Source: Marsupella aquatica (lineage: Eukaryota > Plantae > Marchantiophyta). From it: 64,000 nucleotides of DNA. The notes under the pieces were generated by a model. The model worked only from the letters and a program-made list of their open reading frames with translations. It did not search any database and was not told the origin of the DNA. A program made the position numbers and the translations under genes. Positions 1 to 64,000 of this stretch are shown here, one piece after another. Location: assembly GCA_973895155.1 (NCBI GenBank), contig OZ316894.1, positions 16,848,216 through 16,912,215 on the forward strand. Direction: 5' to 3'. The first letter of the stretch is position 1, and every line of letters starts with the position of its first letter.

Positions 1-1389
1 TGGGGGCAGGGGTATTCTCGGGCCCATGCACTCCCTGCGGAGCAATCCGCGCCCCACTCTCCGGTACCAATTCTCACAAATGAAACCGGCTGTTCACAAA
101 CGATGTTGCTGTGAAGCTCCAAAAACCTGCCCACAAACAAAGCTCACAAGAAGTCTCCAAGCTTTGACTAGATCGATATCTGGGAAGGCTGTGAACTATG
201 GATCGGATCATAGCTCGGAGCATTGGGGCATTGCGAGCGGAGAATTAGGAATCTTGATGCTTGACATTTGCAATGGGAATACACCACAGGCAGGCAGCAG
301 ACGAGTGGGCCGGCATTAGAATTTGAGTGTTTGACAGATTCAAAGAGCTATGGAATGGGAGTTGAGCTAAAAGACTTGTGTGACTCGCGCTGTTCTCCTC
401 ATTGTACGCACCTCATTATCTGTGACTCCGTTCGAATGAAATTGTCCATTCTGCCCTTGTGAGTCCTGACTTGTGGAAGCTTTGACCTGAGTGAGTGACT
501 GAGTGACTGAGTTGTGAAGCTTCGAGTGTGTGAGAGAGCGCCAGGACAAGGCTCTGGGATTTCAGGAACGGGTCATGTGAATCGTCCACTTCAGGTAGTA
601 ATCTGCTAGAGATGTCCAAAGGCGGCCCACTTTGTCCGTGACCTCCGAATTCCACCTCAAATGATCGCACTACCATTAGGTAAGCACAAGGAGGAGCGAC
701 AATACTTCCTTTTGAAGCACAGACTACTATAGGATTCAATCCGTGTATCTTACTGCACGAAGATACTTCACAGATCCATGTCACATCTCTTCATCACACG
801 AGGGCTCGCTTGGGTCCAGATTGACAGGAAACAAGATTTTTGGCAGCAACGCTTGCAATTTTGAACTGCTCAAATCGAAGTATTCAGAGCAGGAGATTGG
901 AAATCTATTTCTTCTGCACCCAAAGCAGAGGCAACATGGGACTCCAGCCACTGAAAAATCAAGTCGTTTGCCACACTCGTGATCGAGTGCATGGCATATG
1001 CCATCAGTAGTTCCTGCGACACATAATCTATAAGGCAAAGATGCCCAGTCGCCGCACAGTAGGGCAACGCATTTGCCTTCAACAACACGGATTCTAAGTC
1101 GCACTCGAATGATCACACTCGCTCAAATAAAATGGATCGTTTCTTGACGGGGGCCTCGCGCCAAGCTTGCAGATAGCGCCACCATAGCTTCAGGCTGAAC
1201 GGATTTCTCAGAGCATCACTTTCTCAGTTTGCTCCTGTTGTCGAGTGTTCAAAGATTAGAGTAGCTGCATCAGAGAAAGGAAGTTCTCTTACCAGATGTG
1301 GCCATAGCTTTGAGAATTGAGAACTTTCATCATGGAAGGAGATCCCATGGACATAGATTTCAATGTAACTCCTTCATCTCAAGAGCCAA

Positions 1390-2752
1390 ATGTTCACTCA
1401 GTTAATAGTTGATGTCCATAGGGTTCGTCAATTTCCTCACAGAGACATTAACATAAATTTGCTAGTGAGGGTAGTAGCTTCTTTGATGGCAGCGCTTGCC
1501 TCTGTCACACAGTCATTGTTGCCTATGACTGATGCCACAAATCTAGTGCTCCATCTCTCAAATCTAAGTAGAGCTCATGTGGGTAGAGATGCACTTGTTT
1601 GTCACCTGATTCCAACATTTTTGCACCTTGTTGGAATTGCTTATGTGCGTCCAAGGGAAATTATCGATCAGTGGTACATAAAACCACGAACCAGGCATCG
1701 TTTGATGCTTTGGATGGACGACACACCACTTGAGGACCCACAGTGCTTCAGAGAATTTTTTCAAATTGGTCCTGAGCTCTTTTTTTATGTATGCGAGCTA
1801 GTTCATGATGACATGCTTACAGATCCTCCAGAGTCTCTATGGATATTGCCAAACCGCAAGCTTATTGTGATCAGGCAAGTGGCTCTTGCCTTGAGACGGT
1901 TGGCAGTGGGAGATACCTTCCTAACTCTAGGAGAACTATTTGGTGTTTCGAAAAGCACAGCAATTAAGGTCACATGGAAGTTCATCTGTGCACTTCGAAT
2001 CAGGGCAGGACATGTAATTTGTTGGCCAGATACTGTAGGGCTTGCTGAGGTTAAATCTGCATTTGAAGATAGGTGGGGATTTCCAAATTGCTGCGGAGCC
2101 ATCGATGGAACTCACTTTCCAATCGAGTTACCTGCTGGGGAAGATTCCACTCAGTACTACGATTGGAAACACAAGCTTTCTGTGACCATGCAGGCCATTT
2201 GCGACCATAGGCTGAAATTCTTGGATGTTTTTTGTGGCTTACCAGGTAGCATTCAGGATACTCGGTTGATGAGACTCTCTCGATTCTACACTCAGGTTAC
2301 ACAGCATCAGAGTCGTCTGAATGGTCCTTCAGTTCATTGTTTCAATGGTACAGAGGTCCAAGACTATATTAGAGGAGATGCAGGATATCCTCTTTTGCCA
2401 TGGCTCATAGTTCCTTACCCAAAGGGCATGTCACAGCAGAGTGATGAATTCAATTACATGCATTTGAGTACCAGGATGTGTGTTGAAAGATCATTTGGAA
2501 AGCTCAAAGGCACTTGGAGAATTTTGAATAGGATCTTATGGAGACCTCAAATTAGTAGGATTGGACCTATGGTTTTTTCTTGCTGCATTCTACACAACTT
2601 GAAGATAGGCACGATGCTTTGCCCAATGCAGTGTGGCATAATGTTCCTCCACACCCACCAGGATATGCTGGAGTTTTGAGACCTAATCTAAGGATGTATC
2701 AAGGAGGGCCAGAGGCCAGAGATGCCTTATGCAATCACTTACTACACCAGTG
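1390..2752 (+). pseudogene. Harbinger/HARBI1-type DDE transposase (DDE_Tnp_4-like), slightly degenerate
   Basis: The 429-aa ORF has LAVGDTF..LGELFGVSKST (HTH), GFPNCCGAIDGTHFPI, QAICDHRLKFLDVFCGLPGSIQD, GDAGYPLLPWLIVPY, RMCVERSFGKLKGTWRIL and CCILHN. It appears frameshifted near both ends; an alternative frame ends ...ARDALCNHLLHQ* at ~2752. Confidence 0.9.
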
Positions 2753-3919
2753 ATTATGAACTTTAGTACAATTGTGAAATTTTTAATCCTTGTTATTTAC
2801 TTTGGTTTCGTGATACATCTCCTTGGTTGCAGACATTCATTTCATTGAATCTCTCATTCTAAGGCCAATCTACTACCTAATGTAAATTTTTGATAGTATC
2901 AGTCTGTAATGTAGCTGTGAGATTGGTTTTTGAATTGGTTTTTTGGCTGTCAAGAACTCATAGGTGAAGCTTTTTTAAAGTCAATTTTGCATTGCAAAAA
3001 CCTTGGATGTTGGGGCAACTTAGAAAGTGTATGTTGAGGACTCCTTTTAGTGTTAGAGGTGTGGACGTAAATGCAGGAAAGAGGTGCAGCCCCTGCACAT
3101 CGATTCAATGACCAATTTGTCTCAACTGACCAATTTTATAGTGTCTTCAAATATCAGTTTGAGATCATTTTCTTATCCACATCTGCACGACAATTCCAAA
3201 AACTTGGTTCTGAAAACTACACATGCACAATTCGCCTTCATTTATGCACTGCAGAAAACACGTAGCCCTATACTAATCCTTGCATAGAGCTCTTCTGTCC
3301 CGAATAATGTTCATAGGCCATTGTTAAAAATCAGGCAAGGCAGCCTCGAGTCTGTCTAGGGCTTCTCACTTAGTTCTCTACGACCTATCCCAAACTCCAT
3401 CTGCAAGGTACTGTATGGAGTCACCAATGAAGGCTAGAGCGTTTGCAACGTCTTTCCCTGTTTCCATGGATGATTGGATGGCATCTCTTTGCTGAAACAG
3501 TGAATCAAAATGTTTCTTTTCTTCCAGAGTGATGTGCTCATGATGCTCCTCTCTTCTTGCAACTCGATCATCAGCAATTGTTGCTACAAAAGTTTGTGTG
3601 ATCTTTTGTAACTCACTTGCTGTTCTCTCCCTTTTTGTGCGCTTCCAGCCTCTTGTGGTTTCTTGGATGACCCCACATCACCATGTCCATTCACAGAATC
3701 AGATCCTTGCCTTGGAAGCCCTCCTGAGGTTGGAGCTCCTATGTTGTTAGTGGCACTTGGAGTCTGAGTATTAGTAGAGTCATCAAGAGTGAATGGTGGC
3801 ATGGTGGTGTTCACTGTCTCATAATCCCGAGCCCCCTAAAAGTGAGCATGAGGGCTAGTGACAGTGTTTTGTTCATCATGATTTTTGGCTGTCCTGACCT
3901 CTTCCTCTAGTCTGCTATT

Positions 3920-4262
3920 TGTTAGGTATTTACTCAAGGTCTAGGGTTACGACATGTAACCATAGTTAGGCTAACCATAGTCGGAGACGTGGTTAGGTTA
4001 ACTAGGATGCACACTATATGCCAAGCGGTGTTTGCTTGGATAAGTGGAACTTAGGCTCATTGTTATGGAGCCACTTGAGAGATGAGGAGAGCTTACACTG
4101 TGGAGACTTGGTATGGCCGACGAGCGTAGAGTTCAATAAAGCTCTCTTGTGTGTTCCCTTGGATGTAGCCTCGAGGAGGTGAACCACGTATCTCTTGTGT
4201 CGACTACTTGTGCGTTGGATGTGTCATGTGCTTACCGTTGCAATTATCGTCTATGCTCAACA
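3920..4262 (+). repeat. 5' LTR of copia element
   Basis: TGTTAGG...CTCAACA, followed by the PBS. Direct repeat of 10366-10708. Confidence 0.95.
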
Positions 4263-6053
4263 ATTGGTATCAGAGCATGCCTGGGAGGTGACATTGTTCG
4301 TGACGGGATTTCGTGATGGTTTTTTCCAGCGTTGAGTGTCGGTGGATTTCCCGGAGTTCCGTCGCATGAAACTTGGAGTTTATGGGCTCAGCGGATAGAT
4401 CGGGGCAAGGGCTTTCTAACGGTGCAAAGAAATCGCTAAACAAAGATCGTGGTGCGGAGAGATCTAAGTTTTAGTCGTTCTGGATTTTGTGAAGAAAGTT
4501 GGCAACATTCGTGTTCGACGGTTTTTTCGGAGGAGGGACCAGAGTTTGTTTTCTTGACGGTGTGAGCTCTACGGCGAAGGAGTCGTCGCATGTTGTAACT
4601 CTGCTTGTAGATCGAGACGAGCTGATCATTTTGGTAGATGGTTTGTTGCCGAGTGTATAACGAGTGCGTCGCAACGAGCAAAAGAAGCATTCTGATTTTC
4701 TGACCGGCTATGGAGTCCTCTTTTGCCTGAGCGGGGTTTCTCGTCGTTGCGCTTGACTCGGAGGGAGAGACGTGAAGTACTTGGGTTGAACGGAGAGATC
4801 ATGAAGAGGTGATTGTTGAGTCCAAGATTGACAGTTTTGCCCACGGGAGGAAGGAGTTCTGAGTTTTTGTCACTGATTGACCAGAAAACGGTGTGGGTGT
4901 GCAAATTTTTTCAACCCACCGACATCGGTTTCTGATTCCTCACCATAATCCGAACGTTACAAGGTGCAAGCTCTTTTCATTTGATGTCCACAAGCATTTT
5001 TGGATTTCTTACAGGCAAATTTATTACTTGAAAAATACTCCATTTACGACTCTCTCTCTCTCTAGAGACCTCCATCACACTTTGGAGAGGACTTTCTTTA
5101 GGGCCCTTACTAGCCGCATGCAGTTTTCTTCTCCTTGCCAAAGTGTGGTTATTTCCTTTGTATTGTTGGGGGGCTTCTTCTCCTTTTTTGTTTGGCTTAA
5201 GGAGTGTGTGTGTACACAAACAATCGTGTGTGCACACATAATCGGTCCCCTCCCCCTCCCGTGTTTGCAACCTCCCGCCCTCCATCCTGCCGGATACGCA
5301 GCCGCCACCGCGGTGTCGACCCCCGCGCCGGCCGGTCCTTTTCTTCCCCGGCCACGCCCCCTTTGCAACCCCCGCTCTTTTCCCCAATTTTTTTCCTCCC
5401 GGCGATGACTGCTTCCGGCAGTTGCTTTGCGGTTGCCTGTTCCCAAGCCCTACGCGCGTACGCGGCTGCGTATGCAGCCGCTCCCCCTTTGCGTGTCATC
5501 CCGGCATACCCCCCTCATGTACCTGGCGTATTTTTCTGCAAAGGGGTTCTGAACCCCTTTAAGGGCACCTTATTAAATTTTTTCCTCCTTCCCCATTGGC
5601 TGCCGCATCCCGGGACCTGCCACCCTCCACTTTAATTGCTTGGATAGGGGGAACGGCCCCCTGTGAGCCCTGCTGCTCTGTGCAAGAATATTCCTAAAAA
5701 ACAGAGAGCGTGTTTTTGGCAGTCCGTCAAAGATTCCGTCCGCCAAAAGGTAACTTTTTTGTTCGTCTTCGGCAAGTTGCTAGCCATCAGAGTTGGCAAC
5801 GCGGTGCACAAATTGAATTGCATTTTCAACATTGGGTACTAGTTCACATTTTGGTTATTCCCCGAGGTGGTCAAAACGGGGGAGAATTCCAAGTTTTACC
5901 CATCCTGACCAAAAAGTGAATAACTTTTACGTCGGAGTTTGGTTTTGATACTGGCTTTTAACATTGAAAAGCTAGGCTCGTGGACTACATGGCGGTGATA
6001 AGTTTTGAGTTTTTGGAGAAGTTGAGAAAAACTTCATTTTCTTGCATTCTCAC

Positions 6054-9000
6054 ATGAGTGATTCGGATGAGATTTTTGAAGACATGGAGCTTGAAACACG
6101 AGGATCACCATGGCGATTTGAGATGGAGAGAGAGGAGCAGGAGGAAGCGAACGTGACACTGGTACGATCATCGGTGCAGCGAGTAGAGGGGGCTGTGAAA
6201 AAAAAGATGGCATCCAGGTTCGGAGGTGTCAAGTTTGAGGTGGAAAAGTATGATGGACGGACGGACTACTTGCTCTAGGAGAAGCAAGTGAAAGGAGTTC
6301 TTTGCGCTATGGGCCTAGATCATCTTCTCTCTACACGAGAGATGTACGATGATGAGGAGGAGATTCCACTAAAGAGGTGGAGGCATGAACAAGTAATTGC
6401 AATGAATGCGATGATGCTTTATCTGAAGCCGCATATCATCAAGAAGTTGGATGACTACGTGGATTGTGCATCTCTATTCAAAGCCCTAAGGAAGAAGTAC
6501 TATTGGGAGGATGCATCAGATTGATTGTACAAGAAGTCTCTTTTGATGAGCCTTAGGCTCAAAGAAGGGAACAAGCTCTAGGATCACTTGGATGAATTTG
6601 ACAGCCTAGCTGTTGATTTATCTAATCTTCGTAATGGCGTTGAAGAAGAGGATAAGGCCTTACTTCTTCTCAGCTCCTTACCCCCATCTTATCAGGGTTT
6701 GAAGCAGATTCTCTTGTATAGAGACCTGAAGTCTATTTCATACGATGAGGTGGTAAGCTCTTTGCTGTCAAATGATGCACAGAAGAAGTTGGATCAAGCC
6801 CAGACAGCATCGTCATTTGATGCTGCCTTGAATGTGAATTGTGGGAGGTCACAACGGCGTTCCGAGCAGCGCATAAATGGCAAAGGACAAAATAAATCTA
6901 GGACAAGATTTGCTTCAAGGGGGAAGTCCCAGGAGAGAAAGCCAGTAGTCTGTTGGAAGTGTCACAAGGTTGGTCACGTTAAGAGGGATTGTAAGGGCAA
7001 GGCAGCTAAATCTTCATCAGCCAATGTAGCTAGTGCTGATGGAGAAGTTGATTTACTCAATGATGAGTATATTTTATGAAGTTAGGAGTATGCCCTGTGC
7101 ACATCATCTAGGAGAGCAAATGATGTGTGGATTCTTGATTGTGCTTGCTCCTTTCACATTTATTACATTCGCGAGTATTTCAATTATTATTCTATGTCAA
7201 ACGATTCAGTTTTGATGGAAAATAATCACTCCTGTCGAGTTGAGGATATTGGGTCTGTAAAGATTCAAATGTTTGATGGCATTGTGCGCACAATGTCTGG
7301 AGTCAGGTTTGTACCTGGCATGCGTAAGAATTTGATTTCACTCGGTGTGTTGGATACAAATGGTCATCAATGGCGAGTAATTGATGGTGAACTTCAAGTC
7401 ATGTTGGGAGAGACAGTGACTTTGAAGGGGAGCAGACAGAAAAATTTGTATGTGTTGCAGGGCAATACAGTATGTGAAGAGGCCAATGTAACCAAGTCTC
7501 ACGAGGAAATGACTCAACTGTGGCATTCACGGCTAGGCCACATGAGTGCTCAGAAGGGTTTGGCTATCTTGTAGAAGAATGGGCTCATTTCTAATTTGCA
7601 ATCTTGTAAATTGGATTTCTATGAGCATTGCATTTTTGGAAAGCAGCATCGTCGTGCTTTCAGTGTTGGAACTCATCGTTCCAAAGCGGTTCTTGAGTAC
7701 AGACATAGTGACGTGTGAGGACCATCCCCGACTCCCTCACATTCTGGAAAATTGTACTATGTATCCTTTATTGACGTTTACTCAAGATTTGTATGGATTT
7801 ATTTCATGACGCATAAGTCTGATGTCTTGTCCATTTTTACAAAGTGGAAGGCCCAAGTGGAGAATCAGATAGGAAACACTGTTAAGTTTTTGGATACAAG
7901 GATGAAGAGTCTAAGGTCAGACAACGGCGAGGAGTACACTTCAATAGAATTTGAAGAGTACTGTGCACGGGACTATGCAGAACAGGGGATAACTCGCCAT
8001 CTCACCACAGTTTATACTCCGCAGCAGAATGGTGTCGTTGAGAGGCTCAATCGAACACTATTGGAGCGGTCATGAAGTATGTTGAGCCAATCACGTTTAC
8101 CACCGGAATTTTGGGCAGAAGCTATCAATACTGCAGATTATTTGGTAAATCTTTCTCCTTCTAGTGCAATCAATTTCAAAATGCCGTTTGAAATGCGTTA
8201 TAAGCGGCAAGCAAACTATCATGGCTTGGTAGTTATTGGAAGTGATGCAATGCTCTCACACCAAAGCAGAATAGGACCAAGTTGGATCCTACGTCCAATA
8301 AATGTATTTTTCTTGGGTATCAAAGTGGTGTGAAGGCCTACAGGCTATGGGATCCTATTGCCTGTAAGCTTGTTGTCAGTAGGGATGTTTCCTTCAATGA
8401 ACCCAGATTATTGAAGGAGGGGGAGAATACTCAGGTCTTCCGTACTGACAAAGGAAAATCTCCTATCCCAGATCTCGTTGAGGGGGAGATTGATCATGAA
8501 GTCCATGATCAAAGAGAATGAGGTGCTCCAAGCATGGAGCTGATTCCTGTGCTAGAGGGACAAGAGGAGTTTATTGATGCTGGTGAGCAGCAAGTGGATG
8601 CTGCTGAGCTTCAAATTGTACCAGTAGACGCAATTCAACCAGAGTCATCGGTTAGAAGAATATCTGGTCGTACTGTACGCGCTCCTCCTAGGTATGGACA
8701 GTGGGTTGATTCATCTCAACTGCAAGAGGACAATTTTGCAGCTGATGATGAGGGTGATGCGTTAATTTTGGAAGAAGGGGAACCTTCTTCATTTCATGAG
8801 GCAAGTGCTTCAAAGGAGAAGCAGAAGTGGACTCCAACTATTAATGCAAACGGCGATGCAGTCACTGAAGGACAACAAAACTTGGGAGCTTGTTAAGCTA
8901 CCTAAGGGTCAGCAAGTGGTGGACAGTAAGTGGATATATAAGTTGAAGGATCAGTCTACGGGAGGTGGATCGAAGGTCTACAAGGCTAGGTTGGTAGCCA

Positions 9001-10168
9001 AGAGATTCACACAGGAAAAAGGTGTGAATTACAATGAGGTCTTCTCACCAGTTGCTAAGTACTCAATAATACGGCTATTGTGTGTGCTTGTTGTAATGTT
9101 TGGTCTGCTGCTAGATCAGATGGATGTTGTCACAACTTTCCTCTATGGCACCTTGGAAGAGGTGATCTTCATGAGACAGCCACTAGGTCGTGTGAAGAGA
9201 GGACAGGAGGAACTGGTTTGCAGATTGCTGAAATCTTTGTATGGGTTGAAGCAGTCACCAAGATAGTGGAACAAGCGGTTTGACGATTGGATTCGGTCAC
9301 AGGGTTTTCACAGGAGTGTGTTTGACCCTTGTGTATATTTGAAACCGGTGAAGAATGCTATTTTTGGGTTCATTGTTTTAGTACTTTATGTGGATGACAT
9401 GCTTATTGCGGCCAAGGATAGGTCTGAAATTGTTAAGCTTAAGGCACTCCTCAGTGCAGAGTTTCCCCTTTGGCTGCACACTTCAAATTGTCATCAGCTT
9501 TTTGTCCCACGAATACGACAGAGAAGGGATTGATGTCAAGGGTTCCTTATGATAAGGCAGTGGGAAGTCTCATGTATTTGATGACTTGCACTAGACCTGA
9601 TCTTGCTATGGCTATGGGCAAGGTGAGCAGGTACATGTCGAATCCAGGGAAGGTACACTGGGAAGCAGTGAAGTGGATTATCAGGTACTTGAAGGGTACT
9701 GTGGATCATGGTCTTTTATTTGATGCAAATGCAAAGAATGCAAGATCATTGATTGGCTATGTAGATTCTGACTATGGACAAGATCTGGACCAAAGGAGAT
9801 CAACAACAGTGTACGTGTTCACATTTGGCGGTGGATGCATAAGTTGGAGGTCTACTTTGCAGAAGTGTATTGCTCAGTCTACTACAGAAGTGGAGTATGT
9901 TGCAGCAGCGGAAGCAGCGAAGGAAGCAATTTGGTTGGATAGTCAAAGTGCGCTCCACCTTGTTGTGAACCAGGTGATGGACAGTAGAGTGAAGCACGTA
10001 GACGTCAGGTACCATTTTATCAGGCAGGTTGTGTCTGATAATTTATTTGAGCTAGTCAAGATAGACAGTAAACTCAACCCAGCTGACGCATTTACCAAAG
10101 TGATTCCTTCGGAAAGTTTCTCTAGACATGGTGATGTGCTTCAGGTTTTGCAATTGCGTCACAAGTAA
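6054..10168 (+). pseudogene. Copia gag-pol polyprotein with multiple stops and frameshifts
   Basis: KFEVEKYDG (gag), CWKCHKVGHVKRDC zinc knuckle, WILDCACSFH protease, LWHSRLGH, integrase LRSDNGEEY/TPQQNGVVER, RT YKARLVAK/LYGLKQSPR/LYVDDMLI, RNase H GYVDSD/KHVDVRYHFIR. Confidence 0.95.
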
Positions 10169-10365
10169 GGGTTTTTCTTAACATTTGTTGTAATTATTGA
10201 TATATGCTCTTCTTCACTCCTAGTAATAGGCTACGGCTTAGTTCTGGTTTGCTCTAGTTAGAGAGGGGAAACCATGTTGGTTTTCGTCCAGAATTTCCCG
10301 CTGAGAAAATAATATAGGTTAGCAGTATTACCCTCCGGCCCCTAGACCAGAGTCAAGGGGGAGAT

Positions 10366-10708
10366 TGTTAGGTATTTACTCAAGGTCTAGGGTTACGACA
10401 TGTAACCGTAGTTAGGCTAAGCATAGTCGGAGACGTGGTTAGGTTAACTAGGATGCACACTATATGCCAAGCGGTGTTTGCTTGGATAAGTGGAACTTAG
10501 GCTCATTATTATGGAGCCACTTGAGAGATAAAGAGAGCTTACACTATGGAGATTTGGTATGGCCGACGGGCTTAGAGTTCAGTAAAGCTCTCTTGTGTGT
10601 TCCCATGGACGTAGCCTTGAGGAGGTGAACCACGTATCTCTTGTGTTGACTACTTGCGCGTTGGATGTGTCATGTGCTTACCATTGCGATTATCGTCTAT
10701 GCTCAACA
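10366..10708 (+). repeat. 3' LTR of copia element
   Basis: Preceded by the PPT. About 17 substitutions versus the 5' LTR by manual count. Confidence 0.95.
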
Positions 10709-12451
10709 CTGTCCACATATTGCTCAGGGTGTGGATCCACAGCTGGATTATGAGGCACAAAGGTTACCATTGCTTGGAATAGATCTTCAAGGAATTTAGG
10801 AGGAAGACCTCGATCCTTCTTTTCAGTTCGTGAGAGCTGGAAGTAGCCATTGCTGCCACTAGGAGTCTATTTCTGGTAATCGTTGACCTTTTTAAAATTA
10901 GTAAACAACTTCTCCCACCTCTTCTTGCATTGTTTCCAATCCCTGTTCACATTGTTCTCCCTACAGATGGTCTCCACTTCTTTCCACCTGGTCTCAGTTG
11001 TCCTGACCTTATCTCGGGATGAGTCAAGAGTTGCCTGGTCTTGCTAAAACTTTTTGGCAGCAATATATGAGAGCATTGACCTCCCTAATTTGCCATCTAG
11101 AAGATGGATTCTGTGTTTCTGGCATAATCCAATGATCTTGACCTTGCGCTCGCTCAAGCTTAGCTAGCTGGAGAAATGCCACCCTGCCATTTCAACCCCG
11201 CAGACAAATCAGTAAACTAATCAAAATATAATCCAACACTGTACTCTTCACTCGCAAGTTTACTAAATGATTTGCCTTCTAGATAGTTGTGACGAATTGT
11301 GCTCTCGAATGAATGTGTCCTCCGATAAGTTGTTACCGAAATGGATTTCTCCAATGTGGAACAAACGACGCTCCCTATAGCAGACTATAGCTACGGAATA
11401 ATTCAAAGCCTTGGCCTGAACGACACTTTCTTATCTTTATATAGACAGGAGAATTTCTCACAAGGAAGCGTCTGTCGCCGCCGGCAAACAATGCAATTCC
11501 CAGCAATAGCTTGTTAGAAGAGAATTAGTACATGAGCCTTGACATGAAGCTACGAGATTGACAAGCCTCAATCTAGAATAGAATTCAGACAAATTTTGTT
11601 TTCATTCTGATGGACACGATAGACAGACGAGACAATATTAATATTGAAGAACTGAAAACTTTTACATACCTTGAGAAAAGAAGAATTGCAATGTCAATCT
11701 CACGAGCAGGATGTGATTAACTTTGTAGGTTCTCCTTGTGAAATCAACTCCATAAATCAACAACATTCACACCCGCACTCACAATGAATAATTTGCAAAG
11801 AACAACTGAAGTGCTCTAAGAGGGGAACAAGAAACTGTCGGGGCGGGCTTTGTATTGTCAAACTTTGTCGCGCTCACCGACAGGCTGCAGCCGGTTCTGG
11901 CTCAAGCAACTACCTGGCCCAGTATCCAGGGGTAAAAATTGAGGAGAAATTCCTCCCTACTCTGCTAAGTTTTTGAGGGACTCCCCCTACCACTTGACAC
12001 TCTCTGATGGCCATCGAAAAAGACAAGAAATGTACGGAAGCAACCATACTCCTCCAATGTACAAGCCCCTACTTCATGGAACCTAGCTCTAACTCAGTAG
12101 TTAAAGTTAGGGACATAAAAGGTTCCCGACTCCCAAATTTCATGATACTCAAAGCTTAAAATTTGATGGACCTTAGCCTAGAGCATCCCCATTGGCCTCG
12201 GTATCCCAAGACACTGTATATCGCCTTTTGGTGAGAAAAGTTGTGTGCAGGGCATGATTGGTGCGCGGCGACCGGTAGGGTACCCCACCCGCGGTAATAT
12301 ACTACGCCAACCAAATAGACTGTGGTGGCATAGTATCGACCAAATTCTACTCGCTGCAGTTTTTCCTAAATTGAGACGCGCGAAAGTCTTTGAATTCAAA
12401 CACAAGAATACAACACACACCATGGAAACTTATCGAGTTTGTCTGAAAGAA

Positions 12452-13856
12452 AATGGGAGCTAGTGAAACAAACCATGAACTATCAATAGATGTGGCTGAA
12501 ATTGTTGTTGCGCAGCCAAGGCCAAAGTTATGGCTTCTGATTGACTCCAACAATGGAGAGCCAAATTGAAGAGGCAGATCGAGAACACATGCAAAATGGA
12601 ATGAGGAGGAGCAGGCATGGTTGGAGAGTGTTGTGATGTCGGGGCCCTTCAATAATAATGAACAGGGGACCAAGAAACAAGGTGGATCAAGGAAAGGGAA
12701 GCACAGGAACTTTGATCGGGACACAGCACAAGGGCATGAGCAAATTTGGAAGGACTACTTTGCTGAATCTCCAGTGTTCACAAACAGACATTTCAGGAGA
12801 AGGTATAGAATGAGAAGACCTCTATTTTGGCAAATTCATGATGTTATTAAAGAGGAAGATCCCTACTTCATCCAGAAACGAGATGCTGCAGGAATTCTTG
12901 GGTTGTCATTGATCCAAAAATTGACTGTTGCTTTGAGAATGCTTTCATTGGGTGTTTCTATTGATGCCCTTGATAAATGTGAGAATTGGGGCGAGCACCA
13001 CCATGAAGTGCTTCAAGAGATTTTGTTATGCTCTTAGAGACCACTTTGAGGAGGAGTACCTTAGACAGCCCACGAAGGAGGACATGAACAAATAATTATA
13101 AATCAACCAACAATGTGGTTTCCCTGGTATGTTTGCATCTTTGGACTGTATGCACTATGAGTGGAAGAACTGCCCAGTGGTTTGACAGGGTCTGTTTACC
13201 AACAAGGACGAGGAGAAATCAATTGTTCTAGAAGCCATAGCAGATCAATCCCTCTAGACTTGGCATGCCTACTTTGGCTTACCTGGTGCACATAATGACC
13301 TAAATGTCCTGGATCGTTCACCTTTGGTAAACAATTTTTTGAAGAGTGAAGCTGATGAGGTTGGGTTTACTGTCAATGACCGACACTATGGCCGCTACTA
13401 TTTGCTTGTTGATGGCATCTATCCAGATTGGTCTATCTTTATTAAAACTATTCAATTGCCACAAGGCAATGCTAGAAAGTGGTTTGCTAAATGCCAAGAA
13501 GGGGCCCAAAAGGATGTTGAGAGGGATTTTGGAGTGCTGCATCAGCGATTTGCAATTGTCAAAAACCCAGTTCAAATGCACTATCAACATGAAATCAAGG
13601 ACATTCTTCTAGCCTGTGTCATTCTACATAATATGATAGTGGAGGACGAGAGAGGTGAGCGATTGCCTGCTGATTGGGACTTCTTGGATAGAGCTAGAGC
13701 TCAAGCAGGAAGAGATCTTGGCAAGCACGAGTGGTCTGAATACTTGGCTGCTACACGAGGTATTGAGGATGCTGAAACTCTTTGAGAAATGACCTTGTAG
13801 CACACCTTTGGGCTCTCAAAGGACAAGGTCACTGTTTTGACTATGTGGGAAATTAG
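12452..13856 (+). pseudogene. Pong-like plant transposase (Plant_tran family)
   Basis: DYFAESPVF...FRRRYRMRRPLF, GFPGMFASLDCMHYEWKNCP, NDLNVLDRSP, YLLVDGIYPDW, KDVERDFGVL, ACVILHNMIVEDE and terminal DLVAHLW. Several stops and frameshifts; the start is approximate. Confidence 0.9.
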
Positions 13857-15296
13857 GAGTTGTAGATGAATGAGTATAATAAATCAGGTCTGTCTACACA
13901 AACAGATTCTTGCCATGATGAATGTTACATTTGTCTTGTGTGGTTGCACATGCAATTTTGCTCGTTCGAATGCTTTCACATTGCAATGGGCTGTGACATT
14001 TCAATTCATTCATCCACCCATCATTCAGGCCTTCGCCAAATCACTTCCCAACACCCCATCCCATAAGTGAATTGCTTGTAAATGGCAAAAGGTTTTTTCC
14101 GTTTGTCAAATTGTACGAAAGCAAGCATTTCATGCTCTTGTTTGTGCAGATTTCAGCAAACAACTTCACTGAAATTTAAAATCAACTAAAGTTCACCCAT
14201 TAAGTGTGATGACTACAAAACAAGTTTGGACCCAAAAATTTCTGAACTAAAATTCTCTCGATCAGCTGCAATGTGTGGGCTTCAAGCTACAAAATTGGAC
14301 TCGGGCACTCAAAATTTGTGAAGTCCATCGATTCTCCTGGATGGAAGCAACTCTAAGGCAAAGGAAACTGCCAGCATACTCCATCGATTAGCCGTCCATC
14401 GATTAGCTCTTTTCTGCTTCCTTTGGGCTAGTTGCAGCCTCTTCCTCCTCTAGCTGCTGGATCATTTGCATATTTTAGCAACTCTGCTCACCTCCTCCTC
14501 AAGTGCTATTAGGTCCTGCTGAATAGCAGGCTCATCCATAGGTGAATCAGCCAGTCCTGGCATCCTTTGCTGCTCAGCTCCACTCCCCATCGGACATTTG
14601 TGCTCATCATGTTGCCTTCCCTGGTCAGTTACAACAGAAGGAGCCAAATCAACTTGTTTCTTAGCAAAGGTCACTCGCTTTGGAGGCATGGCTCCGAAGG
14701 AGCAAATAGCAAGATGAATCGCCCTCTGATTCACTATCATGTATATTGAGAATGCTCGGAGGCCAGAGGAGGACAAGGAGGAAGAAGGAAACAACCAAAC
14801 ACTTCTAGCAGAATGAGAAAGAGCAAGGGGGAGACAAGCAATATAGGCGATGAATGTCTTCCAACACCAAGTGAGAAGGAATCGCACTAGGAACGATGTT
14901 GAAAGTTGTGCCTCAGCCACATCTGCAACTCCCATGCCCACACTCGTGACGCTCACGTGCATTTTGAAGTACACACGAGCCATTCCAGGCTGATGTGACT
15001 TGTCCATAATGAATTACAAGGTGCGAGAGACATTATTGCTGATGTGACCTGCCTGTTGTCCAATGTGGTCCTTGAAACTACAATGAATTTTCAAAAATAC
15101 CAAGTACTCAATTCATAGCATTCAATTGCAATTATAAATACCGACTGAAACACAAACTCATTCTCACATAAACTGCACTTGGAAACCCACATTGATATGG
15201 AAATGAACAATTAAAATGCCAAAAAGTATTTCTCAAATTTCACTTCCTCAATTGAAGAGGCAAATACAAAGTTTGTTGCAATCCAAGCCAAAAGCA

Positions 15297-16714
15297 CTAC
15301 ATGTTTTGTCTTAGCTCATGGTCAATTTCTGCAAGCATGGATGTAAATCCATAGGAGCGTTGTGGATTTGTTGTTGGAGTATCAGGCACAAATGGTGTTG
15401 GACCATGTTGTGAGTTCCAACTACTAAAATTCAATGGTGGGCTCACATTGCTCTCCACATTGTCAGTTGCTACCCTAACACGTACGATGGGTAGTCTCAA
15501 GAGAGACATTCTCTGCAAGTGGAGTTGGGGGCAAAGTTCTAGCTGCAACTCGCCTGGCAGCCACATACCTCAAGAGCTCTTTCTTCTTTCTCCTCCTCCC
15601 TCTACAGTTTCAATAGGGCAAATTTTCATTTCCTTCTGTCTACTCTTGATGAAGTATTCTTGACAGTCCTCATCGATGTCACAAAGTCTGAGACTGAACA
15701 AATTTTGTCTCTCTTGTAATTCTGCAAGCTTCAACTGCCTGACATTGATTTACGCCATGTCTCTTTGTGCATAGGCAGCCATTTGGGAGCTACGTTCATC
15801 AACTTTTTGCTTCTTTGCAGCCTTGTTGCCAAGTGGCCTTTGATCACCAAAATGGGTACTCTCTTGATCAAGCTCTCCAATGCTTTGCCTTCGACCTTGC
15901 TCATTCTGAACCAGCTCTCCACCACCCTCTGCACCCGCCTCTGCATTTGGAGCCTCATTCTCTTTGTCATCAGGGAAACCCCTTCCCTTGCCCTTATGCT
16001 TCCTAGCTCTTTTTTGTGCAGCTTTCTACTTCATGTCATCCATAATCATTGCAAATCTGGGACAATCTTTCAACAAATACCACTGATCAAGGTACATGAA
16101 ATCCTTTTCCTTTGGATGTTTTGTGACGTACAACTCCTTTGCCCTGGAAATAGTGTCTTCCTCATTCTCACCTGAATGATGTGCATCAACTATGTTTGCA
16201 TACGAGCCAGAAAACTTGGCAACATCGTGTTTCAAGTCGCTCCACATGCTCTCCAAAGATCAAAAATCCCTCTTCTATGTGTCCTTCGTTCAATTGTCAT
16301 TGTAGTGTACTGTTGTCTGATCCAACAAAGCTCCATTCTTCTGCCTGTATCCAATGATGGCGTCCTGCAATTTAACATGCAACCACGAACAAACCAACTG
16401 CTTCAACTCCGCTGGAGAGAAATTGTTGCCTCATGCTTTCGTCAACTTTGCCATTGTTGTGATTGAGACACGAGCCAAATGTGTTGTAGGGTCTCAATCA
16501 TGCACATTCTACAAAGGACGAGTACCTGTAGCAGCACAGTCACATGTAGTATGTCGTGTTGTTCACCACGAGGAATATGACACCCCACCCATGAAGCCAG
16601 AGCTGTCGGTTTCTCCAAAGATGCACATCTGTAGGCTGTTGGATTCGGATGGAGTGTTTGAGAGGGCCAGGCTAGCGCGCGGCAGAATACTGCACGGGAG
16701 GTCTCTTTTGGCAA
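15297..16714 (-). pseudogene. Pong ORF1-like Myb / NAM-associated DNA-binding protein
   Basis: Manual translation NFSPAELKQLVCSWLHVKLQDAIIGYRQK ... SLESMWSDLKHDVAKFSGSY ... HSGENEEDTISRAKELY ... WYLLKDCPRF matches the Pong ORF1 pattern. In-frame stops are present; ends are approximate. Confidence 0.8.
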
Positions 16715-16949
16715 GCTGGGATTGTGGTTTCCAAAATGGCGTATTCTGGTGGGGATACTAAATTCACCTGCGTGGGCTTCGCGGCGGTAAACCCTACACT
16801 GTGTGCCTGTTTACCGCATCCGGTGGGGATACTCTTTAGTAGTTAAGGTTAAGGACATAAAAAGTTATGACATGTCAAATTCATGATCCATAACTTTTTG
16901 TCATAAAGATTGGGTCATTAACTTCTATAATAAAACGTTGCGATCTTTT

Positions 16950-17362
16950 ATAGAGTGGTAGTCTTTCAAATTTTCAGTGCCCCCCCCCAAAAAAAAACAA
17001 AAAGAGAATCTAACCAACAAGAAGGAATAGCACAAAAAGGAAAATGAATATAGTGTGAATGAATTGGAGAGCACTATTTCCAAGCAAAAAGGAATCTAAT
17101 AATACAAAGTACATGGAGAGAGACTCTAGCAATGCACCAGGATCAAGGAGACCTCCTTTTATAGAGTGGTCATCTTTCAAATTTGCACTGCCCCCCCCCA
17201 AAAAAAAGGAAAGAATTTAACCAACAAAATAACACAAAAAGAAAAATGAATATAGTGTGAATGAATTGGAGTGCACTATTTCCAAGTAAAAAGGAATCTA
17301 ATAATACAAAGTACATGGAGAGAGACTCTAGCAATGCACCAGGATCAAGGAGACCTCCCTTT
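16950..17362 (+). repeat. Tandem duplication of ~205-210 bp
   Basis: Two copies of ATAGAGTGGT...CCAGGATCAAGGAGACCTCC, which explain the near-identical ORFs 17010-17201 and 17170-17367. Confidence 0.9.
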
Positions 17363-19510
17363 ACCATGTACCATTACAATACAGAACGAGTCCCTTTATA
17401 AACTTAAGAAAGTGAGAATCAATCTTGACCCTTCATCAAAATATTAACTTCTTCACACCATCAGATCTATCCATACACCCTTTCTAAAATAAGTTCCTGC
17501 CCAAACTACCCTTTAGCCTTCCCATACCTGTCACAATGAAATACTTAATTAGAAACTAATTCAATTTCATTCACATATAGATAATTTAGTAGTGGTTGTG
17601 AAGAAAAAAGGCCCTCGTTGTGGACTATTTTATGATAAATAATTGATTTATAGATTGAAGTGAAATAAACATAACGATTGAATTAAATGAGTAAAGTGTT
17701 ATTTATTTATAATTTTCCACAAAACTTAATTGAAATAATATTAAATTATTTTATGATTGTATTGGGCACATGGCAAAATTTGGTTGATCATCTAAAGTTA
17801 TTAGTGTTAAGTGCGATGATATAGGATTTGTATAGATGAATTTTGTTGCTTTGAAGAACACATCTATTTTTCAATCTTTCTACTGGAGATTCTATTTGTA
17901 ATTTTTCTTCTTGAGTTGAAGGTTTAAAGTAGTAACAACTCAGAATCAATTTTTTGACACCAAAACAGTGAGCATTATACAAAGATAAAGTGTTGTGCAA
18001 GTAAAAATTGATATTTTAAAACTCTCCATTCTAGTTAGGACAGTCCTTCCCAGCAAGTCCGATGATCACACTTGGGCATAATAGAAGGTGGGCAAGTGAG
18101 TGGGTCTTCATTAAAACGGGGTATAGAAATGGAAATAATACAGAAAAGTACAGTATGTCCAAGCACCAGATTCACAAGGATATAGATATACTGCCAAGTC
18201 AGTTACTCCATCAAAATGCACAGAATATTTTTAAACTTTGCACGTCAACTCTCTTTGGAGGGTAAACCAGGATTGACTCATTGTCTTCTCCCAACACATG
18301 ATGTTGTGTTCCAAAATTGAATTTTTTTTGTTTCCATGAGCAAAACTTATTTCATTCTGGCGCTGTGTTTTGATGACATTGTAATTTGAATACAATCCCA
18401 CAGGAAGAAGAAGAGAAATGTAGCAGCTGCAAGAAGAGTACAATTGGTTAAATTCTAGCTTATTTGGTATTACAAGGGAAAGCCAAGCTCTTTGGGTTGG
18501 TTGTGTAATTGTGGATATTAATTCCAGGAATTCAAGCCAAATTGGAAGCTAAGCATAAGCAGTGATGGATATATCAGTAATAGATCCACTACCCAAGACA
18601 ATATACTTTAGACTCTGGAAATAATTTGAATGATGGAAAACCTTAACTCTCTTTTTAATTATGTGAATTGCAACAATAAGGATTTCTGTCTTTGGAAGGA
18701 GATAATGCAGAACCAACAATCACAAATGATAAGGAGTAGGACAGCCTTTGACTAATTACTAGGTCCGAGGACCAAAACACACCTGAAATCGAGCAAAGAA
18801 AGAGCATAATAAGGAGCCCCCAAAGTTTAGTTCTCTTCTACCACAATACCAAACGTTTGTGTCCATCCTACTCCTAGCTAGCTTGCACTTCAAAAAAAAG
18901 GAAGAAAGGCCAACCTGGCAACTCCAGATTAGCACTTAAGAAGAGCAAAGACATGACTTTGTGGTAGCTCACTTGAGTAGAAACTGATAGGTCTTGGGTT
19001 CAACTATTGTAACTGACTTTTTCCTTTTCTATGGATCGAGTTTCATAGATTTCCCTTCAAACAAATAAAAAAGAATGAAAAAAAGAGCCCACTATGACAT
19101 TATCGCTGAGCCAGCTTGATGTTCTCATTCTTATTAGCCAGAATGTGAAGCTCAAATCTCACCTCCACGTCTCACTGAGCCAAACTCTTTTCTATCTAGC
19201 ATGGCATCCATGGAATTTACACAATTCCCACCCTGTCATTGTCAAATATCATAATTTGCAATCTTTTTTAGATAAATACTACAATGCCACCTTTTTTTAT
19301 TGTCATGGGTTAACTTAGAGCTGGTTATCGAGCAGAGACCTCAGCCCTAAGATTGTCACGTACATTGGATAATTGGATGGTTTCCATTGGCCTCAGATAA
19401 AGTTCAGACTACTGGTTTATTAGGGCAGGGTTTTGCCCTCCCTGCGGAGTCCACCCCCAACCTTGCCTCACTATTTCCCCAGTGCCCTCCTCCGCCCTCA
19501 AGGTAGGCAT

Positions 19511-19960
19511 CCCCCTGACCCCAGTGTGGACTTGTCTGACAAATAAGGGGTCTGGACCTCGACAAATGACATTAGTCACACCCGACCTGTCCTGGCCCCA
19601 ACCCCAACCCCCGGCCCCAGCTCACACCCCGCCCTGATCTGGCTCCGGCCTGGCCCGACCCGCCCACACCCCGCCCCAAACCTGACCAGCCCCGGCCCCC
19701 GCCTGTGCCGCCCCGCCCCGCCCCTGACCCCAAACCAGGGGGCCGGCTCACTAACCGGGGGAGTCCGGGACCGGACCGGGAGGGGGTCGGGAAAGTTTGG
19801 GACCGGGCCGGGAGAGGGTCAGGAAAGTTCGGGGCCGGCCGGGGAATATTGGAAAATATGCGACAAATGACCCCTTTTGGAGCCACAGCCGACAAATGAC
19901 GTCGGACACGACAACTTGTTCTGTCCGACAATACTACAACTTGTCCGTCAGTTCAAACGG
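19511..19960. mobile_element. Small non-autonomous element or end fragment related to the adjacent 12-kb element
   Basis: Begins CCCCCTG, has repeated GACAAATGA motifs and a C-rich then G-rich core. Positions ~19820-19870 are an inverted homologue of ~20144-20190. Confidence 0.5.
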
Positions 19961-20164
19961 CCCCTGGCGCACTGTCCTTCAAGGGTGATGATTTTCCTAC
20001 GTGAAGGAGAATTGTAGGCCATTTTTTCACCAAACCACAGGGTCACTCAGGGCACAGGACATCCTGCACCCGGTTTGATGTGACGGGCAACTTGCCGAGT
20101 TGCCCGGCACGTAAACTTATCATTTGCCGGCCTGAATTACCCTCATTTGACGCATATTCGCCGT

Positions 20165-21005
20165 TATTCCCCGGCCCGGCCCGAACTTCTCCCGGCCCGA
20201 CCCTAACTCTTCCCGGCCTCTTCCCGGACTCGGCCCAGCCCCTCCCCTACCTCTTGTCACCCGGACCCGGCCCCGACTTTACATCCCGGCCCGGCTCGGG
20301 TGAGGAGGCCTGGCCCGGGTGAAGCGAGGCCCTAGACGAGGGAGGCCCGGCCCGGGTGGAGGGAGGCTTGGATGGGGGAGGGAGGGATGCCCGGCCCGGG
20401 TGAAGGGAGGCCCGGGTGGAGGAGGGAGGGAGGCCCGGCCCGAGTGAAGGGAGGTCCGAGAGGAGGGTGGAGGGAGGCCCGGCCCGGGTGGAGGGAGGGC
20501 CCGGGTGGAGGAGGGAGGGAGGCCCGGCCCAGGTGAAGGGTGGCCCGGGAGGAGGGAGGCCCGGCCCGGGTGGAGGGAGGCCCGGGTGGAGCGAGGAGGG
20601 AGGCCCAGCCCGGGTGAAGGGAGGCCCAGGAGGAGGGAGGAGGGAGGCCCGGCCCGGGTGAAGGGAGGAGGGAGGCCCGGCCCGGGTGAAGGGAGGCCCG
20701 GCCCGGGTGAAGGGAGGCCCGGGAGGAGGGTGGAGGGAGGCCCAGCCCAGGTGAAGGATGGCCCGGGAGGAGGGAGGAGGGAGGCCCGGCCCGGGTGGAG
20801 GGAGGCCCGGGAGGAGGGAGGAGGGAGGAGAAGGGCCCGGCCCGGGTGGAGGGAGGCCCAGGTGGAGCGAGGAGGGAGGCCCAGGGGAGGGAGGAGGGAG
20901 GCCCGGGAGGAGGGAGGAGGGAGGCCCGGCCCGGGTGAAGGGAGGCCCGGGTGGAGGGAGGAGGGAGTCCGGGTGGAGGGAGGGAGGCTGGCGGCTCGGC
21001 CCGGG
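20165..21005 (+). repeat. GC-rich left subterminal repeat array (GGAGGCCCGGCCCGGGTG[AG]AGG units)
   Basis: C-rich tract, then many degenerate G-rich units, ending immediately before TTATAAAG. Confidence 0.9.
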
Positions 21006-21176
21006 TTATAAAGTTGTGGATAAACCCGATTGGGGTAAGGATATCTGCTAATTTTGGGGTGGTATGGATTTCTCGCTTATCTAGTATGTCGACCCCGCTA
21101 AATAAAGAACGTGTCTCCATTATAAATTGTATAAAACCTTGAGTTTTTTTCTTTAGACCAAAGGTAGAGCACTCTA

Positions 21177-23498
21177 TGTAAGGAGGGATGTGACGCCAAT
21201 GACATGGTCCTTATTTTGTAATCTGATTAAGTAGGTTGCTGTATGCAAGGAGTAGCTATTGATATTACATAACAATTAGCAAGATGGCAAGAATAAGGGC
21301 AATCATGGCGTTAAGAGTAGGGAAATAAAAACTATGTCGCGGGTGGTCGACGACCATATCTCTTTCAATATGTCACCAAATCCGGATCTGTAAAGGGCAT
21401 TGGAAAGATCTGGTCAAGGCGAGTAAAATCGATATAAAACACTTGGGAAATGGAGGTGTATTAAGAGAGATACGGCCTGATTAGTGTGACGGGTTAACTT
21501 ATGGCCGGAATTAGCAGATTCGGCTTCAGTTTTGGGTTAACCCAAGCTCGACCACGGCTTAGCTTATGTGAGCACGGCTTCAGCTTAGCTCAGGTAAGCA
21601 CGGCTTCAGCTTAGCTCAGGTGAGCACGGCTTCAGCTTAGCTCAGGTAAGCACGGCTTCAGCTTAGCTTAGGTCAGCACAGCTTCAGCTTAGGCTTAACC
21701 TAGGTTCGGATTAGATTGAACTCGGGTTAGCCTAAACTCGGGCTCAGGTTAGCATAGGTAAGCTCGGGTTCGGGCTCAGCTTAGGCTAGGTTAGCGGATA
21801 GCGGGTAGCGGCCTAACCCGAGACCACGGGTTAGCTCTACTCGGGTTAGATAGGATAGCTAGGTTAGCCGAACTCGGGTTAGCTATGTAACTCGGGTTAG
21901 CGCAGCAGTGAGTACCCCCCTCTCGGTTGCGGGGGCATAACTCTCTGTGTATTTGACCAAATCGGCTATAATTGACCTCGTTGGAAAGAGGAGCTCAAGC
22001 CGCTTCCAACGCTGCTATCCACGCAGCAAATGGTTGAATACAGAAATCGGGAGAGGAGGCGTAAGCTCGCGAAAACCATGGAGGAGGGCCAAATCCGAAG
22101 TACATAGCCAATTCGAGATAGAAATAAAGCTGCGAGTTAGGGTTCAGTAGTTAGAGATAGTGGCGGCTCTGTTAGGGCTGGGATGGGGCTCCAGCAGCGT
22201 AGTACCCAGCCATTTGGGCTCAATATGAGAGTATATAGAGCAGCCCCCCAGTAGAGATGGGGGGGGGACTTCAGTTGTGTGATCTCACTTAGACTGAGTA
22301 GCGGGGAGGAGCTCTGTGCAAGCAAGGCTGGACTTGGACGCTGCGTGTTGGGGAGAGCTTGGTTGTGCTATACTCAGGGAGTAATCAGCCAAGCTTCACA
22401 ACAACGGGTTGCTAGGTTTGCGAGCTGGATTGTGGCTCTTTCTAGTGGGCAGCACAACTGGGTTCTTTTCCCCCGATACAGAGCCTTGGTGATAGGTGAT
22501 GTATTGGTGATTGTAAACTGTGGGGAGGATTTCAATTCGATTTGCGGTGGGCACATTAGGGAGGCTGAGGTACTGATTAAGGGGCAGCAGGAGGAGCATT
22601 TACAGTTCAGTCTGGCAAGGCTACGTGACCCATGGGGAGTCCCGGCCTTTGTCTGGTGGAGAGCACTAAGGGATCTATGGCCAGAGCTGAGCTTGCAGGG
22701 CAAGCGTGAGGCCGGGCCTCATTGCAGTCTGGGGTAGATCGCCGTTAGGCCTGGTACCAGCTTTGAAGTCGAGTCAACTATGCATGCGTAACTTAACGTT
22801 CTGAATTGGAGGTGTGAGATCTGTATGTGCCCCCAAGAATGAAGTGCAGTGAAGGAGGTTGAGTTCAGGATTGAGCTTGCATGGCAAGCACGGGGCTTGC
22901 AGGGCAAGCACGTCACAATCTGGAGGAGACAGCCTTCGGCCCTAGTGTTCGGATCAAGTGTTCTCAGTGAACTATTGTGCACATCTTTGAATCTAATTGA
23001 GTTTTCCTCTCAGGCCTCATTTCTCTCATGGATGTGTGTGTGTGTGAGGCAATCTGAGTGTATGATGGAACTAGCAGCGCCACTGAGAGGTGTACCGGGT
23101 GCATTGAAGCGGGCTGGGTGAGGACTGTCATAGCTCTGATTGTTGAGAGTGGAATGGCAGAGTGGTGGGGCAATGGCTTAGAAGTCCCTAAGCCGGGAAT
23201 CAGTCAGGAGTCACTGGTTTATGGGTACATTCCGGCGGCGGAATAGAAACATACCTATGACAGTAAGCATATGTATAGACCTATGCGCACCGTAGCGCTA
23301 GGCCCTGTGTGTACGGGCCCGATATGAAGACCCCTTCTCACCAGAACTATCATGAGCGCAGATCTGATCCCCAACCTCGGTTCCTTGGGATTGAGCTTGG
23401 GTGATGTGTGATAGAGTCTTGCTATGATAGTCTGGTGTTAAGGGCATAAACTGGTGTTTATCGGCATTCACAACATCCCTTCGTGATCCTCAGGTACA
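21177..23498. mobile_element. Probable solo LTR or non-coding retroelement insertion inside the left arm of the large element
   Basis: ~2.3 kb non-coding block bounded by TGT (21177 or 21189) and ...GGTACA (23498), with internal tandem repeats and a TATA-like motif at ~22232. It has no counterpart in the right arm. The TSD is not resolved. Confidence 0.45.
21571..21692 (+). repeat. 26-bp minisatellite AGCACGGCTTCAGCTTAGCTCAGGT(A/G), ~4.5 copies
   Basis: Directly visible, followed by degenerate CTCGGGTTAG units to ~21900. Confidence 0.9.
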
Positions 23499-24035
23499 AG
23501 GAGATGGTTTTGGCACCCATAGTGACGTTTTTGGTGTTAAGACCCATGTCAATCGCGTGACAAAGGATAGAGAAGACTTTTGTGCGCGCGTGCTTGGAGG
23601 TTTTACTCGGCATGTGGTAATCCGCATAATAATTTTCTTGTTATCCCTTAACAATTTAGTGGTACTTGTGGGTATTGTGAAACAAATTTCGACAATGTTG
23701 ACATTCATGTACGCATGTTTGGAGCTAAGGCTTGACGTGTGATATTTTGCATGATTGTCACTAATTGTCTCATATATTTTCATTATATCAGCAAATGCTC
23801 ATTAAATTATAGATATCACATACGTCGAATAGGAATGTTAACAACCAAAAAACAAAAGAGAACCGCTGTGCGCATGTTTGGAGTTTGACTCGGTGTGTGA
23901 AATTTCACAGTAGTTTTTGTTCTCGTTTTATTGTTGTTACTTCAAAAGACTAACATATCATTGAAATTTTATTAAGTGACTATGTTTAGCGATGTATAAG
24001 AAGACACTTTGTGTGTAAAGTTCTTGTTTTTGATC

Positions 24036-26874
24036 ATGTCTTCCAAAGAAGATGAGTCGGGCAACTCATCAGCTCATTCTACTCCTGTTAGGCATGGTGG
24101 AAATCACAATCGAGATCGTAGTGCAAAATTTTCCCTAGTGTGGAAATATTTTGAACGATGTGATACGCCATCAGCATGTAATGATATTAATCGTATATAT
24201 CGAAGATGCAAATTTTGCAAGAAATATACAACGCATCATGCAACACGAGCAAAAGCACATTTGATGGGAAACATACACAAAGGAGATGTGCCACCTTGCA
24301 CAGGCTTGTATGGAGTTGTTGACTTAGATGACATCAATAGAGTGTACAATGTCATAAAGGTTGACCCATCCATAAAGTACAAACAAAGTGATGGAAGTCA
24401 TGTTGTGTTATCCATGAGAGGTTGTAGGTCATATAACCCATCTTCCAATTCGCAAGCATCAACTCAAGACTCAAATTTTGTTGATCTCGATGAGGATGGA
24501 AATATGAGTCATCAAAGTAGAGCATCAAATTTTGCAAACCCAATCATGGATGCTTATCAAATTCCAAATATAGCTCATTTGGATAAGCTGTGGGCTAAAG
24601 CTTTTTATTCAAGTGGTATTCCGTTCAATGTGTCGGAGAATCCCTTTTTCCGTGAAGCAGTCACAGAAACTTCAAAAGGGATTGTAAATGGATATTCTCT
24701 TCCGGGTATGCGAAATTTGCAAATGAAATTATTGGAAGAGGCTAGAGTTGATCTTACAAAGGACATGACAAAAACAATGAAGGAGGCGAAATCCTTTGGA
24801 TATTCCCTTTCATCTGATGGATGGGAAAATATCCGAAGGGAACCTTTGATGAATGTCATGTTGTTTAGTTCAAAAGGAGACTTCTTTTTGGATAGTTGGA
24901 ACGCTGCACAAGCCGACAAGGAAGATGGGAAGTATCTTGGTGACATGTGGTTAAAATACATAGATGACATTGGCGTCGATCACATCATATAAATTGTTAC
25001 CGATGGGGCGCCTGCAAATTGTGTAGCAGGTGAAGAGATAGTCATGAAAAAATATCCGCATGTGAAGTGGAGTTGGTGTGCTGTCCACGTGTTTAATTTG
25101 TTGCTAGAAGACATGTGTGGCCACAAGAATGTAGTGCTAGATGAGCAAAAAAAATCCATTCAAATTGATTTTTAAGCACTTGAGATGGATAGTTAAAGCA
25201 ATTACATCATCATAAAAGTTGTCTGCAATATTTGTGAGGAAATCTGGTTACAGGAAGTTGTTAAATCCAAATGCAACGAGATTTGCAACAAATTTTTTAA
25301 TGGCGCAGAGAACATTGGAGCTAAGAGGAGCTTTACAACAAATGGTCATTGATGATAAGTAGCAATCCTATCGTGATCGACTGCCAGTTCGACCAAAGTC
25401 ATAGGGGCATATGACGAGGGCAAAGGCAGACGAACTTAAATCGTGGATACAACAAGATACATTTTGGGCTCAAGTAAAATCTACAGTCACTTTTTTCCTT
25501 CCGTTGGTGAAGATGTTGCGGGAATTCGATGGAGTTTCACCATAGTCTCCTTGGCTATATTGGAGCTTGAAAAAAGGAATAGCTAAACTGAAGGGGTGTA
25601 CATTAGTAACGGATTACTTAAAACCAAAGATAATGAAAGTGTATATGGATCGATGAAAATCACTTACTACTGATTTCATGTTAGCAACAGCATATCTGAA
25701 TCCTCAATTTTTCTTCGATGAAGATGCGGCAGGAGATGCAAAACTATATAGAGGCTTCAATGACTACGTTCATAGATATGCAAAATACAAGGTGAAGGCA
25801 GGAATCAACCATGATCAAGATGTGACGACACTTATTTTTGACATCCAAATGCAGGCATTTGAGGCTCAATTTTTTTTGTCAAATTCATCGGTTGCAATCA
25901 GAGAAGCACAATCCAATATTGGGAAATTAAGTTCGGGAGAGTCGTGGCATTTGTATGGAGCTGATTACGCGGAGCTAAGATTGTTGGCCAGAAGAATCAC
26001 GCATCAACAAATGTGTGCATCTTCATGCAAACAAAATTGGAGTTCGTATGACTTTATCCATTCAAAAAGCCGTAACAGGTTGACCAATGATCGGGCAAAG
26101 GACTTGGTTTTTGTATTCACAAATTCGAGGGTGCAAAAAGGGCTCACGAAGGTGAGAAACCCTCATACGTCTATGTACAGACGATATGATGAAAAAACAA
26201 CAACAAATGATGGCCCGAGGCCTACTTCCATAGAAGGAGGTCACAATGAACAACATGGTGTACCATGTGCGGCTCTTGGAGAGGATGACGTGGAGGATTT
26301 TGATACAATTGATGACGCAGATGAGGCTTTGCAAGGATTGTCACTACACAATGATGGTGACATGTTGACTCGTATTCCACCAGATACTGAAATAAGTGAT
26401 GTCGGAGAATGGGAAGATGAAATAGATTTGATGATGTTTCTTACAATTGATGAGTCTCAAATTCAGGATGACGAGGACTACTCATTTGATGCAAACTTTG
26501 TAATGCCTTCCCAACCAAACCCATCATTCACATACCCAACATTGAATCTACAAAATGATGTCCAAGCAAGTACTTCCTACTTATTTCAACGACGAGATGC
26601 TGTGTCAGAGCTCTGTCCAGAGAGAACAACACCCAACTTTTTTGTGCAACCTGATGATGCACAGTGGGGACAACATGCTTCTCCAACACCAAATATGTAT
26701 GAAAGGCAGAACATGACAAATCCATACACATCAAACATACATGCTCGTGTTGATGCATTTCAAGAATATCATAACGCAGATCCGGTCCAATGGATGACAA
26801 GACAATATCAATTCGATCGACAGTTGCAAGAAAATGAGAACAATAACACAAGGCACTTTTCCTCACAACCTTGA
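24036..26874 (+). pseudogene. hAT-superfamily transposase: BED zinc finger + DUF659 + hAT C-terminal dimerisation domain + acidic tail
   Basis: VWKYF...CKFCKK...RAKAHL (BED); AFYSSGIPFNV.ENPFF, LSSDGW, IVTDG...N, WCAVHVFNLLLED (DUF659); NATRFATNF, YLNPQF, ASSCKQNWSSYDFIHSKSRNRL...KDLVFVFTN. Premature stops and a frameshift are present, and the expected CERNWS glutamate reads K. Confidence 0.92.
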
Positions 26875-27142
26875 CTTCTGTTTAGGTATTATATTTAGGC
26901 TAGTACTATACGACAAACTGTGATATACTATACCGGATTGTGCATGTCCTATGCAAGGAATACTATGTAATAAAATCTACGATACTAAACATTGTGTATG
27001 CAATCTAGTCAAATTGGTTCTTCCTATCTTGCATTTTTGCTTTCACTTCCGCCAGTTGCTGACGACGGCGATGGCGACAAATAGATCGCTGCATGTTATG
27101 CTCATCTATTATTGGTCGATTAGCCATTGCATATTCCTTCCA

Positions 27143-28933
27143 CTATTGGAATCTACCACTGAATAACAAATTGTCAAAGTCACCATCTGACAAGTTGTAT
27201 TCATTGACTGTGTAGTTGTCAATGGGCCTTGAATCAATGTGTGCCATTGCAATACTCTCTTGAGTCATATCTTTACTGTCTTGCTGTGTCTCCATTGGTG
27301 GCATTTGTTTCAACAAACCCGGTTGCTCATACTCTCGTTCATGAAATGGTTTCCGGCACCAATATTTCCGGCTCTTCTTCATCCACCTAAACAAGCAAGC
27401 ATGATGCCATAAGTGACCGCATGTTCCCAAAATGGAAACAGATTTGGGACCCCATGGATACAAGCACCAAGTATATCTTCCATCCTTTTCTCGAACAAAT
27501 TGGGCTATACTCTCATTGCTCTTCCACTTGTCAAAAAATTTCTCAACATCTTCAGGATCAACTTCCACATCCGAAAAAAGGTTAGATTATCCCGTAGGAT
27601 CAATCATGTGCAAATTCATATAATTGTAGTTGGTGCATCTTGATTTTTCATTGTCTGACTGACCATCCACCTCAGCAGTGTTCATTTGCTCAATCTCCTC
27701 TTGCAGATTGCTTATGATCACATCTTGTGATGCAACTTGATTCTTCAAATCAAGAATGACTCTATTTGCTTCTTGAACTTGCATCATTTGACTACATTGA
27801 CCATCCTTTTGGGCTAGTTGTTTCTTGAGCATTGCGATCTCCTCCATCTTGTCGTACAGTTGCACCTTGTATTCCTTGACCTCTGAAGTAGTTGCAGTTT
27901 GAATGGGTATTTTTTCCATTGCTTTCATCTTCATAATATTATCTTGCAACTTTGACTTGTAGTAGTCAATGCTGCTAGCTTCACAAAGCTCAAGACAAAA
28001 TTTTGTGCGAAGATTGTTCTCGATCAATTGACCAATCTCTGTGCCCAAACTCTTGCACACAATCTCCATGCTCAGTGATTCTTTCTTTGCATCCAAAACA
28101 CCAGTGAACTTTCCTGGTACATTGTTACTTGTAGAGGCAGCTAGAATGTTTGATTTTTTTTCCACATGTTTTGTTGCACCATAACTTTCGGATTTAGTGA
28201 AGAGTCGTTCCAATGCAGTCGGCTTATCTTTATGATGCACATGAATGTCTTGCGTATCATGTATCTTTCTTTTGGACCCTTTGTTTGTTGCTTGTGCCGA
28301 GATATCTTTCGCAATAGAACTCTTCTTAATTCCCTGTAAATCCAAGACAGACGTATGCACATTGTGAGCCATCTTGCCCTCTTCCGTTTCCCAACGGTAA
28401 TCCACCTTCCACTTAAGGATGAATTCAGCAATTAGGAGTCTGAGAAATGGCGGATAAACCAAACTCGTTTTGCCCTACGCCTTTTTTGGAGCATACTCTC
28501 GAAATTGTTGTTGCCAATGCTTCCCAATCTCCACATGTGTGACCTTCGACATGGTGTACTTCTCTTGCAACCAATACTTTATGGACCACAAAGTCTCATC
28601 ATCAAAAATGATTTTCATAAATTTGTGAAACTCCACACGCGGCATCAATATCTCCAATTCTTTGGCATTGATGGGCCAATCATTGTGAGGAGGTTTCACA
28701 TTTGGCATCGTGATATTCTATTCAACATCTTTGGTGTCCTCTTCCATTTTGGTTTTCCTTTGCTTTGCATGGTTGCTACTCATTCCCATGTCCTCATCCG
28801 TGGGTTGAGAATCTATGGGTTGAGAATCTATTGCAATGTACTCTTCCATAGCATAGTCGTGTAAATCCTAAGCATACCCGTCCTTTGTACAAGGTTTCTC
28901 CTCTTCATCGGATTCCAATTCCCATTTTCCCAT
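27143..28933 (-). pseudogene. Coiled-coil + C-terminal RING-H2-like protein (putative E3 ligase), transposon cargo
   Basis: ORFs 28475-28708, 27587-28462 and 27143-27568 share one frame from ATG 28933 (~596 codons, 4 in-frame stops). There is a heptad-rich region, then YTWC...TCGHLWHHACLFRWMKKSRKYWCRKPF. Confidence 0.75.
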
Positions 28934-29117
28934 ACTTGCAAGATCTACAATGACATAAACATATTTAGCATTCATTCAACATTTAACCATCAAGGTAAAA
29001 ATCGTAACAATACACAATGAAGCAAAGGAGAAAAATATTTAAAGTCATAGGACATGATTAAATAGATGATTATTCATGTCATATTTCATTGTCATTCATG
29101 ATGAAACTATGTCATCC

Positions 29118-30775
29118 CTAATCTCTTAGATAACGACTATTGTGCTGAACTAATCTACAATCCTGGAATGTCCTCATCATTCTCAAACTCCAATGAACAC
29201 AATCCATTCTTTTGGTGACATTAGTGGCCATCATGTCACGTATCATAATCTCCAATTTAGGGCCATGCTCTCTAGCATTCTAACCCCTATTCAAATAACG
29301 TGTCATTGGGGTCATTCCATCCCAATTTTCTGTAAGTAATGTCTCAAAGACATTGCCCAAAGCATATATGTCAGTTGCCTGACTGTACTCTACTGGATCG
29401 GAATGAACTAGCTCAGGCGCCAATTGTGGATATTTTTTTTGATACGCAACAGCTTTCTCTGCAGGGGTGGGCCACATTCGATTCAGTGGTAATGTGCATT
29501 GTGATTTGTGTTTGGACAACCCAAAATCACATATTCCTACATAAACTCTGATTGCCAAATCATCCTCGTGATCAAAGTGAAGAAGAATGTTCCCAAAATG
29601 AAGATCACAATGGAATCGGTCGTGTGCATGCAAATACTGCAACGTCTCCAATAAAGCCATAGCAATCCCCAAACGATGTTCCAAAAAGAGTTTCTTTTCG
29701 GATATGAATGTCACATCCACTTCCGAAGTGGATTGTGTCTTCCCCTTGCTCTTACTCCATTTCCCACACTTATCTATAAAGCTTCCCAAGTCACCTCCAT
29801 TGTAATGATCATAGATAAGTTTGGGTGGATCTTCGATGGTCATTGCCAAGGCCCCAATGATTCCTTTGTGATTCAACCCTCCCATTAGCACTTCTTGTAA
29901 AGTATCTGTTCGTCTTTTGTGTCGGTCTCCATCCTTGAATCGTTTTGCAACTAGTGTTGCATTTTGAGGAATCAATGGGCAATCCAATATATGACATATG
30001 AACACATGTCCTTGGATACCGCTTCCAATGCGATGCAAATTTTGTACTTGCTCCCTCCTCAAGAAATGAATACTCCTGACCATGGAAAGAACTCGTGATG
30101 GACGCGTTCCTCTATCTGCAACTTCCACGCCAATCTCTCCAAACTGCACGACCTTGCTCGCATATTTGACATTACTCTCCGATTTGGCCATTGCTAACTC
30201 TTTGCTCCATTTTGCTAGCAAATCTCTTCTATGTGTGTATAGCCCAGGAACTCCAAGCATGACGGCCCCAGCCTCATCCAAATTGGTTTCCAACTTGTCC
30301 CAAAGATTTATCGCAAAGTTCAACGCCAGATGTTCAACAAATCCACCTGGCTTCTCAAAATTCCTTATTAAGGCAGCAATTTCATCTCGGGTCATGTCTT
30401 CTTCTTTCTCCACAGTCTCATGCATGCAACGCCCCATGTCATTTAAAGGTTTTTGTAACCCTCTGCTCCATGCATGGCATACTTCCTCTGAAAGCCATCC
30501 TGCTGATACTGTGCTGGCAAAGTGTAGGGATATAGAATTTTTTTCTAAATCACAACTAACACATGTTGCCTTCTTTCTTTCAATGCAGCACCAATTGCTC
30601 CTCCTCTGTGTTTCCATTTCCCTAAGGTTTTGCCATGTTTACAGATTTCTAAGGTTTTGTGAGCATTCCTTAGGGCACTGAGGGCATGAGGATCTGGTTG
30701 GTACCCTTCGTTTAGCACGGTCTTCATTGCCTCAAAAAGTCTCATATACTCTACACTCACATGTGCAGCGGCCAT
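29118..30775 (-). pseudogene. Intronless protein kinase (ePK fold) with an unrecognised N-terminal region, transposon cargo
   Basis: IGSGIQGHV, VAKRF, QEV, LNHKGII, YLHAHDRFHCDLHFGNILL, ICDFGLSK, APEL, TDIYALG. Reading through TAG at 29280 gives ...MMATNVTKR (subdomain XI) and a stop at 29118. A frameshift joins it to ATG 30775. Confidence 0.9.
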
Positions 30776-31569
30776 GTTCTCAAGTAACCACAACAAGTTG
30801 TAGGATAAAGAATAGGTGCTTACGGAGTGAGTTGGCTGCTTGCCGAGGGTACAGATGATGCAAGTACAATGAAGCTGGATCAAGAATCCTGAAATGTCAT
30901 TTTACACTTTGTGTTGGTACCAATAATACCCAAGCAATATAATCTAGATATTTGTTCTATTTTTTATTCTTTTATTTAGTACTTTGAAAGTAACAATGAT
31001 GAAGGGGAAAGACAACTATGTGAAATACCACACGCCGAGCCGAAACTCCAAGCATGCGCACAAAAGTGATCTTTTCCTTCAAGTTGTTACATTCCTACTC
31101 CAATCTATGTGAAACCTATAGTTTAGATATCATTTGTAAATGTTGTGAAAATATTTACAAGGAATTGAGATATCCATGCAGAGTACTACACGTCGAGTCG
31201 AAACTCCAAGCATGCGTACATGAAAATCTCTATCCTAGCAAATTCTCCACTCAACTCACAAATGACACTAAACTGTTAAGGCGATATTCGGTTCTCTCAT
31301 ACGAAATACCACACGCCAAGCATAAGCTCCAAGCATGCGCATACGTGAGAACCATAATACCCCTCCAAATTAATACTAAATATGAAAGTCATATATGCAA
31401 TGCAAAACATAGCAAAAAAAACACTCAAAAACAAGGCAACTAAACTCAAAAGTAAACAAAACATGAGGAAAAGCAAGAAAAACTCACCAAAGGCCTTTCC
31501 TGCATTAGAGCCAAGCCAAAGTTAGAGAAAAAGAGAGAGAATGAGAGAAAGTGAGGAGAGCTCCTCACT

Positions 31570-32030
31570 TTATAGGCCCGGTCCCGGTCTGCCCCCCCCC
31601 TCCCCCACCTCGCGAGCCGTCTTCCGGGCGGCCGAGCCCGACCCCCCCGGCGGCTGCCTCCCTCTTTGCGTTTTACTCTCCTTAGGGTCCGAGGGCCGGG
31701 GGCTTTTGGGTCCCGGGCGGGGGGGGGGGGGGGGCTTTAGGGTCCAGGCCGGGGGCTTTAGGGTCCGGGGTGGGGGGGGGTCTTTAGGGTCCGGGCCGGG
31801 AGGGTGCAGGGTCTGGGGCCGGGGGCTTTAGGATCCGGGCCGGGAGGGTGAGGGGTCCGGGGCCGGGGGCTTTAGGGTCCGGGGCGGGAGGGGTTTAGGG
31901 TCCGGGCCGGGCCGGGGGGGTTTAGGGTCCGGGGCCGGGAGGGAATAAGGTCCGAAGCCGGGTCAGGACCGGGACTTCTACTCAGGCCGGGACCGGAGGA
32001 TGTACTCGGGCCGGGACCGGATGATGCCGA
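31570..32030 (+). repeat. GC-rich right subterminal array containing TTTAGGG heptamers
   Basis: Repeated GGCCGGGGGCTTTAGGGTCC-like units, with a minus-strand TATA (CTATAAAG) at ~31568-31575. Confidence 0.88.
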
Positions 32031-32385
32031 CTGGGAGAGTCCGGGTGTCGGTTTGCCGGTTGACGGCCTTAAAACGGCCTATTTGCCGGGCAAGTCCAAA
32101 CCGGGATCCTACACCTCTGTGGTCCCCCTCACTGGAGAATCTGACTATTATTATCACACCCTTGAAGCAGAGTGCGCCAGGGGGGAATCCCAAAACTACA
32201 AAATATCTGAAATATCAAATTTACTGCAATCCAGCTCTTAGGAAATGTGGTCTATGGGGGTTTCAAAGACCAACCTTGTGGTCCATGGGGGCTTGAAACT
32301 CGGATTCTGAGAGAAGATATGATTACTGTAATTTAGAGAGGATTGCAGATTTGCAGATCGACAGTTCGTGTGTCGAGAATTGGAT

Positions 32386-35300
32386 ATGGAGGAGAGGGGA
32401 CTGCAGCGCGTAGCTCAGCTGGCGAGGCACATCACGAGGAGCGATGGCACTAGCAAGTACGAGCGCTTGCATCGAATTGACTCCACGGATCCTGTGGTGT
32501 GGAGACATTGCTCCGTGGGAGCTGCGCAATTTGAGGAGGTCATATATGAGAAGGGCGAAGGGATCGCCAAGGTTGGGATGTGTAGTTTAATGCCAGCTTA
32601 TTGTAGCACGACTTCGTTGCTCGACTGCTCTTTACTGTTTCCGAGGTTGAATACTGATGTGGTTCTCTTCCGCAGATGACCATCAATAGGCCAGAAAGTC
32701 GGAATGCTTTCACACCCAAGACGGTGGAGGAGTTGAGTCTTGCTTTTAACGATGCTCGCGACGATAGCGAAATTGGTGTTGTGATTCTCACAGGCAAGGT
32801 GCTAAGCGAGCTTGTAATATTTTGTCTATCCGCGTGTCAAGTGTTGTTGGATAGGAAATGCTGGTGCAATGTGTAAAATTATTTCACTGGTGATACCTTT
32901 TCATGCAAGTGTTTGTAATGGCCAGTAAACTAACCATTGGGTAAGGCAACAGGGGAAGAATTACAAATCACAACCGTATTGCAATATAGTCGAATCTTTT
33001 CGTTTCAAACACATTGATCAGACCAGGAGGAAGCGGGTATGGTGCAACTTAGCCTGTGAGAAGTGAGCCATTGATGCAATATGTCTCTATCATTCTTCCT
33101 GGAGTTTACTTAGTCACAAATCTGTCATGATGTTTTCAGGGAAGCAATGCATTTTGCAGCGGAGGTGATGTAGGAGTTCGTTCAAATATGGGTTACGTTG
33201 GAGGTGACAAAATTCCTAGATTGAATGTTTTGGACTTGCAGGTCAGTGTGTTTTGTTGTCGCCGATAACTGTGTCATAACTTCTCTCTTATTGACTTGGA
33301 CTGTAAGTGGCTGCGAGTGCTCTCCTTGCCAACACTCGCACGATTCATATTCAAGCTGGGATTGTTGGAAGAGACGTGTCCCAGCGACAGAGAAATTGGT
33401 CCTTAGACGAACGTTTGCACGCAACCACAGTGCAAGACGGCCAGGATGTAAAGAGCGTCTCCTTATATTCAGATTTCGTTGTTCGTTTTTGCAGATTCAA
33501 ATTCGAAGGTTGCCCAAACCAGTGATTGCCATGGTAAGTTCTTGACACCCTCTTGTGGTTATAGAACATGCTCTTCAGCTTATGTGGCCAAGAACCTAAC
33601 TAGTCAAATCCATGGTACCGAGTTTTTCGTGAGTTGAATGCACTGGATTGATCATAACTTTCCACCGAACTTGCTGGCAGAACACCATCAAGAGGCCCTT
33701 GCGCGTGGCAGATTTATTTTGTGGAAAATCGCACTGATCTGGAAGTGTGATCCTGTTCTTCTATTCCAGGTTTCAGGCTATGCTGTTGGAGGTGGGCATG
33801 TTCTACAGCTGGTGTGTGATCTCACTATTGCGGCAGACAATGCTGTGTTTGGACAAAGTGGACCGAAGGTAGTGTACTCTGTCTCTCGGGCATCTGCAAT
33901 GTATTACCATCGGTGATTTCCTTTGCTTTGGCGTAGTAGATATTAACTTGGAACTTAACAATATCTGATGTCACCATATTATTCCTTATTCTTCAAGGCT
34001 GTACAAGGGAGACAATTGCTGATAGAGCTTGGCTCTGGACTTATCAGGTCGGGAGTTTTGATGCCGGATTTGGAGTCAGTACGATGTCTCACATGGTGAA
34101 TAGACGCTTTCCTTATGACACCTGAACTAGGATTGGAAGTCTGGGTGTCCAACAGAACTGTTGTAAAAGTGAAGGTGCATTTTTTGTCAGTGTTTTACGG
34201 TTGCCGATTCGCTTTCTATCTTTCCTTCGGAGTAATCAATAGGGATGCTTTGTTTTGCCTTGCTAGGTCATCTTTATATCATGGTAGTGGATAGTAGGAC
34301 CATGCATACACCTCAACGCTGTAACGACTTTAACGGCTGTGGGTTTACAGATCGGTGCGAGAAAAACCAGGGAAATGTGGTTTTTGGCACGTTTGTATGA
34401 TGCTCAGGAGGCGTTGAGTATGGGTCTTGTGAACACCGTTGTACCTGTAAGTTGCAAACTTCTGCTCTGTAGCCGGGTTTGGCTATAATCTGGGACCTCA
34501 GTCTATTTCAGTAATCAGTCGGGTTCGTTTGACCAATTGAGGCGCATTGGTGCCTGTAACGAGCTGTTTTATTAATTTGTGTGAAGTAAGTATTGCTATC
34601 ATAAGGTATGAATTTTTGTTTATAATGATGACTGGTATACCAGTGCAAAACATTACGGCTGTAAAACTAAATCTCTCTGGCAGACTCTACAATCTATGAG
34701 GATGTCTTTAGCAGAGTTTATTAACATGATTGATAATCCCTATTGGAGATTGAGTCAACCATCACAAACTACGGTACAGGTCGTTAAGCTTTTGATGGCT
34801 CATTTTCTCCCCACGCCTAACAGCATTTGGTTAGCAACATTCTGGGACAGGGTCCAAGTCTTTTCCTTCATCGCTGTAGTTAGGTATTCTGCTAACTTTA
34901 TTGGTGACGATGTTTTCTCTTGGCAGCTTGATAAGTTGGAACAAGAGACGGTGAAGTGGTGTCGCGAAATACTATCAAATAGCCCCACTGCGATCCGTGT
35001 CCTCAAGGCCGCCATCAATGCCACGGAGGGAAGCAGTGACCTGCAAGTAAGTAGTGCTTTCTGAATATATGGTGAACTTGTAGTTTTGGTTGATGTATTG
35101 GTTAGGTAGTGGAGGTCGCAACATGACTTCAAATGTCTAGTCTTTCTTGCTTGAAGTTGATCATTGGCAACCTATCGCGTTGGCAATGTCAGCTATTGCC
35201 TCCCTTCAATGTAAAAAATCCAACTTCCTACAACTAACTTGCATGTGTCAAGATCGGGCAGTTTTGTTCACTAAACTGTCTGCTGGTTCGTTGTTGATGC

Positions 35301-35421
35301 CCAGGCATTGGCAGGGAACGCAACGTTGGTTTTTTATGCCACTGGTGAGGCTGAGGAAGGGAGAAAGGCATATCTTGAAGGACGACGTCCAAATTTCTCA
35401 AAATTCAAAAGACTCCCTTGA
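32386..35421 (+). CDS. menB: 1,4-dihydroxy-2-naphthoyl-CoA synthase (MenB/DHNS), peroxisomal; 9 exons: 32386-32571, 32676-32798, 33140-33241, 33495-33533, 33770-33868, 34048-34095, 34351-34446, 34927-35046, 35305-35421
   Basis: The spliced frame is open with GT-AG introns: [86 protein letters not shown]-terminal PTS2-type RVAQLARHI. Confidence 0.95.
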
Positions 35422-38400
35422 GCCGTGATGCAGCTTTTGTTGCTGGAATGCTGTCCACTTGACGAACTTTCCCGAGACTGTACAACGCATATGCAATAAT
35501 GCTGGGATGCCTTAGTTTGGTATTACTTACTTGACGTTGTATTACGAGTGACACTGGCAACCTCTCAACAACCATTGCAAGCAACCAGGAACCTAAGCGA
35601 AGTATTTCTAATCATTGTGTAGGGCTCTGAATGGTTTTCGAGGTAGTTTGTGAGTTGTAGTCATTTTAGGAAACTCATTCTTTAAAGACATTTGGATCGA
35701 GGTTGTTACTTCATCGCCTCTGATCAACGGATATACGAATTGCCCATACCTTGTGTACAACAGGTGGGTTTGGCTCGCTCATCCTTGATGGACCCCATCC
35801 AACTTTCAGAACACGGTACCCATTCGTAATTGTTCGTTGTCTGCTGAGCAATGCACTGGGTCTTCCAATTAACTTGAAGCTTCTCAATTCACCTATGGAT
35901 CAAGGCCCTGGACGGGACAGTAAACGAAGTCACAGAAAATTGTGGGTTCAGGATCTGCTGGTTTGCCAGAAATAAAAGAAACTCAGTCTTCGATTCAATG
36001 TGCTACGCTTTACTCTGGAATGGCCATTCTTAGTATTTGATGCAAATAGAGTCTCGAGAGCTAAACCGATCTGTTTGAGACCTCACGTGTTGGAGAATTT
36101 TTCTTCTCTAATAGTGACGCCATATTTGCTCTATTCGCAGCACTCTGCTCCATCGAAGAGATGCTCTGCTTCAAGTTGAGTTGATGCTCAGATGGATCAT
36201 AACTTTAGACCTCAGTGTTCTTACAGACTAAAGCATTCTTGGCACCAATAGCAATATCTTATTTGAGTGGAAAATAATGTGTGAAAATAGTCACCTGTAA
36301 GACCATGGTCTTGAGCATCTTCACAAATATTGTGGTCTAGAGGATCTTCATTTTGGCCCAATTAGTTCTGACCTTTATTTAGTGGGATCCCCTGTTGGGC
36401 ACAGTCTGGTACAGGACCATTCTGGTAATAATTTTCTCCTTTGTGTGAAGCACTTAAAGTGGTGAAAAGTTAAACTATCTTTCAGGAAACTATGGATCGC
36501 TGACATCTGAATCCACACCGCATTCATGATGCATAAATGCAATATTTATAGTTATGTGACATTATCTTGGATTGACAGGATTGACAAGGAATGGGGGTAA
36601 GGGAGAAAAAATAGCCATGGAGTAGTGTGATATTATTATGTAAACAACATTGAACAAGCCAAATAGCTCAATTTTCATTCAGAACTAACCCAATGCTTGT
36701 GTTTTGCACCAAAAATGTTGAAATGCGAAGTGCACACTTTAAGCAGGTGACACCTAAGATGTGTTGTTGTTGTGGTTGGATGGTCACTGCTGCTGAGTTG
36801 CAGTTTGTGGAAGTTAATTGTGTTCCACCTTGGTTGCCATGTGGGTGGGTGGTCATTGCAGTAATGTTCTTGTTGTGGCAGGGTTTTAGTTTTGGTTGGG
36901 TGGTTGTTGATACAGAAATGGTAATTTTGGTTCATATTATTGTTGCAAAAGTGATGTTGTTAGGGAGGTGAGGGTGTGTCAAGGATGCAGTATGAGGGTA
37001 CCAGTGCTATATGCATACCAAAGGTAGATGGGTAGGACAGAAGGCAGGCCTGCAGGGTGGGTTTTGGTCAATCCAACAATCACAAAATAGGTTTCATAAA
37101 GCAAACGGCCATGATTTACTCCTGCCCATTTTACTCGTTGTAAACAGATGGCACGGAATATTTGCCAAGTTTGCATATTTTAGCGGTTGATGGCTAGGGA
37201 TTTCTGCTTGGAGTGAAATATTTTGGTTGGTGGGACCTCACACAAAAGTGCAGCGCTTGTGAGACTTCAAAAGGTCTATATTGTTTTGGTGGGACCCATT
37301 TCAAGCGTGCAAGAGGTAACTTTCACTTAGAGCTTTCCCACTGGGAGACGAAATCTGCAGCTATAATGTCGCATGTGACAATTGAATAAAAGATTATTGT
37401 CGTCATCACTTGCTTGCATGCAAGCTTTGGATAGGCTTGGGAAGTCAGCTGTAGTGTTTACTACAAGTTTTCCAACAGATCTGCAACCTTTTGTGTAGTT
37501 GAGGTGCTTTGGACTCTCTTGTCTCAACTCGATGACTTTAAATTGCAGGATGTCTTCACTACATCCTTGTCCCCGCCATGTCCCCATGGAAAGCTTCACT
37601 GGGGATGCTCTTAGAAAGAGAAAAGTGGTTGAGGGAGGCAACTAAGATTGAAGGCAGCAGTGTTGAGGGTGGCATGCCAGGGTTGTGTCCTAATGGGTGT
37701 GAAAGAGTCATCTTTACTGACTTCTGACACAAATTTCCCATCCTGTAGTTGCTCACTAGGAAAGTATGCCAAAATTTCTGGAGAATTTGCTTTACAACAC
37801 AAATGTGTATGCACACAAACACATTCAACCACTCTAGGACATTTCTGCAATCAGGTGGAGCTTGGCCTGGAAGCAACTTATCATGGCAGGTTTTTGGATG
37901 GCAAATTGAAAGGCAGGAGCAATGAAATACAAACTTTCATGAAGCAGACTATGGTATAAGTTTTTGAGCACCACTTCCGTTCCAACACCTCCAGTTGTTC
38001 TTCATAGCCCCAACACTCCACTCTTGTCCTTCCATGACCTCTCTTGCAAGTTCAACACACAACTCAGGCACCTTTTGCTTTAGTCGTGCACCTCAACTAG
38101 GGGGCTTGGGCCTCAATAGCTCATACGTAGCAAGGCATAAGGTGTGTGCGCATTGCTGTTACTGCACATCGAGGTACAACCAATCTGGACAGGCCATGCC
38201 TAGACTAGGCAATGTGGTAGCTTGTGAAGCCTTCCATGCAAAAGTAATTGTCCACTTAGAAAGATGGTTGAAAGCAGGGCAGGTATTACTTAGACATCGG
38301 GTATGTGTTGGTGGGCCGGGTAGTGTGTCAGCAAGAATTTTAAGAGAACACTCACTACTACATTATTGACATGTGTAATATCAAGACAATTTAGATCACA

Positions 38401-39664
38401 CTAAGCAAATGCAGACTCAGATATTTGCCATGCTCCCCAACCACTTCACTAGTATCTATTCTATCTAATCTGAAGCTTTGGTGATGTATCCAAGGAAAGG
38501 AATTTCCCTTCAAATAATGTGATATTGTGAAATATGATCATCTAAGATTTCTTTAACTTGAAGGTTGTAATACAAGTCAAGTCACTAGTAAGGTGACTCA
38601 GAGGGTTGAGTGTGCAATAGTTTATTCTCTGGACTGACTGCAAACTATGGTGTACATGGCATGGTTTCAGTTTTTTTCTTGGATCCAATTTTCTCATATG
38701 CTAGTGGCCCCTTAAACCTTTATCTATGGTATCTTTAAGTTTGTCTGCCAAATTACAGGCCTCAACATATCGTATTCTCCCACATGTCCATTTTTATGAT
38801 TAGCTAAAGATGATGAGGGCATGCTGCCAGCATTAGGATATATCTTAACTAATAAAATGCAATGCAATCTAGTGAGGCCTCTAGACTGTAATTCTCAATT
38901 GGAAAAAAACTGAAAAGCGAGGGTGGACCAAAAAGAGGAATGGGAGAAAACATTAACAAAACTGACATTGACTCTATATTATGACAAAACTAAGAGTGAT
39001 TCTCAATAAAGACAGAATAGAAGTGAGGGTGAAAAAATAGGGATGGAGGCAAAGATGAACAAGAGCATCTTTATGCTACAATATTTTTTTTGGTCTTCAT
39101 CTCTATTTACATTCAAAGAACGGGTAATCGGGCTAGTTTGTAGAATTTCAAACATGCATTTGTAGCCAATCATACCACTCCATATATAGATTGGGCGGAC
39201 AAATTGAGGTGCGGCCTCCTAATCTATGGCAATTAAACAACCTAAAAGTATGGTAAAGTTTGTACATACGCCTCCTACCGTAAACATGTTGAAGTACTGC
39301 CAACTTTTGTATTTCATAGCAAGATAGGCTCACCATTATCATAATCATTAAACGGGGTGTGGTCCAATATGATGCTGCTTGTTGGGTGTTATGCTCTGGT
39401 TAATTTGGTTAGGTATTTTATAGATATCACATGCGAGGTTGACAGGAATTGAAATATTTAGTTTAGGGTTTATTTTCTAAATTTTAATGTATATTTGACT
39501 TTATAGAAAGTAGATAATTAAAATAATAATTCATTTTGTAAGATATGTACTCATAAGCTAGAGTTACTCTATAACCATAATTAGTCTAATCATAATTAGA
39601 TATTTGATCAAGATTAGACATGCTGGAGCCTTAATATATAGACAAGCAGAAGTTAGCTAGCAAA

Positions 39665-39756
39665 ATAGATGAATGCTACTTAGTATATACACTAGGTGGA
39701 GTTCATTTGTGAATGAATCTTCCTGATTGTGTATATACTAAGTAGCATATATCTAT
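39665..39756. repeat. ~92-nt fold-back inverted repeat
   Basis: TGCTACTTAGTATATACAC pairs perfectly with GTGTATATACTAAGTAGCA, with further inner and outer pairing. Confidence 0.85.
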
Positions 39757-39811
39757 GATATTATAGTAGTAATGGGCCAAATTGTGGGTACACCAATATC
39801 AGATGAAGTAA

Positions 39812-40700
39812 TTGCATCGTCCCTAGTTTGTTTCATTTCCAACACCCTCCCTTGAGCAACACTCTCACTTCACAAGATATTCCTTGCATTGTTTCTAGTT
39901 TGGTTCATTTCCAACACCCTCCCTTGAGCCCTACACTCATTTTAAGAGGAGATTCTTAATCTTTGGCTCTGGTAACATGTTAGAAGTTTGAACAACATGG
40001 ACCAACCATGAATGTGAACCTATGACCTTGGCTTGAGTGTGGTTTATTTTCAACACTTGCTTCAAAAGAGATTCCTTGCATTGTCTCTAGTTTGGTTCAT
40101 TTCCAACACCCTCCCTTGAGCCCTACACTTGTTTGAAGAGGAGATTCTTAATCTTTGGCTCTGGTAACATGTTAGAAGTTTGAACAACATGGACCAACTA
40201 TGAATGTGAACCTATGACCTCGGCTTGAGTGTGGTTTATTTCCAACACTCTCGCTTCAAGAGAGATTCCTTGCATCGTCCCTAGTTTGGTTCATTTTTAG
40301 CACCCTCCCTTGAGCAACTTTCTTGCTTCAAAAGAGATACCTTGCATTGTCTCTAGTTTGGTTCATTTCCAACACCCTCCCTTAAGCCACACTCATTTGA
40401 AGAGGAGATTCTTAACCTTTAGCTCTGGTAACATGTTGGAAGTTTGAACAACATGGACCAACTAAGAATTGAACCTATGATCTAGTGTGTGCATGATAGT
40501 GCTCTACCGCTGAACTCGAGGCCCTTCATGCCTGCAATGCCCCTGGTTTGAGCGTGGTTTATTTGGAACAGCGAGGAACAGGTTGCATTGTGTGCATTGT
40601 CTCTGCTTTGAGTATGGTTTATTTCCAACAGAGAGGAACAGGTTGCAGTGTGTGCAGTGTCTCTGCTTTGAGTGTGGTTTGTTTCCGACAGAGAGGAACA
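39812..40700 (-). mobile_element. Tandem array of TRIM-like miniature LTR retroelements
   Basis: On the minus strand: PPT AAGGGAGGG + TGTTGGAA repeated, and PBS-like TGTTACCAGAGC three times (39965-39977, 40157-40169, 40421-40433) abutting LTR ends. Internal regions are ~60 bp; 60-bp tandem units follow at 40535-40700. Confidence 0.7.
40454..40524 (-). other. tRNA-like (pol III A/B box) sequence inside the TRIM-like LTR
   Basis: GGGCCTCGAGTTCAGCGGTAGAGC...GGTTCAATTCTTAGTTGGTCCA, 71 nt, with a D-arm/A box, T-loop/B box and partial acceptor stem. The anticodon arm is poor. Confidence 0.65.
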
Positions 40701-41541
40701 CGTTTCTGCCGAAGAATGAAGTTTTAGCATCAGGAGTTGTCTCACATTGTATACCAAGCTGACTGAGAATAATTTGTTTAACTTCACTCTGGTTCTACGT
40801 TGTCTCATCAACCTTGGTAGATTTTGACATCGTTCAGCTGAGATTTGCTCTAAAGTAGTAGCCAAGGTCCTGAAGAGTGAATCGCGATGCATATTGAAAA
40901 AGCAAAATGAAGTTCATCTCTGTGCTCTTTTGATGGTACCATCATCGTTTTGTACATATATATCAAATCATCAATCTCAACAGTACTACAGTTCACAATT
41001 ACTTCAATGCAAAGTGCTTTGACTTGCTGATGATTGCGTAGCAGAGTTTATTTTCCCTCCTACCAAGGAGGACAACCCAATCTCTTAGCTGGTCCATGGA
41101 ATGGAAGTAGGTCTTTGCTGCCTCCGAACGTCAGCTACGTTTCTACAGTTCGCAATGTTGTTTGATTTTCTACTTGTGATCATAATTGAAACGAAGTCTT
41201 CTGGCAATGTGTCTAAGCCCCTTGTGGTATGAATCTAGAATTCGTACGATTACCATTCTAGCTTCATTCAGCCGAGTCTTTCCTAGCTGCAATAAAAACC
41301 TCTACTTCTGTTACATACTAGAAGCAATGCCCCACTACTTTGACCAGAGATGCTCCTACGTTCAACCAGGTAAGCATATTTTCGGTCAGTTTCCGAACCG
41401 GCAACTTTCATTTCCAGAATTGCTGAAGAGGTCAATTTCGTCAAAACCAGTGACTAGTTGGTACTCAATTAAGCTTGAGTGGCTTTTTTATATTTTCAGA
41501 AACCATGGACTAATCTATCGCCGGATGGTAGCATGTTTAGT

Positions 41542-42774
41542 CTAATACATGTACATAGCAAAAGCACCTGCTACGCAGAACACGGAGTCATTGGCAAACG
41601 AATCATGTGCATAGTTGTCAGTATTGGGATCCCAGAAGCAGCGACATGACATCTGAAAACCTTGGCCTCGCTGCTCCCCAACCACTGCTTGCACCACCAG
41701 CTTGTACCTATCTAATTCCATATCTGGCCCACACACCCATTCTAACATAATGTGAGAAACTGCCAGTTTCGTAGAGATAACTCTGGAATTCAAAGAAGCA
41801 TAGCAGAGAACATATTCTACTGTTAATGGAAGACCAGGAAATGTCCTTTTACACTAGGAACACTAAGCTACCATCCGCACTGAATTCTCTTCGTTGTGAA
41901 GGGCTGGGCATACTGAGAGAAGGATCAGAGGCAGCGGGCAAGACTCGTTTGCAGACTCAAACTTGTGCTCAAAAGACTGCTTGTAATTGTGGTGGAAGAA
42001 ATCAAGGCGACCTTCTGGAGCTTCTGCGATGGCAAGGTATCCGGATGTACCGCACCTTTCAAACGAGCTTTGATGGTGTCCGTGATCTCCCGAACCCACA
42101 TCGGTGCAGAGTCAGGATCATACGTAGTCCCTGTCAGCTTCTCGCGGAGAACTGCACCGATAACTTCTTTGGCTTTTCCGGGGAAGAACCGACATTTTGG
42201 CGCATAAGGCACATCAGTATGCACAATCACCTATGAATCATCCAAAACACGCACTCCGGACTTGTCAGCAAGATCAAATAGCGGCTTCACAAAACAGATC
42301 TAAGAGATGTTTTGCATACTTCCAAAGTACACTGGATGTGGAGGCAAGTAGAAATTCACGGCGGTGGAGCTGAAAATTATCACTACTGTTCAAATTGCGT
42401 TGAACCGTGACTCATTCTCGATCTCAAAAACGAAGTGGCGAATATGGACTGACGTCTCAGAATTTTGAACAATTGAGTTGAAATTTCTGGAAATGACTTG
42501 TACCATCAGCTCATCTTCTTCAGAGTATGGCTTTTACTTCAAAGAAAATTCAATATTCTGACCCGAGACTTTTTGCAAATTTGAGCTTGTGATCAGACGG
42601 ATATCGAAGATTGTCCACGCTAGAAATAGATTGGGCAGGCACCCGAGCGTGTGGGGCGAGGTCTTCTGGTTTGGGATCCACTGAGCTTGAATTTTCTTGC
42701 GTTTCATGTATCGCGTCCAACTTTGGAGCAACAGGAGTACTGGCCTGCGGATTCTCCGAGGCTGTCAAGCTCAT
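41542..42774 (-). CDS. TCTEX1D2: Tctex-1 family dynein light chain, TCTEX1D2/Tctex2b-like; exons 41542-41723, 42056-42230 and uncertain 5' exon(s) within 42504-42774
   Basis: F.PGKAKEVIGAVLREKL.G.TYD...ITDTIKARLK|DMELDRYKLVVQAVVGEQRGQG..MSCRCFWDPNTDNYA..SFANDSVFCV. A GT-AG intron joins the two exons in frame. Confidence 0.85.
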
Positions 42775-44591
42775 CTTGCATTACCTGCCAACTCCTACCT
42801 TGTTGAATTCCTGCTGGTCTATCTGCCACACAAACTCCTGCAACCTCCAAATCCCCCTGTCAATCGTTTATCTGATTGGGACTGAAGATGCGTTTATGAA
42901 TGTATGGTAAGATTAGCTACGTCAATCTTGCATACCATTGGTTGATCCACCAGTGTCTCCTCTAGAGGACAAGGGCGTATTGGGATTTTTCAATTCGTCA
43001 AAAATCACAATCCCGAATTCTTGCCAGTAGACCCGTAATCAGGACAACACCTCTATGCACTAGAGTGGCCATTCATTCCAGGTAAATTGAGGGAGGGGGC
43101 CAAGCGTATTCAATTATCATTTGCACGGGTGGATGAACTCTCACATCGTCAAGCTCGCTTTAATTTTTCCCGTCATTCTGTGTCTAATTCTCTGATATCG
43201 GTGCCTTCAGCGGTTCAAAACTGCCCTTCTATAAATTTATGGTCACTAAGACGGCCCCGAAATCTGTCAGTGTGAGGCAAAATCCGCCACACTTCCCTTT
43301 CAACTCTATTATGCATAATAGGTCGAGCCAATCAGTACCAGGACAATCAGCCTCAGAAAGATCAATAACTCATGTATTCTGCAGGATCTTAACGGAAATA
43401 GAAGTTTGTGCAATTCGTTTTCTCTTTCACTCAATCTTCGTGAACTTTCTAACACGAAAGATACAAGACACAAGGTCAAATTCTTCCGTATAATCGATTA
43501 GATTATGTCCTTCCACGTTACCTTCCATGTGCTGCTAGTGGGCACGAGAGAAGAGGGGAAGGGAGTGGGAGTGAGAACCTCAGAACTCAATTCACCAATA
43601 AACAGATTCTGCGATATCAGATGACCGGTTGCTTTGGAGTATCTCATCACCCACCTCGTTCAATGTCGAAGTTGTAATTGATTAGCATACATGACTGTAT
43701 CAGAACCATCAGGTGATCAGTATTTCATCTGAAGAGTGAACTAGCGATTCCCTCCACCGCAAAATTACCTTCGTAATGTGATACTTCCCGCCTTCTAAAT
43801 GAGGACATGGAAAAATCAGGGCTGATTACGGTATACATGCTCAACTCAAACACCAACTATACAAGAACGCTAGGTCAATTACATGAGTCTCACCACCAGC
43901 GCGAATCACGTAAGAGAAGAGTTTGGCCACTCTGTAGAATGTTTGACTCGTTGCTTTCGGTTTGTCCGTCTGAACTGTTTTCTCTATCGTTTGGCGTCAC
44001 TTGAGTGGTTAATTGGCCACCCAAATTTGCAATCCTTCCATTAAATACAGAGTGGAAAGAAATCCACATGAAGTACAAAGCAGGACTCACTGGTAGAAAG
44101 GAATCAGATCATAACTGTCTTTTAATGCCCTCCACACATACACGGAAAGAACTTTGTGCTGATTTCTGTCTCTAAGGGAATTTAATCTGTGCAGATTTAA
44201 CAGTTAATGGTCTAGCGAAAAGACCGGCAAACTCACTCAGCTACCCCTGAAGAACCTCCTTCCTAGAGAGAATTCCCGCTGTTAAACCTCATTCAATCAA
44301 GAGGCTCGCAACACTACCTGTACAAGTATGAACAGAGGATTGGACTGGACTGCACTGGACTGGATTGGATTGGATGGGCTTCCTGGATGCCCTACTCTTT
44401 CACCATCATCCAAAATTTAAGCCCTCCCCTAAACGGTCGGACCCAAAACTGCTCTTCATTCGATCAGCAGAGGATCGATTCGATCAGCCCCCTGATGCCA
44501 TTCGTACACATCCAATTGTGAATTCTATCGTAGTCTAAAAAATAAATTTAGGCGAAAAACCCTAACCTAATGATCTAGAGCGTTCATACTA

Positions 44592-45065
44592 CTACTCTTC
44601 GCTCGGTTGGAGACACTTCTCGACCATTTCCACAAGATGGGGGTTCTCTAGAGCAGCTGCCACCCTCTCCTTGTCATTCAGCTGCTTGTTGACGGCTGGC
44701 TCCGAGGAATGCGATCCTGGAGCAACCCGGATGTCGACCTTGAAGCGCTGCGGCAGGGAGCGTAGCAATTTGACCCTTATACACAGCCCGATCACAGTTG
44801 CCATGCTGCAATGTTGGACAGTCGGCGTGAACGTGACCGTAACATGACTCCTCTTGTCGTCGACGTCGATGGAATCCTCAGAGACCACATTCAGCTGCTC
44901 CAGCGAGTATGGATGCTCTGGATCTGTGATGTCCCTCACGTGCTCGAAGATTTCCTCCGCGTCAAATCTATCAACACTGCTCTCATCGGCGTTGTCCACT
45001 CTGGTTGGCCGCACTTTGGTTTGGTGGATCACAGGATTCGCATTGATCAAGGCCGCAGGTGCCAT
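44592..45065 (-). CDS. AE7: MIP18/CIA2/FAM96B family cytosolic Fe-S assembly protein (AE7-like), single exon, 157 aa
   Basis: [65 protein letters not shown]. Confidence 0.95.
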
Positions 45066-45399
45066 CTTCGCTCGCTTGTGGAAAGCAATTCGTAGCTTTT
45101 TCCCAACCCACTACTCTTACAATCTCCAAATCCTTCAAAATCACTCACCCACTTTACTCACCCACTTTCCCTCCAGTGAGTTGATTCCAAGGTAGTACCG
45201 GAAATACTCGGCCGCAAGAGTACTGAAGAATTGTGAACTTCTGGGATGTCCAATACAGCGTTTTTTGTTTAGTGGCGGATATTTGCCCGGAAACGACAGG
45301 TAGAGTAGCCTAGGCATATGAGAATGGGGATAAGCAACTAGCCTAACAATTTTGGGCAGAAGGAAAACTAGCTGTACGATTTTTGATACAAGGTTTATA

Positions 45400-46864
45400 A
45401 TGGAGTGATGTATAATTTGTTGTCAGCAGTTCAACAAAATAGGTTTGCCATCAAGCTTCTGGATAGCAGAGAAAGCAGATTTGCCTTCACTTCCATATGG
45501 ATTTGGATCTAACCATGCAAAGATTAACAGCAGCGACCTGGCCGGGTGGTATTCCACTTCACGCAGCATCAATGCGAGACATGAGGAGACTTTTTCCTCC
45601 CACCTAGCTTTTTGATTCCTGATGGTTGAGACTCTGGGCTACCTACTACAATTATTCAGATCCCCTAAATCCTTCTTTTTGGAGAAAAGCATGCCATTCA
45701 GATGGAGTAGTCAAGGAATCTAACCTTCTTTGCCAGAAGATTGACAATGCTAATACCACCTATAAATGGTGTTTTCTATGGCCCCTAGTTCTGATAGCCA
45801 GATTTGGTGTAATGTATGGACGAAAGATGTACAGGAATGAGCCTACAAATGCTTTGAACATGCACAACCCCCAAAATTGTAGCGATCAATTCTACAGTTG
45901 TCCACAGCACAAGCTACGTGCAATCCATCAACTGCTCATTCAAAGTCTAGGTGGGAAACTTTCCAATCAATTAAGATTCTTGGAAGACTGGTGGGAGCTA
46001 CTACGGAGCACTGCACTCTGGGACATCTGACTACAAAGTCATCAAGCTGTATTCTGAACCCAACACCATTGATTCTCTAAAGACTACAACAGTTGAATCT
46101 CGAAGAGCGTAGACTGTTACATTTAAATCCCCTGGACAAATACTGCAGCACAAGCTAAAAGCAACTGATCCTCATAACGTGCAATAGCTAAAGCTGAAGT
46201 TTCATCAAAAGTGAGGCACACTAGCTTTGGGCTCTCAGAACTCACAAATTGAATGGGAGCTCCACACTTTTCAAGGTTGTTAGGGACAACTTCTGCTCTG
46301 TTTCCGCTCGTCCAGTTCTCCTGCACTTTGCTTTCCTGGCTCAACTTTTTTCAGGCGTTCACTGTTCCAGTTTTCGTGTCCTGCGTGATTAGGGCTTACT
46401 CATTGTTGCCTGCCATTCTCAGTAAGCACTGCAATGAGACACAACTGCCTTTCAGGCGAAGCTCACTCAGAACCTGCCAACTCCACAAAGAGCATGTAGA
46501 GCTGGATTTCAATCGACAGTTAGGAGGTGGCAAACAGGCAGGGCTTTATGTAAGCTTCAACACTCCCTTGAAATCAGGAGAAGCTGCTATAGTGCTATCG
46601 GTGGGTCAGGAGTCAGGACCCTCTCAATCATCGTCATCACTGCGATTGTGTCACTAGTGTGTTGTTGACCTGTGTGGTATATTGGCCTTTGTTTGGCAGT
46701 TGTGGGCTCCCTCTGTTTGGCTTATGTGGATGAGGTGGTTTCTGTGGGTACCTTTTGGCTTTGTGGCCGCGGCTTTATGCTTTCTTTTTCCTCCCTAGAC
46801 TGCGGCCACTTGTATTTTGTTACCGGTGCGCAATAAATTTACCTTCTGACTTTTAGAAAGAAAA
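45400..46864 (+). mobile_element. Possible decayed LINE 3' fragment
   Basis: Broken Trp-rich reading frames ending in a small hairpin (GTGGCCGC...GCGGCCAC), AATAAA and an A-rich tail. No RT motif was recognised. Confidence 0.3.
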
Positions 46865-49800
46865 GAGTAGCGGTCTTGTTCGTTAGCAGCTTGAATCCAC
46901 TGGAGGAGTCAGAAAGAGGTGTCAGAAAATTCTTGCTCTCGCAGACATTCTGATGAGTGGGCAATATTTGACAGAAAATTCTAGTTCGCAGCTAGAACAC
47001 CAGGGAGAATTCGATTGCCTTGGAAATCAACTTTAAGTGAAAAAGGTGACTGCATGATCAGGGAGACTTCTGTTGGCATGTTGTTTCTACAGGCATCTTG
47101 TGGATTGATCTTTCAGCAGGCTTTAGAGGGCAGAAAAGAAAAACAGGGAAAGATTTTAGAAGAATTTGGTCCTTTCTACCTGACCCTACTTTATCTTTTA
47201 TTGAAAAGGTTAATTGTTTAATCCAGGGGAAGGCTTTGGACGATGATTGTTTTGGTAAGATAAATGGAGGAATCTGTTGAGTCATTTTGTACACTGATAC
47301 CCAGGTTATCTAAAGCAGCCAGCATGATTGTACGTTACAGGAGCTTTTTCTTTGAATGATTGCCTTAGCCTTCACAATGTTGACGTGGGAGGCTGAGACA
47401 ACTATTTTATCTTGGAGTCGAGACGAAACGAGAATTTCAGTCCCGCCCATTCACAAGATTCTTTTCAGATGGAACAGTGTTGTGAAGCACGAGTTCAAAG
47501 TGGAAAGTTCTCATCGAAAAGTTCGTAAAGAGAAAAACTATTTCACAGATTGAGTTCCATCACCAGTAGGGGGCTTATTCCAGCAAAGGCTAATCGCTCA
47601 GCAGTTCAAAATGACGATGGATGACATGTTTGGTGAGAAAGCAATGCTTTTCAATTTCAAAGAGGAAAAATGATGTGTGTGAGAGAGGGGAAGACCGATG
47701 TGTGAATGCTAGTGGCATTATCGTGCAGCATAACTTTGAAGCTGTCCCTAGGGAAAGATTCAGAAGGCGGACCATGTAATTCACGTTCGGATTCTCCTTG
47801 TCATCCATGCCGCCCAACGTTAGAGAGAGAAAACATGAGAAGGGAATGGATACGGATCACAATAGCATGAAGTGGAAGTGACAACTATGTATGAATCTGC
47901 TCTCTCTCAACCGTAACAGAGTCCAACTGTTGAGAAATGTCGTTAAGATCAAGGCTTAGGATCCGAAGCTCTGTGTACACCTCGTTAATGCTTGGCCTTG
48001 AATGGGATTGGACGTCAAGAAATTTCATAACCAGCCTTCCTACGTTCTAGACTTACTGTAGGTCTCTTTCAGATTAGTGGGAGCGCAAAATTCACCGAAC
48101 TAGTTCCTGAGGTACGCTCCAGCAAAACCACGCAGAAGCTATACACGTTCCTTTTTATCAGTCAACAGGTAGAACGTATAGTACTTAGAATCAATACAGC
48201 CAACGGTGCCCTGGACTACAACTGTTCTGACTTGAGTCGTGTGTGAATTCAGCAGGAACCGACTTCAAGATTCCATAATCTGTCATTTTTAGTACTAAAG
48301 TCGTGGTCTAACAGTGTTGGCAGATTTCACAATTCCGTGAACTAATCAGAACCGTAATGGTCGAATGAAGGTCCCAATGAAGGGAGGCAAGTGCACTGAC
48401 AGTTTGCATCGAAATGTTGAAGTCAAACGGGAGCCCCCAATTGTTCCTTGAAGATTGCTCTTGCAGCGCACCATTGGAAGCAGATTGTGTCACTATTAGG
48501 GTGCGGAGAGACTACTAATTGTTCTTCCCCATTTCCGTTCAAGATTCGATTCGAAGATGTGCATGGCAATCTACAGTAGTTCTCCATGCAGCAACCCCAA
48601 GAGCCTCCCGAGATCACGGTCACCCAACTTGAACAAGATACTCACCTGCTTTAAAGAGTTGTTCCTTCTCCTTTTCAGATCCCAAGCGCTTTCTTCACTT
48701 CATAGCCAAGTCCAAGTAAAAAATCTCGATCGAAAGCTAGCCTGATCCCTTGCGCTCTCTTCACTTCACAGCCAAGTCCAAGTAAATAATCTCGATTGAA
48801 AGCTAGCCTACTGTCTAGAGTGAACCTCTAGACCAACCTTATTATTTAAAATATGGAAATTCATCAAATTTGCCACTTTCGGGACAAAGGAGAAGAAAAC
48901 AAACCTTTCAAATTAGGCTCTTGTTAACCCAGCACGAGGGCAGACCAAAGCGTAGGTCACGACTCACAACATCGTCTCCTTAGTCGTCATGATGCTGGCC
49001 TGCAGTTATGGTTACCGACGACGCGAGACTGTTTGATTTGGCAATTGGGCCAGGGGAGGCTCGGGAGGGGCAATCATGGTGTGGAGTCCATTCGGGGCAG
49101 GACGCAATTCTCTGTTGAGAGCAAAGAAAACATGGCAGATCACCGTAGTGATGGGCAGGTATGGCAGCCAAGCTGCTGCTGCGAATCAAGTCCAATCATG
49201 CCATGCTCAGCGCCTACTCAGCTTTCTCATTTCCCCCAAGGCCCAAATCGCCCCTTAGCGTTTGCGAAACCATCTGGCACTAAGCACATCTGGATTATCT
49301 GGAGCTCTGTAAGGTCTGGCTTTGTTTTTCTACTGAATCAAAGGTCGGGACCTCAAGGGCCAGAAATTGTGAGTACACAAATACTACTGTCTTCCCTTGT
49401 TGGAATATGGTCAAAACAATAACTTTAGGCAAAAAAGACGTATTTAAACACAGCCCACAGCCCCATATTAACAGAGTACGTGCCCGAGAGCAGTGTTCGA
49501 AATTGACTTTGTGTTCAAAAATGTGCACAAGTGACTATAGGAGAAAGGTAACCGGGTTGCAACTACAATACGTTACTTAAAATCATCCGACACATCCGCT
49601 CTTTCAACTTCCAAAATCCATCGTCCTTTGAGAAATGTAAGCTAATTTCAAAATCCTTCATTCTCGAAGAAGTGTGTGCTGTTTCCTAAATGTTAAGCAA
49701 TTCGGAAGTATCGATATATTCTTCTGGTGTGTGACCTTTCAATGGACTTTCACATCAACCTCTGAGTGATGCCACGGCGTCTTGTCAAAGAAACCCATAG

Positions 49801-50290
49801 TGCCTACATGCATAATTAGGTCTGACGACTCACTTTCCATATATTCAATTTTCCATTGCCCTCAAGATCCAGGCACTCCAATAGAAACAAAGCAGTCTCA
49901 CAAACATTCCAAACTGCATGAAGAAAGATTAAATAATAGAAACGAACAAATTGGCCACAATAAACCAAACAACTGTGAAAAGTGGACGAATATGTTTTAC
50001 TAAGTGATAATAGTACACTTAGTACGTATGGTTTGTCAGGTTTTGTTTTCTATGGGTTGGCTTGGTTTACTTAGTATATTTGATTTCTCCCCTTGTGTAA
50101 TTTCAGTGGTTCAACTATTTAGCTACACATCCTTTGACCTGAGCAACTATTGTTGGGAAGTCAAAAAACCTAAACTTGAACACACTCCTCTCTAATACAC
50201 ATAACTTCTATGCCTATCATTCCTACTTACACCCTACATGCATCTCACAATGCCAAAATTCAAGCACATTACCTTAAATTTGAACACAAT

Positions 50291-50418
50291 CCCAAACACA
50301 GCGCCCTGGGCGCTATATTCGACTTCAAACTCGAACACAGTGCCCTGGGCGCTACATTCGAATAGAGGGCCCCTTGGTTCATTATTCAAATATAGCGCCC
50401 AAGCCTTGTGTTCGGGGG
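50291..50418. repeat. Small MITE-like inverted repeat with an internal duplication
   Basis: AACACAG.GCCCTGGGCGCTA.ATTCGA twice, then inverted TCAAATATAGCGCCCAAGCCTTGTGTTCGGG. Confidence 0.55.
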
Positions 50419-51739
50419 AAGACAGTAGTTATACTAGCCTGATTACCGGTTGTTTGAACTGAAATAGAGATGAAGGCCCATGTCTTTGGGATTACACAAA
50501 TACTATGAAATAGAGATGAAAGGCCCATGTACGTCTTTGGGATTACACAAATACTAATACTAGCGTGATTACTGGTTCTTTGAACTTAAAAAGAAATGAA
50601 GACACCAAAAAAAACTTGCATAAGAAAGATAGTGTTGTTAATCTTTGCCTCCATCCCTTTTTTTTCACCCTCACTTTTATGTTGTCTTTATTGAGTCACT
50701 CTTAATTTTTTTTCTTTTGTTAATCTTTGTTCCCGTTCCTTTTTTGGGGTCCACTCTCACTTTTCAGTTGTGTCCTATTGAGAGTTACATTCTAGAGGCT
50801 TCCCTCTAGCCAGTAGCCCTTGAAAATAGCTTTGCGTTGGGCTTTATTAGTAAGATTGTAGTTGGGCCTGGCACTGTCCCAAAACAGGAGAGGGTTTTGG
50901 GATATAATTGTCGCTCACTGATATGCTGGCATCTGTGAAGTTGAGGGGCTGCATTCTCCAAGACCTATACATGCAAGTTGGGCCTAAGTCCTTTCAGGCA
51001 CGGCCGAGCTTTGAGATGCCCTATAAAGGGTTTCTGAGAATTGGTATATTGCCACCCATTTTGGCAAAATTACACACTTGCCACCTTTGTGGTTTAATTA
51101 GAGCTTTGAGACGCCCCATTACAGATTTCTGAGATTTAGTATATTCTTGCTCCTTTTAGGCAGAATTACAAACTTGCCACCTTTTTGGTTTGATTAGTAG
51201 ATTGTCACTCGTTTTGCTTACAATTTAAGTTAGCCAAGTACAATTAACCTGAGATAATCCATGGGCTGAGGTTGCATGATCCGTCTACACTGATTTAAGA
51301 TTAACTTACACTTCTTTTTTCTGACTGGTTCAGGGCTTGCTCTCTGGTTTATTCCCATAGCACAAGTTTGCAGCATGGTAGTTGAGGACGAGGTGGATAG
51401 TGCATGGAGGCTTATATGGCAAGCTTATGCTAAACTGTTGTGGTCTGTAGTGACCTTTTTTTTAGAGTCTCTTTGGGCCCCAAAGTCAGTTTCAGAAATA
51501 TTCTACGCATTAGAAATCTTACACCACAAAATTATTTTGCCAGTCATATCCAATATTTGAATAATAGTCTATTTTTGTGCAAACTGGGATGGCACTTGTG
51601 TTGTACTAATAGTAGTGAGTAGACAAACATAGTCTAATTTTCATAATTTTCAAGTACCAAAGAAATTATTGCCTATACCTTAATTTGCAAGTACGTCATG
51701 AATGATAAAATTTGATCATGAATGAATTTAATATAAATA

Positions 51740-52126
51740 GGTTGGCCTGAGCTTATCCTCACTGCACTGGGTGCATATACAAAGGAAATTGCTGTAATTT
51801 CAGGGACTGCTGTAATATTTAATATTCAGGGACTAGATGGGTGACCTGCACTTATTCATGGTTAATAAGAAGAAGTTGTAATATTAAGGGACTACTGTAC
51901 ATGGTTGGCCCGCACCTATCCTCACTGCACCGGGTGCATGTACAAAGGAAATTGTTCTAATATGGAGGGACTACATGGGTTGACCTGCACATATCCTGAC
52001 TGCACTTATCCACGGTTCGATGTAATATTGGACGACTACTGTACACGGTTGGCCTGCAATTATTGGGGGACTACACGGTTGGCCTGCACTTATCCTGACT
52101 GCACTTATGCACTTATCCACGGTTCA
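51740..52126 (+). repeat. Degenerate tandem repeats (GGTTGGCCTGCACTTATCC core)
   Basis: The core recurs about six times. Confidence 0.75.
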
Positions 52127-53887
52127 CTATAATAATACGATGCAGAATGTGGGAAAACGCCAACGGCCAATCCAACTGTGGACGGTGGGAGGGAGGGAGG
52201 CTTTAATAACTGCTCGAAGCAGTGCAATGATTCGAGTGGAGTCAGTGCGGTGATCCGATCCAAATATCCAATGCAGACCTTTGGATTCTGGTCTGGTCAA
52301 ATTCGCAACAGGGTGCGTGACATAATTGCGCTTAACTGCCAGAGCGCCAGGAATTTGCTCTCCCAACCGCTGCACTACTACAGTACCGCTCTCGTTACAG
52401 TACCGGCACAGACAGTACTGAGTCCGAGAAAACGTGGAAAATATAACACCGCAGGTGACAACTTTACCCATCTTTGCCCAATTCATTCGACCCCTCTAGA
52501 GCTATGAACGTTGTTGAACTGTCGAAGGTGACAGACAGAATGATGGACAGACTCCTACAGAGGCAGTGTAGGGTGTTTTGATGAAGCAGGTGGGTCGATC
52601 CAATCGTCAACTGTACAGCATGCCACGAATTGGCACTCTAATTTCCCTCGAGCGTCTCTCCCGGTTGAGTACAGAGAACGGTAGAGAAGGGAGAACCTGT
52701 AGTTGTCTTTCCGAAGTGCTACGTGGAGTTCTGCAAGGATGTTCTCAGTGGGTGCCATTTACGATCCACCGAAATCGAGCAAAAGCCTATGCAAATTCTC
52801 GAGAAAATGGAGAAGGGGTCGTTCTTGTCCATAGCTGCGGACCATGGCAGGTGAATTGCTACTTTTCAAATAGCCGAGGTGTTGCACGATTCTGTAAGCA
52901 GAGAGGCTCGTCTGCAGAAAAATGGCAGCGAGGATGTACGAGGAAACAGTGCGTCAAGCAATAAATCGCGAGAGACACACTAAAGCAACGACCGACCTGA
53001 TACAGTCTGGCTTGAGAACAGACGCTGGCCTGTCATGTTGCTCGTTGTTCACTGCGGTTTTGCAAGCTTTACTTGTCCAGCTTTGAGTCTAAATAAGTGT
53101 AAATGATGACGGCCATTAGGTATAACTGACGACTGCAAGCTAATCATTCTCACTGCAACCACTACGGTCCGTTGGCCCCAACGACCATTCACAAGTCTAG
53201 AATCATGTCACCTATGACCTGCTTTTTACCCATCCAGTCTAATAAGCATGAGAAATTACTCGTCCATCAGTTCAGGCTACTGCAGGCCTCCACTCGGACG
53301 TAGAGTCTACTCAAGATTTCATTCCTGCAAGAGTTCACCGACATCTTTTCGCAACAGTGCAACCTCAAAAAGTCATTGGCACAGTGGAAGTCAACCAGTC
53401 AAAGCTACTTTACAACACCCCTAGCTCGAGAGAACCCTTCGCTGAAAACCTCTCGAACCATACTCTCACGCCAGGATCTCCCCAAGAAGCCGTTTAAAGT
53501 CTACCAATTAGGCTTCAGTGTTCCAATCGGGCGAATTAAAATCAACCTGTGCTTCTTCTCAAATGGCTTGAACTCAAAAGAAGACAGCACTTCACTTTCC
53601 TTTGTAATTTAGCTCAGCATTAAGTTCTGGCAAAACCTCGAAGGGCGGGAACCTCTTTAGCTTAACATTAAGGTATCACTGCTGTTTCATTGGAGACTGT
53701 TGCCCTACCACGATCGTCTCCTACTAGACTGTGAGATGGTAAACATAAGTCAAAAGATCAAATGAGTTCTTGTGCACAAAAGAGGTTGGATCAGTATCGA
53801 CGCTTTCGACAGTTCAAAAGTAACGGTCGAAAATCTCTCACGGGCACTTGACGAGCGCTTCAATAATAAGACATGCCACCCCCGTCG

Positions 53888-54180
53888 GGATCCCCTGCTG
53901 GTAATCACACATCAAAATGTGGCTGCATTCATTGATCGAAAGTAAAAAACTGGGATTATCACGGTATGCAGGGGTGTCGTACATAGTATATGTCATATTG
54001 GATCCCCTGCTGGTAATCACACATCAAAATGTGGTTGCATTCATTGATTGAAAGTAAAAAACTGGGATTGGATCCCCTGCTGGTAATCACACATCAAAAT
54101 GTGGTTGCATTCATTGATTGAAAGTAAAAAACTGGGATTATCACGGTATGCAGGGGTGTCGTACATAGTATATGTCATAT
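53888..54180 (+). repeat. Near-perfect triple tandem duplication (70-112 bp units)
   Basis: GGATCCCCTGCTGGTAATCACACATCAAAATGTGG at 53888, 54000 and 54070. Confidence 0.92.
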
Positions 54181-55767
54181 TTTGATGTGCAGGTACCCGT
54201 CGGGATTGTGTGTGACGACGATTTTCCTCTCAGTAAGAAAAGCGTGGTGGATACTAAGGTTACTTGAGCAGACAAAATTGTAAAGGTGAAGAATGTTTCT
54301 GACCTTTATTAGATATCCGGCGCAATATAATATGGCACTTGAGTGGTAGCCCCAAGTCTATTAAGATCCCCACATGAGAATCTATTCAATTCTGATGCGC
54401 TTCGTCCTGTCCAAATAATGGCTTCGATGATTTATTCAACAATTCATCCTTGTCGAATTATTTCGCTCTCTCCCTTTGGATGAATCATGTTTAGACTAGT
54501 GCAGGATCAGTAGTGCGTTATGTTGGGAGGGTAGACCTCAATGAACAAAAACTCCCTGGATATGTTTCAGGAGCTTTGACGAAAGCTATCCTAAATTTCA
54601 TAAGGCAGTTGTGCATTTCAGACGTCAGATAGTCACAAACTCATCTGAGAATAAAATTCAATTTCCACTTGGGGAAAGGGTGGGGAAAGGGGGGGGGGCT
54701 TGCGCGGGACGGCAATGCGGATTCTCAGGTGTCTCAAGACCTCGAAGGGGCTTCACTGTTTTGCCCAAGAGCTTTCTTTCCTGTAGAGTGCCCTGCATGG
54801 CCATCGAAACAGGGGAGAGATAATGTGCTTGAGAAATGAAATCAATGAAGAATAAAGTACACGCTATCAGACTAGCAGATGAATCTACTTTCAGGGAGTC
54901 TGACGGCTTTGTTACAGTACCATCCCAATCCCGCTCGTATGCCCAGTGTAATCGGGGTAACCAACGATCGAGGCGAGTCTGCGGTACAAATAAAATGGTT
55001 GGACTCCGGGTGTACCCAACCATCGCACATAGGTTAAGATCAGTTGAACAGCTACTGTTACGGCATTAGAGAACACTAGTACTCCGCAAATTGCAGCCTT
55101 GCTTGCCGCTGCGCCGCTCAGAGGAACTGGAAATATAAGGAGACAAAAACCTCTACAAAACCCTCGCTTTAAAAATCTGCAGCAGCAGGAAACGTCGATA
55201 CATAGAAGGCGGTAAGAAAGCCACATCCACTCTTAAACAGTAGAGTCGCACTTTACAGAAAGTTTACGGAATTGTACACTGAAAGAATGGAAGGTTTCCA
55301 ATTTACAGGTGGTGAGTGTCTTCGACTACGCCACATCCAGATTTCCTCCGTGGTTCTTATTGAATGGCCACTTAAAATAGTGCAATGCTCTTCTATCTGT
55401 CATCTTATGTCCCAGCTGACTTAAAACTTTTTACCGAGGGGATAAATTAGTAGGAAAGAGAGGCATTGGACGAAACGCTTCAGAAGAGAGGCAGGCTATA
55501 TGCACAGATACAGTTTCCTACCTACATTGAACACTTGATCTAACCTACACATGGGGGTACGACGTTTCCCATCAATCCTTCCTCGCCCTCAGTCAGATGA
55601 AAAGCGGCATTGAGTTCGGCATGCCAATCTTGGGAGCATGTCTTAGATTTCATTGGAGAGAGAAATCTGGACCAGCGCACGCATAATGTACACATTTCGG
55701 GGCATTTACACGGCGCGATTGACCGGACTGGAATGGAGTCTTCAGTTCTTATCTCATCTCTGGCGGC

Positions 55768-57222
55768 TCACCCCGCTTTCCTTGGTACCGACGGAGTAAG
55801 TCCGCCCAAGAAATCGTGGTGAGAGGCCAGAGATGTGTACTCGGAGCCGATGCCATTGAATGACGGCACACAGGCGCTGGCTTGCACCGCTGCCATGTAC
55901 TTTTGGACTTCCTTGGCCACCATCTCCCTCATCATCGCTAACAATCCAGCGTTCACGGCAGCGTCCAGACCGAATCCCGTAGCTACTAGCATACCCCCTC
56001 CTGCCTGCTGACTTGCAATGGGTGCCGGAAGTGGTCCTGCCGGATTCTGGAGCGCCTGCGCCACGGCTGCTTGCACTACCGCAGACATCAAGTCCGTAGG
56101 AACAATCGGGGAGGGCCCAAGGGTTATTCCACAATCCGGAGGCATTCCAAAACCATTCTGTTGCTTTGGTTGGTTTTCGCCGGGAGGAGTTGACTGCTCC
56201 CAAGTGACGCCACTGAAATTCGCTGGCGATTCACTAGGATTCCTCTCAACGAGTTGATGTTGGTGTTGGTGCTGATGAGAGTGTTGATGCTGTGGAGGAC
56301 GAGGAGATTGTCCGACCGACTGAGCATGAATCGGATTTAGCCTTGCAGAACAAGAAATGGAAGAACCCCGAGGCGAGCACTCAGTTTCGATCCTCGAACT
56401 GCTGCCAGGCATGGACAGACTAAGCGATGTCGGGGGATCCATGCTGGTGGAGCTTGAAGCTTCCTGCGGTGACTGCTGTTTGTTGCTGGCGACGTTCCCG
56501 GAGGCGGAGGGACTAAAACAAGTGAAGGCGGAAGGGCGAGGCACAGGCCTAAACACATGGGGGGTCAGGACAGTCGTGGGATCGCTGTGCTCGGAGCCAG
56601 AAGGAGAGCTCGGAGAAAAATTGAGCTTCCTCACTTGAGCGCACTGCGTTGCAAGAGGACTGCCACATATGGAGCCGGAGTCCAGAAAAGAGCCACTATC
56701 ATTGGAATGCTGCTGAACCAGACCTGAGCTTTCCATGTCGACGATGCTGCTACTACGTTTCCTGGTGTCCAGGCTGCTCGCGAGATCATCTTCGTCACGG
56801 AGAATCCTACATGCATAACCCCCGTCCTCGTCCACCCTCGACCTCTCTGCGAGATACCGCCGACGAAGAGTCGAATTCCAGTGGTTCTTGATCGCATTAT
56901 CAGTGCGCCCAGGCAGCAGACGAGCAATTGTGGCCCACTTATTCCCGTGGTGTGCATGAGCCTGGATAATGGCTGCATCTTCTGCTGTAGTGAAGGGCCG
57001 GTGCTGCACCTGAGGGCTCAATTGGTTGCACCAGCGTAGGCGGCACGATTTCCCAGACCGACCTGGGATGCCCTTGCTGATAAGCGACCAGTTGCGAGCG
57101 CCATACTTCTCAACCAGCCTCTGCAGAGCTGCATCCTCCTCAGGGCTCCATGGTCCCTTAATACGCTCATTGTCTTGAGACCTGCACCTGAAGTCCAGGG
57201 TCGTCGAGGGCGATACAGCCAT
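55768..57222 (-). CDS. Intronless R2R3-MYB transcription factor, subgroup 22 (MYB44/70/73/77-like), 484 aa from the first ATG
   Basis: [11 protein letters not shown]...[30 protein letters not shown] and [29 protein letters not shown], plus S22 motifs [11 protein letters not shown] and [14 protein letters not shown]. Confidence 0.95.
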
Positions 57223-59599
57223 ACTTGATTGAGCTACCTGCCCTCTAATTAAAGACGACGCCAACAAGTCCGACGCGAATAACAACAGTTCCTTTCTTCT
57301 ACCTCCACAATCGAATCCAAACCTCCCTCCTCCTCTTCCTCTCTCGTCCTCACCCCCCACGGTCTCTACAGCAACGGGCAACGAGGCCAGTCATGGCCAT
57401 AAACTTGTGCGCCGAATTTGCACCCCATAATCCGGACTGCATCTATCCCGCACAACGACACCGAATTGCTCGTCGCTTCGTCTAAATTCTCAGCACCACA
57501 GTACTCGAGCTTACCAGCTCCAATTTTTATCACAATGAACCCACAAACCCACAAACAATGTTCAACGTCAACAGAGCCCCCCGTAAGTCCTAGTCGAGTG
57601 CCGAAGCACGAACTGCACAATCAAACTCTTTCAGGTCGATTGACAACGAGAAGACGTTACTTTCTCTTGGTTCTGAACGGGAAGAAGCGCGCAGAGAGTC
57701 GTAAAGAAGGGGAGCGAGGGAAGTCCTCACAGTAGAGTGCTTTCCTTTGTTCCTCACACAGACAACCGAAACACAGAGAGAGAGAGAGAGAAGTCGTGAG
57801 GCGTCCTGAGAGAGAGAGGAGCCTTTGCCTACCTACCTAATGTCCAGGGGATCGATCCCAAATGACTAGATGAAGGGGAGGAGGGGAAAGAAAAGGCCTC
57901 AAGAGGACGGGAGGGAGGTGGGTCGGGGAGCACACAGAGAATGTAGAGACATAGGAGGGAGGAGGAAAAGGATAGACTCTCGTCGGCATGGCGGCGCCCT
58001 ACACTCTTGCCTCCTCCATTCCCTCTTTGTCCATTCCCTCTTTGTCTCTCTCGCTCTCTCACTCCCTCCCTCCCCCTCTCTCTCGATCCAAGCCCCACTT
58101 TCGACGTCGTCAAAGCTAAATTCCGGCAGCCGCAATCATAACAGAGAACGCATTTCCGACAGTCTCGCCGTCAACTCTTCCCGGCGACACACGCGATTTC
58201 GAATTCTCATTATCAGGCAGCACCGTGAAATACCGTATGCCGTCAGTCGCGTCGTGAGCAAACCGACTGCAGTCGTCTGCTACCGTGACTTCCGTACCGT
58301 ATGGTTTGTCCGTACGGGACTGTATCCATCGGACAGCGAGCATGTATCCATCCATCCAACCATGTATGTACATTGATGTGAACGTATCATAAATTGTGTC
58401 ATACTCATACATGCGTTCACCCCTCCGGTACCCAACATCGACACTTTTTCCGATATGTACGGACGTACACACACATGAAAGGGATGTTTACTTTTTGGCA
58501 TTAATTAGTTCATTGGAATGGTAACAAACTGTTCCAGACGCATTTTTTAAAGGGGCAGAGAATTCACGGGGACAAGAGTGGGGCTGAATTTGTGCCGTGT
58601 CGATCGGATGGTTCACAAAATTAGATAAGCTCCCGGGATAGGAAATCAATGGCTTTTTTATTTCTCAGTTTTCCGACGAAACTGACTAGGTTTTCTCTTG
58701 GCTTTAGTTAGATGAAATGATAGAGACTCTACAGGCGCAACTTTTATAGCGAAAATAACTGCCATGTCAATCAGACTGCTCTTAATATTAAACAAGCTTC
58801 ACAGGAAAGCAAATCCATGGTCTTGTGCTTTCTTTATTTTGGAAAGAAATTGACAAGGCTTAGATCTCTATCCAAACCTTTGAACCCTGTTGGTATATCA
58901 AAATTCAATGTGTATGAAAGTCAAGTTTTCCTACTCCACACATGCCGCATATTTCACTAGATCCCATGTAAACCGTAAGGCTTCCCATCTGAGAAAAAGG
59001 CGTTCTAAGATGAAGGGTCCCATTGAGCTTACATTTCCTTATATTTGACTTGCTAAAAAAAAATGCCTTTGCAATGGGCTCTTTCACTCCCTTCTCGTCA
59101 TAGGACCCTCATAGTAAGGCCCCAATGTACTTAATCTAACTGTTTTTTCTGGCAACCAGATGACCACGAAGGTATGGGTAGAAAGCAAGCTAAGACACTT
59201 TTGGAACATAACATTTTGTAAGGGCCAATGCTTTTCGTGGGAACCCCTCCTGCAATTACCACTGCGGTATGGGTAGAAAGTAAGTGGGAGCAATTTTTAG
59301 ATGCGAAGGGATAGTACGATGGTGTGGAATGGTATGGGATGATGCCCTGACAGAATGGGTACCGTGTGACCCATGCACCATTCATGCATGTCAACGACCG
59401 TTCGCGACAGGGTCCCCAACCTGCCACGCCACTTTTTACCTGGTATTTGAGTAATAATAATTAATGGCTGAAACGGGAATTTCCCGAAGGTGGGATAGGA
59501 AGCAAAACGGTTGAGCATGGCGTGCAGGCCGTGCAACATACACCACTGCTCATACCAAACCTTTTTCCTCGTCTCAAGCTATTCCAACAGGGTGTCTCA

Positions 59600-59790
59600 T
59601 ATTGTAACGAGAGACATACTAATGGACCCTAAATTGAGAAGTGTTACTTAATGGACCTTATGAGGCCCCATGAGATTTTACCTTATGAGGCCCCATGAGA
59701 TTTTGGGATTGTAACCAGAGAGATACTACATGGACCCCTAAATTGAGAAGTGTTACTTATTGGACGCTATGATGCCCCATGAGATTTTAG
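59600..59790 (+). repeat. Local tandem duplications
   Basis: GGACCC(C)TAAATTGAGAAGTGTTACTTA twice and CCCCATGAGATTTT three times. Confidence 0.8.
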
Positions 59791-61811
59791 GAACCTTGAT
59801 TTAAGGTCTATCAAGGGTATGGATCACTCACGGATCCATCAAGTAAAGCTTTTCATTTTGGGGGTACATCAAGAATATCTCTTCACTTTAACAGATGGGG
59901 AGTTTTTGTCAGGCTGAGCGTTTGTGGTGCGAGCTATAGACTCAAAGTGTGCTTTACACCAAGTTGGCAACAAACTTTTCCCCCGGGGCTCTTTTGCTAA
60001 CATCAGGCCGCAGATCTCCCATTTACCTCTAGAGCTTCTATGTCACCTCTCAAAGCTCCTTCCCCCTGCCTTACTTATGCCCAAAGAGCAAGAACAAGGC
60101 CTGTAGTTTTGGCCTTGTTTTATGGCATTCCTTCCTTCTTGGTCAGCCACTACCCAGAATGCAGCAGCCACAGTTGCGATATGCCCAGGTCTCTTTAATC
60201 ACAGCATTTTGTATTTCCAAATTTACAAAATTTTGGATTTGCATCTAAAGTTACCAGAAAATGGTTAGGGTTATATTATTGGTTAAGTGTCACTTGAGCT
60301 TGCAGAATTTTCTTATGGTAACCAAATATTAGGGCGTGTCAAAGCACAGTTGTACCTGAGTTATAGTTCAGGACATAAGACGCACTTACAACCAGGACAA
60401 CTGAGTTATAGTTCAGGACATAAGACACACTTACAACCAGGACAAAATCATTATAAGGGTTACCAAGATATGTACCCCATAAAGGTGATACCTCCCAAAA
60501 ATTAAGCCGTAACTAAAGTGTTACGGGAGAACTTTGACATGTCATATTAGCTCCCAGCTCCCACAACTTTTATAAAGCTCACTATAAATTTGCCACTTTA
60601 GCTCACTTTTAGCAAACTTTAATAAGCTCACTTATAAATTTGCCATTTAGCAAAAATATAGCAGGCCTGTTTGCAAGTCCTAAAATGTTTGCAAGAAGTG
60701 CAAACTCTGTATAAAAGGGGAAGAAGATGATACCTTGCAGTTATCCAGGTTTTGCACTTGTGGATTTTGCACTTAGAGAGAGCTGGCTGACCGTTCCGCG
60801 GGGTCCCCTTTCGATGGGGGAAAAAGAGGATTCGACCGATTCAATCCCACTGATTTGAAATAAAATAAAGAGATTTGGGGGGACGTTTCTGAGAAAGTTA
60901 CTTAAAAAACCCTGCTGCATGGAATGATGCTGTGCCACAGCATAAAACGAAAAAGCCAGACGAGGGAGTCAAATAGACTCTAGCCAGCTGCCCGGGTCCA
61001 GAAGTTGTTCTGACCGTTCGCCGCACAGTGCTCCTCCAAGCCGCCCTTATTTTAGCGATCCAGCACGCTGCCCTCTGCCCCAGTCCCTGCCCTGCCCCGC
61101 TGCCCGACCCTCACCCTTATTTTAGCGCTCCAGCACGCTGCCCCCCGCCCCTGGTCTGCCCTGCCAGCTAGCAGGCAAGCCTATGGTATTTATGTGCCGC
61201 ATTGCTGGCTCGGACGAAGCAGCCAGCGAAGACTCCCTGTTCACCATACAAAACTTTGCTGCACTTGTTAATAAATTCCTTCTGACACAGCTCTATGTCG
61301 TTAACAATTGCTCCGACCTATCCTACCTCTCCAAATCTCCAATACACTCACCCCGGTTCTTGGAAAAAACATTCTGAATAAACAATCTAGTCTGTCTTTT
61401 TCGTTTTGTCGCAGCATCAGACGTCTCGCTGGACGGAATCGCATACCAAAGGCGTCAGGCTTGGATTCGAAGCGCACTGTCACTGTGTGGGGATCGATTT
61501 GGATTCAGATCTTCTCTCCTTGCTCGATTGTTGTTTACTGGAAGTATATGGACTATCGGGTTGAGTGCGAGAGCCCGAAAGGAGAGGAAGCGATCAAGCT
61601 CTGTTGAAATTCGCCAGCTCCCTTACAATGGAACATCGCGAATCTTGTCTCCTGTCACTTAATTTGTACTCCTCGACACTTCCAGTTGAAGGAGTGCTGT
61701 TAATTGGAGTTGCGAGAATTCAAATTGCAACTACAGGTCTAAATTTATCAGATTTTATCAGGACTCATAACGATGGAGCGTTCAGTAGTGGATCGGCATG
61801 TGGACTCAAAC

Positions 61812-62289
61812 GAGGTATTCTATGTTGCGAGCAAACAGGAGATTTTGATAGCAAGGAGATTTTGATAGCAAGGAGATTTTGATAGCGAGACAATAATGGT
61901 TCCAAATTTCAGTTACTTTTTGGTCCCTTTTACATTTTTTGTGTGTTTTTAAAGGCTGCAGATGGCTAGCGAGCTCGCTAGCAAAAAGAGAGTCCCCAAA
62001 AGGGATATTACCAACCAAGTAGTTGATAGCGAGGCAGTTACATGTAGAAAAATAGGGGTCATGCAGGATTTTTTTTTACTCGCACGTCCCTTTTACATTT
62101 TTTGTGTGTTTTTAAAGGCTGCAGATGGCTAGCGAGCTCGCTAGCAAAAAGAGAGTCCCCAAAAGGGATATTACCAACCAAGTAGTTGATAGCGAGGCAG
62201 TTACATGTAGAAAAATAGGGGTCATGCAGGATTTTTTTTTGCTCGTGCGAGTAAAAATTTTACTGTTTGCTCGCATGTTACAATTACCC
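61812..62289. mobile_element. Mutator-like (MULE) MITE, 478 bp
   Basis: Perfect 9-bp TSD GACTCAAAC (61803-61811 and 62290-62298). Imperfect TIRs G..GTA.T...TGCGAGCAAACAG. Internal ~163-bp tandem duplication and GGAGATTTTGATAGC repeats. Confidence 0.85.
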
Positions 62290-63227
62290 GACTCAAACAC
62301 TTATTATCAAATTCAACGCTTTCTTTAGAGTGTTTTCCACTTTCCCTGTATGGCCCGAGCTGGCACGATCTCGGTCGAGATGCGATTATCAAGAAATGGA
62401 TGTCACTCGGTTTTTAATAAGCATAAGGGAATGTTGTACTACATCACTTCCATTGGTTTTATATGATCGAGTGGGATTATCATAGTATTATCCATCCCTG
62501 CAAATGGGGAACGAGCTCGTGTTCCTCTCTTGTACTGAAAATCGGCGCAAGTCAAGTTCCTCCTGAAGCGTGTCACGTATATGAAATTAGAAAACGGAAG
62601 CTGTAATAATGTAATTTCTCCAGCTTGAAAGTACAGGTCGACATCGACGCATGATTAATGAAGTCCCAGCGATTGTCGTGAACCAATCTCAGGTTTCCGC
62701 AAGCAGCCATGACTCTTGCATATTGGAGCTCATGAAGACCGACCCGCGGATCCTGCCTGATCGTGGGTCAGTGTTTTTTCCTGGACAGTCGGCACTGTGG
62801 TGAGAGTACTGATGATTTTGCCTTCATTTTGACGAGAGAGTATTTGGACATGAGCCCCTCTTGTACAAAGACAAGAGTGCGTGTCATCGGGCCTTCCTCT
62901 CCCTTTGCCCCCGGCAAGAACGGGAAAGGCGACGAGCAGAGCAGATGCCCGTCTCAGTGGCTCGCACGCTTGCAATCAAAAGCCTCTCTCTCTCTCCCTC
63001 TTTCTCTCTCATATTCTTGCAGCAGTAAAAAAATAAGTTGTCTGCTTTTCAATGAGGGCAGCTGAACAACTTACAAGCTGCAACGCCGCAACGGCCTCTC
63101 TGCCCGCCCATCCGCCCGCCCATCCGCCCGCCCTTCCGCACGTCTGCCCCGGAGGCGAGTATACGGTCCAGCAGGAGGACACCAAGTCAGCATCCTCTCA
63201 CCCTGGTTTTTGTCGTTTGCGATCTGC

Positions 63228-63972
63228 AGTAGCTTCTCTCTTCTCTCATAATTGCCCCAACTTCCACTGATCCTCCTGTAGTCCTGTTCCATGGAAAGTT
63301 TGCACACTGTATATGTTTTTGTACACGTATACTTAACCTGTGCATACCTGTCTTCATAGGTTTTTTTCCCTTGAATGAAGCACTTTACTTATGAGAAAAG
63401 TAAACAGCCTACCAAAGACCGAACACAATTAAGTCTCGAGGGCAAAAGGCAATAAGGGAGCATGCTAGTGAAGAGTAACCACATGTTACTCACCAAGAAA
63501 AAACTAACAATAAACAGCAAATATGAGGGCTAACTCTGTCTGGCAAAACAGAGGGACGTCCAGAAAACACTGAGATCTGAAGAACTGTTCCAGGGCACAA
63601 ATCAGGAAGTCTGCTAGTAAACAGAGAAAAAAACAGCAAATATGAGGCTGGCTCGGTCACAAGAATAAAAGGAGGTCAGGTCCAGCAAACACTAAGATCT
63701 GAACAAATATACCCGAGCACACCTTTGCTTGCAAAACAAACCAAAACCACACTAAGCCTGCAGCACTCTGGTAGGGTCAAAGAAACAAGTGAAACCAAAT
63801 GCCACTACCCAAACAAGACTTCAAAGTGGATCAAAAGTGCACTGTGGACGAGAGTCTATCAAAAAAAGGCCATCCTTCAGCTTCTCTCGTCTCCCCCTTT
63901 TAATAATTGCCCCAAGTGATCGATCCTCTTATTCCATGGAAAAGGTTGCACACTGTATATGTTTTGTGCGCA
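63228..63972 (+). repeat. Diverged local duplications
   Basis: ~63230-63325 resembles ~63880-63970 (ATAATTGCCCCAA...TTCCATGGAAA...TGCACACTGTATATGTTTT). ~63510-63580 resembles ~63630-63703. Confidence 0.7.
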
Positions 63973-64000
63973 TATACACAATCTATTACTTTCTTTGCGC

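Follow-up and report, generated by a model that had tools for sequence, protein, structure and literature searches.

A decayed multi-gene hAT element with CCCC...GGGG ends and an apparent 2-bp target site duplication in the liverwort Marsupella aquatica

hAT transposons canonically end in the bases (C/T)A and usually have an 8-bp target site duplication (TSD). Among them, the DUF659-type plant elements, whose transposases combine PF04937 and PF05699, are Tag1-like. Features relevant here also occur in other superfamilies: CACTA elements carry subterminal repeats and a second gene; MuDR/Mutator, with a MULE transposase and a 9-bp TSD, has a pair of genes transcribed towards the centre from homologous promoters at the ends; and piggyBac has CC..GG ends and a TTAA target. 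TSD length and terminal bases, which mirror how widely the two active sites are spaced on the target, are used to classify non-autonomous DNA transposons (PMC4455052). Within the hAT superfamily TSD length is known to shift, as in the hAT5, hAT6, hAT7 and hATm lineages: the sections of PMC12730594 consulted give 5, 6 and 7 bp, and those of PMC6004678 give 8–9 bp. An additional gene is possible in hAT7 families. The same sections describe the CMC/CMCT clade (EnSpm/CACTA, Mirage, Chapaev, Plavaka, ESTA) as having TSDs of 2–5 bp and mostly CA..TG ends (PMC12730594), and 2-bp CMC MITEs as having CAC..GTG ends (PMC6004678). A literature search, whose coverage stopped short of Repbase Reports and most subscription journals and included some sources in part, found no hAT with a 2-bp TSD, the described TSDs being 5–9 bp.

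The element presented here lies in the window, that is, the whole stretch of 64,000 nucleotides of M. aquatica DNA that was analysed (Table 1). It is 12.2 kb long, or 9.8 kb minus a later insertion, and is a decayed, dead transposon copy. At the left end TCAAAC-GG is followed by CCCCTGGCGCACTGTCCTTCAAGGGTG, whose first base (19961) is the first of the element; at the right end CACCCTTGAAGCAGAGTGCGCCAGGGG, ending at 32183, is followed by GG-AATCCC. Both ends thus begin with CCCC, against CA in complete relatives. The terminal inverted repeats (TIRs) are complementary at 25 of 27 nt and 12,169 nt separates them. The 13-mer CCCCTGGCGCACT occurs exactly at these two sites only, and elsewhere in the window no site matches at least 15 of the first 20 TIR bases. 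Such a pair is far beyond chance.

Flank identity in the register of the TIR starts is 2/2, 1/3, 0/4, 0/5, 1/6, 2/7, 3/8, 2/9 and 2/10 for TSD lengths of 2 to 10 bp, and no 5–9-bp duplication was found at 19961/32183 in the copy studied. The initial annotation had described 27-bp TIRs with GG on both sides and no 8-bp duplication, and had judged them a misfit to canonical hAT termini and TSDs; both points are borne out. Its remark that a G run blurs the boundary also holds, the ambiguity being real because the right-hand run is six long (32180–32185). The pair 19961/32183 is the sole flank-duplicated one with 10/10 terminal pairing. Shifting the ends symmetrically by offsets of -12 to +5 gave at best a 5/8 match at -3, with the three outermost bases unpaired, and an 8-bp TSD at shifted ends was rejected. 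A random dinucleotide pair from the window is identical with P = 0.066, so that the GG/GG identity is by itself within reach of chance.

Decay does not account for the missing 8-bp TSD. Six stops in 2,355 nt imply 5–8% change per copy. At a pairwise divergence of 7–20%, a decayed 8-bp TSD would match at three or fewer of eight positions with P = 0.0001–0.01, which rules out simple erosion (P at most 0.01 for the observed 3/8), and a 5–9-bp TSD could not have been masked in this way. A 2-bp TSD would survive intact with P = 0.64–0.86, against 0.066 by chance.

Table 1. Features of the element and its flanks (window positions)
Feature	Position	Strand	Remarks
Relic of related non-coding element, opposite orientation	19477..19960	-	60–75% like both subterminal regions; ends at junction
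Candidate 2-bp TSD, left GG	19959..19960	.	flank comparison
Left TIR, 27 bp	19961..19987	+	starts CCCCTGGCGCACT; terminal sequence and arm pairing
Left subterminal GC-rich repeats	20143..21005	+	CCGGCCCGG x12 in 19961–21010; higher-order periods 44/88 bp
TATAAA, inward-facing	21007..21012	+	likely transposase-unit promoter
Later insertion, TGT...ACA ends	21189..23562	.	20/30 terminal inverted match; AGGGA/AAGGA flank duplication 4/5
370-bp inverted homology, left copy	23586..23953	+	70% identical; in putative leader intron
DUF659 + hAT-dimerisation transposase pseudogene	24036..26874	+	core: 6 stops, 1 frameshift (about 25150–25185), last catalytic E read as K
ORF2 pseudogene, C-terminal RING-like finger	27143..28918	-	4 stops; putative start
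Protein kinase pseudogene (HCDLHFGN loop, DFG, APE)	29121..30775	-	frameshift near 30400–30460, one internal stop
370-bp inverted homology, right copy	30976..31340	-	
TATAAA, inward-facing	31569..31574	-	aligned with left TATA box
Right subterminal GC-rich repeats	31575..32110	-	inverted relative to left set
Right TIR, 27 bp	32157..32183	-	terminal sequence and arm pairing
Candidate 2-bp TSD, right GG	32184..32185	.	flank comparison

The decayed transposase matches the DUF659 domain with E 2.4e-27 and retains the motifs DGW, TDG, CAVH and TRF, the final E reading K. Dimer_Tnp_hAT fails the cut-off in this copy (E 0.0024) and reaches E 3e-9 in the intact homolog P0019. By its DDE/CxxH motif and C-terminal dimerisation domain, the protein is assigned to the hAT type. 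No CMC-type transposase domain (Pfam) was found in the six element ORF stretches scanned. The RING ORF2 and the kinase are both on the strand opposite to the transposase.

The 370-bp inverted homology (E 1.7e-29) lies immediately upstream of the genes on either side. Minus the 21189–23562 insertion, itself a candidate solo LTR or Ginger-like element, the TATA box, leader and 370-bp homology of the two arms come into register, but the arm alignment at promoter level scores only 35, equal to the best of 200 shuffles (35). The arms are old inverted homologs, the homology running from the subterminal repeats past the TATA box and the putative intron up to the genes, and this arrangement argues that ends and genes form one unit. 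A nested hAT with the 370-bp inner repeat as its boundary was also considered and rejected: its edges lack a 6–10-bp duplication or near-8-bp pair, and a 30x35 grid gave two 5-bp matches, no more than chance would produce. Neither an inner TIR/TSD marking a nested hAT nor a clean duplicated target round the inner region was found at the edges examined.

Relatives with a similar layout were found. Loci L004 and L005, whose transposases are 28% identical to that of the element, each include an intact plus-strand DUF659 transposase and a 780-aa opposite-strand ORF2 with a RING finger, as well as TATA-like boxes and C-rich repeats on both sides. The L005 finger is 44% identical to window positions 27466–27299 over 57 aa (E 1.3e-7). 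No TIR pair was found in either locus; a TIR-like site in L005 at 7028 (9/12) is a weak hint. The only close locus, L001 (62%), lacks ends. Complete DUF659 elements are present at four of the 80 loci (L043, L049, L070 and L074); they are 3.3–4.1 kb long, with CA...TG ends and 8-bp TSDs. No kinase was found beside any of the 80 loci, most of whose contigs are too short to show one. A TIR pattern search for further copies returned 0 in metagenome and 0 in viral contigs, alignment searches gave 0 matches for the transposase in viral and prokaryote contigs, and 0 for the kinase.

In a quick, midpoint-rooted transposase tree, built with hAT5, hAT6, hAT7 and hATm left out, the element falls in a 4-row clade (long branch, 1.41; SH-aLRT 100) joined to L004/L005 (98), and a separate 18-row clade (99) contains all four elements with 8-bp TSDs; none of the measured TSDs lies within the 17-row group. 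The predicted structure of the intact homolog P0001 (mean pLDDT 63) has Hermes as its best Foldseek match (E 5.6e-10), with aligned CxxH, TR(W/F) and (S/C)ER motifs at 13–15% identity. By this model the homolog has a Hermes-like fold.

The left flank carries a relic of a related element (Table 1). Its homology stops exactly at the left junction, where the expected continuation is at chance level (P 0.55); the right flank loosely carries it on (P about 0.05; 0.004–0.02 in one post hoc alignment), and a summed junction test gave P 0.92. The relic's own start, TT followed by CCCCAG at 19477, is a weak candidate. Its best TIR-like candidates are CCCC/GGGG runs too, flanked by TT, and the downstream G run belongs to a repeat spaced 31 bp. 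As a second 2-bp instance the relic ends, picked after looking, were not significant (P 0.09–0.29 and 0.11–0.17) and were dropped. The right-flank continuation and the TT-flanked runs are hints only.

Our verdict is that the element is a divergent hAT that carries several genes and whose ends are atypical. With a probability of about 0.5, it is a dead cut-and-paste copy of a divergent hAT lineage with CCCC...GGGG ends of its own, which would duplicate two target bases (GG). The 2-bp TSD rests on a single insertion because no second complete copy of the family was found. Slightly short of an even chance is the broader proposal of a liverwort-centred lineage of large hATs, with transposase, RING protein, kinase and mirror-image terminal promoters, in which the terminal bases changed and the stagger went from 8 to 2 bp. 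Each arm would have supplied a promoter, directed inward, together with a leader intron. The transposase would have bound the GC-rich subterminal repeats, cleaved the TIR ends through the hairpin pathway of hATs and linked them to target phosphates spaced 2 rather than 8 bases apart. The copy would have inserted into an older related element, within its subterminal region, afterwards acquired the 2.4-kb insertion and then decayed by 5–8%.

The initial annotation had offered two options, altered cleavage geometry or a hAT-derived core carried by foreign ends. The former is better supported and the latter disfavoured, because arms and genes form an integral whole, the layout recurs in L004/L005 and no CMC transposase domain was found in the scanned ORFs. 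A CMC/EnSpm-type or other shell with a captured hAT cassette, moved in trans by another transposase that made the 2-bp TSD, would suit the TSDs of typically 2–5 bp in the CMCT clade and the cargo-gene exchange between superfamilies reported in the part of PMC12730594 consulted (section 3.1.6 for the TSDs), and subterminal repeats are compatible with it. We regard it as improbable: the scanned ORFs lack the CMC transposase domain, the termini are CC rather than CA, arm homology extends up to the genes, transposase plus RING is native to this hAT clade, and an inner TIR/TSD of the kind that would betray a nested hAT was not found. Nor was the suggestion that CCC...GGG ends with 2-bp TSDs characterize some CMC elements confirmed by the portions of the sources consulted, which give mostly CA..TG (PMC12730594) and CAC..GTG (PMC6004678).

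An option absent from the initial annotation is the loss of one flank through adjacent deletion or rearrangement. It is possible and carries weight, since the relic of a related element makes up the left flank. An ordinary-geometry hAT (5–9-bp TSD) with unusual ends would then have lost a flank by adjacent deletion, recombination or mis-assembly, GG/GG arising by chance (P 0.066). hATs do make adjacent deletions, all four complete DUF659 elements have 8-bp TSDs, and the relic ends at the junction with its expected continuation non-significant. Mismatched flanks do arise in relatives, since in a collapsed family none of the seven two-ended contigs has matching flanks, yet two cross-contig pairs share 8 bp (by eye). 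We nevertheless consider this reading unlikely, as it requires two independent events (loss of a flank and a chance match), each TIR is complete, the motif continues weakly in the right flank, and the 8-bp elements belong to another clade. More doubtful still is another short footprint, of 0 or 1 bp, or of 3 bp with CCCTG...CAGGG ends (GGC versus GGG). The G run permits such registers, with a 1/1 match at zero offset and 2/3 when shifted by +1, and empty-site alignment to the homologous arm does not discriminate 0, 1 and 2 bp; the 2-bp reading, however, requires zero mutations and is favoured about 10–13 fold over 0 bp (0.64–0.86 versus 0.066), and 3 bp would require both a transversion and a C-G pair formed by chance.

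If true, 2 bp would be the shortest TSD among the hATs we found described, in which shifts are to 5–7 or 9 bp, and end-based classifiers would misfile such elements as EnSpm. A 2-bp hAT would need far sharper target bending and would supply a natural enzyme pair for locating the stagger determinant; there are intact homologs (P0001/P0019 and P0002/P0020). Even without a 2-bp TSD, a hAT clade whose opposite-strand RING gene is conserved and whose promoter arms mirror each other was not found in our searches.

Compared with CMC/EnSpm elements, GG/GG would agree with a 2–5-bp TSD but has the same 0.066 probability by chance, whereas the CCCC..GGGG ends and the transposase differ. The layout resembles that of MuDR/Mutator, with genes inward from homologous terminal arms, but the flanks match at 2/9, the near-perfect TIR is just 27 bp and the transposase is DUF659/hAT. 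Unlike in piggyBac, a TTAA target is absent, the flanks being ACGG and GGAA. hAT5, hAT6, hAT7 and hATm are precedents for a shifted TSD length, none reported at 2 bp in the parts of the sources consulted. Hermes (PDB 4D1Q, 6DWW, 8SJD) is matched in predicted fold through the P0001 model, which is silent on target stagger. The element matches the hAT superfamily in that its TIRs are short (27 bp) and each end has GC-rich subterminal repeats, and departs from it in its termini (CCCC, not (C/T)A) and, in this copy, in its TSD (neither 8 bp nor 5–9 bp). With the DUF659-type plant hATs it has in common PF04937 and PF05699, short TIRs and subterminal repeats, the transposases being 24–34% identical; it differs from them in its 12.2-kb size, three genes, CCCC ends, apparent 2-bp TSD and separate clade.

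The 12.2-kb element is a real, decayed three-gene transposon with a hAT enzyme, and it works like a hAT. This copy carries neither the terminal bases nor the target site duplication (TSD) of a hAT. The 27-bp terminal inverted repeats (TIRs) reported in the initial annotation are present at 19961-19987 and 32157-32183, pairing at 25 of 27 positions, and the GG it placed on both flanks is there. Its further observation, that an 8-bp duplication is absent, also holds: at the TIR register the flanks agree at 3/8 bases (2/2, but 0/5, 1/6, 2/7 and 2/9 over other lengths), and none of the 18 symmetric offsets gives more than 5/8 agreement over 8 bp; that maximum falls at offset -3 and would leave the three outermost bases unpaired. 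No further TIR-like sites with at least 15/20 matches occur elsewhere in the window. Since random flanks agree over 2 bp with P 0.066, the GG match alone is weak evidence.

The core of the transposase pseudogene includes six stops and one frameshift. Its intact homologs, proteins P0001 and P0002, are 58% identical to it across the N-terminal part. The structure model of P0001 (mean pLDDT 63) best matches Hermes (E 5.6e-10), and CxxH, TR(W/F) and (S/C)ER line up in a profile alignment with Hermes. The kinase belongs to a diverse family (47-74% identity) with 11 other proteins that score above 250 bits or are named; Calypogeia fissa, a liverwort, accounts for two of the 12 hits, one of them at 74%, and has at least three proteins in the family. 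A liverwort is accordingly the probable host of the element. The family has possibly spread as transposon cargo. Our guess is that the putative RING protein and the kinase act on host silencing or transposase turnover.

Features of the window and of the related metagenome contig L005
Feature	Position	Strand or orientation	Details
DUF659 transposase pseudogene	24036-26874	+	DUF659 E 2.4e-27; hAT dimerisation domain E 0.0024
ORF with weak RING match (ORF2)	27143-28918	-	Pfam E about 0.001, below cut-off
Kinase	29121-30775	-	HCDLHFGN replaces usual HRD loop
Arm homology, 370 bp	23586-23953 (upstream of transposase); 30976-31340 (upstream of kinase)	inverted	70% identical; E 1.7e-29
Left-arm insertion, 2,374 bp	21189-23562		TGT...ACA ends; 20/30 terminal inverted match; flanks AGGGA/AAGGA (4/5)
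LTR pair	3919-4262; 10365-10708 (span 3919-10708)		95% identical; encloses RT/RNase H remnant 9443-10168, presumably Copia-like (class from translation)
Two PIF/Harbinger-type transposase remnants	1369-2679; 13258-13785		DDE_Tnp_4, Plant_tran; clear ends not found
Repeat pair, 280 bp	38871-39148; 50549-50805	inverted	76%; about 11.4 kb apart
MYB gene, two-repeat, intronless	55768-57390	-	
DUF659 transposase frame, 1,084 codons	L005:228-3479	+	apparently intact
RING ORF, 780 codons	L005:4175-6514	-	apparently intact; faces transposase frame

The ends and the genes form a single unit. In both arms, GC-rich repeats arranged as mirror images precede an inward-facing TATAAA, suggestive of inward promoters. 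Once the left-arm insertion is removed, the TATA box, leader and 370-bp block of that arm align in register with the right arm; the promoter-level alignment by itself scores no higher than the best of 200 shuffles. The 370-bp homology was also considered as a nested element and rejected, there being no convincing duplication at its edges. The insertion is a candidate solo LTR or Ginger-like element; it contains 26-bp tandem repeats (21557-21692), and a 28-bp look-alike of its part 21481-21508 sits at 19297-19324.

Independent support for this unit comes from L004 and L005, overlapping metagenome contigs which are 99.75% identical and are therefore counted as one family. Their intact transposase is 28% identical to that of the window, and the RING region of their opposite-strand 780-aa ORF matches 27466-27299 (44% over 57 aa, E 1.3e-7). 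On the outer sides lie C-rich repeats and TATA-like boxes. L005, apparently an intact hAT with two genes, has a candidate end, GGGCACAAGGGG, at 7028. From this layout, the transposase and RING pair is old and native to the hAT group that includes both elements. ORF2 was seen in these 2 of the best 80 of 491 loci only, most contigs being too short to judge.

Of 491 confirmed stretches from the metagenome scan for transposase relatives, the 80 best were retained. Four of these contain complete elements (L043, L049, L070, L074), each of which ends in CA...TG and has an 8-bp TSD. In a nine-contig hAT family ending in CAATG...CATTG, flanks match in 0/7 contigs having both ends, and 8 bp are common to two cross-contig pairs (judged by eye). 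L023, L035, L039, L041, L046, L050 and L054 represent one hAT family with collapsed copies, in which the two flanks of each contig are from different insertions and an 8-bp TSD is visible only between contigs. A quick, midpoint-rooted maximum-likelihood tree was built from 39 rows: the window, 13 proteins and 25 of the 80 loci. In it, the window transposase falls in a four-row clade (branch 1.41, support 100) which joins 13 rows including L004/L005 (support 98); all four 8-bp-TSD elements sit in a separate 18-row clade (support 99). No row of the resulting 17-row group has both ends, and L001, the sole close locus (62%) among the 80 best of 491, consists of 1.6 kb of coding sequence, so the apparent 2-bp TSD comes from the window copy.

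The likeliest reading, though about an even bet (roughly 0.5), is that the element was moved by its own hAT transposase, which would bind the subterminal repeats, cut at the CCCC...GGGG ends and insert with a 2-base stagger; the odds that this is a hAT with a 2-bp TSD are likewise about even. Its enzyme type and anatomy are demonstrated, and its promoters, binding sites and stagger are inferred. Six stops in 2,355 nt of the pseudogene correspond to 5-8% change per copy. At a pairwise divergence of 7-20%, the probability that only 3 or fewer bases of an 8-bp TSD still match is 0.0001-0.01, TSDs of 5, 6, 7 and 9 bp are no likelier to explain the flanks through decay, and a 2-bp TSD would survive with probability 0.64-0.86. 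Either the duplication was short, then, or one flank has been replaced. Some other short footprint is, in our view, quite improbable; movement of a foreign shell in trans, to be set beside the unity of ends and genes, is more doubtful still.

A normal stagger followed by loss of one flank is possible, if unlikely, and the left flank bears on it. A diverged relic, inverted and related to the subterminal regions of the element itself (E 6e-14 and 5e-10; global score 94, shuffled mean near 0), occupies 19517-19958, and the likeness stops at the junction. If this relic was the insertion site, its continuation is expected in the right flank. Scored as such a continuation against the expected arm, the right flank is at chance level (P 0.55); against the other arm P is 0.004-0.02, with the endpoint picked post hoc, and the nine junction bases give P 0.05 against one arm and 0.92 summed over three. 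Likeness fades in the outer 80 bp of the relic's intact side too (P 0.15-0.37), so the missing continuation is not proof of deletion. The best TIR-like sites of the relic are runs of CCCC at 19477 and of G at 32256-32260; TT flanks both, and both fall short of significance (P 0.09-0.29 and 0.11-0.17).

The element lies upstream of a plus-strand host gene resembling MenB (DHNA-CoA synthase; exon match E 5e-16), which starts about 200 bp right of the right TIR with a start codon, read from the sequence, at 32386. Between them lie two copies of TGTGGT(C)(T/C)ATGGGGG with a spacing of about 31 bp (32245-32291). The 280-bp repeat pair, which encloses an intronless FeS-assembly (MIP18/AE7-like) ORF at 44592-45110, may represent either gene capture or two MITE copies in opposite orientation.

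The literature searched, journal papers rather than Repbase Reports, yielded no hAT with a 2-bp TSD; the family may nevertheless be catalogued already. Published hAT TSDs are usually 8 bp, with lineages of 5, 6 and 7 bp (PMC12730594), and those of hATm are 8-9 bp (PMC6004678). Ends and TSD are the basis for classifying non-autonomous elements (PMC4455052). The first two papers describe 2-5-bp TSDs for the CMCT clade, with CA..TG ends in most cases (PMC12730594), and CAC..GTG ends with 2-bp TSDs for CMC MITEs (PMC6004678).

Follow-up and report, generated by a model that had tools for sequence, protein, structure and literature searches.

A decayed DUF659 hAT transposon in the liverwort Marsupella aquatica with kinase and RING genes between mirrored arms

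Published hAT transposons of the DUF659 type have an RNase-H-like DUF659 core, a hAT dimerisation region, D-D-CxxH-E motifs and short terminal inverted repeats (PMC3985635; PMC2528002), all of which recur in the Marsupella aquatica element described here, the catalytic motifs being seen in its intact relatives. The new element differs in having two additional protein genes, mirrored modular arms of 1.4-2 kb and 27-nt ends (8-23 bp in grapevine hATs; PMC2528002), and in lacking an 8-bp target-site duplication at this copy. A hAT of Pseudocercospora fijiensis has the same transposase domain, a length of 9.5-9.9 kb and an internal histone H3 gene (Dhillon 2019, PMC6710886). According to the accessible text of that paper, the H3 cargo is a captured housekeeping gene that is inactivated in all copies, whereas for our cargo no parent gene appeared among the matches looked up and the kinase was under purifying selection. 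TET/JBP genes are cargo common to several superfamilies, hAT7 among them (Kojima 2025, PMC12730594); an accessory enzyme on a hAT and a cargo that crosses superfamilies are thus points of likeness to our element, although the TET/JBP transposons are fungal and their cargo is a DNA dioxygenase. IS3EU transposons carry an alpha-kinase gene placed opposite the transposase, as here, in contrast to the TKL-like kinase of our element, and no RING partner is mentioned in the accessible part of the account (PMC12730594).

Proposed relief of silencing by a transposon-encoded protein also has precedents. AACRNL of fishes is a protein-modifying enzyme between hAT or mariner ends for which such relief has been proposed; it is an ADP-ribosyltransferase of Crinkler origin in animals and, as far as the accessible text goes, is not packaged with an autonomous DUF659 transposase, unlike the genes described here (PMC12957317). 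VANC of VANDAL elements is likewise a helper against silencing encoded by a transposon (PMC12730594). VANDAL, however, has a Mutator-type transposase, and its helper is a DNA-binding protein and not a kinase or an E3 ligase. The convergent genes of MuDR, driven from two arms, resemble the layout of our element. To our knowledge, plants offer few examples of counter-silencing proteins encoded by transposons. The preliminary description had called the element giant and had held that classical hATs encode only a transposase; both statements were too strong, since published DUF659 hATs reach 9.5-9.9 kb (PMC6710886) and histone H3, TET/JBP (hAT7) and alpha-kinase (IS3EU) cargo has been reported (PMC6710886; PMC12730594). 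What appears to be new is the kinase and RING cargo in a plant hAT, of which we found no description in the literature searched (Repbase, Dfam and most subscription papers lay outside it).

The element is a unit of 12,223 bp (19961-32183) in the 64,000-nucleotide stretch that was analysed, hereafter the window. Its left (19961..19987, plus strand, beginning CCCCTGG) and right (32157..32183, minus strand) terminal inverted repeats are 93% complementary over 27 nt (their alignment scores 49, and none of 200 shuffles exceeded 25), and they enclose all three genes, in line with the single unit bounded by inverted repeats that had been proposed. The transposase gene (plus strand) faces the kinase and coiled-coil/RING-H2 genes (minus strand). 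No target-site duplication of at least 3 bp in register with the ends was found at this copy, and only a GG dinucleotide is repeated on both flanks. The target-site duplication of hATs is 8 bp, or 5-7 bp in hAT5, hAT6 and hAT7. Immediately to the left lies a relative from the same arm family that carries an internal deletion and is oriented the opposite way (19440..19960, minus strand, outer end near 19440 approximate; BLASTN E 1e-10). It aligns with the left arm over its right part (score 119, best shuffle 46) and, marginally, with the right arm over its left part (49 against 42), and about 110 bp of its terminus are absent exactly at the junction with the element. The left flank is a truncated related element, so that the original flank has probably been lost.

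These flanks bear on whether the ends might belong to another superfamily, with the hAT gene as a nested passenger. Some EnSpm/CACTA-like elements have CCCC termini with a 2-bp duplication, while Ac-type hATs begin with CAG or TAG, so that the termini, the flanking GG and the lack of an 8-bp duplication would suit that reading. We nevertheless consider it very unlikely, as a 2-bp match is expected about once in 16, the true left flank is probably gone, no second pair of ends was found inside the element, and one and the same arm repeat precedes both the transposase and the kinase.

The transposase is a pseudogene of about 945 codons (24036..26874, plus strand) with six stops and one frameshift near 25150. 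It had been described as a BED-DUF659-hATC protein. The DUF659 domain was confirmed in the window copy (Pfam E 2e-27), whereas Dimer_Tnp_hAT remained under the cut-off (E 0.0025); both domains exceeded it in all three intact relatives. A candidate BED region shows the motif by eye (W-x-Y-F, C-x2-C, H-x-L), and Pfam zf-BED gave no match in the transposase, only zf-U1 at E 0.016. The relative P0033 displays the D-D-E triad and CxxH as SSDGW, VTDGA, WCAAH and CERNW; the catalytic glutamate is kept in eight of nine relatives and reads K in the window copy. Hermes provided the only PDB sequence matches (E ~0.2). By its DUF659 core and C-terminal dimerisation region the element is a hAT. The transposase also carries a long acidic, low-complexity tail, and among the entries listed one cluster at 90% identity or more covers two Calypogeia fissa contigs.

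Both arms follow one plan, from the end through GC-rich repeats to a TATA-like box. On the left, a subterminal region of C-rich and then G-rich CCCGG repeats (20065..21005, plus strand; periods of 21-23 and 44 bp) precedes an inward-facing TATAAA (21007..21012, plus strand) with a putative promoter role; on the right, GC-rich repeats (31575..32130, minus strand) precede an inward-facing TATA-like box (31569..31574, minus strand), behind which a GT donor and a T-rich stretch suggest a putative 5' leader intron. The left TATA region is mirrored on the right arm with a score of 35 (best shuffle 28). Further inward, a repeat of 370 bp lies upstream of the transposase (23586..23953, plus strand) and, inverted, upstream of the kinase (30976..31340, minus strand). 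The two copies are 70% identical (E 3e-30; score 263, best shuffle 45), and each contains three occurrences of a motif of about 30 bp, at 23588, 23713 and 23872 on the left and at 31338, 31215 and 31057 on the right, with spacings of 125/159 and 123/158 bp, respectively. These six are the only occurrences in the window. The inverted repeat ties the transposase and the kinase into one element.

The left arm also harbours a secondary LTR-like insertion of about 2.0-2.5 kb, extending from 21016 or 21487 to 23476 or 23519 (strand not assigned), with no counterpart in the right arm. The insertion itself agrees with the preliminary description. As candidate insertion ends, TG..CA with a 5-bp duplication at 21487-23519 was at chance level, with two such matches found against about three expected.

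The kinase is a pseudogene of about 552 codons (29118..30775, minus strand) with two stops and one frameshift near 30460; the open frame misses the true start, which is upstream of it on the other side of that frameshift. The window copy (Pkinase E 2e-15) and its near-full relatives carry the G-loop, the VAIK lysine, the alphaC glutamate, HxD...N, DFG and APE, with HCDLHxxN as catalytic loop. The G-loop and DFG/DWG were found in 11 of 11 near-full relatives and the catalytic lysine motif in 10. Behind a helical N-terminal region, the predicted model (pLDDT 80) and the profile matches resemble Roco4, LIMK and IRAK4 best; motifs, profile and predicted fold together class the protein as TKL-like. 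Searching 1.84 billion representatives with a profile yielded 18 matches at E up to 1e-30, and none of the 10 looked up bears a conventional plant kinase name. In C. fissa, eight entries represent at least seven loci on seven contigs; a single entry is full length, four contigs share a cluster at 90% identity or more, and the copies fall into at least two separate clades of a quick tree of 27 rows, several of them fragments. dN/dS was about 0.12 in two of three pairs, dS being saturated in the third, which indicates past purifying selection. The kinase is accordingly not a single-copy host gene, a possibility that would have undermined the preliminary description. With C. fissa copies that are scattered and for the most part broken, and with past purifying selection, the data support a family-level cargo, and not a captured single-copy host gene; as a family, the kinase is very probably transposon-borne.

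The RING gene, also a pseudogene (27005..28933, minus strand), encodes a 642-aa protein and has five stops, and two of its zinc cysteines read Y. A conserved helical N-terminal domain is followed by a coiled coil and a RING-H2 variant, for which zf-RING_2 reaches E 0.0014 in the window copy; an intact relative gives 6e-6, with Pfam scoring slightly below the cut-off. All eight zinc ligands are present in six of six relatives checked, with a final pair C-x-C where C-x2-C is usual in the RING-H2 pattern (C-x2-C...C-x-H-x2-H-x2-C...C-x2-C), and weak matches to the RINGs of Hrd1 and RNF165 were obtained (best E 6e-4). The predicted model is poor (pLDDT 49.5), and a fold search with it yielded nothing beyond generic coiled coils (best Z 5.8). 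The ATG is preceded at a distance of 11 nt by an AG acceptor, and the gene could have been expressed either from the kinase-side promoter, with splicing, or from its own short promoter.

All three genes align collinearly with intact relatives, which means that none has coding introns, as had been stated for the kinase and the RING gene. This bears on whether the two are ordinary host genes captured by a Pack-type element and decayed as passengers. While hATs are known to capture host sequence (PMC2528002; PMC6710886, in their accessible text), both genes here are full length and free of coding introns, no conventional host parent appeared among the matches looked up, and the relatives, though scattered and for the most part fragments, show constraint on the protein over 45-75% identity. 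Such a capture is largely disfavoured and the least probable of the explanations we considered.

Decay proceeded at similar density in the three genes, as the preliminary description had noted: with six stops and one frameshift in the transposase, two and one in the kinase and five stops in the RING gene, lesion rates are even (chi-square P 0.87; with 15 lesions the test has little power). Invariant columns were lost at 39/352, 10/128 and 21/156 positions in the three genes. At 8 of the 13 stop positions the relatives have Q or W, and TAG accounts for nine stops. The origin of the stops by C>T/G>A changes, which had been offered as an argument for shared decay, does not hold up on its own, because every stop codon is one such step from CAA, CAG, CGA or TGG. 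Of the 59 single-base changes at invariant columns, 26 could be explained in this way, where a uniform null predicts 14%; as this null ignores ordinary transition bias, we make no claim of methylation-driven decay. Joint movement of the three genes, as a single unit, is in our view likely.

Relatives outside the window were sought in several collections. The kinase alignment, the transposase and the RING protein had no relatives in viral and prokaryote collections, and a metagenome scan confirmed 2 of 157 stretches, giving loci of 1.6 and 5.8 kb, among which no second full copy of the three-gene element was obtained. The larger locus (L002) is a contig with a kinase beside a transposase-like DUF6729 gene (E 2e-11), with no RING or hAT gene in its 5.8 kb. 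Two copies of the ~30-bp motif precede this kinase, the nearer 273 bp before the ATG (282 bp in our element). The DUF6729 gene showed no similarity to the hAT transposase (hhalign probability 0.1%) and had no PDB sequence match, and no papers on DUF6729 were found in the literature searched. Its class rests on Pfam and motifs, namely candidate D, D (+76), DxxH (+20) and E (+136) residues and four cysteines, and the element ends lie off the contig. Dada elements are defined by a DDE with DxxH after the second D, an N-terminal CCCC finger, a small-RNA-gene target and the absence of terminal inverted repeats, with spacings of 68 and 176 (PMC3706591). A likeness of the termini of our element to U6 snRNA, a Dada target, is taken as a coincidence, since no Rfam match was obtained in the window, in locus L001 or in L002. 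That the kinase, upstream motif included, recurs next to an unrelated gene (DUF6729) indicates that it likely moves between transposon groups.

Whether kinase, RING and hAT recur together is less direct. Among the entries listed for C. fissa, none of the seven kinase loci was adjacent by accession to the three transposase entries or the RING entry (annotated models), the nearest kinase-transposase/RING pair on one contig being 317 accessions apart. For kinases P0008 and P0019, and likewise for RING P0016, the longest Logan contig recorded has 5,391 bp, a match by length only; kinase relatives on contigs of 5,042 and 7,429 bp had no RING entry on a contig of equal size. One could suppose that a mobile kinase was joined to the RING and hAT genes once, by recombination between elements sharing the arm repeat, and that this chimera did not spread: no further copy turned up, the kinase of L002 has a DUF6729 gene as its partner, accession adjacency was lacking among the C. 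fissa entries listed, and the left junction is rearranged. Against this, motif spacing is kept although the arm repeats are only 70% identical, pointing to a layout that is old and has been maintained; lesions are evenly dense; and on the likely kinase-RING contig the RING relative is the most distant one (35%) and the kinase is distant as well (47%). We regard a single joining as unlikely, and recurrence of the kinase, RING and hAT combination as a family as somewhat favoured.

Taken together, the reading we prefer, with moderate confidence, is a decayed DUF659 hAT in which one arm would have driven the transposase inward and the opposite arm the kinase and RING pair, whose products would have modified host proteins, keeping the element active and allowing it to escape silencing. 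The anti-silencing role is putative; that the kinase phosphorylated and the RING protein ubiquitinated a host silencing or chromatin factor is plausible, if slightly doubtful. Alternatively, the pair might have regulated its own transposase, through activation and then ubiquitin-dependent removal. Mirrored promoter-like arms would co-express all three genes, and the acidic tail of the transposase could be a modification site, but the kinase also adjoins a gene dissimilar to the transposase, which makes a hAT-specific substrate improbable; this is the reason for preferring a host target, and we judge self-regulation unlikely. More speculatively, and in our view less likely than not, liverworts and probably other bryophytes might possess an undescribed, transposon-restricted TKL-like kinase cassette with a repeat promoter, often joined to a RING-H2 E3 ligase and swapped between hAT and DUF6729 (Dada-like) elements, as a phosphorylate-then-destroy means of counter-silencing and a plant counterpart of the fungal TET/JBP cargo.

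A kinase/E3 pair under selection on mobile elements would represent a new route of counter-silencing, through protein modification, and the shared arm repeat would offer a simple means of cargo exchange between transposon groups. It would also follow that some annotated members of liverwort kinase and RING gene families are transposon cargo. Intact relatives are available for direct assay, for example C. fissa CAM6081650.1 and the L002 kinase.

Within the window, inverted terminal repeats of 27 nt (19961-19987 and 32157-32183; 93% complementary) bound a 12.2-kb element carrying three genes. The transposase gene (24036-26874, forward strand) matched DUF659 (E 2e-27) and, weakly, the hAT dimerisation domain, placing it among the DUF659 hATs (PMC3985635). 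The kinase gene (30775-29118) and the RING gene (28933-27005) lie on the reverse strand, and the RING gene converges on the transposase gene, with opposed stop codons 130 bp apart. Alignment showed each gene to be collinear with intact relatives, and coding introns are therefore absent from all three. Lesions comprised six premature stops and one frameshift in the transposase, two premature stops and one frameshift in the kinase, and five premature stops in the RING gene. Their rates were even across the genes (P 0.87), as were losses at invariant columns (39/352, 10/128, and 21/156, respectively), and at 8 of the 13 premature-stop sites the relatives carry Q or W. Ends, domains, and lesions were thus re-found, in agreement with the ends, three genes, orientation, and decay given in the preliminary description; the element is real, well-structured, and dead.

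A feature absent from that description is the symmetry of the two end regions, or arms. Reading inward on both sides, the terminal repeat is followed by C-rich and then G-rich CCCGG repeats, TATAAAG, and a 370-bp segment, one copy of which lies upstream of the transposase (23586-23953) and the other upstream of the kinase (31340-30976). The two segments are 70% identical (E 3e-30; alignment score 263, compared with 45 for the best shuffle), and a 30-bp motif is present three times in each at matched spacing; a motif scan found no copy elsewhere in the window. The left arm is interrupted by an LTR-like insertion of 2.0-2.5 kb with approximate ends. The mirrored arms are solidly established and, together with the common 370-bp segment, they mark the element as one unit.

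No target-site duplication of at least 3 bp was found in register with the element ends. The left flank (~19440-19960) consists of a relative of the arm family that runs in the opposite orientation, has an internal deletion, and lacks ~110 terminal bases exactly at the junction with the element. Since this truncated relative occupies the junction, the original left flank has probably been lost, and the arrangement suggests local hopping with adjacent deletion. On the right, ~200 bp past the element, lies a spliced menB (DHNA-CoA synthase)-like host gene (32386-35060), one exon of which matches NCBIfam menB (E 4e-11).

Searches for relatives returned 12 kinases from 5,872 candidates, 5 RING proteins from 3,360, and 7 transposases from 7,997; none were found in viral and prokaryote collections. 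The leafy liverwort Calypogeia fissa was the sole named species among the matches listed, which makes a liverwort the likely source of the window. Its eight kinase entries represent seven loci on seven contigs, with a single full-length entry. Four contigs contribute to one cluster at ≥90% identity, and a quick tree split the C. fissa kinases into at least two clades. Dispersed copies like these, mostly not full length and spread over two or more clades, are typical of a transposon family and not of a host gene. A profile search across 1.84 billion representatives yielded 18 matches at E up to 1e-30, beyond which came more distant 440-525-aa kinases with related motifs and then a Gigaspora multi-kinase protein; none of the 10 matches looked up was a named conventional plant kinase. 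The distant unnamed kinases P0068, P0071, P0075, P0078, P0085, P0095, P0098, and P0099, mostly 440-525 aa, carry YxxWNGG and HNDL motifs, and those looked up sit on short Logan/JGI/ENA contigs. They are possibly further transposon-borne clans. Catalytic motifs are retained in the kinase family, and the structure model (pLDDT 80) matched folds of the TKL/TK type, among them Roco4 and IRAK4. Two pairwise comparisons of kinase DNA yielded a dN/dS of ~0.12, dS being saturated in the third. We conclude firmly that the kinase family is mobile and under selection. RING relatives keep all eight Zn ligands, with an unusual C-x-C as the final pair.

Gene linkage beyond the window is the weak point of the case. 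Of 157 stretches from the metagenome scan, 2 were confirmed, among them the 5,822-bp contig L002. On this contig, an intact kinase with two upstream copies of the 30-bp motif is followed in tandem, at 2527-5821, by a DUF6729 gene (E 2e-11) and by neither a RING nor a hAT gene. Judged by its DDE/DxxH-like motifs, the DUF6729 gene likely encodes a transposase; it has no similarity to the hAT protein, and its motifs are compatible, at motif level, with those of Dada (PMC3706591). The literature searched held no match for DUF6729. The longest Logan contig listed measures 5,391 bp for one cluster of kinases and likewise for one of the RING proteins, a match in size that hints at kinase-RING adjacency. 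Two results count against linkage: by accession, none of the seven C. fissa kinase loci adjoined the four transposase/RING entries among the matches listed, nor did these matches include a RING entry on 5,042- or 7,429-bp contigs like those bearing kinases. We infer that the three-gene order probably recurs as a family.

End binding and cut-and-paste movement are established for hAT elements. Here, both the ends and the subterminal CCCGG repeats would serve as binding sites for the transposase, which would mobilise the whole unit. Both arms, sharing a regulatory repeat, would work as promoters that face inward, so that transposase and kinase would be expressed together. The start of the RING gene lies 185 bp past the kinase stop, and an AG acceptor sits 11 nt ahead of its ATG; splicing from the leader that serves the kinase may therefore give access to this gene. 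A comparable acceptor stands 2 nt ahead of the likely ATG of the DUF6729 gene on L002. As to function, we infer tentatively that the kinase and RING protein would phosphorylate and then ubiquitinate a putative host factor involved in silencing or chromatin. The main rival is that they regulate the element's own transposase; we favour a host target, given that the kinase is not confined to one type of transposase. In its mode of action the element would resemble plant VANDALs and fungal TET/JBP-carrying transposons.

Calling the element giant, and contrasting it with hATs that encode only a transposase, was overstated, because extra genes in hATs are already published: two papers describe histone H3 cargo in 9.5-9.9-kb DUF659 hATs (PMC6710886) and TET/JBP cargo in hAT7, along with IS3EU carrying an alpha-kinase and cargo exchange between superfamilies (PMC12730594). 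The literature searched listed no hAT from plants that carries a kinase or a RING gene; Repbase, Dfam, subscription papers, or supplements could contain the family.

Elsewhere in the window, two decayed PIF/Harbinger-type transposases (1369-2679 and 12570-13785, forward strand; DDE_Tnp_4, Plant_tran) accompany a decayed Copia element (3919-10664), whose gag, protease, and RT remnants lie between 300-bp direct repeats at 3919 and 10365 (95% alike). Two inverted copies of another repeat (38908-39137 and 50433-50769; ~80-85% alike, 11.5 kb apart) flank host-like sequence. Arrays of 192-bp and 60-bp repeats (39812-40712) stand beside a 28-bp hairpin (39665-39756). An intronless reverse-strand ORF (44592-45110) with a FeS_assembly_P domain (E 8e-9) is one that we take to be MIP18/AE7-like, and a second intronless ORF (55768-57390; 540 codons) encodes a two-repeat MYB protein.

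Follow-up and report, generated by a model that had tools for sequence, protein, structure and literature searches.

The window, by which we mean the whole stretch of 64,000 nucleotides analysed here, carries a dead copy of a protein kinase gene that appears to have travelled as cargo on a hAT transposon, and the intact members of the same family are probably active enzymes that serve the transposon and not the host. It is highly likely that this transposon-borne family has been kept by selection. The genomic context behind these statements covers two members, the window copy and the metagenome locus L001, plus contig pieces.

Structure of the kinase pseudogene

The kinase gene lies on the minus strand of the window, with the following features:

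29118..30775, minus strand: intronless non-RD protein kinase pseudogene of about 550 codons (translation, Pfam, alignment to P0014)
30545..30547, minus strand: in-frame TAG where relatives have Trp (alignment)
30450..30460, minus strand: one-base frameshift, place approximate (alignment)
30180..30600, minus strand: helical N-terminal domain, span approximate (P0038 model mapped by alignment)
29589..29612, minus strand: catalytic loop HCDLHFGN (sequence, translation)
29280..29282, minus strand: in-frame TAG where relatives have Trp (alignment)

Alignment of the intact relative P0014 (550 aa) to this region required no intron and fell into two pieces (30775-30395 and 30464-29121), which bore out the absence of introns and the exact gene coordinates given in the first-pass annotation. 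The same was true of the loop HCDLHFGN and of the intact K, D, N, DFG and APE residues, since the minus-strand translation contained GSGIQGHV (Gly loop), VAKRF, LQEVL, HCDLHFGN, DFG, APE and TDIYALG. The Hanks-type set was complete (Gly loop, beta-3 Lys, alpha-C Glu, catalytic Asp and Asn, DFG and APE), and Pfam matched the protein to PK_Tyr_Ser-Thr (E 2.6e-16) and Pkinase (E 1.5e-15). A structural model with a mean pLDDT of 58.8 was aligned by VIA-align to many kinases at tied Z values of 11–13, the top one reaching Z 12.8 (rmsd 3.5, 144 aligned).

This copy is dead, as it has two TAG codons and one frameshift. The TAG at 29280 and the N-terminal frameshift, placed here near 30450-30460, had both been reported before and were confirmed; the stop at 30545-30547 was absent from the earlier list of lesions. 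In itself, the window copy is an ordinary fossil.

Two known kinase groups were considered and set aside. Haspin has a similar DLHWGN loop and is not known to have DFG or APE; it was ruled out, as the window kinase has both. FunK1 (PF17667) gave no Pfam match for P0001, P0014 and P0019, and P0078 reached 15.2 bits against a cut-off of 24.1.

The catalytic loop in the close family

When the open frame was used as a query, 12 proteins with E <= 1e-10 were found among 5845 candidates, being 35–74% identical to it, and those that could be named came from the leafy liverwort Calypogeia fissa. Matches of this number and strength indicate that the kinase is no chance feature. The loop was then compared in 28 family sequences, chosen by us as covering the loop and including the window's own sequence and near-duplicates. 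Arg preceded the catalytic Asp in none of them and Cys stood there in 23, and His was found two positions past the Asp in every sequence; the exact HCDLHFGN occurred in 10. These counts argue that the odd loop is a family trait and not a product of decay. Furthermore, full-length relatives of 540–636 aa (P0014, P0004, P0019, P0194, P0209, and P0008) were 47–69% identical to the window kinase, kept all of the catalytic motifs and stopped 164–169 aa past the loop. The intact members, of which CAM6081650.1 is a natural example, are predicted to be active kinases.

It is scarcely credible that part of an ordinary plant kinase, receptor-like or Raf-like, was captured neutrally and altered in its loop only once it was dead. 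The window copy is a pseudogene and the solved structures closest to it are tyrosine kinases and B-Raf, but these matches are weak (E 5e-5 at best), and the AU test gave p 0.007 against a join of the family with two RLK-like rows, labelled from motifs in a tree without a named plant kinome. The HxDxKxxN loop of plant RLK/Pelle or Raf-like kinases is not present, all 28 family sequences having His for Lys. The reading is refuted as stated by the loop being common to the family: the best matches were this close family and not canonical plant kinases, and His and Cys are shared by relatives, full-length ones included, so they did not arise by mutation after inactivation. The proposal of the first-pass annotation that this is a TE-specific kinase clade, and no captured ordinary plant kinase, is supported by the shared loop and by these best matches.

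Codon differences were concentrated in third positions, which differed about twice as much as second positions, both between the window kinase and L001 (0.61 against 0.29) and between the window kinase and a second locus, L002 (0.52 against 0.24). Sister copies varied in at least nine sites of the kinase among the variants listed (40 of 2372); five of these were silent and four read the residue of P0014, as expected if the window copy drifted after its death. Many copies have decayed, since L002 carries two stops and several of the Calypogeia models are fragmentary. A wide-alignment homologue search returned the close family alone (17 proteins), and an Atlas search with the whole protein gave generic kinase clusters only.

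Wider kinship and the question of a fungal or viral origin

A profile search of 1.84 billion representatives yielded 63 proteins with E <= 1e-10, the best 150 matches being listed. Beyond the close family, termed here subfamily A, further non-RD subfamilies were found with H[NC]D-x-x-x-x-N-x-x-L-H loops, WNGG and D[WF]G. The organisms named among 30 clusters were Calypogeia fissa (A), Riccia sorocarpa (D), Adiantum nelumboides (F), and two Gigaspora outgroups. These sequences point to a wider non-RD kinase group, A+B+C+D+F, in liverworts and one fern. In a careful tree of 44 rows, A was supported at 100/99 and A+B+C+D+F at 92/90, which we count as a weakness, and a quick tree of 26 rows gave 97 for the wider group; the rows were our own selection without near-duplicates or a curated plant kinome, and all outgroup labels except Gigaspora were guessed from motifs. 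Subfamily E (P0074, P0081, and P0082) joined the group in a first quick tree, but not in the later two, and was left out.

A horizontal transfer from arbuscular mycorrhizal fungi or from a giant virus, followed by spread on transposons, was quite unlikely. Gigaspora kinases with DLHxxN loops were among the best matches outside the group (E 1.3e-12 and 8.4e-9), and such loops were also present in giant-virus-like contigs. Nevertheless, the AU test, run on two Gigaspora rows with groupings taken from the earlier claim and with earlier trees already seen, rejected the join of Gigaspora with A (p 0.003) and with the wider group (p 0.023). Scored with the group profile, Gigaspora (52–57 bits) and 24 viral ORFs (5–60 bits) fell below generic kinases (up to 93–95 bits, 93 for the tyrosine-kinase-like ones), whereas the members mostly exceeded 150 bits. 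No relative of the family was confirmed in 47 viral stretches or in two prokaryote sets of 19 and 69, and weak viral matches (8 and 33 loci) were discarded as generic once 24 of these 41 loci had been rescored. The two Gigaspora proteins, RIB03333.1 and KAF0414656.1 (Glomeromycotina, tyrosine-kinase-like), resemble the window family in having DLHxxN with His two positions past the Asp, but they are long multi-kinase proteins placed far from it in the tree; the common loop looks convergent from these sequences. Hence, of what the first-pass annotation had said on Glomeromycotina, the presence of such loops there stood, as DLHxxN in two kinases, while the horizontal acquisition that it had offered was not upheld.

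When the A3 profile was searched against the PDB, GCN2 came first (85 bits against 77 for FGFR/FLT3/BRAF), and PERK was a tied top fold match to the kinase. A kinship with eIF2-alpha kinases is a weak lead from these matches and was not adopted, the margins being small.

The hAT element and its cargo

The DNA around the kinase is best read as a 12-kb hAT/DUF659 element with the kinase and a RING-like gene as cargo:

20061..20068, plus strand: left target-site duplication ATCCTGCA
20069..20077, plus strand: left terminal inverted repeat CCCGGTTTG, 9-bp exact repeat
21185..23565, no strand assigned: later solo-LTR-like insertion (TG...CA) within the element, missing from other copies
24036..26874, plus strand: hAT transposase gene with BED-like, DUF659 and dimerisation-like parts, interrupted by stops and a frameshift
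27143..28933, minus strand: second cargo gene with an N-terminus of no recognised type, a coiled-coil-like middle and a RING-like C-terminus, start codon presumed
32097..32105, minus strand: right terminal inverted repeat CCCGGTTTG, 9-bp exact; alignment to a contig of another copy ends at 32105
32106..32113, plus strand: right target-site duplication ATCCTACA, 7/8 match to the left one

The terminal-repeat pattern, derived from these very sites, occurred at exactly two places in the window, against 0.01 expected. The flanking 8-mers ATCCTGCA and ATCCTACA agreed at 7/8 positions, for which the chance is 4.5e-4 per pair with three candidate ends examined. A 32-bp repeat at 19961/32183 was rejected as the ends of the element, having no target duplication.

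The ends were also supported by other copies. A 3273-base contig from run X5, belonging to a diverged copy, covered the kinase and stopped matching exactly at 32105; its depth was 2 and it is possibly a minor component of the sample. The joint from 21184 to 23566 without the insertion was present in contigs of two runs, X1 and X2, at very high depth, and the net length of the element without this nested insertion is near 9.7 kb. Summed contig depth in X1, which gives no copy number, was 1346–3989 over the kinase against 23–78 for single flank contigs; the element is therefore repeated.

In the transposase, Pfam detected DUF659 (E 2.7e-13), with zf-BED and Dimer_Tnp_hAT in the order expected, although both scored below cut-off. 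The gene is broken; it shows SDGW, TDG and CAVH, and its last motif reads SCKQNWS where the consensus has Glu. The kinase and the RING-like gene lie on the strand opposite to the transposase. The RING-like gene has four in-frame stops and no frameshift (zf-RING_2 E 2.3e-4, below cut-off), and a longer relative of its middle part was not found among 5042 candidates, which is weak evidence. Plant DUF659 hAT elements share with this element the short terminal repeats, the 8-bp target duplication and the BED/DUF659/dimerisation layout; the two extra opposite-strand genes and the net length set it apart.

Additionally, GC-rich subterminal CCCGG/GGGCC arrays were observed at both ends of the element (20190-21000 and 31570-32030) and are likely binding sites of the transposase. 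The positions 19961-20068 and 32114-32183 belong to a small element with the 32-bp inverted repeat that was split by the hAT copy, and three insertions are nested at one spot. A 441-bp element at 19520-19960 has ends like those of the hAT copy and its own 7/8 duplication (CCCCTGAC/CCCCTGGC); it is likely a non-autonomous relative.

Elsewhere in the window, an open Harbinger-type transposase frame was found at 1369-2679 on the plus strand (DDE_Tnp_4, E 1e-32). At 9443-10168, also on the plus strand, there is what we take, from its motifs, to be a Copia-like RT/RNase H fragment, whose LTRs may be a direct repeat of 300 nt at 3919 and 10365. A two-repeat MYB gene forms a single ORF at 55768-57390 on the minus strand. 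An intron-containing gene of the crotonase family, presumably MenB/DHNA-CoA synthase, lies at 32387-35420, with a Pfam ECH_1 match on one exon. As this gene starts less than 300 bp from the right end of the hAT element, the insertions lie in its promoter region. Together with the Calypogeia match, the plant-type neighbours indicate that the host is probably a liverwort or another bryophyte.

A second context and the shared upstream motif

Among 65 metagenome stretches, two were confirmed as family loci. In L001 the kinase is intact, and behind it comes a DUF6729 gene (E 2.1e-11), which is transposase-like and spans 2527-5521 of the locus in two frames. Candidate D, D, DxxH and E residues and four Cys were recognised in it by eye, without a reference alignment, and a comparison with the first ORF of the transposase in the window showed no similarity. 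The features of Dada given in the available text of PMC3706591 are a DDE triad, a DxxH motif, an N-terminal CCCC finger and insertion in small-RNA genes; on these features, the neighbour in L001 may be a Dada-like element. No tRNA was found on the L001 contig. It shows no termini either, so the kinase could there be a neighbour and not cargo.

A 36-nt motif was located upstream of both the kinase and the transposase of the window, and nowhere else in it:

31024-31059, 31182-31217 and 31305-31340, minus strand: three copies upstream of the kinase
23586-23621 and 23711-23746, plus strand: two copies upstream of the transposase, with a gapped third near 23868 (by eye), all within 23586..23905

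With a matrix built solely from five window sites, two sites ahead of the L001 kinase scored 37.3 and 27.1 bits, compared with maxima of 11.0 bits in 41 control loci (661,259 bases) and 10.6 in 200 shuffles. No strong copy preceded the L001 transposase. VANC proteins work through short repeated motifs in their own element, which the repeated 36-nt motif resembles in layout.

These contexts bear on whether the kinases are instead a host family of seed-free plants, some copies of which were passively picked up by transposons. An old host family would suit the occurrence of the wider group in two liverworts and a fern, and the context has been seen for few members only. Nevertheless, transposases adjoin the kinase in both contexts, the upstream motif is common to the kinase and the element's own transposase, and the window kinase has no introns while the neighbouring host gene does; the many fragmentary models on different contigs in Calypogeia also tell against it. 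A host family is therefore considered unlikely. A link of subfamilies B, C, D, and F to transposons would be an extrapolation from A.

The N-terminal region

The region before the kinase domain, said in the first-pass annotation to be unrecognised over about 200 aa, measured about 235 aa and gave no Pfam match above cut-off. In the model of P0038, built with 33 aligned sequences, residues 61-190 formed helices only, with pLDDT mostly 84–97. Foldseek found no match with E <= 0.001 among the PDB and viral models, the best VIA match (MavE, Z 6.1, rmsd 4.5, 95 aligned) was within background, and the Atlas search gave no usable match. The structure search that had been proposed for this region thus returned an all-helical domain with no known match in these four sources, and a new fold would not be proven by such a lack of matches.

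The profile-profile alignment of subfamilies A and C extended through this domain, and the N-terminal profile of the family gave no significant match to the other subfamilies (best E 0.11). No clear membrane helix was present in 30 proteins, the highest 19-residue hydropathy being 1.67. A basic, NLS-like patch precedes the helical domain in many of them and beat shuffles (p <= 0.05) in 5/30.

The N-terminus is also informative on a further alternative, in which the gene would act, in the manner of Crinkler kinases, as a selfish toxin or an addiction gene to the benefit of the cells or spores having the element. According to the available text of the sources, land plants have Crinkler-like proteins with kinase domains, also beside transposons (PMC5289972), and a Crinkler-like enzyme of fish spreads along with hAT elements (PMC12957317). 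The kinase and the RING protein could make a pair of toxin and antidote. However, neither LxLFLAK nor HVLV was found in the 30 N-termini, which are modelled as all helical and not ubiquitin-like. Furthermore, the proteins end shortly past the kinase domain, leaving no room for a nuclease domain, and no Pfam match to the REase nuclease was obtained in the proteins scanned. Crinkler kinase effectors were rejected as relatives on these grounds, and an addiction gene is very improbable.

Discussion

A dead copy of a hAT-carried kinase, whose intact relatives probably work for the transposon, finds its closest parallels in accessory enzymes of other DNA transposons. Fungal TET/JBP genes passed between 11 transposon lineages, enzymes are common to several DNA-transposon superfamilies in fungi, hAT among them, and IS3EU also carries an alpha-kinase, as stated in the available text of Kojima 2025 (PMC12730594). 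The window element has in common with these transposons an accessory enzyme on a DNA transposon and, with IS3EU, a kinase gene opposite to the transposase (PMC12730594). In contrast to the fungal IS3EU with its alpha-kinase, the window element encodes a kinase of the Pkinase (Hanks-type) fold that has a helical N-terminal domain of its own and is accompanied by a RING-like protein; the Pfam results contained Pkinase and PK_Tyr_Ser-Thr and no alpha-kinase domain. Silencing escape is put forward for the TET/JBP cargo as a proposal only (PMC12730594, in the text available), and the function of the window kinase is likewise a proposal. VANDAL/VANC anti-silencing proteins and the SET-carrying HarbingerS/MuDR elements, cited in the same source, are transposon-encoded counter-silencing cargo too, although not kinases.

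The best experimental model for the working of the kinase is AACRNL of teleost fish, a protein-modifying enzyme between hAT terminal repeats that, by the available text of PMC12957317, modifies EZH2 and frees its own hAT-flanked locus from silencing. AACRNL is an ADP-ribosyltransferase of Crinkler origin with non-autonomous ends, found in fish (PMC12957317); the window element has instead a kinase alongside a transposase gene of its own, and Crinkler marks are absent.

By analogy, the kinase may modify either a silencing factor or the transposase and in that way promote transposition, a role to which we give slightly less than an even chance. The 36-nt motif before both genes would switch on transposase and kinase together. 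Non-RD kinases are not known to require activation-loop phosphorylation, and the non-RD loop would keep the kinase active once it is made. The choice of substrate would fall to the helical N-terminal domain. The likeliest candidates are a protein of host silencing or chromatin and the transposase that the element itself encodes, and the RING protein may share this target. The likeliest gain for the transposon would be relief from silencing or control of the transposase. A broader proposal is rather doubtful taken as a whole: seed-free land plants would have an old transposon-owned clade of Hanks-type kinases with a new helical targeting domain; the gene would pass, along with a common upstream control motif, from one DNA-transposon superfamily to unrelated others, and its product would license jumping by phosphorylating either the transposase or the silencing machinery of the host.

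The literature listings searched, outside Repbase, supplements and subscription papers, gave no account of plant DNA transposons that carry a clade of kinases of conventional fold. Enzymes against host silencing are already known on transposons, namely TET/JBP, SET, VANC, and AACRNL, and one fungal group has an alpha-kinase, according to the available text of the sources above. Kinases of the present kind inflate kinase counts in bryophyte and fern annotations, where they could also pass as fungal gene transfers. If the proposed role is true, phosphorylation joins the tools of transposons against their hosts, and the substrate would mark a weak spot in the silencing of liverworts and ferns.
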